35,528 nucleotides of DNA from Actinomycetota bacterium (GCA_009886115.1 VFJJ01000062.1:1-35528); one strand, 5' to 3'; counted from the first letter of the stretch, positions 1-35,528 are shown. Notes: generated from the sequence alone by a model not told the origin. A program made the numbers and translations.

Positions 1-2519
1 CCGACCTCGGGATTCGACGCCGGTTCGGGCCCCTGCTGGGCGGCACCCGCGGCGCGGCGCCGGGGAAGGGAGTCGTCGGGGTTCGGGGCGCGACGCAGCG
101 CCGTGGGCTCGGCGGGGGGAGCCGTTCTCGGCGGCGACGATCCGGCCAGGGCCTCGATGACCTGGCGGAGCTTGTCGGGTGAAGGCACCGCGGTCGGCGC
201 GGGCGCGGTGGGGCGGGCGATGGGCGTCCGAGGTACCGCGGGCCGCGACGACGAGTCGGGGCCCGCGGCGCCGGGTACGGCCGAGCCCGGTGTGATGCCC
301 CGGCTCGGGGTTGCCCGGGTCGGGGCGGCTGGGGTCGGGCCGGGCTCCCGGGTGCGGGCGCTCGGGGACGCGCTCGGGCGAGGTGCCGGCGTGGCCGGCG
401 TACCGGGGGCGACGGGCACCGAGCCGGTCCGCCGATGCGTCCCCGCCGTGGGCCCGTCCGGGGACCCCGGAGCCGACGGATCCCCCGACGACGGACCGGA
501 GCGCTCAACCGGAGATCCCGCCGGGCGACCGCTGGTGTTGGGCCGGGTTCGACCCTGGAGGCGGCTCGGCATGACGTCGCCGAAGCTGCCCGAGACCCCG
601 TTGCGGAGCCCGCCCGAGCCCGCGCTCACCTGCATGAGACCAGCCGTCGCCGTCGCATCCGAGAGCAGCGCCAGCGGGAGCGTGACGTGGACCGTGATCC
701 CGCCACCGGGTGTCGGCACGAGTCGGACCGTGATCCCGAACCGGGTCGCGAGCCGAGCGACCACGATCATCCCGAGCGTGCGGCTCAGCGCCAGCCCCAT
801 GACCGGCGGCTTGGTCAGGAGCGAGTTGTTCTCGAGGAGGTGGGCATCGCTCATGCCGATCCCGTGGTCGACCACGGTGATCAGATAGGCGTGACCGCCC
901 AGGAGACCCGAGACCTCGACGCGCGTTTCGGGGGGCGAGAAGTGCGCCGCGTTCTCGATGAGCTCGGCGAGCAGGTGCGCCGTGTCGACGGCAGCGCGGC
1001 CGACGATGGTGGCGTCGTCGAAGGTGACCAGGTCGATCCGTGGGAAGTCCTCGATCTCACCGATGGCGCCCCGGATCACGTCCGACAGCGCGACGGCTCG
1101 CTCCCAACGCCGGTTCGGCTCGACACCCGCGAGCACGAGCAGGCTCTCGGCGTTGCGGCGCATGCGGGTCGCCAGATGGTCGAGGGTGAAGAGGTTCTCG
1201 AGCGTGTCGGGATCGCGCTCGTTGGCCTCGAGCTCGTCGAGGAAGCTGATCTGCCGGTCGAGCAGGCTCTGGTTGCGGCGGGCCAGGTTCACGTAGAGGT
1301 CGCTGATCCCCTTGCGCAGCACCACGGCTTGCTCGCGAGCAACCTCGACGGCCACGGCCTGGATGGCGTTGAACGCCTCGGCGAGTTGGCCGATCTCATC
1401 GTCGGACTCGACCTGGACGTTCTCGATGTGGACGGTACCGGTGTCGCCGCCCGGGCTCTTGAGCCGTTCCACCAGACCGGGGAGCTGCACCCGCGCGATC
1501 GAATGCGCCGCGTCGGTCAGGCGCCGGAGCGGGCTCAGGATCGCTCGCACCACGGCGGTGGCGATAAGCAGCGCGAGCAGCACCGCGATGGCGGCACCCG
1601 CAGCGAAGAGCAGCGATTCCCGGTCGGCCTGGGCCCGCAAGGCCGCCGACCGATCGAGAATCTCCCTGTCGAGACGTTGCTCGACGCCCTTGAGCGCTTC
1701 GTGCCTGCTGCCGGCGTAATAGGTCCAGATCGAGGGATCGACGGCGAGCTGACCCTCCGAGGAGGTCGCGAGCAACTGGGAGCGGAGCTCGACGACCTGC
1801 CGCCCGTCGTCGCTGTCGAGAACCTCGGTCAGCCAGGCGCGTTCCTCCTCGGTCGCCGCGGCGGCGTAGCGGGAGAAGGCCTCCTCCTGCAACGCCACGA
1901 TGGCGACGAGGCGTTGGAGCTCATCGCCGGTCAGCGCGCTGACGTTCCAGAAGCTGTCGACGAGGCTGTGCTCCTGGGCGGCGTACTCCTTCGCCTCGGC
2001 GAGCGCGACGTAGGCGGTCACATGGGCCGCCAGCTCCGGCTCGGTCGTCTCGGCCGGGATCCGACCATCGACCGCGAGCAGCTCGTCGATGATCTCGGTG
2101 TATCCGGAGGCGGCCGCCCTGATGTCGGTGCCCGCCAGCGCTCGGAGCTCGGGGAGCCGGGTGAGACCGGCCAGCGCCCGGTCGACGGTCCCACGGAACT
2201 CGGCGCTCACGGCGAGAGACTTGGAGGCCGAGGCTTCGGCCTCGAACTCGGCGACGGCGGCGTCGACGGTGCTCGCCGCCATGTGCGAGCTGCCACCGGC
2301 GTTCGACAGTGGCGCCACAGCGAGATCGCGTTCGATCTGCAGCTCGTGGATGACGGGACCGATGCGACCAGCCAGCCCCGCCAGTCGGGTGATGGTGTCG
2401 GCCGCCTGGACCTCGGCCCGTCGGTCGGAATAGCCCAGGCCCGCGAGGGTGACGAGCGCCAGTGTCGGCGCCACCAACACCGCTGCGAGCTTGAAGCGGA
2501 TCCCCTTGTAGCGAAGCAT
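1..2519 (-). CDS. Membrane sensor histidine kinase (NIT-like sensor, HAMP, HATPase), conservon CvnA-like; 3' end lies beyond the window
   Basis: Manual minus-strand translation from ATG 2519 (in-frame alternative 2534): MLRYKGIRFKLAAVLVAPTLALVTLAGLGY...HELQIERD; VNLARRNQSLLDRQISFLDELE...LFTLDHLATRMRRNAESLLVLAG; HLLAELIENAAHFSPP; DHGIGM; GGGITVHVTLP; Pro-rich tail containing LPRRR. Its absence from the ORF track is consistent with no stop before base 1. Confidence 0.9.
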   Translation of the reverse strand, partial: MLRYKGIRFKLAAVLVAPTLALVTLAGLGYSDRRAEVQAADTITRLAGLAGRIGPVIHELQIERDLAVAPLSNAGGSSHMAASTVDAAVAEFEAEASASKSLAVSAEFRGTVDRALAGLTRLPELRALAGTDIRAAASGYTEIIDELLAVDGRIPAETTEPELAAHVTAYVALAEAKEYAAQEHSLVDSFWNVSALTGDELQRLVAIVALQEEAFSRYAAAATEEERAWLTEVLDSDDGRQVVELRSQLLATSSEGQLAVDPSIWTYYAGSRHEALKGVEQRLDREILDRSAALRAQADRESLLFAAGAAIAVLLALLIATAVVRAILSPLRRLTDAAHSIARVQLPGLVERLKSPGGDTGTVHIENVQVESDDEIGQLAEAFNAIQAVAVEVAREQAVVLRKGISDLYVNLARRNQSLLDRQISFLDELEANERDPDTLENLFTLDHLATRMRRNAESLLVLAGVEPNRRWERAVALSDVIRGAIGEIEDFPRIDLVTFDDATIVGRAAVDTAHLLAELIENAAHFSPPETRVEVSGLLGGHAYLITVVDHGIGMSDAHLLENNSLLTKPPVMGLALSRTLGMIVVARLATRFGITVRLVPTPGGGITVHVTLPLALLSDATATAGLMQVSAGSGGLRNGVSGSFGDVMPSRLQGRTRPNTSGRPAGSPVERSGPSSGDPSAPGSPDGPTAGTHRRTGSVPVAPGTPATPAPRPSASPSARTREPGPTPAAPTRATPSRGITPGSAVPGAAGPDSSSRPAVPRTPIARPTAPAPTAVPSPDKLRQVIEALAGSSPPRTAPPAEPTALRRAPNPDDSLPRRRAAGAAQQGPEPASNPEV

Positions 2520-2828
2520 CCCGTCCCCAGCCATCCGAGCCACGGCTCGGCCCGTGGTCGGCAGGGCCCGACCTCGGCAGCCGAGCCCGGGCGTCTGGTC
2601 GATCCCAGCGGATCAGGCACCCGCATGGTCGTTCGGCATCGGGCCGCTCCGAGTTGAGCCGTGCCGGGGCCGACGTGGGTGAGATGAGCGGTTCGCACGA
2701 CATCGGCCTCCGTGTCCGGAGCTGCCAGGAACCGGCCTGGACCGACCTGCGACCGGTCGTGACGGGTTTCGCGGATGTTCAGGTCGAGCGGCGCGGCGCT
2801 CGTCCCGAGCTGTGGCACCCTGGAGCCG

Positions 2829-4964
2829 ATGCCGAGACACCACAGACCGCGGCCGCGGCTCGGCCGTCGGCGCTCCGTTCCCACCGCCGCCGTGTGCGCG
2901 CTGGCGCTGCTCTCCGGGGCCTGCTCCGGCGACGACGCTCCGCGATCGTCTCCGGCCTCGCAGACCTCGTCGATCCCGGCCGCGTCCACCGACGACACAG
3001 GCGACACCGACGACACAGGCGACTTCACCGCCGCGACGACCCCGTCCGAGCTCACCGTCGAGGGGACCAGCCCCGCGCCCGAGTTCCCGGCAGGCCTCGA
3101 ATGGTTCAACACCGACGACAAGGCGCTCACCTTCGCCGACGATCTGCAGGGAAAGATCGTCCTGCTCGACTTCTGGACCTCGGGCTGCATCAACTGCATC
3201 CACATCATCCCCGACCTCGAACGCCTCGAAGCCGAACATCCCACGCAGCTCGTGGTGATCGGCGTGCACTCGGCCAAGTTCGCCAACGAGGCCACGTCGA
3301 GCTCGATCCGCGACTCGATCCTGCGTTACGGCCTCGAGCATCCCGTGGTGAACGACGACGGCATGGGGATCTGGAACCTCTACGGCGCCCGGGCCTGGCC
3401 GACGCTCGTCCTCGTCGACCCCAACGGCATGGTCGTCGGCGGCCACGAGGGTGAAGGGGTCTACGACGCGGTGAGCCCGCTCGTGGCCACCATGGCCGAG
3501 GAGTTCGGCGCCGCCGGTCTCATCGACGACCGTCCGTTCGAGCTGGTGCTGGAGGCCGCGAGCGCGGCCCCGACGGTGCTGTCGTTCCCCGGTGACGTGC
3601 TCGCCGATCCCGACGGCGGGCGCCTGTTCGTCTCCGACTCCGGCCACGACCGGGTGCTGGTGGCGTCATCCGACGGCACCCTCGAGCTCCAGATCGGCGC
3701 CGGCGTGCCGGGGCTGGTCGACGGCGACGTGGCCACCGCGCAATTCTCCAATCCCCAGGGCTTGGCGCTCTCGGCCGACGGCGACACGCTCTACGTGGCC
3801 GACACCGACAACCACGCCCTCCGGGCCGTCGATCTCACCGCGGGGACCGTGGAGACCATCGCTGGAACGGGCAGCCAGGCCCGCAGCTACCCCGACGGCA
3901 GCCCCGGGCGTGACACGCCACTGTCGTCGCCGTGGGACGTGCTCCGCTTCGGCGACACCCTGTTCCTGGCCATGGCCGGCCTGCACCAGATCTGGGGCTA
4001 CGACCTCGCAGCCGATGCCGTTGGTGTGTTCGTGGGCTCGGGCCGGGAAGGCATCGACGACGGTCCTCCCCAGGATGCAACGCTGGCGCAGCCGTCGGGC
4101 CTGGCCACCGATGGCACGAACCTCTACTTCACCGATCCCGAGACCTCGGCCGTCCGCTCCGTCGCGCTCGACGGCACGGGCGAGGTTCGAACCCTCATCG
4201 GCACCGGGCTCTTCGACTTCGGTGACGTCGACGGCACCCAACCCGACGCCCGCCTGCAACATGCGATCGGCATCGCCGTCACCGGGCCGGGCCGGCTCGT
4301 CATCGCCGACACCTACAACGACAAGCTCAAGACCATCGACGTGCGGGCGCGCACCTCGACGACGCTGGCCGGACGGGGCACACCCGGCATCGCCGACGGC
4401 GTGGGCACGAGCGCTGCGCTGGCCGAGCCCACCGGGCTGTCGTTCGACGGCGAGACGCTCTACGTCGCCGACACCAACAACCACCTCGTGCGGACGGTCG
4501 ACGTTGCGACGGGCACGGTGTCGACGCTCGTGCTGTCGAACCTGGCCGTGGCCAGCCGGGCCGGAGCCGACGTGGTGGTCCCCGTCGAAGGCGTCGACGC
4601 GCTCACGGTGGCATCGGGCACGGCCACCTTCGAGATCACGTTCGATCCGCCCGACGGCTACAAGATCAACGATCTGGGCCCGTTCTCGGTCACGGTCTCG
4701 GTCGACGACCCCGACGTCGTCGCCTACGCCGGCTCGGGCGAGCCGACCGTGCAGGTGGCCGGCCCGAGCTTCCCCGTGATCCTGCCCGTGCGGACGGCCG
4801 CCGGAACGACGACCGTCCACGCCGTGGGCACCGTCTTCTATTGCCGGGAAGGCAACGAGGGCCTCTGCCTCATTCGCGACTACGCCCTCGACATCCCCGT
4901 CACCGTCACCCCGTCCTCGTCGAGCACCCGGATCACCGTGGCCTACAGCCTCCCCGCGGTCTGA
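2829..4964 (+). CDS. Thioredoxin-like + NHL-repeat lipoprotein (NHLRC2/SOQ1-like)
   Basis: Signal peptide with lipobox LSGA-C; DFWTSGCINC thioredoxin motif; GVHSAKF; several NHL repeats (LYVADTDNH, LVIADTYND, LYVADTNNH); C-terminal domain with FYCREGNEGLC. Start 2829 preferred over 2775. Confidence 0.88.
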   Translation: MPRHHRPRPRLGRRRSVPTAAVCALALLSGACSGDDAPRSSPASQTSSIPAASTDDTGDTDDTGDFTAATTPSELTVEGTSPAPEFPAGLEWFNTDDKALTFADDLQGKIVLLDFWTSGCINCIHIIPDLERLEAEHPTQLVVIGVHSAKFANEATSSSIRDSILRYGLEHPVVNDDGMGIWNLYGARAWPTLVLVDPNGMVVGGHEGEGVYDAVSPLVATMAEEFGAAGLIDDRPFELVLEAASAAPTVLSFPGDVLADPDGGRLFVSDSGHDRVLVASSDGTLELQIGAGVPGLVDGDVATAQFSNPQGLALSADGDTLYVADTDNHALRAVDLTAGTVETIAGTGSQARSYPDGSPGRDTPLSSPWDVLRFGDTLFLAMAGLHQIWGYDLAADAVGVFVGSGREGIDDGPPQDATLAQPSGLATDGTNLYFTDPETSAVRSVALDGTGEVRTLIGTGLFDFGDVDGTQPDARLQHAIGIAVTGPGRLVIADTYNDKLKTIDVRARTSTTLAGRGTPGIADGVGTSAALAEPTGLSFDGETLYVADTNNHLVRTVDVATGTVSTLVLSNLAVASRAGADVVVPVEGVDALTVASGTATFEITFDPPDGYKINDLGPFSVTVSVDDPDVVAYAGSGEPTVQVAGPSFPVILPVRTAAGTTTVHAVGTVFYCREGNEGLCLIRDYALDIPVTVTPSSSSTRITVAYSLPAV
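2988..3023 (+). repeat. 18-bp in-frame tandem duplication (TDDTGD x2) in the lipoprotein linker
   Basis: accgacgacacaggcgac occurs twice in tandem. Confidence 0.85.
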
Positions 4965-5001
4965 GAGCGACGCCCGAACCGGCCCAACACCACGCCAGCA
5001 T

Positions 5002-5038
5002 CTGTCGTTGAGAGGGCACAGACCCCCCTGAGCGACAG
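5002..5038. terminator. Imperfect hairpin downstream of the Trx-NHL gene
   Basis: ctgtcgttgagaggg ... ccccctgagcgacag; 12 of 15 positions complementary; no U-tract. Confidence 0.35.
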
Positions 5039-5236
5039 GTGCTCGACCGGGTGTGCCGTTGACCTTCGTCGAGCAGTCACCTCGAGTCGACACGGGAGAG
5101 GTTGTGGGCCGGATTGATCGGGGCCCCTCCGGCTGAAGCCGTCGAGCACGCTGCACGGTGCTGACGGCACAACGGACCACTGGGCAGGAGGTGCGCTACG
5201 GTCTTCCGCTGGTCGATTCGAGTCCTCGACCAATCG

Positions 5237-5373
5237 TGGACGCCCGTGCTCGATCCGGCCGTCCCGTTCCTGGCGCCACTGGTCGGCGGCCTGACGGGCT
5301 GGTCTCGGGCCTCTACCCGTCGTTACGAGCCAGCCGGATGGCCCCCGTCGACGCCCTCAGCGCCGGGATCTGA
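5237..5373 (+). pseudogene. C-terminal remnant of a MacB/FtsX-type ABC permease with a 1-nt frameshift
   Basis: WTPVLDPAVPFLAPLVGGLTG in one frame joins LVSGLYPSLRASRMAPVDALSAGI* in another frame near 5298. This matches the G-x-YPA-x-RA...P-x-x-AL ending of MacB-like permeases. No upstream gene body is recognisable. Confidence 0.7.
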
Positions 5374-5406
5374 TCTGTACTTGTGCCGACTCGGCAACCC
5401 CGACCT

Positions 5407-5459
5407 CCCAAATTGGTGCGGAAATGCCCACGGGATGAGCATTTCCGCACCAATTTGGG
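5407..5459. repeat. Perfect 21-bp inverted repeat (REP-like palindrome or bidirectional terminator)
   Basis: cccaaattggtgcggaaatgc (5407-5427), 11-nt loop, gcatttccgcaccaatttggg (5439-5459); lies between convergent genes. Confidence 0.85.
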
Positions 5460-5546
5460 TGAGGACCTTGACCTTGACCTTGCCGAGCGCAGCGAGGTCC
5501 CGAATTCGCCGCCGACGTGCCGCAGGCACTTGGAGGCGGCACAAGA

Positions 5547-6461
5547 TCAGCCGTTCAGGAAGGCCTTCAGGGATGCGGCGAGCTCGAGGGGCATGTCGCC
5601 CTGGATGGAGTGGCCGGCCCCGTCGAACTTCTCGTAGCGGGTCTCGGGGCGACGGCGGAGGAACTCGGCGACGTCGGCGTCGTCGACCACCGGCGACAGC
5701 ATGCCCCGGGCCAGCACGATGGGCATCGGCAACGCCGAGACGAGCTCCCACAGGTTGCCCCAGGAGGGGAACTCGCGCACGGCGGGCTCGTCCTCGGAGC
5801 CGGTGAACGACCGGTCGTAGTTCCACGCCCACGAACCGTCGTCGAGCTGGTGGGCGTTGTGGAGGATGCCGCGCTTGAGCGACTCGACGGTGCGCGTCGG
5901 GTTGTGCTCGACGGTCCGGGCCAGGAGGTCGTCGTACGAGGCGAACGTCTGCGGGCCGCGGATGAAGTCGGCGACCGCCTTGCCCTTGGTGGCGTCGACG
6001 CCCGGCGTCACGTCGACCACGTACAGCTTGCGCACCAGATCGGGACGACCCGCCCCGAGCGCGATCGACGTGAGACCACCGAGCGACATCCCCACCAGCA
6101 TCTCGGCCTCGGGAGCGAGCACCTCGATGGCCCGCGTCACCTTGGTGGCGTTGCCGTGCGGCCAATACCGATGGTCGGGCCACCACGAGGAATGGCCGTG
6201 TCCCGGCAGGTCGATGCACACGACCGGCTCGCCCAGCGCCATCACCACGGTGTCCCACGTGTGGGCGTTCTGGGCGCCGCCGTGCAGGAACACGACGCGC
6301 GGCGGTCCCGTCCCCCAGACCAGCGCCGACAACGACAACTCCGGCTCGATCTCGACGGCCATCCGTCTGACCGTCGGCGGCGCGTCGTAGGGAAGGCCGT
6401 ACTCGTGGGCGTTCTCGTGAAAGAGCCCGAACTCGTCGTAGTCGATCCGCTCACTCGCCAT
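5547..6461 (-). CDS. Alpha/beta fold hydrolase
   Basis: VFLHGG oxyanion motif, DLPGHGHS, nucleophile GMSLG, C-terminal GAGH. Start MASERIDY is preceded by TACCTT-N7 (leaderless-type -10). Confidence 0.9.
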   Translation of the reverse strand: MASERIDYDEFGLFHENAHEYGLPYDAPPTVRRMAVEIEPELSLSALVWGTGPPRVVFLHGGAQNAHTWDTVVMALGEPVVCIDLPGHGHSSWWPDHRYWPHGNATKVTRAIEVLAPEAEMLVGMSLGGLTSIALGAGRPDLVRKLYVVDVTPGVDATKGKAVADFIRGPQTFASYDDLLARTVEHNPTRTVESLKRGILHNAHQLDDGSWAWNYDRSFTGSEDEPAVREFPSWGNLWELVSALPMPIVLARGMLSPVVDDADVAEFLRRRPETRYEKFDGAGHSIQGDMPLELAASLKAFLNG

Positions 6462-6468
6462 GGCCCGC

Positions 6469-6565
6469 AAGGTATCGCGCGTCGCACGAGAACGCCTGGA
6501 GGGCGACTGGACGCGCTCACCACCACGCCAACGCGGCCGAAGGTCGTCTCCTCGGCGCCTACCAT
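6469..6565. promoter_or_regulatory. Divergent leaderless-type -10 boxes
   Basis: Minus-strand TACCTT (6474-6469) 7 nt before ATG 6461; plus-strand TACCAT (6560-6565) 8 nt before GTG 6574; neither start has a Shine-Dalgarno sequence. Confidence 0.5.
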
Positions 6566-6573
6566 CGACACTC

Positions 6574-7302
6574 GTGAGCCTCGTGAACGACGACCGTGTG
6601 TACTTCCGCCAACTCCTCGCCGGGCGCGACATCGCCGCCGACAACCGGATGGCCCGCCAGATGGTCAACTTCGTGTACCTGATCGGCGATCGCGACACGG
6701 GCGAGTGCGTCGTGGTCGATCCGGCGTGGGGCCCGGCCGACATCGTCAACGTGGCCGCAGCCGACGGCATGCGCATCACCGGTGCCCTGGCCAGCCACTA
6801 CCACATGGACCACATCGGCGGATCCTTGATGGGCCAGGCGGTCGACGGGGTCAGGGAGCTCCTCGAGATCGTGGGCCTCAAGGTTCACTGCCATCGTGAC
6901 GAGTTGGAGTTCGTGCGCAAGACCACGGGCATCTCCGAATCCGACGTCGTGGCCCACGACAGCGGCGACACCGTGATGGTCGGGGCCATTCCCATCGAGC
7001 TGATCCACACGCCCGGGCACACCCCCGGGAGCCAGTGCTTCTTCGTCGCCGACTGCCTCGTCTCGGGCGACACCCTCTTCCTCGATGGCTGCGGACGCAC
7101 CGACTTCCCCGGGTCCGATCCCGAGGCCATGTACGACAGCCTCCACAACCGGTTGGCTCGCATCCCCGACGAGAGCATGCTCTTCCCCGGGCACTGGTAC
7201 GCCCCCGAGCCGGCCGCGCTCATGGGCGACACCCGCCGCTCCAACTACGTCCTCGCCCCCAGGAGCAAGGAGACCTGGCTCGCCATGTTCGGCTCCGGCT
7301 GA
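6574..7302 (+). CDS. MBL-fold metallo-hydrolase (glyoxalase II-like)
   Basis: SHYHMDH (HxHxDH), HTPGHTPGS, SGDTLF..GCGRTD, PGH. Start is GTG 6574 or 6583. Confidence 0.9.
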   Translation: MSLVNDDRVYFRQLLAGRDIAADNRMARQMVNFVYLIGDRDTGECVVVDPAWGPADIVNVAAADGMRITGALASHYHMDHIGGSLMGQAVDGVRELLEIVGLKVHCHRDELEFVRKTTGISESDVVAHDSGDTVMVGAIPIELIHTPGHTPGSQCFFVADCLVSGDTLFLDGCGRTDFPGSDPEAMYDSLHNRLARIPDESMLFPGHWYAPEPAALMGDTRRSNYVLAPRSKETWLAMFGSG

Positions 7303-7424
7303 CGCGGCGACCGGTTCGCTCGAGTCGTGTCTCCGGATTCGGCGGAATCGCCCGCCGAGACCTTGACCGCACCCCAACTGATCATGACCATGACCCGATC
7401 ACTTCCCCCGTCCTACGAGAGCCG

Positions 7425-10400
7425 ATGCGCGCGACCCTGATCGGAACCGAGTCCATCCTCGCGACGTGTGGTGAGCAGTTGCTCGAGCGCGGCCACGAGA
7501 TCGTTCGTGTCATCACCGACGACCCGGCCATCGCCGGCTGGGCCGCTGATCTCGGCTGCCCGGTTTCCGAGCTGGGTCCGGGGACCGCCGAGCAGATCAG
7601 GGCCGACGCCACCGACTGGTTGTTCAGCATCGGCAACCTCGAGATCCTGTCCGACGAGATCCTGGCCGCGCCGCGGATCGTCGCCGTCAACTTCCACGAC
7701 GCGCCACTGCCCCGATACGTGGGTGTCAACACGCCGGTCTGGGGGCTCCTCAACGACGAGACCGAGTGGGGCGTCAGCTTCCACGTCATGACCTCGGGCA
7801 TCGACGAGGGCCACGTGCTGGCCGAGACCCGCTTCGTCATCGCCGACGACGAGACGGCCTTCACGCTCAACGCCAGGTGCTATGAATCCGCGATCGGCGC
7901 CTTCGGACCGCTGATCGAGCGTCTGGCCCGCGGCGACATCGCCGGTTCGCCACAACCGCACACCGACGATCGCCTGGTGTACCGCCGGGCCGATCGTCCC
8001 GCGGCCGGCGCGGTGCTCGACTGGCGGCGCGACGCGTCGTCGATCGTCCGGCTCGTGCGGGCACTGCACTACGGCCATCGGGGCAACCCCGTCGGCCTCG
8101 CCAAGCTCCTCCTCCCGAACTCCGCCGGGCCCGGCAGCCCCGGTCGCCCCGGCAGCCCCGGCCGGGAGACGCCCGTCGTGGTGGTCAGGGCCCGGGTGCT
8201 CGACGAGCGTTCGAGCCTCGACCCCGGCACCGTGGTCGATGTCGGCGACGGTCGACTCGTCGTGGCGACGGGCACGACCGACGTCGAGATCGGCGAGCTC
8301 ACCTGCCTGCGTGGCGCACCCCTCGATCTGACCCGGACCGCCGAGGAGCACGGTCTCCGGCCCGGCACGAGGCTCCCGGTGCTCGACGACGAGCGAGCCG
8401 GCCAGTTGAGCACCCACCACGCCAGCATGGCCAAGGCCGAGCGCCACCACGTGCGCCGGCTCGCGGCGTTCGAGGCCGTCGATCTGCCCTACGCCCAACG
8501 CGGCGGCGGCGACGGCAGCCAGCCACTCGTCGACGGTGGATCAGTCGAGCTGCTCCCCGGCTTCGACGCCGACAGCGCGACCGCGCTCATCGCCCTGGTT
8601 CTGGCACGACTGTCGGGTCGGTCGTCCATCGACCTGGCCTACACCGGACCCGAGATCGACCGGGTCGTGGCGGCGGTGGCGCCGCTCGCCGAGCCCGTCG
8701 TCGCGGTTCGCGTCGACCTCGACCTCGATCGGCCGTGGTCCGAGAACACCGCGACGGTCACCCAAGCCCTCGCCGAGGCCCGACGCCGGGGCCCCTACGG
8801 CCGCGAGCTGGTCGCTCGTCACCCCGAGCTCGCCGCTGCCCCATCGCCCACCTCGATCGTGGTGCGCCACGGAGCGCCGACCGAGACTCCTGCGGCTGAC
8901 GGCGGCTCCCCGGTCGACGAGCTCTCCGGCGTCGAGCTCCTGTTCGACGTCGCAGCCGACGCTCACACGGTCACCGTGCACCACGACCCCTCGGCCTATC
9001 CCCGCGAGGCCGTGGCGCGGATCCGGGCCCATCTCGCCGAGCTGGCCCATCGGGCGGCCAGCGCCCCGGCCACAGCAGCCGGTGACCTCCCGCTGCTGAA
9101 CGACGCCGAGCTGCACCGCATCCTCGTCGAGTGGAACGACACCGCGGTGCACCACGAGCCGGTGTGCATCCACGAGCGGATCGCAACACAGGCCGCCCGC
9201 ACGCCCGACGCCACAGCCGTCGTCTGCGGGGCCATGCGCTACACCTACCGCGAGCTCGAGATGCGCGCCAACCACCTCGCCCATCGACTCCGCGACCTCG
9301 GGGTCACAGCCGGCTCGCTCGTCGGCCTCCATCTCGATCGGACGGCCGACCTGGTCGTGAGCGTGCTGGCCGTTCACAAGGCGGGCGGAGCGTATGTCCC
9401 GCTCGACCCCACCTATCCCGATGACCGGATCGCCTACATGGTGGCCCACTCCGGCTTGCGCGTGTTGTGCGTGCACGAGCGTCTGCTCGCTCACCTGCCG
9501 CCCCACGAGGCCACCGTGGTGGTCGTCGACCGAACCGAGCCGCTCGACGCCAACGACCCCGCAGCGGCGACCAGCACGAGCTCGCAGGCGCCCGACGTGA
9601 CCGTCGGCCCCGACGATCTCGCCTACGTGATCTACACCTCGGGCTCGACCGGAAAGCCCAAGGGGGTCATGGTCGAGCACCACAATCTGAGCAACTTCGT
9701 GCTCGCCATGGACCCCGTGGTGCCCCACGGTCCGACGGGTGACGGTCAGCCCGGCGTATGGCTTGCCGTCACCAGCTTGTCGTTCGACATCTCGATCCTG
9801 GAGTTGCTGTACACGTTGGCCCGCGGTTTCACGGTGGTCGTGCACCCGGACACGCCGGCCAAGGCCGCGCTCTCGCCGGCCGCCACCGTCGCCGCGACCG
9901 TGCCCGTCCACACCCGCAACGCCGATGCCCTCCACACCTCGCCGCGCCCGCTGCGCAGGCAACGTCTCGACTTCAGCCTCTTCTACTTCGCGGCCGACGA
10001 GTCGGAGCCCTCGGCACGCTCGAACCGCTACCGCCTGCTCATCGAGGGCGCCCGTTACGCCGACGCCAACGGGTTCACCGCGGTGTGGACCCCCGAGCGC
10101 CACTTCCATGCGTTCGGCGGCCTCTACCCGAACCCGGCAGTCACCGGTGCCGCGCTGGCGATGGTCACCGAGAACGTCGAGATCAGGGCTGGGAGCTGTG
10201 TGCTGCCCCTGCACTCGCCGATCCGGGTGGCCGAGGAGTGGTCGCTCGTCGACAACCTCTCGAACGGCCGCACGGGGCTCGCCATCGCCTCGGGCTGGCA
10301 CCCCAACGACTTCGTCTTCCAGCCGCAGAACTTCAGCGACGCCAAGGGCGTCATGGTCCGCAGCATCGAGACGTTGCGCAGGCTCTGGGCCGGCGAGAGC

Positions 10401-12440
10401 GTCACGTTCGATGGCCCCGACGGCCGTCCCGTCGAGGTGCACACGCTCCCCCGTCCGGTCAGGCCCGAGGTACCGCTGTGGATCACGACCGCGGGGAGCC
10501 CCGAGAGCTTCCGCCTCGCTGGCCGGATCGGATGCCACCTCCTCACCCACCTGCTGGGCCAGGACCTCGCCGAGCTCACGGCCAAGATCGCCATGTACCG
10601 CCAGGCGCGCCGAGAGGCCGGCCATCCGGGCGAGGGCCACGTGACCCTCATGCTGCACACGCTCGTGGGTGACGACGACGCGACCGTCAAGGAGGCCATC
10701 CACCGTCCGCTGGTCGAGTACCTCCGCTCCTCGACCAGCCTCGTGGCCGGGTTCGCCTGGGCCTTCCCCACGTTCAAGAACCGCCCCGGCGACGCCCGCG
10801 ACGACGATCTCTCGCACCTCGAGCCCGACGAGATCGAAGCGCTCCTCGAGTTCGCCTTCCAGCGATACTCCGAGGGCAGCGGGCTCTTCGGTACCCCCGA
10901 GTCGTGCCAGCCGCTGCTCGAGTCGCTCGTCGAGATGGGCGTCGACGAGATCGGCTGCCTCGTCGACTTCGGTGTCGACGAGGACGTCGTCCTCGCGAGC
11001 CTTCCCCGGCTCACCGAGCTCAAGGAGTGGGCGGCGCAGCGGTTCGGACCGGCACCCGAGGTCGCTGCCGCCGAGCCCGTCGTGCTCGGCGCGACGTCCG
11101 CGACGTCCACGACGTCCACGGCCGGCGCGACGTCCACGGCCGCCGGGGACGCCGCGACCCCGATCCCGATCCCCGACGACGAGACGATCGGCGAGGCCAT
11201 CGTCAACCACCGGGTCACCCACTTCCAGTGCACCCCGTCGCAGGCCCGCATGATCCTCTCCGACCCGGCCAACCACGACGCGCTGGCCCACCTGCACGTC
11301 TGGCTGATCGGCGGCGAGGCCTTCCCACCGGCGCTGGCCGCCGAGCTGGCCCAGGTGTGCCCGAGGACGCGCATCGTCAACGTGTACGGCCCCACCGAGA
11401 CCACGATCTGGTCGTCGTCGCACACCATCGCCGGTGCTCCGAGCACCGTGTTGATCGGCCGGCCCATCGCCAACACGAGTCTCTACGTCCTCGACGGGCG
11501 ACGACGACCGGTGCCGGTGGGCGTTCCCGGCGAGCTCTGGATCGGCGGCGAGGGCGTCACCGGCGGCTATCTGGGTCGCTCCGATCTCACCACCGAGCGT
11601 TTCGTACCCGACCCGTTCGTCGGCCCCGACGCCAACCCGCACCACGCCCGCATGTACTGCACGGGTGACGTCGCCCGCTGGTGGCCCGACGGCACCGTCG
11701 AATGCCTGGGCCGTACCGATCATCAGGTGAAGGTGCGCGGGTACCGCATCGAGCTCGGCGAGATCGAAGCGGTCCTGGCTGCCGACGACACCGTCCGCGA
11801 AGCCGTCGTCATCGCCCGCGAAGACATGCCGGGCGACGTGCGCCTCGTGGCGTACGTCGTCGTCGATCCCGATGCCGCCAAGAACGAGGTGACCACCTCG
11901 GCCGGTTCCACCACCGTCGTCACGCACCTGCGCGAGCGGTGCCGGGCCCAGCTGCCCGACTACATGGTCCCGGCGCACGTGGTCGTGCTGGCCCGCTTCC
12001 CGCAGACGCCCAACGGCAAGATCGACCGTCTGGCTCTACCCGCGCCGACGAGCGCTGCTGCCCGACCGGCCGGGGCGCCGCCCGACCGGGCCCGAACGGC
12101 GCTCGACGCGGGCTCCAGCCTCGAATCGCAGATCTCCACGCTCTGGTCCGAGACACTGGGGCTCGACCACGTCGACGTCACCGACAACTTCTTCGACCTG
12201 GGCGGGCATTCGATGCTGGCGGTCAGGGTCCACCGCCGATTGCGCGACGAGCTCGGCTTCCCCCTGTCGCTCACCGACTTGTTCCGGTTCCCCACTGTCA
12301 GGCAGTTGGCGGGGTTCCTGGGCGCTGCCGATGACGGCGGGGACGCCGACGCCAAGCCCGCCGCGGTGAACGCCGCCCAGGCCCGGGGGGAGGCTCGCCG
12401 CCTGGCCCGGCAACGGATCAAGGTCGGCGGCGACCGCTGA
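7425..12440 (+). CDS. NRPS: formyltransferase - degenerate C-like region - adenylation domain interrupted by a luciferase-like monooxygenase (MupA/Atu3671-type) - PCP
   Basis: Formyltransferase NFHDAPLPRY and GIDEG; A motifs YTYREL, KAGGAYVPLD, YTSGSTGKPKG, FDIS, then LLM (FSLFYF, WTPERHF, GLYPNP, EEWSLVDNLSNGR, SGWHPNDF), then NVYGPTETT, GELWIGG, TGD, KVRGYRIELGEIE, NGKIDR; PCP FFDLGGHS. ATG 7425 chosen because the 7035 start overlaps the MBL gene. Confidence 0.92.
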   Translation: MRATLIGTESILATCGEQLLERGHEIVRVITDDPAIAGWAADLGCPVSELGPGTAEQIRADATDWLFSIGNLEILSDEILAAPRIVAVNFHDAPLPRYVGVNTPVWGLLNDETEWGVSFHVMTSGIDEGHVLAETRFVIADDETAFTLNARCYESAIGAFGPLIERLARGDIAGSPQPHTDDRLVYRRADRPAAGAVLDWRRDASSIVRLVRALHYGHRGNPVGLAKLLLPNSAGPGSPGRPGSPGRETPVVVVRARVLDERSSLDPGTVVDVGDGRLVVATGTTDVEIGELTCLRGAPLDLTRTAEEHGLRPGTRLPVLDDERAGQLSTHHASMAKAERHHVRRLAAFEAVDLPYAQRGGGDGSQPLVDGGSVELLPGFDADSATALIALVLARLSGRSSIDLAYTGPEIDRVVAAVAPLAEPVVAVRVDLDLDRPWSENTATVTQALAEARRRGPYGRELVARHPELAAAPSPTSIVVRHGAPTETPAADGGSPVDELSGVELLFDVAADAHTVTVHHDPSAYPREAVARIRAHLAELAHRAASAPATAAGDLPLLNDAELHRILVEWNDTAVHHEPVCIHERIATQAARTPDATAVVCGAMRYTYRELEMRANHLAHRLRDLGVTAGSLVGLHLDRTADLVVSVLAVHKAGGAYVPLDPTYPDDRIAYMVAHSGLRVLCVHERLLAHLPPHEATVVVVDRTEPLDANDPAAATSTSSQAPDVTVGPDDLAYVIYTSGSTGKPKGVMVEHHNLSNFVLAMDPVVPHGPTGDGQPGVWLAVTSLSFDISILELLYTLARGFTVVVHPDTPAKAALSPAATVAATVPVHTRNADALHTSPRPLRRQRLDFSLFYFAADESEPSARSNRYRLLIEGARYADANGFTAVWTPERHFHAFGGLYPNPAVTGAALAMVTENVEIRAGSCVLPLHSPIRVAEEWSLVDNLSNGRTGLAIASGWHPNDFVFQPQNFSDAKGVMVRSIETLRRLWAGESVTFDGPDGRPVEVHTLPRPVRPEVPLWITTAGSPESFRLAGRIGCHLLTHLLGQDLAELTAKIAMYRQARREAGHPGEGHVTLMLHTLVGDDDATVKEAIHRPLVEYLRSSTSLVAGFAWAFPTFKNRPGDARDDDLSHLEPDEIEALLEFAFQRYSEGSGLFGTPESCQPLLESLVEMGVDEIGCLVDFGVDEDVVLASLPRLTELKEWAAQRFGPAPEVAAAEPVVLGATSATSTTSTAGATSTAAGDAATPIPIPDDETIGEAIVNHRVTHFQCTPSQARMILSDPANHDALAHLHVWLIGGEAFPPALAAELAQVCPRTRIVNVYGPTETTIWSSSHTIAGAPSTVLIGRPIANTSLYVLDGRRRPVPVGVPGELWIGGEGVTGGYLGRSDLTTERFVPDPFVGPDANPHHARMYCTGDVARWWPDGTVECLGRTDHQVKVRGYRIELGEIEAVLAADDTVREAVVIAREDMPGDVRLVAYVVVDPDAAKNEVTTSAGSTTVVTHLRERCRAQLPDYMVPAHVVVLARFPQTPNGKIDRLALPAPTSAAARPAGAPPDRARTALDAGSSLESQISTLWSETLGLDHVDVTDNFFDLGGHSMLAVRVHRRLRDELGFPLSLTDLFRFPTVRQLAGFLGAADDGGDADAKPAAVNAAQARGEARRLARQRIKVGGDR

Positions 12441-15400
12441 TGGGCTCGAACGGCGCGGCCGACGACTACAGCGGGTCCGAGATCGCCATCGTCGGCATGG
12501 CGGGACGGTTTCCCGGCGCGCCCGATGTCGACACGCTCTGGGATCTCGCGGCGTCGGGTCGGGTCGGCATGCGTCGATTCAGCGATCGGGAGTTGCTCGA
12601 CGCCGGCGTACCCCTGGCGACACTGCGCGATCCCGACTATGTCAAGGTCAACGGGACCATCGACACGCTCGAGTGGTTCGACGCCGGCTTCTTCGGGATC
12701 GGGCCCCGCGACGCGGCGATCATGGATCCCCAACACCGCCACTTCCTCGAAGCGGCGTGGGAGGTGCTCGAGCACGCCGGCCATCCGCCGTCGAGATTCG
12801 ACGGGCCCATCGGGGTGTTCGCGGGCTGCGGCATGAACGGGTACTTCACCTGGAACCTGCTCACCAACCCCGCGCTCGTCGAGTCGGTCGGCCTGTTCCT
12901 GTTGCGCCACACCAGCAACGACCGCGACTTCCTCGCCACCCAGGTCGCGTATCAGCTCAACCTGACCGGACCGGCGATCTCGGTGCAGACGGCGTGCAGC
13001 ACGTCGCTCGTGGCGGTCCACCTGGCGACGCAGAGCCTGCTCAGCCGGGAGTGCGACATGGCCCTGGCCGGTGGGGTCACCTACGAGATCCCGCATCGCC
13101 AGGGATACCTCTACCACGACGGCGAGATTCTCTCACCCGACGGTGTCTGCCGGGCCTTCGACCATCGCTCGGCCGGCACCGTGCTCACGAGCGGTCTCGG
13201 CGTCGTGGCGTTGCGCCGCTACGACGACGCTGTTGCCGATGGCGACGTGATCCACGCCGTCATCCGAGGAACCGCCGTGAACAACGACGGGTCCCGCAAG
13301 GTCGGGTTCCTCGCGCCGAGTGTCGACGGTCATGCCGCCGTCGTCGTCGAGGCCCTCGCGGTGGCCGGCGTCGACCCCGACACCATCACCTACCTCGAGG
13401 CCCACGGCACGGGCACCAGCGTCGGAGATCCGATCGAGGTGGCCGCGCTCACGCAGGCCTTCCGTACCGCGACGAGCCGTAGCGCCTTCTGCCACTTGGG
13501 ATCGACGAAGCCGAGCATCGGGCACCTCGACACCGCAGCGGGCGTCGCCAGTCTCATCAAGACCACGAAAGCCTTGCAGCACAAAGTGCTCCCGCCGCTC
13601 GCCAACTTCGAGGCACCCAACCCCATCATCGACTTCGATGCGACGCCCTTCGTCGTGAGCAACGAAGCCCGGCCTTGGAACGTCACGCCGGGTACGCCGA
13701 GACGGGCCGGTGTCAGCTCACTCGGTGTGGGTGGAACCAACGTCCACGCCGTGCTCGAGGAAGCCCCGCTCCGGCCGGCCACGACGCCGGCGGGGCGCGA
13801 CTGGCAACTCCTCGTCGTCTCGGGTCGGACCGAGACCGCGGCCCGGGCCTACGGGGTTGCGCTCGCGCGGCATCTCGCTCGCAGCATCGCCGGCAGGGTC
13901 GACGCGTCCGAGACCTCGGCTGAGCCGACCCCGGCTGACGATGCCGCCCTCGGTGAGCTGGCCGACGTCGCCTACACGATGCAGGTCGGGCGTGAGGCCT
14001 TCGCGTGGCGCCGTGCCGTCGCCGTCAGGTCCGCGGCCGATGCCCTCGCGGTGCTCAGCGACGATCCCGGCGCGTCCGCGGCACACGTCGGCATGCGGCG
14101 TACGGTCGTCGGCACCGCAGCCGCCGGTTCGAGCTCCCCACCCGTGGTGTTCATGTTCCCCGGGGGAGGAGCCCAGTACCCGGGGATGGGTCGTGACCTC
14201 TACGATGCGGAGCCGGTCTTCCGGCGCCACGTCGACGAGTGCCTGACCCTGCTCGAACCCTTGCTGGCCATGGCTCCCGTCGGTCGCGAGCTGCCGTTCG
14301 CCGACCTGCGGGCCTTGATGTACCCGGCCCCCGGGACCGAGGACGAGGCGGCAGTCCACCTCGAGCGGGCCACGGCTTCGTTGCCTGCGGTCTGGGTCAC
14401 GTCGTACGCCATGGCCCAGCTGTGGATGTCGTGGGGCGTCGAGCCCGCGGCCATGACCGGTCACTCCCTCGGCGAGTACGTCGCAGCGTGCATCGCCGGA
14501 GTGCTCAGCCTGCCCGACGCGCTGTCGATCGTGATGTTGCGGGCCCGACTCTTCGAGCAGGTCTCCCACGGCGGAGGGATGCTCTCGGTCCCCCTGGCCG
14601 TCGACGAGGTCCGGCCCCTCCTGCCCGATGTCTTGTCGATCGCCGCGGTGAACTCGCCGACGCAGACCGTCGTCTCGGGTCGCGCCCACGACCTCGCCGC
14701 CTTCGAGCAGGTCCTGCTCGAGAAAGAGGTCGAGGCCCGTCGGGTCAACCTGGCCATCGCCCCGCACTCGGCCATGCTCGACGAGGTGCTCCCGGCCTTT
14801 CGCGACGGGCTGCGCCGGATCACCTTCCACCGCCCCGTCCGCCGGTTCATCTCCAACCTCACCGGCACGTGGATCACCGACGAGGATGCCGTCGATCCCG
14901 AATACTGGGTGAGGCACCTGCGGCGAACCGTGCGGTTCTCCGATGGTCTCGCCGAGTTGTGCACCGATGCCTCGCTCGTGTTCCTCGAGGTCGGTCCGGG
15001 GCAGGCGTTGGGCTCGTTCGTGCGCCAGCAGCCCAGCCGACCGTCGGCCGTGCTCGCCTCCCTGCGCCACGTCGACGACGACACGGCCGATCTCCAGTAC
15101 ACCCTCACGACCTTGGGGCGCTTGTGGACGGCCGGGGTGGAGATCGACTGGAACGCTCATCACCACGGCCCTCGCCGGCGGGTCGCGCTGCCGACCTACC
15201 CCTGGGAGCGGCAGCGGTACTGGATCGATCCCGGCGTCGGGCGATCCGGCGTCGCCAACCCCGGTGACCCGCTGACCCGGATCCCGACGATCGACGGATG
15301 GTGGAGCCAGCTCGAGTGGCGTGCGGCACCCGCGCCTCGAATCGGTGCCACCGAGCCCACCTCGTGGCTGGTCCTCGCCGATGGCGATCCGCTGATCGAG

Positions 15401-18400
15401 CGCACCATGGTCGCGCTCCGGGCGGCGGGGCACCGAGTGATCGAGGTGCGCCCGGGTGAGCGCTTCGAGCGCAGCGAGAACGGCCACTCCCTCGCCGGTC
15501 TCGCGACCTCCTTCGTGTTGCCGCCAGCCGATCGGGCCGGATGGTCGCAGCTGCTTGCGGCGCTCACCGACGAGGGCGGGTTGCCCCGCCACGTGCTCCA
15601 CTCGTGGCTGATGCACGATCGGCGCGACGCCGACTCGGCGCAGGCCCGCGGCTTGCACACGCTGATCGCCATGGCCCAGGCCTTCGTCGACGACGACGTG
15701 ACCGCACCGGTCGAGCTGATCGTCCTGACCGCAGGCATGCAGCAGGTGGCTGCTGAACCGCTTCGCCATCCCGAGCACGCCACGGTGCTGGGCGCCTGCC
15801 GGGTCATCCCCCGCGAGCAACCCAACGTCGCGTGCCGCAGCATCGACGTCGAGGCGACGACCACCGTCGAGGCGCTCATCACCGAGCTGACCCAAGGCGG
15901 CACTGGTCCTGCAGGCGTCACCTCGTCCGGCGCGACCTCACAAGCGGTGGCGTACCGGGGTGCGAGCCGCTTCGCGCAGGAGATCGCCGTCGTCGCCGGT
16001 CCTCGGCTGGTCACCGACCCGGCGGCCGTGGCGGGGGCCGCGGGCTCGCTCCACACAGCCACGGGGGCGGTCCGACCCGGCGGTACCTATCTCATCACCG
16101 GCGGATACGGCGGTCTCGGTCTCGTGGTGGCCGAGCACCTCGCCCGCACCGCCAACGCCAACGTCGTGCTCGTCGGCCGTCATCCGCGTCCGACACCGGG
16201 GCTCGAAGCGGCCCGGGCCGAGGTGCTGAAGGTCGCAGCCGACGTCACCGACGTCGACGCGCTGCGGCGTGTTGTGGCCGAAACCCATCGACGCTTCGGA
16301 CCCATCCACGGTGTCTTCCACGCCGCCGGCGTGCTTGACGACGGCCTCCTGCCCTCCAAGACCATCGCCGGCGTCGACGCCGTGCTCGCCCCCAAGGTCG
16401 CTGGGACGCTGGCGCTCGACGATGCGCTGCGCGACGAGCCGCTCGAGTTCATGGTCCTCTTCTCGTCGACCTCGGCGCTGCTCGGTCTCCCCGGCCAGGT
16501 CGACTACGCCGCAGCGAACGCGTTCGTCGACGCCTACGCCGCACATCGGCGGGGCTCCGACCGCCCAGGCTCGACGGTCGCGATCGCCTGGGGGGCTTGG
16601 CGTGACAGGGGAATGACCGCCCGCGGCGATGCCGACCCGGCTGACGCGCTCGGCCTCGGCGATCGTCTCGAGCCTCCCGAGCCGCTCAGCCACGCCGTGC
16701 TCGACCGATGGGCCGCTGTCTCAGCCGAGCGCGTGATCTCCGAGGGCCACCTCGACGCGGCCAGTGACTGGATCGTCGCCGAGCATCGCCTCAAGGCCGG
16801 TCGGTGCGTCCTTCCCGGCATGGCGGCCATCGACCTCATCGCAACCGCAGCCCGCGAGACCCTTCCGCTGCACGGTTCGATCGAGATCCGCGACCTCTCG
16901 TTCGTACGCCCCCTCGAGGTCCCCGACGACGAGCCCACCGGGATCAGGGTCGATCTCCGGGCCGATGAGCCGGGGGCGTGGTCGGCCGCGATCGAGAGCC
17001 GGCCCGAACAGCCCGGACGGCCCACCGTGTGGCGCCGTCACGCCGGGGCGACCGTGATGGTGGCGTCCGGCCCCGGGTCCGGCGACCCGTCCGGCGACCC
17101 GACCGAAGGGGAGTCGCAGGCCAACGGAGATCGGCCCCGCCTCGATCTCGACGCGATCGGCAACCGGCTCCATCAAGCAGCTCGCAGCTACGACGCCCAG
17201 TACCCGCACGACCGCCAGAGTCGCCACCTCGACTTCGGACCCCGCTGGGACAACCTGGTCTCGGCCCGGGCCAGCGAGTCGGAGGTGCTGGCCGAGCTCC
17301 AGCTCCCGTCAGCGTTCGAGGGCGACATCGGCCCCTGGTCCCTCCACCCGGCGCTGCTCGACCGGGCGGTCGGCATCGGGTTGGGCCTCATCGACGGTTT
17401 CCGCGATCGCGACGACCTCTACGTTCCCTTCGAGGTGAGGCGGGCCGTTGTCCACGGCCCGGTGCCCAGCCGCGTGTGGTGCCTCGTGAGGCTCACTCGG
17501 CCCACGACGGCCACCGACGCCGTGGCGACCTTCGACGTGACCCTCGCCGAGCCCGACGGTCGTGTCTGTGTGGTCATGGAGCGGCTCTCCATGCGGCGGC
17601 TCGAGAACGTGCAGGCGATGGCTGTCACCGGTCGCAGGGCGGCCGTCGCCGACATGGGCCCGGCCGGGTTCCCCGACCACGCTGGTCATGGACAGGAGCG
17701 AGCGGCGCTGGGAGGCGGTTCCGACGGCGCCGGTCCCCGGGCCATGGGCCACGTGATGGCCGACGGGATCACGGCCGAGGAAGGCCTGGCGTGCCTCGAC
17801 CGGCTGCTCGGCGCCATGGCCGGTCCGGGTGGTCCGGGTGGTCCGGGTGGTGCGGGTGGTCCGGGTGATCCGAATGGCAGCAGCATCGCCTCGCACCTGA
17901 TCTGCTCACCGTTCGATCTCGTGGCGCTCGAGCGCGCCGCGCTGCCCACCGCCCCGGCGGGCGGCGGCGACGGAGCGGGAAGGGTCGAGCGGCCCGAGCT
18001 GGGAGCCACCTTCACCGGACCGAGAGACGACGTCGAGCGCGAGCTCGTCGACGTCTGGCAGGAGATCCTCGGCATTGCCGGGGTCGGCATCCACGACGAC
18101 TTCTTCGACCTGGGCGGGCATTCCCTCATCGCTGTTCGGCTGTTCTCCAAGATTCGCAAGGCCTGGGCGGTCGACCTCGGCCTCTCGACCCTCTTCAACG
18201 CGCCCACGGTCGCCGAGCTGGCAACGCTCGTTCGCGAGGAGCGCGATCTCCCCGAGCCCCCGCCGTCACCCACGATCCCGACTGCGGCCGTGACCGCTCC
18301 CGCTCCCGTCGAGGGCACGGCGATCGTCCCGGCTGCAGGCGACGCCGGGACCGGAGGAGGGGGCTCGTCGCCCTCGGGCGCACCGGCTTCTTCTTCTGCT

Positions 18401-19360
18401 GCTGCTGCTGCACCCACGACCGCACCCGATTCCGATGCGGCGAGCGGGCAGGCGGCTCGGGGCCGGCCCCGGCGATCGTCGTTCAGCTGCCTCGTACCCA
18501 TCCAGCGACGCGGCGGGTTGCGGCCGGTGTACATCGTGCACGGCCGCACCGGTCACGTGATGAACTTCCAGCCGCTGGCACTGCGCATGGCGCCCGACCG
18601 CCCGGTCTTCGGCATCCAGGCCCATGGTCTCGACGGCCGGAGCGAACCCGACCGCACCATCGAGGCCATGGCCCGCCGCTACGTGAGCGCCGTTCGCGAG
18701 GCCCAGCCCGTCGGGCCGTACATCCTCGGCGGCTTCTCGGGTGGGGGCGTGGTCGCGTTCGAGATGGCTCATCAGCTCACCGCTGACGGCGAGACGGTCG
18801 CTCCGCTCGTCCTGCTCGACACGATCCGCCCCGGGCTCCAGCAGGAGGTGCGATGGGACTACGTCCGCTACCGCGCCAAGGAGATCAGCCGCGACCCCGT
18901 CCAAGCCCGGCAGTGGGTCAAGGCGACTGCCCGACTCGTGCGCGACCGTCTCAGCCCCGGGGAGACCCCCGTACGACGCCGCTCGTCGTTCGGCCCACCC
19001 GACGAGCGGATCGGCGACGGCGCTGCGAGCACGAGCGTCGACGCCGACAACGTGCTCGAGCTGACCGACATCTACCTCCGGGCCCAGGACGACTACACGA
19101 TGCGCCGCTGGGACGGGCGCGCCGTGCTGTTCCGGGCCAGTCGATCGCTCGCCGAGGAGATGGGCTCGTTCCAGGTACCTGCCGACCTCCTGTGGTCGCC
19201 GTTCGTCGAGCACCTCGACATCTTCCAGATCCCGGGCGGTCACACCGACATGATGTTGCCGCCCAACGTCGACGTGCTCGCCGAGCGCCTCCGTCTGGTG
19301 CTGAGTGCCGAGTCCGAGACCGAGACCGAGACCGAGGCTGGGTCCCCGGAAACCCGGTGA
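12440..19360 (+). CDS. Type I PKS: KS-AT-KR/DH-carrier-TE
   Basis: KS VQTACSTS, EAHGTGT, IGHLDTAAG; AT GHSLG; KR GGYGGLG, HAAGVLDD, YAAAN; DH HRLKAGRCVLPG, HPALLD; carrier FFDLGGHSL; TE GFSGG and GGHTDM. TGATG overlap with the NRPS stop. Confidence 0.95.
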   Translation: MGSNGAADDYSGSEIAIVGMAGRFPGAPDVDTLWDLAASGRVGMRRFSDRELLDAGVPLATLRDPDYVKVNGTIDTLEWFDAGFFGIGPRDAAIMDPQHRHFLEAAWEVLEHAGHPPSRFDGPIGVFAGCGMNGYFTWNLLTNPALVESVGLFLLRHTSNDRDFLATQVAYQLNLTGPAISVQTACSTSLVAVHLATQSLLSRECDMALAGGVTYEIPHRQGYLYHDGEILSPDGVCRAFDHRSAGTVLTSGLGVVALRRYDDAVADGDVIHAVIRGTAVNNDGSRKVGFLAPSVDGHAAVVVEALAVAGVDPDTITYLEAHGTGTSVGDPIEVAALTQAFRTATSRSAFCHLGSTKPSIGHLDTAAGVASLIKTTKALQHKVLPPLANFEAPNPIIDFDATPFVVSNEARPWNVTPGTPRRAGVSSLGVGGTNVHAVLEEAPLRPATTPAGRDWQLLVVSGRTETAARAYGVALARHLARSIAGRVDASETSAEPTPADDAALGELADVAYTMQVGREAFAWRRAVAVRSAADALAVLSDDPGASAAHVGMRRTVVGTAAAGSSSPPVVFMFPGGGAQYPGMGRDLYDAEPVFRRHVDECLTLLEPLLAMAPVGRELPFADLRALMYPAPGTEDEAAVHLERATASLPAVWVTSYAMAQLWMSWGVEPAAMTGHSLGEYVAACIAGVLSLPDALSIVMLRARLFEQVSHGGGMLSVPLAVDEVRPLLPDVLSIAAVNSPTQTVVSGRAHDLAAFEQVLLEKEVEARRVNLAIAPHSAMLDEVLPAFRDGLRRITFHRPVRRFISNLTGTWITDEDAVDPEYWVRHLRRTVRFSDGLAELCTDASLVFLEVGPGQALGSFVRQQPSRPSAVLASLRHVDDDTADLQYTLTTLGRLWTAGVEIDWNAHHHGPRRRVALPTYPWERQRYWIDPGVGRSGVANPGDPLTRIPTIDGWWSQLEWRAAPAPRIGATEPTSWLVLADGDPLIERTMVALRAAGHRVIEVRPGERFERSENGHSLAGLATSFVLPPADRAGWSQLLAALTDEGGLPRHVLHSWLMHDRRDADSAQARGLHTLIAMAQAFVDDDVTAPVELIVLTAGMQQVAAEPLRHPEHATVLGACRVIPREQPNVACRSIDVEATTTVEALITELTQGGTGPAGVTSSGATSQAVAYRGASRFAQEIAVVAGPRLVTDPAAVAGAAGSLHTATGAVRPGGTYLITGGYGGLGLVVAEHLARTANANVVLVGRHPRPTPGLEAARAEVLKVAADVTDVDALRRVVAETHRRFGPIHGVFHAAGVLDDGLLPSKTIAGVDAVLAPKVAGTLALDDALRDEPLEFMVLFSSTSALLGLPGQVDYAAANAFVDAYAAHRRGSDRPGSTVAIAWGAWRDRGMTARGDADPADALGLGDRLEPPEPLSHAVLDRWAAVSAERVISEGHLDAASDWIVAEHRLKAGRCVLPGMAAIDLIATAARETLPLHGSIEIRDLSFVRPLEVPDDEPTGIRVDLRADEPGAWSAAIESRPEQPGRPTVWRRHAGATVMVASGPGSGDPSGDPTEGESQANGDRPRLDLDAIGNRLHQAARSYDAQYPHDRQSRHLDFGPRWDNLVSARASESEVLAELQLPSAFEGDIGPWSLHPALLDRAVGIGLGLIDGFRDRDDLYVPFEVRRAVVHGPVPSRVWCLVRLTRPTTATDAVATFDVTLAEPDGRVCVVMERLSMRRLENVQAMAVTGRRAAVADMGPAGFPDHAGHGQERAALGGGSDGAGPRAMGHVMADGITAEEGLACLDRLLGAMAGPGGPGGPGGAGGPGDPNGSSIASHLICSPFDLVALERAALPTAPAGGGDGAGRVERPELGATFTGPRDDVERELVDVWQEILGIAGVGIHDDFFDLGGHSLIAVRLFSKIRKAWAVDLGLSTLFNAPTVAELATLVREERDLPEPPPSPTIPTAAVTAPAPVEGTAIVPAAGDAGTGGGGSSPSGAPASSSAAAAAPTTAPDSDAASGQAARGRPRRSSFSCLVPIQRRGGLRPVYIVHGRTGHVMNFQPLALRMAPDRPVFGIQAHGLDGRSEPDRTIEAMARRYVSAVREAQPVGPYILGGFSGGGVVAFEMAHQLTADGETVAPLVLLDTIRPGLQQEVRWDYVRYRAKEISRDPVQARQWVKATARLVRDRLSPGETPVRRRSSFGPPDERIGDGAASTSVDADNVLELTDIYLRAQDDYTMRRWDGRAVLFRASRSLAEEMGSFQVPADLLWSPFVEHLDIFQIPGGHTDMMLPPNVDVLAERLRLVLSAESETETETEAGSPETR
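17822..17866 (+). repeat. 9-bp in-frame repeats ggtccgggt (GPG)n in a PKS linker
   Basis: ggtccgggt repeated about 5 times with one variant unit (ggtgcgggt). Confidence 0.75.
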
Positions 19361-20019
19361 GAGCGGCGTTCGAGAACCTGCTGGGTACCAGGGTGATCGT
19401 TGAGAGCGACCACCCTGGAGACGAGAGCGCCCCGCTCTCGGACGCCGAGACCGCGCTCGTGGCCCGGGCCGTGGATTCGCGCCGCCGCGAGTTCCGCGTC
19501 GGGAGGGCCTGTGCCCACAGGGCATTGGCCCGGCTCGGGATCGCCGGTCACACGATCGGCGCGCACCCCGAGCGTGATCCCGTGTGGCCCGACGGCATCG
19601 TGGGCTCGATCACCCACACGGTCGACTGCGGCGGGCGCCTGCGCTGTGTGGCTGCGGTCGCCCCGACCAGGGTCGCGGCCGGGATCGGGATCGACGCCGA
19701 GCCCTCCACCCCGCTCGACGACGACCTCATGGCGCTGGTCTGCCGTCCCGGCGAGGTGGCCTCGGGCGACCGCGATGCGGCCAAGGTGGTGTTCTGTGTC
19801 AAGGAGGCGCTGTACAAGGCGATCTTCCCGCTGACCCGCCGGTTCCTCGAGTTCTCCGATGTGTCGACCACGGTGTCGTTGGCCGACGGCACGTTCACGG
19901 CCCGGGCCGTCACCGGCGCGGGTGGCCCGAGGTTCCCCGAGGGCCGTAGCGTCCACGGCGGTGTCGTGGTGCTCGACGGGCTCGTGCTGGCGTCGCTGCG
20001 TCTGCCGCCCGGCTTCTGA
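19357..20019 (+). CDS. 4'-phosphopantetheinyl transferase (EntD-like)
   Basis: RRREFRVGRACA, PVWPDGIVGSITHT, IGIDAE, FCVKEALYKA; GTGA overlap with the PKS stop. Confidence 0.92.
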   Translation: MRAAFENLLGTRVIVESDHPGDESAPLSDAETALVARAVDSRRREFRVGRACAHRALARLGIAGHTIGAHPERDPVWPDGIVGSITHTVDCGGRLRCVAAVAPTRVAAGIGIDAEPSTPLDDDLMALVCRPGEVASGDRDAAKVVFCVKEALYKAIFPLTRRFLEFSDVSTTVSLADGTFTARAVTGAGGPRFPEGRSVHGGVVVLDGLVLASLRLPPGF

Positions 20020-20056
20020 GCCTCCCCACCCCACCCCTCCTCCGCGACTGGGATCG

Positions 20057-20887
20057 ATGACCCGCGCCCCGTATCCGCCGCCCGTCCACATGCTGCACCA
20101 GCTCGGGATCGCCTTCGACCCGCCAGCCGACGGTCGGGTGAGCCTCCGGCTCCCGATCACGCCCGATCTCTGCTCGGCGACGGGCGCCCTGCGCCCCGGC
20201 GTCGCCGCCACGCTCATCGACGTGGCCGGCGGTCGCCTGTCGGTTCCCGCGGTCGCTCCCGACTGGGTCGCCACCGCCGACCTCTCGGTGAGCATGACCG
20301 GACGGGTCGATCGGGGATCGTTGGTGGCCCATGGTCACATCGTGCGCGCGGGACGGACCGCCGTGGTGGTCGAGGTCGACCTCGAGGACGATCTCGGTGC
20401 TCGGGTGGGCTCGGGGTCGATGTCGTTCACGGTGCTGCCCCGGCGTGACACCAACCTGCGCCTCGAGGAGGTCGAGCCGGGGCTCGTGGCGTGGGGCGCA
20501 TCGCGCCAGCCCGACATCGCGTATCTCGACTTCGCCGGCGTCGAGGTCGTCGATTCGGCGGCGGGAATCGTTCAGATCGCCTGCGATCCCAAGGTGCGCA
20601 ACAGCTTCCAGGCTCTCCAGGGCGGAATGGTTTGCACCCTCGCCGACATCGCAGCCGAGACTGCGGGTTCCATGGCGCTGCAACGGCCGGCGGCCACCGT
20701 CTCGCTCGAGACCTGGTTCCTCGCGCCGGGCAAGGTGGGGCCGGTGCGAGCGACCGGCCGGCTGCTCGTGGCCGACAGCGAACGCGCTCGGGCCGTCGTG
20801 AGGGTCGAGCTGCGCGACCTCGGCACCGACGACCGCTTGGTCTCGGTGACCCTGGCGACGGTCTCGGCGGGGACGGTCTCACGATGA
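20057..20887 (+). CDS. Double hotdog-fold (PaaI-like) acyl-CoA thioesterase
   Basis: Two hotdog repeats: GALRPGVAATLIDVAG..TADLSV and NSFQALQGGMVCTLADIA..FLAPGKVGPV. Confidence 0.82.
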   Translation: MTRAPYPPPVHMLHQLGIAFDPPADGRVSLRLPITPDLCSATGALRPGVAATLIDVAGGRLSVPAVAPDWVATADLSVSMTGRVDRGSLVAHGHIVRAGRTAVVVEVDLEDDLGARVGSGSMSFTVLPRRDTNLRLEEVEPGLVAWGASRQPDIAYLDFAGVEVVDSAAGIVQIACDPKVRNSFQALQGGMVCTLADIAAETAGSMALQRPAATVSLETWFLAPGKVGPVRATGRLLVADSERARAVVRVELRDLGTDDRLVSVTLATVSAGTVSR

Positions 20888-21849
20888 CCGCAGGCGAGAC
20901 GCAGGAACCGGCAACGGCAACCCCGGCAACGGCAACCCCGGCCGCGGCCGCCACCGCCACCGCCACCGCAGAGACCAACGCGACCAGGCCGCCCAGCGAC
21001 GGCCGGGGCCTGTCGCTCCACCTCGGGACCGAGCTGCGCATCGCGGCTCCGGGCGAGCCGGGAACGGGGCTGGTCGTGGTGCGGCCCGATCTGTGCGACA
21101 CGTCCGGCGCGCTCCGCGCCGGCGTCCTGTTCACGCTGGCCGACAACGTCGGTGGTCACTTCGGGGCGGTGAGCGCGTACCCCGACTGGGTGGTCACCGC
21201 CGATCTCAGCCTGCGTGTCCTGCGGCCGGCCACCACGGGAACGGTCCATGCCACGGGAGCCTTGCTGCGCAAGGGCCGCACGACCGTCGTCGTCGAGGTC
21301 GAGCTGTCCGACGAGCTCGGTCGCGAGGTCGCTCGGGCCATCGTGACCTCGACGGTCCTCACCCCGTCGTTCGACGTGACCGGCATGCTCGCCGGCCGTC
21401 CCCGGCAGCCGTCCGACCCGCCTCCGATCTCCGACGGCCCGCCGCTGTTCGACTGGCTCGGCATCCTCTCCGCGGCCGACTGGAGTTGGGCCGAGATGGT
21501 GATCACCGAGCCGCTGCGCAACCCCTGGGGCATCCTCCACGGCGGGGCCGCGAGCCTGCTCGTCGAGGCGGCTGCGCTCGGTCGAGCCCAGCGGGCACTG
21601 GGTTCCGAGCACCCGAGCCGTGTGGGCTCGATGGTGCTGCGCTACCTCAATCCCAACCGGGTCGGACCGTTGCGCGCCGGCGCCGAGATCGTCGGCCTGC
21701 GCCACGGTATCGACGGGCGTCCCGATGCGGCCCAGGTGCGCATCGACGTACGCGACACCGGTGCCGGCAACCGTCAGACCATCGCCGCCACGGTCACCGT
21801 CGAGTCGTCACGACCGATCGAGGAGCGGGAGCAAGGCACGCATGAGTGA
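20884..21849 (+). CDS. Double hotdog-fold (PaaI-like) thioesterase, paralog of the preceding gene
   Basis: GALRAGVLFTLADNVG..TADLSL and NPWGILHGGAASLLVE; ATGA overlap with the upstream gene; Ala/Thr low-complexity N-terminus. Confidence 0.82.
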   Translation: MTAGETQEPATATPATATPAAAATATATAETNATRPPSDGRGLSLHLGTELRIAAPGEPGTGLVVVRPDLCDTSGALRAGVLFTLADNVGGHFGAVSAYPDWVVTADLSLRVLRPATTGTVHATGALLRKGRTTVVVEVELSDELGREVARAIVTSTVLTPSFDVTGMLAGRPRQPSDPPPISDGPPLFDWLGILSAADWSWAEMVITEPLRNPWGILHGGAASLLVEAAALGRAQRALGSEHPSRVGSMVLRYLNPNRVGPLRAGAEIVGLRHGIDGRPDAAQVRIDVRDTGAGNRQTIAATVTVESSRPIEEREQGTHE

Positions 21850-22380
21850 CGCCAGCTCGACGGCACAGTTGGTGAAGTCGTCGAGCTCACCGCCGGCCGG
21901 GTCGACGACGTCTTCCCAGGTTTCGAGCTCGATGGCCTGGAGCTCGAGAAGGCCCAACCGCTCCGACCACGACCAGGCCGACCCCGTGGACCGCTCCGGC
22001 CGCCCAGACGGCGCAGTCAGCGACGGGAGCTCGGGGAGCAGCTTCACCAGTCGCTTGAGCGTCGCCGTGCGGGGCGCCGCTTCGGGATGGCGCCGCCGCA
22101 CGTAGGCCACATGCTCGGTCGCCATGCCCACGACGAGATCGGTGTCGTCGAGGGTGAAGTCGTACATCTGGGCGCTGAGGTGGTCGTTGGCCTCCAAGCC
22201 CAAAGATTTCAAGGCTTCGCGGGTGCGCCACGAGATCGGCCGCCCGTCGAGCGAGTGCGTGCCCGAGCCCGATACGACCAAGCCCGGCGCCCAGGCCTTG
22301 GCCATGGCCGAGGCCATCACCGAACGAGCGGCGTTGCCGGTGCAGACGAAATGAACGTGCAGCGGAGCAGCCGTGCTCAC
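21808..22380 (-). CDS. Low-molecular-weight protein tyrosine phosphatase / ArsC-family protein
   Basis: P-loop FVCTGNAARS, SGSGT, DLVVGM, and the general-acid loop VVDPAG. GTGA overlap with the SDR. Confidence 0.85.
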   Translation of the reverse strand: MSTAAPLHVHFVCTGNAARSVMASAMAKAWAPGLVVSGSGTHSLDGRPISWRTREALKSLGLEANDHLSAQMYDFTLDDTDLVVGMATEHVAYVRRRHPEAAPRTATLKRLVKLLPELPSLTAPSGRPERSTGSAWSWSERLGLLELQAIELETWEDVVDPAGGELDDFTNCAVELASLMRALLPLLDRS

Positions 22381-23288
22381 ATGTTCTCGGTCGTGCCGGT
22401 GGCCTTCATCCGCTGCGCCGCCTCACGCATGCGCTCGGCAGCCACGATGAGCCCGAGAGGCTCCTGGCCGATCTGCTCGAAGCGGGCCTCGATCTCCTCG
22501 AGCGTCCAGCGCCCGTCCTTGAACATCGAGCGCACCTCGGCCGGCTGGTTCCACACGGCGATCTTGCCGCCGTTGGCCGTGTAGATCTGGCCGCTGATGT
22601 GCTTGGCCTTGTCGGAGAGCAAGAAGCACGTCATGGGGGCGACGTCTTCGGGATCGCCCATGTCGATCGCACCGGGCACGTTCGAGGACATGCGGGTACG
22701 GGCGACGGGGGCGATGATGTTGCTGGTGACGCCGTAACGGTGCATGCCCCCGGCCGCCGAGCGCATGAGCGACACGATGCCGCCCTTGGCCGCCGCGTAG
22801 TTCGCCTGGGCGATGGAGCCCGAGAACGCCCCTGACGTGAACCCGACCAGCGAACCGAAGCCCTGGGTCTTCATCTGTGCGGCCGCGGCCCGCACGACGG
22901 TGAACGTGCCCTTGAGGTGGGTGGCGACGACGGCGTCCCACTCGTCTTCCGACATGTTGAAGAGCATCCGCTCGCGCAGCACGCCGGCCACGCACACGAC
23001 ACCGTCGATCTTGCCGTAGGTGTCGACGGTCTGCTGGACGATCGAGGCTCCGCCGGCCATCTCGGTGACGCTGCCGGTGTTGGCGCTGGCCGATCCACCG
23101 GCGGCGACGATCTCGTCGACCACCGACTGCGCCACGCTCGTCGAGCCCCCCGAGCCGTCCATCTCGACGCCGAGGTCGTTCACGACGACGCTGGCGCCTT
23201 CCTCAGCCGCGAGCAGGGCCACACAGCGCCCGATCCCCCGGCCTGCACCGGTGATCGCGATCGCCTTGCCTTCGAGATATCCCGCCAC
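22377..23288 (-). CDS. SDR family NAD(P)-dependent oxidoreductase (hydroxyacyl-CoA/hydroxysteroid dehydrogenase-like)
   Basis: TGAGRGIG, VVVNDLG, YAAAK; GTG start at 23288 with ggagg RBS. Confidence 0.92.
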   Translation of the reverse strand: MAGYLEGKAIAITGAGRGIGRCVALLAAEEGASVVVNDLGVEMDGSGGSTSVAQSVVDEIVAAGGSASANTGSVTEMAGGASIVQQTVDTYGKIDGVVCVAGVLRERMLFNMSEDEWDAVVATHLKGTFTVVRAAAAQMKTQGFGSLVGFTSGAFSGSIAQANYAAAKGGIVSLMRSAAGGMHRYGVTSNIIAPVARTRMSSNVPGAIDMGDPEDVAPMTCFLLSDKAKHISGQIYTANGGKIAVWNQPAEVRSMFKDGRWTLEEIEARFEQIGQEPLGLIVAAERMREAAQRMKATGTTENM

Positions 23289-23372
23289 ATCTGCCTCCGT
23301 TGTCCACGATGACCACTCGACGGGAACCCGATGATCGCCCCCGGAACCGGCTCTTCCTAGCGGCCCGAAGCC

Positions 23373-23442
23373 GAGCCGCGCCAGCCGTGCCGGCGCCGTG
23401 GCGGAGCCGCGCCGGCGCCGTGGCGGAGCCGCGCCAGCCGTG
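23373..23442. repeat. 22-bp tandem repeat with 17-bp direct repeats in the divergent intergenic region
   Basis: gccggcgccgtggcggagccgc at 23389-23410 and 23411-23432; gagccgcgccagccgtg at 23373-23389 and 23426-23442. Confidence 0.75.
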
Positions 23443-23450
23443 ACGCCGTG

Positions 23451-23499
23451 TTGCGCCGCTGTAACGCGTTCCAGCAGACTTGTTTGCTGACAGGCGTCA
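23451..23499 (+). promoter_or_regulatory. Putative sigma70-type promoter with operator palindromes upstream of SBP1
   Basis: TTGCGC (23451)-N18-CAGACT (23475); TGTAACGCGTTCCA (23460-23473) in the spacer; TGAC-aggc-GTCA (23488-23499). Confidence 0.6.
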
Positions 23500-23577
23500 T
23501 CTGACTGCCTGCGCTGATTGGGGTCGATGGATGCTCGGCACCGACCGCACGAACACGACGAATGACGAGGGAGTTCG

Positions 23578-25053
23578 ATGAGAAGGCTGAAATGGCTGGC
23601 TGCTGTGCTCGCGCTGGGAATGATCGCCGCAGCCTGCGGGAGCGATCGCGACGAGGACGCGGCTGACAGCACCACAACGGCTGCGCCAGCACCCGACACC
23701 ACCGTGGCGGGCACCGACACCACCACGGCAGACTCGGGAACTGACACCACGGCCGCGCCGGCCGAGACGACCACGACGGGTGTTCCCGTCGAGACCTTCG
23801 GTGACCTGCCCTGGCCCTGTGGCCCTGCGGTCGAGGAGAACACCGACGACGGCAGCGTGCCCGGTGTCACCACCGACAGCATCACCATCGCCACCGGCGA
23901 CGACGCCGGCTTCGTCTCCGCTCCGGGCCTCAACCACGAGCAGACCGACGCCATCAACGCGCTGGTCGACAAGTGCAACGAGCTCGGCGGCATCAACGGT
24001 CGCCAGATCGAGACCAACTACTACGACGCCAAGATCTTCGAGGTCGCGACCTCGATGCAGTCGGCGTGTGACGACGGGAACTTCTTCCTCGTCGGCGAGG
24101 GATGGGCGTTCGACTCGGGCCAGGAGGAGATCCGCCTCGGTTGCGAGCTCCCGGCGGCGCCCACGTACACCGTGAGCGCGGCATTCGCCATGGGCCCTCT
24201 CGTCTACCAAGGCGTCCCGAACCCGGCTGACGAGTACCCGGTCTCCGGCCTCGTCGAGTTCGTCAAGCTCTATCCTGAAGAGACCAAGAAGATGGGCGTG
24301 CTCGTCGGGAACTTCTCGGCGACCCGCGAGACCCGCGACAAGGTGCTGGCCGTCGGACCCGACCTCGGCATCGAGTTCGTCTCGACCGACCTGGAGTACA
24401 ACACCGCCGGTGAAGCCGACTGGACGCCGTTCGTCAAGCAGCTCCAGGACGCCGGGGCCGAGTCGGTTCTGTGGTCGGGCTCATGTCTTCCCAACCTGCA
24501 GCTGTTCATGCAGACGGCCGTGGCCAACGGCTTCGACGTCCCTGTGATGACCGACGCCAACCACTATGAGGCCAAGTGCGCCGCGGCGAACACCGACGGT
24601 GCGCTCGACAAGGTGCACTTCAAGTTCGCCTATGTGCCCTTCGAGGAGTCGGCCGACAACAAGGCCACCCAGGACTACCTCGATCTGCTCGACGCCTCGG
24701 GTGGCGACACGTCGCTGCTCGGGATGCAGGCCACGTCGTCGTTCTTCCTGTGGGCCCAGGCCTCGGCCGACTGCGGTGCGTCGCTCACCCGGGAGTGCGT
24801 GCTCGAGAACATGGCCGCGGTCAACGAGTGGACCTCGGGCGGGCTGCACTCCACCACCGACCCCGGTGGTAACCACCCCGTCCAGTGCGAGGCCCTGTTG
24901 AGCCTCGACGGCACGTCCTACGAGCGCCTGGCACCCGCGGCTGTCGCCGAGTGGAGCTGTGCCGAGCCGGGCATCGTCCCCATCGTCGGGGTGCCGGCTC
25001 TCGAGCCGCTGCTACTCGACGAGAACCGCATCGCGCACCAGTTCGACAAGTAG
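23578..25053 (+). CDS. ABC transporter substrate-binding lipoprotein 1 (LivJ/periplasmic binding protein type 1-like)
   Basis: Lipobox IAAA-C, Thr-rich linker, PGVTTDSITI, NELGGINGRQI; gaggga RBS; followed by permease and ATPase genes. Confidence 0.88.
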   Translation: MRRLKWLAAVLALGMIAAACGSDRDEDAADSTTTAAPAPDTTVAGTDTTTADSGTDTTAAPAETTTTGVPVETFGDLPWPCGPAVEENTDDGSVPGVTTDSITIATGDDAGFVSAPGLNHEQTDAINALVDKCNELGGINGRQIETNYYDAKIFEVATSMQSACDDGNFFLVGEGWAFDSGQEEIRLGCELPAAPTYTVSAAFAMGPLVYQGVPNPADEYPVSGLVEFVKLYPEETKKMGVLVGNFSATRETRDKVLAVGPDLGIEFVSTDLEYNTAGEADWTPFVKQLQDAGAESVLWSGSCLPNLQLFMQTAVANGFDVPVMTDANHYEAKCAAANTDGALDKVHFKFAYVPFEESADNKATQDYLDLLDASGGDTSLLGMQATSSFFLWAQASADCGASLTRECVLENMAAVNEWTSGGLHSTTDPGGNHPVQCEALLSLDGTSYERLAPAAVAEWSCAEPGIVPIVGVPALEPLLLDENRIAHQFDK

Positions 25054-25088
25054 ACAACGAGCGGCATAGCGCAATCGAGTCCATCCGG

Positions 25089-25116
25089 GGTGGGTCGGTC
25101 GAGAGACCGACCCACC
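25089..25116 (+). terminator. GC-rich hairpin after SBP1 (mRNA stabiliser or partial terminator)
   Basis: ggtgggtcggtc-GAGA-gaccgacccacc; 12-bp perfect stem with a GNRA loop. Confidence 0.7.
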
Positions 25117-25168
25117 TCCGGGCTCGATAGTGGCGACCTTGTCCGGACCGGACTCCCGAGAGACATCA

Positions 25169-27447
25169 ATGGACGACCTCCTCGCCTACGGCGTGCTCGG
25201 CATCTGCCTCGGCTCGATCTACGCGATCGCCGCCACGGGGTTGGTCGTCACGTACAGCACGTCGGGCATCTTCAACTTCGCGCACGGCGCCGTGGGCATG
25301 CTGAGCGCCATCTTCTACTGGCAGCTCCGGTTCGGCTGGGATCTCCCGGCACCCATCGCCCTCATCGGCACGATCCTCATCTTCGCTCCCCTCGTCGGAG
25401 CCCTGCTCGAGCTCCTGATCATGCGGGGTCTGCACGGGACGTCCGAGATCACCCAGCTCGTGATCCCGATCGCCGTGCTCTTGGCCATCAACGGCCTGGC
25501 CACGTGGGTGTGGTTCCGCGACAGCAACGTCGCCCGTCTCCCCACGCGGTTCTTCGGTGACGACAAGTACGTCGAGATCTTCGGGCAGGCCGTCTTCTGG
25601 CATCAGATCATCGCCGTGATCCTGGCCGTCATCATCGCCGGGGCGCTGTATGTCCTGCTGTACCGGACCCGTCTCGGCGTCACCATGCGGGCGACGGTCG
25701 ACGACCGCAACCTGCTCATGATGAACGGCGGTCGTCCCGACCGCATGAGCCTGGCCAGTTGGGCCATCGGTTCGTCCATGGCGGGCCTCGCCGGCGTGCT
25801 GCTCGCCCCGAACCTCGGTGCCCTGCAGGTGCTGGCGCTCACCCTGCTCGTGTTCGACACCTACCCCGCAGCAATCGTGGGCCGGTTGCGCAGCGTGCCG
25901 TTGGCGTACCTGGGAGGCATCGCCTTCGGGTTGGCCAAGTCGTACTGGGACAAGATCTCGCTCACCAGCAACGGTCCCCGGTGGGACGCCTTCGCCAACC
26001 TGCGCATCGCCCTTCCCGCGGTGTTGCTGTTCGTCGCCCTCCTCGTGCTGCCCACCGAACGGCTGCGCGGCGCGGTGGTCACACGCACCCGAGAGCGCTT
26101 CCATGTGCCGACGATGAAGCAGGCCCTCGTGTGGGGGGCCGTGCTGATCGGTGTGGTCGCGATGATGCAGGCGCTCATGGTGAACTCGGCCGTCATCACC
26201 TTGTCCAACGGCATCGCGCTGGCGCTCATGGCCCTGCCCCTGGTGCTGTTGACGGGCTACGCGGGCCAGCCCAGCCTGGCGGCCTACTCGTTCGCCGGTA
26301 TCGCGGTCATCGCCGCCTGGCAGTGGGACGTCGGCCCGGGAGGCCAGGCCACCAAAGAGAGCCTGACGGTCGTGGCCATCATCGTGGCCATGGCCGTGTG
26401 CGCGGTCGTCGGCGGTCTCATCGCCCTTCCCGCACTCCGACTCAAGGGGCTGTATCTCGGTCTGGCCACGTTCGCCTTCGCCATCATCGTCGACCAGCTG
26501 GTGCTCCGTCAGCAGGACCCGATCGGCGTGAACTTCTTCGGGCTCGATTTCGACATCAACTTCTTCACCGACTCCACGTTCACCGTGCCCCGACCCAACT
26601 GGTTCGGTGTCGACTTCCTGGCCAGCCAGCGCAACTACCTCATGCTGATGACGGTGTTCTTCGCGCTGATCGGGGTCGGGCTCATCGCCATCCGTCGGTC
26701 GGCGTTCGGTCGCTCGATCGTGGCCATGAAGGACAGCCCCGCAGCCTGCGCCACCCTCGGGCTCGACGTCACCCGGCTCAAGCTCACGGTGTTCATGCTG
26801 GCGTCGGCGCTCGCCGGTCTGGGTGGGTTGTTGTGGACCGCCCAGCAGCGGACCGTCAACAACAACGGAACGTTCGACGTGTTCCTCAGCCTGGCCCTGT
26901 TCATGATCGCCGTCGTCGGCGGTATCGGGTACGTGAGCGGCGCGCTCCTCGCCGGGATCTTCCTGTCGGTGCTCAGCGTGGTCTTCCCGAACATCCTCGA
27001 CATGCTCGGCGAAGAGCTGCCCGGGCTGCACTGGTTCTTCGTCGACGGCCTCGGCAACTTCACCAAGTACCTCGGCCCGGCCCTCATCGGTATCGGCCTG
27101 GGCAAGAATCCCAGCGGTATCGCCCAGCAGATGATGGACGGGTTCCGTCCCCTCGCCAAGGCCCCCAAGGCCGTGGCCACCTGGGCCGGGGCCATCGTGG
27201 TGATCTGGTTCCTCGCCTGGCAGGACGTGATCGGCAACTGGACCTTCACGTTGATCGTGATGGCGTCAGCGTTCACCGTGCCCGGCATCATCATGCGAGC
27301 GAACCGGGAGCGCTTCGCTACCGAACTGGCCGTCCTCGACGGGCCCGACCTCGACCGGCTCGGTCTCGACTCCCCGCTCACCATCAGCGACCGCGACACC
27401 TTCGACGCCGCGCTCAGGATGCCGGCTCTCCCCTGGGTGGTGCAGCA

Positions 27448-27451
<4 letters not shown>
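25169..27451 (+). CDS. Fused LivH-LivM-type ABC permease
   Basis: GSIYAIAATGLVVTYSTSGIFNFAHGA (LivH-like); LLTGYAGQPSL, PALRLKGLYLGLATFAF and SAFGRSIVAMKDS (LivM-like); many hydrophobic segments. Confidence 0.92.
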
Positions 27452-29033
<1,582 letters not shown>

Positions 29034-29037
<4 letters not shown>

Positions 29038-29381
29038 CGAGTCAAGACCGGATCGAGCAGTTCAAGGCCGAGGTCGCCGACCTCAAGCTCAAGACCTCGA
29101 CGGGAGGCAGCGAGAAGGCCGCGGGCAAGGCGGGGACCATCTTCATGTTCCTCGCCGTGATCGTGGGCTTCGGGGCCTACGTCCAGTCGACGAGCGCCGA
29201 GAACGCACTCGATCAGAACGAGCTCATCATCTTGACGCTGGCGTGTGTGGCCTTGGCCGTGGTCGGAGCGGCGCTGTACCTCGCGACCAAGATGATCAGC
29301 TTCTGGCGCTTCTGGATGCTCCGCCAGATGTACGAGCACCAGGCCCACCTCGATCAGCTCTCTGAGCGCGTCGGCCCCTGA
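29034..29381 (+). CDS. Small two-TM hypothetical membrane protein coupled to the ATPase gene
   Basis: ATGA overlap; MTSQDRIEQFKAEVADLKL..., two hydrophobic helices, C-terminal RFWMLRQMYE; typical GC3-rich codon usage. Confidence 0.78.
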
Positions 29382-29468
29382 ACGAGCACCCCTGATCGTC
29401 GAGTCCAAGCGGTACTCGTAGCGGCCCGGTCCCGGAGCTCCCGAGCTGAGGCTCACGGCCCGAGCTTC

Positions 29469-29517
29469 TTGCGCCCCAAAGAATCCTCCACCAGACTCCC
29501 CAACGTGACATTCGTCG
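29469..29517 (+). promoter_or_regulatory. Putative promoter/operator upstream of SBP2
   Basis: TTGCGC (29469)-N17-CAGACT (29492); TGAC-attc-GTCG (29506-29517). Confidence 0.6.
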
Positions 29518-29595
29518 CAGTCGATCGGGAACGATCAGCAGCGACGAAGGCACCGGTTCGACTGCACGATCGCAGTCACGTTGAGGGGGAGTCGG

Positions 29596-31059
29596 ATGAC
29601 ACGGTTCAAGTGGCTCGCGGCAGTGCTCGCACTGGGGATGCTCGCCGCGGCGTGCGGCCGCGACGACGATGACGACGCGGCGGCGCCCGAGACGACCGCG
29701 GCGGCGCCCGAGACGACCGCGGCGGCGCCCGAGACCACGACGGCACCGGCGCCGGGCGGCGACACGACGACGACGGGGGCCGAGGCGACCACCACCGCCG
29801 CACCCGCCGACCCGTGCGACGGCGTGGCGCTCGAGGCCACCGAGATCGGTGTGAGCGAAGACACCATCACCATCCTCGTGATGGCTGACGTGGGCTCGCC
29901 GCTCGCGCCCGGGCTCTTCCAGGGCTCGATCGACGGCGTGAAGGCCTGGGCCGAGTACACCAACGCCAACGGCGGCTTGGCCTGCAGGCAGGTGGAGGTG
30001 GTCGAGGCCGACAGCCAACTCAACCCCACCGAGACCACCAACGGGTACCTCAAGGCCTGTGACGAGGCGCTGGCAATGGTCGGCTCGACCGCGCTGTTCG
30101 TCACCGAGGTGGTGGACGCGACCACCTGTCCCGATCAGGCCGGCGAGCCGACGGGGATCCCCGACATCGCCGAGCGGGCCGTCTCGGCCGCGCACCAGTG
30201 CGCGCCGACCACCTTCTCGATGTCGGGCATCGGCGGCTCGTGCCCCTTCGCCGGCAACGCGCCCCGCGACTACACGCTCAACATGGGCTTCCACCAGTAC
30301 ATGCAGGAGCTGGCAGGTGAACCGCTGCACGGTGTGGTGCTGATCCCGGCTGACCTCCCCTCGACGATCGAGTCGACGATGCCGACGGCCCAGTTGCTGA
30401 CCGAGATGGGCGTCACGCTCGACGGCCGATTCGGCGTCAGCGGGAGAGCCGACCAGGCGACGTACGCGCCGTACGTGTTGACGATGGCGCAGGCAGAATC
30501 GAACTACGCGGTGACGATCTCGAACGACCAGTCGATGATCAAGTGGCGCAACGAGGCGCTGGTCCAGGGCGTCGACGTGCCGTACTGGACCTGCTCGCTG
30601 GCCTGCTACACCGAAGCCTTCCTGGAGGCCGGTGAGATCGTCGAGGGCACCTACCTCTGGATGTCGTTCCTTCCGTTCGAGGAGGCCGACACCAACGAGG
30701 AGTTGGGCCACTACGTCGACACCGTCGACGAGCCCGTGTCCTGGGGGGCAGGGGCCTGGTCGGCTGGCGCGCTGCTGAAGCAGGTCGTCGACGACATCGT
30801 CGCCGCCGACGGTCCCAACGCCATCACGAGGTCGGCTGTGCTCGAGGGCCTGCGCGCTACCGAGACCTTCGACGCCAACGGGTGGTTCGGGACGCTCGAC
30901 TTCGTGAACCGCGTGCCGTCCGGATGCTTCGTGGTGCTCCAGGCCCAGGGCGGCGAGTTCGTCCGGGTGCACCCCGAGGAGCGCGGCACCCTCGACTGCG
31001 AGGCCGACAACCTGGCATCCCTCGAGGGCTACGACTCAGCGGCGGAGTTCGTCAACTGA
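29596..31059 (+). CDS. ABC transporter substrate-binding lipoprotein 2
   Basis: Lipobox LAAA-C; (AAAPETT)x3 linker; IGVSEDTITI, NANGGLACRQV; gagggggag RBS. Confidence 0.88.
   Translation: MTRFKWLAAVLALGMLAAACGRDDDDDAAAPETTAAAPETTAAAPETTTAPAPGGDTTTTGAEATTTAAPADPCDGVALEATEIGVSEDTITILVMADVGSPLAPGLFQGSIDGVKAWAEYTNANGGLACRQVEVVEADSQLNPTETTNGYLKACDEALAMVGSTALFVTEVVDATTCPDQAGEPTGIPDIAERAVSAAHQCAPTTFSMSGIGGSCPFAGNAPRDYTLNMGFHQYMQELAGEPLHGVVLIPADLPSTIESTMPTAQLLTEMGVTLDGRFGVSGRADQATYAPYVLTMAQAESNYAVTISNDQSMIKWRNEALVQGVDVPYWTCSLACYTEAFLEAGEIVEGTYLWMSFLPFEEADTNEELGHYVDTVDEPVSWGAGAWSAGALLKQVVDDIVAADGPNAITRSAVLEGLRATETFDANGWFGTLDFVNRVPSGCFVVLQAQGGEFVRVHPEERGTLDCEADNLASLEGYDSAAEFVN
29677..29739 (+). repeat. 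21-bp tandem repeat x3 (AAAPETT) in the SBP2 linker
   Basis: gcggcggcgcccgagacgacc repeated; the third copy differs at its end. Confidence 0.8.
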
Positions 31060-31080
31060 CGCCCTTCCCGTGCAGCACCA

Positions 31081-31116
31081 CGCTCGTCTGGTGCGCAACC
31101 GCGCACCAGACGGGCG
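31081..31116 (+). terminator. Hairpin between SBP2 and SBP3
   Basis: cgctcgtctggtgcgc-aacc-gcgcaccagacgggcg; 16-bp stem with one G-U pair. Confidence 0.7.
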
Positions 31117-31118
31117 TG

Positions 31119-31169
31119 TTGCGCCCCGGGCAACGCTCCAGCAAACTCTGGCCTCGTGACTTTCGTCAC
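31119..31169 (+). promoter_or_regulatory. Putative promoter/operator upstream of SBP3
   Basis: TTGCGC (31119)-N17-CAAACT (31142); GTGAC-tttc-GTCAC (31156-31169). Confidence 0.6.
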
Positions 31170-31239
31170 AGCCGATCGGATCAGCCGATCGGCGGCGATC
31201 GCCACGGGGACCGACATTCGTTTCGACCGAGGGGGCTCG

Positions 31240-32727
31240 ATGAGAAGGCTGCGATGGCTGGCTGCGTTGCTGGCACTGGGAATGATCGCTGCGGCGTGCG
31301 GCCGCGACGACGATGACACCACGGCAGCGCCCGAGACCACGACGGCGCCCGCCGAGGTGACCACGGCGCCGCCCGCCGAGGCCACGACCACCGTGGGTGG
31401 GGCCGAGCCGGCAACGACCGCGGCGACCGAGCCGGTACCGGCCGATCCGTGCGAAGGCGTCACGCTCGAGGCCACCGAGATCGGCGTGAGCGAAGACACC
31501 ATCACGATCACGGTCATGGCCGACACGGGCTCGCCGCTCGCGCCGGGGCTGTTCCAGGGCTCGATCGACGCCGTCATCGGCTGGGCCGAGCAGATCAACG
31601 AGAACGGTGGCCTGGCCTGCCGTGAGGTGAAGGTGGAGGAAGCCGACTCCCAGATCAACCCCACCGAGACCGTCAACGGCTTCCTCAAGGGCTGTGAGAC
31701 CTCGCTGGCCATGGTGGGCACGAACGCCCTGTTCGCCATCGACGTGAACGACCTCCAGACCTGCCCCGACGCCAACGGTGACGCGACCGGCATCCCCGAC
31801 ATCGCCGGTCTCTCGGTCGCTCCGGCCCAGGCGTGCTCCACGGTCACCTACGCCGCCCAGCTCGGCACGGGCAGCTGCCCCTACTCCGGAAATGGCCCAC
31901 GCGACTACTCGGGCTCGGGCACGGGAATCATCGCTTTCCCGTATGTGGTCGAGAACTTCGGCGAGGGTGCGGGGGCGAAGGTGATCGGCCTCACGGCGGC
32001 CGACATCCCGAGCACCAAGGAATCATCGATGGCCTCGCTGAAGCAGGGGGTCGACGCGGCCGGCGCCACGCTCGAGGCGTACTTCCCCATCTCGGGGCGC
32101 GACGACCAGTCGACGTACGCCCCGTACATCCAGCGCCAGATCGACTCGGGTGCAACGGTCTTCTATCCGAACAGCAACGACCAGGCGATGATCAAGTGGC
32201 ACAACGAGGCGGCGGCCCAGGGCCTTGATGCGCAGTCGATCCTCCGGTACTGCAGCCTCTCGTGCTACACGGAGGCCTTCCGTGACGCTGGCGACGTCGT
32301 GGCCGGGGTCTACATCGGCATGAACTTCCTGCCCTTCGAGGAGTCCGAAGCCAACGAGAACCTCGCGAGCTACATCGCGGCGGTCGACGAGCCGGTCGGC
32401 TTCGGAGCCAACTCGTGGGCGGCCGCGCTGCTGTTCCAGCAGGTCGTCGAGGACATCGTGGCCGCCGACGGTCCCAACGCCCTCACCAGGGCTCGGGTGC
32501 TCGAGCAGCTCGCCACGGTGGAGAGCTTCGATGCCGGGGGGATGTTCGGCCCGGTCAACATCGGAGAGCGCATCGGCTCGCCGTGCTTCATCATCCTCCA
32601 GTTCGACGGCTCGGACTTCGTGAGGGTCCACCCCGAGGAGCCCGGCACGTTCGATTGCGACGCGACGATCCCCGAGACGCTCGTGGGCTTCGACGCCATC
32701 GCCTACCACGACGCCAACGCCGGCTAA
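31240..32727 (+). CDS. ABC transporter substrate-binding lipoprotein 3 (paralog of SBP2)
   Basis: Lipobox IAAA-C; PADPCEGVTLEATEIGVSEDTITI nearly identical to SBP2; gaggggg RBS before ATG 31240. Confidence 0.88.
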   Translation: MRRLRWLAALLALGMIAAACGRDDDDTTAAPETTTAPAEVTTAPPAEATTTVGGAEPATTAATEPVPADPCEGVTLEATEIGVSEDTITITVMADTGSPLAPGLFQGSIDAVIGWAEQINENGGLACREVKVEEADSQINPTETVNGFLKGCETSLAMVGTNALFAIDVNDLQTCPDANGDATGIPDIAGLSVAPAQACSTVTYAAQLGTGSCPYSGNGPRDYSGSGTGIIAFPYVVENFGEGAGAKVIGLTAADIPSTKESSMASLKQGVDAAGATLEAYFPISGRDDQSTYAPYIQRQIDSGATVFYPNSNDQAMIKWHNEAAAQGLDAQSILRYCSLSCYTEAFRDAGDVVAGVYIGMNFLPFEESEANENLASYIAAVDEPVGFGANSWAAALLFQQVVEDIVAADGPNALTRARVLEQLATVESFDAGGMFGPVNIGERIGSPCFIILQFDGSDFVRVHPEEPGTFDCDATIPETLVGFDAIAYHDANAG

Positions 32728-32745
32728 GGGTTCACCGCATCCTGC

Positions 32746-32780
32746 CGATCGAGGGGGAAGGTTCCCGTCCCCCTCGATCG
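32746..32780 (+). terminator. Hairpin after SBP3
   Basis: cgatcgaggggga-N9-tccccctcgatcg; 13-bp perfect stem. Confidence 0.7.
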
Positions 32781-32832
32781 CACGATGTCGACGGATCCGA
32801 TCAGTTCCTTCGAGAGAGGTGAAGGGGAACCT

Positions 32833-35076
32833 GTGAAACGCTCGGTGGGACTGGCGCTCGGGCTCGGCACGCTCTTCCTCGTGTTCGTCTCGTGGAAGTA
32901 CTGGGCCGGCTACGACGTGACCGGCGACCGGATGCTCACGACCCTGGTCATCGGCATCGCCCTCGCTGCCATCTACGCGATGTATGCGACCGGCCTCGTC
33001 GTCGTCTACACCACGACCGGGATCTTCAACTTCGCCCAGGGTGCCGTGGGTGCGTTCGGGGCTTTCTTCTACTGGGAGCTCCACGTCAACCGGGGCTGGC
33101 CCACCCTCGTGTCGATCCTCGTGGTCGTGGGCGTCGTCGCCCCGCTCATCGGCGTGGTCCTCGACGTCGTGATCATGCGCAAGCTCCAGGGCGCCCCGCT
33201 GGTCATCCAGCTCATGGTTACCGTGGGTCTTATGCTCTTTTTCTTGGGCGTCACGGCCAACATCTGGAAGCCCACCGAGGCCCGCAGCATTACCGCCTTC
33301 TACCATCCCGATGGCTTCGACCTGGGCCCGATCGTCGTCACCTGGCACCGGCTGATCACGGTGATCATCGCCATCGCCGTCGCGTTTGGGCTGCGGATTC
33401 TCCTGTATAAGACCCGCCTCGGCGTCGGGATGCGGGCCGTGGTCGACAACCGGGGCCTGGCTGCGCTGAACGGGGCCAGGCCGGGGCTGATCTCGGCCAC
33501 GGCCTGGGCCATCGGCTGCGGGTTGGCCGCGCTGGCTGGCATCCTCATCGCTCCGGGCCAGGAGTTCAACCCCGAGAACCTCAACATCATCATCATCATC
33601 GCGTTCGCTGCCGCGGCCTTCGGTCAGCTCAAGAGCCTGCCGCTCACGCTCGTGGGCTGCCTCGTGCTCGGCGTGACCCGGGCCTACAACCAGCAGTTCC
33701 TCCAGTTCGGGTCCGACTTCCCCAAATCCAACGACGCCATCGCGCCGATCCTCTTGTTCATCGTCGTGCTCGCCTTGCCCCAGGCCCGGTTGGAGGTGGG
33801 TCGGGTCGTCCGCAACGTCCGCCGCGTCGAGCGCCACACCCATTGGTGGGAAGCGATCATCGGCATGATCGTGCTCTTCGCGATCGTGTACCTGTGGAGC
33901 GACGGTTGGGGTCAAGTCACCCAGAACCGCTGGACGCTGGCGATGTACACGGCGATCATCGTGCTGTCGCTGGTGCCGCTCACAGGCTGGGCCGGTCAGG
34001 TCAACTTCGCCCCTCTCGCCTTCGCCGGATTCGGCGCCTTCTTGTTCCAGAAGCTCGCCGGTGACGGCAGCAACGCCCTCTGGCTCTTCGTCGTGGCCGT
34101 GCTGTGCGCTCCCCTGGGGGCGCTGGTCGCGCTCCCTGCGTCACGACTCAAAGGCTTGTATCTCGGCTTGGCCTCAATGGCCTTCGCCCATGGGATGGCC
34201 GTTCTGTTCTTCCCCCATCCAGACGTGTTCGAGGAGTCGTCGGGGAAGGAGGCCTTCGCCGACCTACGGCTCTTCGGCCATGTCTTTGACCAGCGCCGCG
34301 AATATCTGCTGTTCCTCGTGATCGTGTTCGGGCTCATCCTCATCGGCCTCGTGAAGCTACGCACGTCACGGTTCGGTCGACGATGGGTGGCCCTCAACGA
34401 CAGTCCTGCCGCGTCGGCGACCATCGGCATCAACGTGCGGGAGACAACTATTCTCGTATACGCCATCTCCGCGGCCATCGCCGGCTTCGGCGGCGCGCTC
34501 ATGGCCATCTCGCGAGGCACCGTCAACGAGCTCGACTACGACGTGATCCTGGGCCTGCCGTACGTGTTGCTCGCGGCAGTCGGCGGTATCGCCTACCCCA
34601 TCGCTGCGCTTTTCGCCGGTGTGAGCACGGTGTTGTTCTTCTTCATCCAGGACAAATGGGAGTACGCCATCTTCGCTGCCCTCCCGGTGGTCGGCCCGGG
34701 ACTCATGGCCATTGGGATGGTCGCCAACCAGCGCGGCGCGGTGTACGAGATGGGCCGGGGCTTCGCCGGCATCCTCCCGTGGCGCTCAGACGCCCGCGAG
34801 GAGGTCTCCCGCGAGAACGCCATGAAGCGCGAGCCCGAGATCGGCGATCTGGGGCTCACCCGCGAGTTCACGAACGACGCCGTGATCCTGCTCGACCGTC
34901 AGCTCGGGATCATCGAGGACGTCGCCGTTCCCGGCGGCTACGGCCGATGGCGCCCGTCTTCGAGCCGTTCGACCGTCGTCGACCTCGAGACGCGACCCGG
35001 TCTGCGCAACGGGTCCAGCAATGGGCAAGGCGGCAACGACACGAGCCTCGAGGAGGTCGGCCATGGCGCTCCTTGA
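32833..35076 (+). CDS. Second fused LivH-LivM-type ABC permease
   Basis: YAMYATGLVVVYTTTGIFNFAQGA; LTGWAGQVNF; PASRLKGLYLGLASMAF; SRFGRRWVALNDS. GTG 32833 has a gaagggg RBS; alternative ATG at 32785. Confidence 0.9.
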   Translation: MKRSVGLALGLGTLFLVFVSWKYWAGYDVTGDRMLTTLVIGIALAAIYAMYATGLVVVYTTTGIFNFAQGAVGAFGAFFYWELHVNRGWPTLVSILVVVGVVAPLIGVVLDVVIMRKLQGAPLVIQLMVTVGLMLFFLGVTANIWKPTEARSITAFYHPDGFDLGPIVVTWHRLITVIIAIAVAFGLRILLYKTRLGVGMRAVVDNRGLAALNGARPGLISATAWAIGCGLAALAGILIAPGQEFNPENLNIIIIIAFAAAAFGQLKSLPLTLVGCLVLGVTRAYNQQFLQFGSDFPKSNDAIAPILLFIVVLALPQARLEVGRVVRNVRRVERHTHWWEAIIGMIVLFAIVYLWSDGWGQVTQNRWTLAMYTAIIVLSLVPLTGWAGQVNFAPLAFAGFGAFLFQKLAGDGSNALWLFVVAVLCAPLGALVALPASRLKGLYLGLASMAFAHGMAVLFFPHPDVFEESSGKEAFADLRLFGHVFDQRREYLLFLVIVFGLILIGLVKLRTSRFGRRWVALNDSPAASATIGINVRETTILVYAISAAIAGFGGALMAISRGTVNELDYDVILGLPYVLLAAVGGIAYPIAALFAGVSTVLFFFIQDKWEYAIFAALPVVGPGLMAIGMVANQRGAVYEMGRGFAGILPWRSDAREEVSRENAMKREPEIGDLGLTREFTNDAVILLDRQLGIIEDVAVPGGYGRWRPSSSRSTVVDLETRPGLRNGSSNGQGGNDTSLEEVGHGAP

Positions 35077-35528
35077 GGCTCGCGACATCACGATGCGCTT
35101 CGGCGGGGTCCAGGCGCTCACCGACGCGGCCGTCAGCGTCGAGCCGGCCACGATCACCGGGCTCATCGGTCCCAATGGGGCCGGCAAGACCACGCTGTTC
35201 AACGTGGTCACCGGGCTCCTGCCGCCCACCGCAGGTCGGGTCATGCTCGACGGCAACGACATCACCGGGCTCGGCGTGCACACACGGGCTCGGCGCGGGA
35301 TCGCCCGCACCTTCCAGCGCCTGGAGGCGTTCAACCGGCTCTCCGCGCTCGACAACGTGCTCGTGGCAGCCGAGGCCCGCCGCCGCTGGGACCGCAGCGG
35401 CCCCCATCCCCGCACGGCTGCCGCCGAGATCCTCGAGCGGGTCGGGATCGCCGACATCGCCGACGTGACCGTGGGGACGCTTCCGACTGGTACGGCCCGC
35501 CTCGTCGAGGTGGCCCGGGCGCTGGCCA
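35063..35528 (+). CDS. LivG-type ABC ATP-binding protein, truncated by the window end
   Basis: aggagg RBS; MALLEARDITMRFGGVQAL..GLIGPNGAGKTTLFN..GIARTFQRLE..LPTGTARLVEVARALA. Confidence 0.9.
   Translation, partial: MALLEARDITMRFGGVQALTDAAVSVEPATITGLIGPNGAGKTTLFNVVTGLLPPTAGRVMLDGNDITGLGVHTRARRGIARTFQRLEAFNRLSALDNVLVAAEARRRWDRSGPHPRTAAAEILERVGIADIADVTVGTLPTGTARLVEVARALA

Follow-up and report, generated by a model that had tools for sequence, protein, structure and literature searches.

Three adjoining genes in the 35,528-nucleotide stretch of DNA analyzed here (GCA_009886115.1 VFJJ01000062.1, from an Actinomycetota bacterium; hereinafter the window) code for a nonribosomal peptide synthetase (NRPS) loading module, a type I polyketide synthase (PKS) and a 4′-phosphopantetheinyl transferase (PPTase), raising the question of what such a compact assembly line makes and whether it constitutes a system of its own. 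The original prediction regarded it as a candidate for an undescribed system, self-contained and of no known product. We posit, with a probability of roughly 55%, that the three genes form a functional operon which belongs, as a divergent representative from an actinobacterium, to a widespread orphan NRPS–PKS–PPTase family and acts by the pathway proposed below. The features on which the argument draws are, in order of position:

6460..7302, + strand: MBL-fold hydrolase, 122 nt upstream of the cassette on the same strand (PF00753); possible link to the cassette
7425..12440, + strand: NRPS loading module, 1671 aa, comprising F, C-lobe remnant, putatively Gly-type A domain split by LLM, and PCP (Pfam, TIGR04020, alignment A1)
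7425..8336, + strand: formyltransferase (F) domain, N and C subdomains, aa 1-304 (PF00551, PF02911)
8337..9182, + strand: condensation (C) domain remnant, C-terminal lobe only, no HHxxxDG, aa ~305-586 (profile in relatives, AlphaFold, Foldseek)
9183..9905, + strand: adenylation (A) domain, N-terminal part, through motif A4 (SLSFDIS) (Pfam AMP-binding, aa 587-827)
9972..11024, + strand: luciferase-like FMN monooxygenase (LLM, MOx) between A4 and A5 (PF00296, TIGR04020, PDB PuwE 6ket)
11163..12044, + strand: A domain, C-terminal part, A5 (NVYGPTE) to A10 (AMP-binding second stretch, AMP-binding_C)
12129..12320, + strand: PCP (GGHS, Ser1596) (PF00550)
12440..19360, + strand: type I PKS, 2306 aa, KS-AT-psiKR/KR-DH-ACP-TE (Pfam, alignment A2)
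12479..13876, + strand: KS (PF00109, PF02801, PF16197)
14147..15136, + strand: AT (GHSLGE; IAPHS) (PF00698)
15296..16606, + strand: KR with structural subdomain, LDD-type motif (NF047870, PF21394, PF08659)
16721..17614, + strand: DH, downstream of KR (PF21089, PF14765)
18041..18232, + strand: ACP (GGHSL, Ser1895) (PF00550)
18524..19357, + strand: TE (Ser2100, Asp2127, His2268) (PF00975)
19357..20019, + strand: Sfp/PptT-type PPTase (PF17837, PF01648)
20057-20887 and ~20950-21849, + strand: two tandem double-hotdog thioesterase genes directly 3′ of the PPTase (Pfam 4HBT, frame plot)

Gene layout and genomic context

The three ORFs (7035/7425-12440, 12440-19360 and 19357-20019, all on the + strand) are joined by stop/start overlaps, TGATG at 12438-12442 and GTGA at 19357-19360, just as had been predicted, and are free of frameshifts and internal stops. 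For the first of them 7425 is favored as the start, the alignments with relatives beginning at residue 1-5 of the resulting protein. Pfam bears out the predicted domain order, save that the condensation C-terminal lobe in gene 1 (aa ~305-586) had been overlooked. The catalytic motifs, which had been described as intact, can indeed be so regarded since the catalytic residues are invariant across 12-sequence alignments, with TE Ser2100 as the sole exception.

A scan of positions 5400-22500 for promoters and terminators returned 0 sites of each, and an Rfam search returned 0 matches. In a metatranscriptome (run X8), contigs 99-100% identical to the window lie on the MBL gene, the NRPS gene, the NRPS/PKS junction (12041-12487) and a phosphatase gene; as the contigs from this RNA library cover 29 of 30 bins and genes on both strands, with DNA carry-over being possible, they are no proof of transcription.

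Around the cassette, four genes considered as possible further members of the cluster, those for the MBL hydrolase, an alpha/beta hydrolase, an LMW phosphatase and an SDR, are conserved only in the close relative L001, a sister species, and in 0 of 40 other related loci. The NCBIfam models for solanimycin proteins match here below their cutoffs: SolG with 481 bits against 2200, and SolJ, in the upstream MBL gene, with 81 against 350, the similarity of that gene to GloB being equally weak and below cutoff. The two hotdog thioesterases lie outside the conserved cassette; they are missing at the matching place in the sister species, on which ground we rejected them as release factors, and nothing closely homologous is found in genome G001, where the best E is 6e-10. 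No glycosyltransferase, exporter or other glycan gene turned up among the ORFs scanned on the 35.5-kb contig, in agreement with the prediction that neither a glycosyltransferase nor an exporter lies nearby, and the 95.6%-complete genome has no PF03808 match, i.e., no WecG/TagA-family glycosyltransferase. A cyclodehydratase or another oxazole-forming partner is not indicated by any Pfam family detected on the contig. Among 41 genomes of the same order, the cassette is confined to one genus.

Domains of the loading module and the synthase

In gene 1, Pfam recovers Formyl_trans_N/C (aa 52-304), AMP-binding (587-827, covering profile positions 2-264 of 384), Bac_luciferase (850-1175), AMP-binding_C (1446-1532) and PP-binding (1569-1632). 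The Asn-His-Asp catalytic residues of the F domain (N89, H91 and D127) are invariant in 12/12 sequences of alignment A1 and align with the motifs of the LgrA F domain (N-x-H...D). Among PDB structures, the ArnA formyltransferase domain matches it best (77.5 bits, E 9.4e-21, aa 19-215); other matches include the Met-tRNA formyltransferase (FMT, 60 bits) and GDP-perosamine N-formyltransferase, with LgrA F scoring lower (~32 bits).

Pfam returned no match for the following segment (aa ~305-586) in the window protein. In relatives, the stretch just ahead of the A domain matches positions 395-456 of the 456 in the Condensation profile, and an AlphaFold model of aa 300-590 (pLDDT 89.6) retrieves NRPS C domains as its best Foldseek matches (E 7.8e-13), aligning in VIA-align with their residues ~172-441 at Z 17-19. 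Only E40 and R166 of this lobe are invariant in alignment A4. We take the retained lobe to be the acceptor-side lobe of the C domain.

The monooxygenase is inserted into the A domain between SLSFDIS and NVYGPTE; it scores 497 bits against NCBIfam TIGR04020 (cutoff 244, aa 850-1200) and matches the PuwE monooxygenase structure (PDB 6ket) with E 8.7e-102. For the C-terminal part of the A domain, the best PDB stretch is LgrA module 2 (247 bits). The specificity code, read from alignment A1, is D-I-L-Q-L-G-V-I-W-K, and D788, I789, L792, Q1268, G1296, I1328, W1329 and K1532 are invariant in 12/12 sequences, as are G1593, G1594, H1595 and S1596 of the PCP. This code presumably corresponds to that for glycine, and on that footing the A domain is putatively Gly-type.

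In gene 2, Pfam delineates KS (14-391), AT (570-899), KR (1215-1389), DH (1428-1725), PP-binding (1868-1931) and Thioesterase (2029-2135) domains, an order (KS-AT-KR-DH-ACP-TE) kept in 12/12 aligned PKSs. Alignment A2 reveals as invariant C186, H322 and H362 of the KS (12/12), G674, H675, S676, R701 and H776 of the AT, G1221, G1224, D1301, K1319, S1343, Y1356 and N1360 of the KR, H1449, P1459 and D1641 of the DH, S1895 of the ACP, and D2127 and H2268 of the TE, whose S2100 is shared by at least 90% of the rows. The domain order is established, the catalytic residues are intact, and the specificity code of gene 1 is conserved family-wide. The AT matches the FabD model TIGR00128 (E 3.4e-37) and, going by its motifs, is probably malonyl-specific; the KR, likewise going by its motif, is presumably LDD-type. 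The PDB matches listed for aa 950-1800 include domains of modular and trans-AT PKSs, MAS and FAS. A PUFA-synthase- or enediyne-like origin of the KR-then-DH arrangement was rejected, as no such synthase is among the best 60 of these matches, and a paper on PUFA-type hybrids contains no mention of formyl, luciferase or glycine (PMC13291983). The PPTase matches the Pfam models 4PPT_N (80.6 bits, cutoff 27) and ACPS (35.7, cutoff 25), as well as the PptT and Npt models below their cutoffs.

With the sister species as the reference, dN/dS is 0.194 for the NRPS (1651 codons), 0.175 for the PKS (2263 codons) and 0.38 for the PPTase, which is 81% identical between the two. No domain reaches 0.4: constraint is strongest on the LLM (0.07), with KR at 0.08 and KS at 0.09, and among the catalytic domains of the two synthases it is weakest on F (0.35). 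Every domain is under purifying selection. In an independent metagenome strain (run X4), which spans the whole locus, every indel inside a gene (6 nt at 11159 and 9 nt at 17852) keeps the reading frame.

Family distribution and comparable systems

About 96 of the best 120 matches in a search of 5.8 billion proteins display the F-A(LLM)-PCP architecture over 1549-1672 aa, the relatives being found in Alphaproteobacteria (Shinella, Parasedimentitalea), other Actinomycetota and many metagenomes. Across 41 independent related loci, the fusion of F, C-lobe, A and PCP is present in all 41, the same PKS adjoins it in 26 and a PPTase is present in 20; the NRPS-then-PKS order seen here recurs in 12 of the 26 loci with an adjoining PKS. 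The KS-AT-KR-DH-ACP-TE PKS family is common in Rhodobacterales, Hyphomicrobiales and Sphingomonadales, and gene 2 shares 38-44% identity with 10 PKSs taken from related loci outside its genus. A FastTree tree places the NRPS of the window and of its sister species beside other Actinomycetota NRPS–PKS pairs with an SH-like value of 89, which is not strong; on this grouping we rejected the derivation of the NRPS from a PKS-less exosortase-type branch newly joined to a PKS.

The loci of the relatives lie mostly among glycosyltransferase and polysaccharide-export genes, with flippases and sugar-phosphate transferases also alongside, and their neighboring genes include those for GT2, DegT aminotransferase and epimerase/dehydratase proteins. 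This confirms the statement in the original prediction that pairs of F-A-LLM-PCP and PKS genes occur beside glycosyltransferase genes in Alphaproteobacteria, and renders its term "self-contained" doubtful because most relatives' genes sit within glycan-assembly loci. Nor is the system rare or undescribed: the cassette belongs, as a divergent member, to a large, multi-phylum family that is already in print as a Roseobacter cluster. Collins et al. 2015, citing Martens et al., describe this NRPS/PKS/glycosyltransferase/PPTase cluster as conserved, with an uncharacterised product, and as present in 28/57 Roseobacter genomes (PMC4337385). The same three core proteins, F-A(LLM)-PCP NRPS, single-module PKS and PPTase, are encoded here. 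The F-A(LLM)-PCP proteins of Parasedimentitalea marina (plasmid pW43C) and Shinella zoogloeoides align with ours end to end (40-42% identity, 97% coverage), and in both the NRPS adjoins a type I PKS of ~2170 aa, accompanied in Shinella by a PPTase. In contrast, the order here is NRPS-PKS-PPTase rather than the PKS-GT2-NRPS-PPTase of the Roseobacter-type cluster, no glycan gene lies on the contig, the host is an actinomycete and the identities are only about 40-49%. A hybrid cluster on a Paracoccus plasmid is given without a "most similar known" entry in PMC8273931; the Paracoccus plasmid matches to the NRPS are without the F domain, and that cluster was therefore left out of the comparison. 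The literature search found no product, substrate or activity for any family member, and nothing on Atu3671 or on the combination of formyltransferase, luciferase-like monooxygenase, adenylation domain and polyketide synthase; in the literature searched, the claim that no product has been characterised holds.

Precedents for individual parts are at hand. Monooxygenase domains within Gly-activating A domains alpha-hydroxylate glycine, according to PMC11342130, PMC9396620 and PMC10204066; in MtaG and MelG (myxothiazol and melithiazol; C-A(MOx)-PCP-TE) the hydroxylation is followed by carbinolamide cleavage to yield a glyoxylyl thioester (PMC10204066 and PMC11342130). Likened to them by these descriptions, the present module has a flavin monooxygenase at A4/A5 of a putatively Gly-type A domain, with alpha-hydroxylation of an N-acylglycyl thioester as the expected chemistry. 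However, it initiates where theirs is terminal, its N-acyl group is putatively a formyl from the fused formyltransferase, only the C-terminal lobe stands in place of a full upstream C domain, which would donate a peptidyl/acyl chain, and after the PCP comes a separate PKS instead of a TE that hydrolyses glyoxylate. SolF from the solanimycin pathway of Dickeya solani likewise carries a flavin monooxygenase, embedded in a Gly module, and its alpha-hydroxyglycine is kept and extended, as in solanimycin B; yet its insertion site is other than A4/A5 and it is an internal elongation module (PMC10204066).

The N-terminal fusion of a formyltransferase to an A-PCP loading module resembles LgrA (linear gramicidin, F-A-PCP). 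Formyl-Gly loading of the OzmO type in oxazolomycin reportedly also involves a formyltransferase and an A-PCP loading module. Unlike LgrA F, the F domain here retains an FMT-type C subdomain and is closer to ArnA and FMT (77 and 60 bits) than to LgrA (32), and a C-lobe remnant of ~280 aa lies between F and A, which are directly joined in the LgrA-type module. The oxazolomycin analogy is weak, given that ArnA outscores LgrA F as a match to the F domain. ArnA, whose N-terminal domain (a UDP-Ara4N formyltransferase) is the best solved-structure match, differs in turn in that its formyltransferase is fused to a UDP-GlcA decarboxylase, that of the window to an NRPS module, and no sugar-nucleotide genes are found on this contig.

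Proposed pathway and its alternatives

Under the reading we prefer, the PPTase would prime the PCP and the ACP, and the A domain would load glycine onto the PCP. The resulting glycyl-S-PCP would be N-formylated by the N-terminal formyltransferase, seated on the leftover acceptor-side C-domain lobe, and the FMN monooxygenase at A4/A5 would hydroxylate the glycyl alpha-carbon by analogy with MtaG, MelG and SolF. The starter would be taken up by the KS and undergo one extension with malonate from the AT, following which the LDD-type KR and the DH would generate an (E)-2-enoyl thioester, e.g., 4-formamido-4-hydroxybut-2-enoyl-S-ACP, and the TE would release the product, the identity of which we infer from these steps; the 4-formamido-butenoate-like unit named in the original prediction is putative in the same way. 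The unit released is probably destined, in most relatives, for a polyprenyl-linked glycan or exopolysaccharide; since the present genome yielded no glycan partner, a free acid or another acceptor is to be expected here.

Speaking against this pathway, an alpha-hydroxy-N-formylglycyl intermediate could lose formamide, as described for MtaG/MelG with the same A4/A5 site. The monooxygenase would then trigger C–N cleavage, turning N-formyl-alpha-hydroxyglycyl-S-PCP into a glyoxylyl-S-PCP starter and leading to a 4-oxobut-2-enoyl (fumaraldehydoyl) unit, with formylation serving only to make glycine acceptable to the hydroxylase. We regard such cleavage as a tentative possibility: the LLM sits at A4/A5 as in MtaG/MelG, where carbinolamide cleavage leaves a glyoxylyl thioester (PMC10204066 and PMC11342130), and is the most constrained domain (dN/dS 0.07) with F much less so (0.35), whereas solanimycin B retains its alpha-hydroxyglycine and chain growth continues past it (PMC10204066). 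The placement of KR before DH with no ER also counts against the preferred pathway, being compatible with an iterative PKS too, which would extend the glycine-derived starter into a longer polyene or unsaturated acyl chain for relatives' glycosyltransferases to decorate as a lipid- or glycolipid-like product. The single module, with KR then DH, no ER or MT, and a TE, in an order kept in 12/12 aligned PKSs, would allow for this, and the glycosyltransferases, flippases and sugar-phosphate transferases constantly alongside in relatives would fit a glycolipid. Nevertheless, among solved structures the KR-DH region best matches modular PKS, trans-AT PKS and MAS domains, and no chain-length factor or ER partner was seen; we consider iteration unlikely.

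The higher score of the F domain against ArnA (77.5 bits) than against LgrA F (~32 bits), together with its dN/dS of 0.35, is a further point against the preferred reading. Alternatively, F might act on an amino-sugar nucleotide like ArnA while the A(MOx)-PCP and the PKS make a separate acyl group, a scenario for which the presence of both FMT-type subdomains, the lower rank of LgrA among PDB matches than that of ArnA, Met-tRNA formyltransferase and GDP-perosamine N-formyltransferase, and the GT2, DegT aminotransferase and epimerase/dehydratase genes in the neighborhood of relatives can be adduced. We consider it quite improbable, given that F, C-lobe, A and PCP are fused in 41/41 related loci whatever their neighbors, that the F fusion is here under purifying selection without sugar genes on the contig, and that the retained lobe, presumably acceptor-side, fits the delivery of a PCP-bound amine. 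That the locus is a decaying, no longer productive remnant of a horizontally acquired glycan-modification cluster might be suggested by its occurrence in just one genus across the 41 genomes of the order, the lack of glycan genes on the contig and that of a WecG/TagA-family glycosyltransferase in the genome. This is very hard to reconcile with the absence of frameshifts and internal stops, the retained catalytic residues (TE Ser2100 in at least 90% of rows), a dN/dS of 0.18-0.19 between two species and strain variants that within genes are in-frame indels only.

Beyond the preferred pathway itself, we offer the speculative and, at present, doubtful proposal that the family makes a new building block, an enoyl unit primed by N-formyl-alpha-hydroxyglycine or glyoxylyl, for surface glycans across phyla. 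In this genus it would have become uncoupled, releasing free reactive 4-formamido-4-hydroxy- or 4-oxo-butenoate, with F docking the carrier via the leftover C-domain acceptor lobe. Use of this lobe as a carrier-protein dock would, if true, be a new way to build an NRPS starter module. The family is very common, yet we found no report of its chemistry. Expression would be simplest with the compact three-gene version, which has no glycan genes and would show what the core product is; that product would then account for what marine Roseobacters, rhizobia and myxobacteria put on their surfaces through the glycan-linked versions. The starter module, with its formyltransferase, half C domain and split A domain, is unusual and of interest for NRPS enzymology.

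Architecture and conservation of the cassette

The window makes up a complete contig (C157; 35,528 bases) of a 5.45 Mb genome in 224 contigs, which is 95.6% complete and has about 70% G+C. Positions 7425-20019 are occupied by three co-directional ORFs with the following Pfam domains:

7425-12440, +, gene 1 (NRPS): Formyl_trans_N/C, AMP-binding, Bac_luciferase, the rest of AMP-binding with AMP-binding_C, PP-binding
12440-19360, +, gene 2 (PKS): KS, AT, KR (with its structural subdomain), DH, PP-binding, Thioesterase
19357-20019, +, gene 3 (PPTase): 4PPT_N and ACPS

Genes 1 and 2 share bases between the stop codon of the former and the ATG of the latter (TGATG, 12438-12442), and gene 3 begins at a GTG that runs into the stop codon of gene 2 (GTGA, 19357-19360). 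The AMP-binding domain of gene 1 is interrupted after position 264 of the 384 in the Pfam profile, with Bac_luciferase (the luciferase-like monooxygenase, LLM) lying in the break. Thus, the three overlapping genes and their domains are as the original prediction had described them. A longer reading of gene 1 from a GTG at 7035 was dropped in favor of the start at 7425, because the alignments of the relatives begin at residues 1-5 of the latter. At its C-terminus, 3′ of the PCP, the NRPS has an Arg-rich tail (12321-12437; consensus DRA..RR.A..RR) that is found family-wide, including in members lacking a PKS, and may be a docking element.

The first reading of the sequence missed a further domain in gene 1. 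Residues ~305-586 have no Pfam match; however, in three relatives the end of the Condensation profile (its final 50-60 positions) aligns directly before the A domain. A structure model of residues 300-590, built from 22 sequences (pLDDT 89.6, pTM 0.84), recovered NRPS condensation domains as its best matches in a Foldseek search (E 7.8e-13), and VIA-align superimposed it on C domains over 200-225 residues at ~3 Å (Z 17-19). The matched ranges (TycC 265-522, EntF 175-441, RzmA 172-431) cover the C-terminal lobe only; in the alignment, the HHxxxDG motif is absent from this region, where only two columns are invariant. Based on the model, we identify the region as the C-terminal lobe of a condensation domain; thus, the module reads F, half C domain, A(N), LLM, A(C), PCP. 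The retained lobe is presumably the one to which the acceptor carrier docks in complete C domains and, speculatively, it may present glycyl-S-PCP to the formyltransferase.

We aligned 12 NRPSs, namely those of the window, its sister species, Shinella, Parasedimentitalea and two other Actinomycetota along with six database proteins. Invariant among these are N89, H91 and D127 of the formyltransferase, the A-domain specificity positions D788, I789, L792, Q1268, G1296, I1328, W1329 and K1532, and the PCP serine S1596. Across 12 PKSs, the same holds for C186, H322 and H362 of the KS, G674-H675-S676, R701 and H776 of the AT, G1221, G1224, K1319, S1343, Y1356 and N1360 of the KR with D1301 of its LDD-type motif, H1449, P1459 and D1641 of the DH, S1895 of the ACP, and D2127 and H2268 of the TE, whose S2100 occurs in 90% or more of the rows. 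Compared with the sister-species locus (L001; 85-88% identity), the NRPS has a dN/dS of 0.194 (1651 codons) and the PKS one of 0.175 (2263 codons); the domain values are 0.07 for the LLM, 0.08 for KR, 0.09 for KS, 0.10 for AT, 0.13 for TE, 0.14 for DH, 0.35 for F and 0.38 for the PPTase. We conclude that the cassette is genuine and intact and that it is under selection.

Contigs from a DNA sequencing run of another study (X4) span 5400-22500, and all their indels inside genes are in-frame. The related strain sampled there differs by a deletion of 6 nt at 11159, between LLM and A5, and an insertion of 9 nt at 17852, between DH and ACP, both of which fall in the least conserved linkers. One metatranscriptome run yielded near-identical contigs on the locus, including one across the NRPS/PKS junction (12041-12487); since such libraries may contain DNA and genes on either strand are covered, these are no proof of transcription.

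Distribution and relationship to the Roseobacter cluster

Within the host order, two of the 41 genomes give a full-length match: that of the window and another from its genus. Among 301 sampled Actinomycetota genomes, the N-terminal 858 residues are matched at E ≤ 1e-60 in three: G000 and two of another family. In both of the latter, a KS-AT-KR-DH-ACP-TE PKS directly follows the NRPS; nearby in one genome are genes for a glycosyltransferase (WecG/TagA), two sugar-phosphate transferases (Bac_transf), a GT4 and an FkbH-like protein, and in the other for a DegT aminotransferase and a GT47-like protein. According to a FastTree phylogeny of 47 NRPSs, the window and its sister species group beside other Actinomycetota pairs on a long branch (SH-like 89).

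Judged from sequence matches, the NRPS architecture is very common outside the phylum. By our count, about 98 of the best 120 matches (42-47% identity; Burkholderiales, Myxococcota, Planctomycetota and others) combine PF00551, PF00296, PF00501 and PF00550, 96 of these being 1549-1672 residues long; NCBI labels such matches 'MupA/Atu3671 family FMN-dependent luciferase-like monooxygenase'. Among the matches listed, the PKS architecture is frequent in Rhodobacterales, Hyphomicrobiales and Sphingomonadales (29-38% identity over KR-DH-ACP-TE). NRPS and PKS are seen side by side or close together in two annotated plasmid records. A Shinella zoogloeoides plasmid codes for the PKS and NRPS, a PPTase, WecB/TagA and GT2 glycosyltransferases, a polyprenyl glycosylphosphotransferase and a flippase, while pW43C of Parasedimentitalea marina has PKS, GT2, NRPS, several glycosyltransferases and a CpsD-type kinase.

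Related loci were gathered from genomes, from plasmids and from a metagenome scan; this single scan, run with the alignment of 12 NRPSs, retained 80 of 633 confirmed stretches. Individual domain segments of the window proteins then served as tblastn queries against the pooled loci. After leaving out five loci that duplicate the window, the sister-species genome (G001) or parts of L092 and L094, 41 independent loci had both an F domain and an LLM. A PKS lies in the available flank of 26: 12 have NRPS then PKS as in the window, in 12 the PKS precedes the NRPS on the same strand (mostly PKS-GT2-NRPS-PPTase), and two are divergent; two loci beyond these 26, L116 and L121, have a PKS fragment at a contig end. 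Among the 15 without a PKS match, ~10 kb were available on both sides only for L003 and L146, the others being shorter on at least one side. By tblastn, a PPTase is present in 20 of the 41 loci (Pfam adds L103) and a glycan gene in 21. L107 has NRPS, PKS and PPTase in the window's order, followed by a GT2.

Pfam scans of neighbors at 12 loci, using 58 of 78 candidate ORFs (20 overlapping big genes or each other were dropped), found glycan-assembly families in seven (L100, L107, L119, L125, L132, L151, L146) and none among the ORFs scanned at L101, L103, L139, L112 and L128. L146, a PKS-less metagenome contig, is an exosortase-style PEP-CTERM/sigma-54/Wzz-type exopolysaccharide locus with sigma-54 regulators, a TPR protein, Poly_export, Wzz/GNVR, a PEP-CTERM protein and an epimerase. 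In Sandaracinaceae loci lacking a PKS, a Poly_export/SLBB gene lies upstream of the F-A(LLM)-PCP gene. Downstream lies a conserved ~695-residue protein with no Pfam match (L003:14755-16839; L002:6989-9022), a candidate for removing the product from the carrier.

Among described systems, the nearest is the conserved Roseobacter NRPS/PKS/glycosyltransferase/PPTase cluster, reported in 28 of 57 genomes with a product 'not yet characterized' (PMC4337385); in a 2023 genome paper it still features as no more than an antiSMASH hit (PMC10608839). The window has three of its four defining genes but not the glycosyltransferase, and is therefore a divergent member without the glycan context rather than a new system. 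The original interpretation holds in part: the intactness of the cassette was upheld, its standing as an isolated undescribed system was not. Our literature search, which had most subscription journals outside its reach, found no product name for the cluster family. The main interest of the cassette is as the most compact version of this widespread family without a known product, and in its unusual starter module.

Predicted chemistry

From the domain set, residue conservation, and published and database evidence, we infer a possible sequence of steps. Glycine would be loaded onto the PCP: together with L1294 and V1320 of the window, the invariant specificity positions give its A domain the code D-I-L-Q-L-G-V-I-W-K, which fits the glycine code and presumably specifies this amino acid. 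The strongest PDB stretch for the C-terminal A-domain half is LgrA module 2 (247 bits). The fused formyltransferase would then N-formylate the glycine, providing an N-acyl substrate for the hydroxylase. A role for this domain on an amino sugar, as in ArnA, seems very improbable to us, even with a score of 77.5 bits against ArnA and ~32 bits against the LgrA F domain.

The N-formylglycyl unit would next be α-hydroxylated by the LLM, which passes TIGR04020 (497 bits; cutoff 244) and has a structural match in the monooxygenase of PuwE (E 8.7e-102). According to published work, monooxygenase domains within glycine-activating A domains hydroxylate the glycyl α-carbon; in MtaG and MelG, where the insertion between a4 and a5 is at the same site as in the window, the carbinolamide breaks into an amide and a glyoxylyl thioester, and in solanimycin B the α-hydroxyglycine is kept and extended (PMC11342130, PMC9396620, PMC10204066). 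A comparable loss of formamide here, leaving a glyoxylyl starter, is in our estimate unlikely.

In the reading we favor, the KS would take over the hydroxylated N-formylglycyl starter for extension by malonate. The AT motifs are GHSLGE, R701 and a FabD-like APHS, from which specificity for malonate is presumed. Iterative use of the PKS strikes us as distinctly doubtful; in a single round, the LDD-type KR would reduce and the DH dehydrate the extended unit to an (E)-enoyl thioester, for release by the TE. The (E) geometry is presumed from the stereochemical rule for LDD-type KRs.

Genomic neighborhood

No glycosyltransferase, flippase, sugar-phosphate transferase or exporter was found on the window contig, and PF03808 (WecG/TagA) has no match in the 95.6% complete genome, the same search being positive in 7 of 14 control genomes. 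The contig codes for a NIT-HAMP sensor kinase, a thioredoxin-NHL protein, an α/β hydrolase, an LMW phosphatase and an SDR, along with:

122 nt upstream of the cassette, same strand: MBL-fold hydrolase
20057-20887 and ~20950-21849, +: two tandem double-hotdog (4HBT) thioesterase genes, with almost no gap after the PPTase
22377-24017, -: SDR ORF, 546 residues from the first start
23578-35527, +: two consecutive Liv-type ABC uptake systems

The hotdog genes, 33% identical to one another, have no counterpart at the matching site in the sister species, the sequences diverging directly past a common intergenic stretch. The other neighbors are common only to this close relative and, therefore, none can be assigned to the cassette. 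The SDR ORF overlaps the end of the LMW phosphatase gene by 4 nt; its true start is probably later than the first one, since the ORF scanned in the sister species has 365 residues and the SDR fold here does not set in until about residue 245. In the Liv systems, the three substrate-binding proteins have low-complexity N-terminal extensions of ~100 residues, the two permeases are apparently fused (773 and 763 residues, two BPD_transp_2 stretches apiece), and so is the ATPase ORF at 27460-29034, with two ABC_tran stretches.
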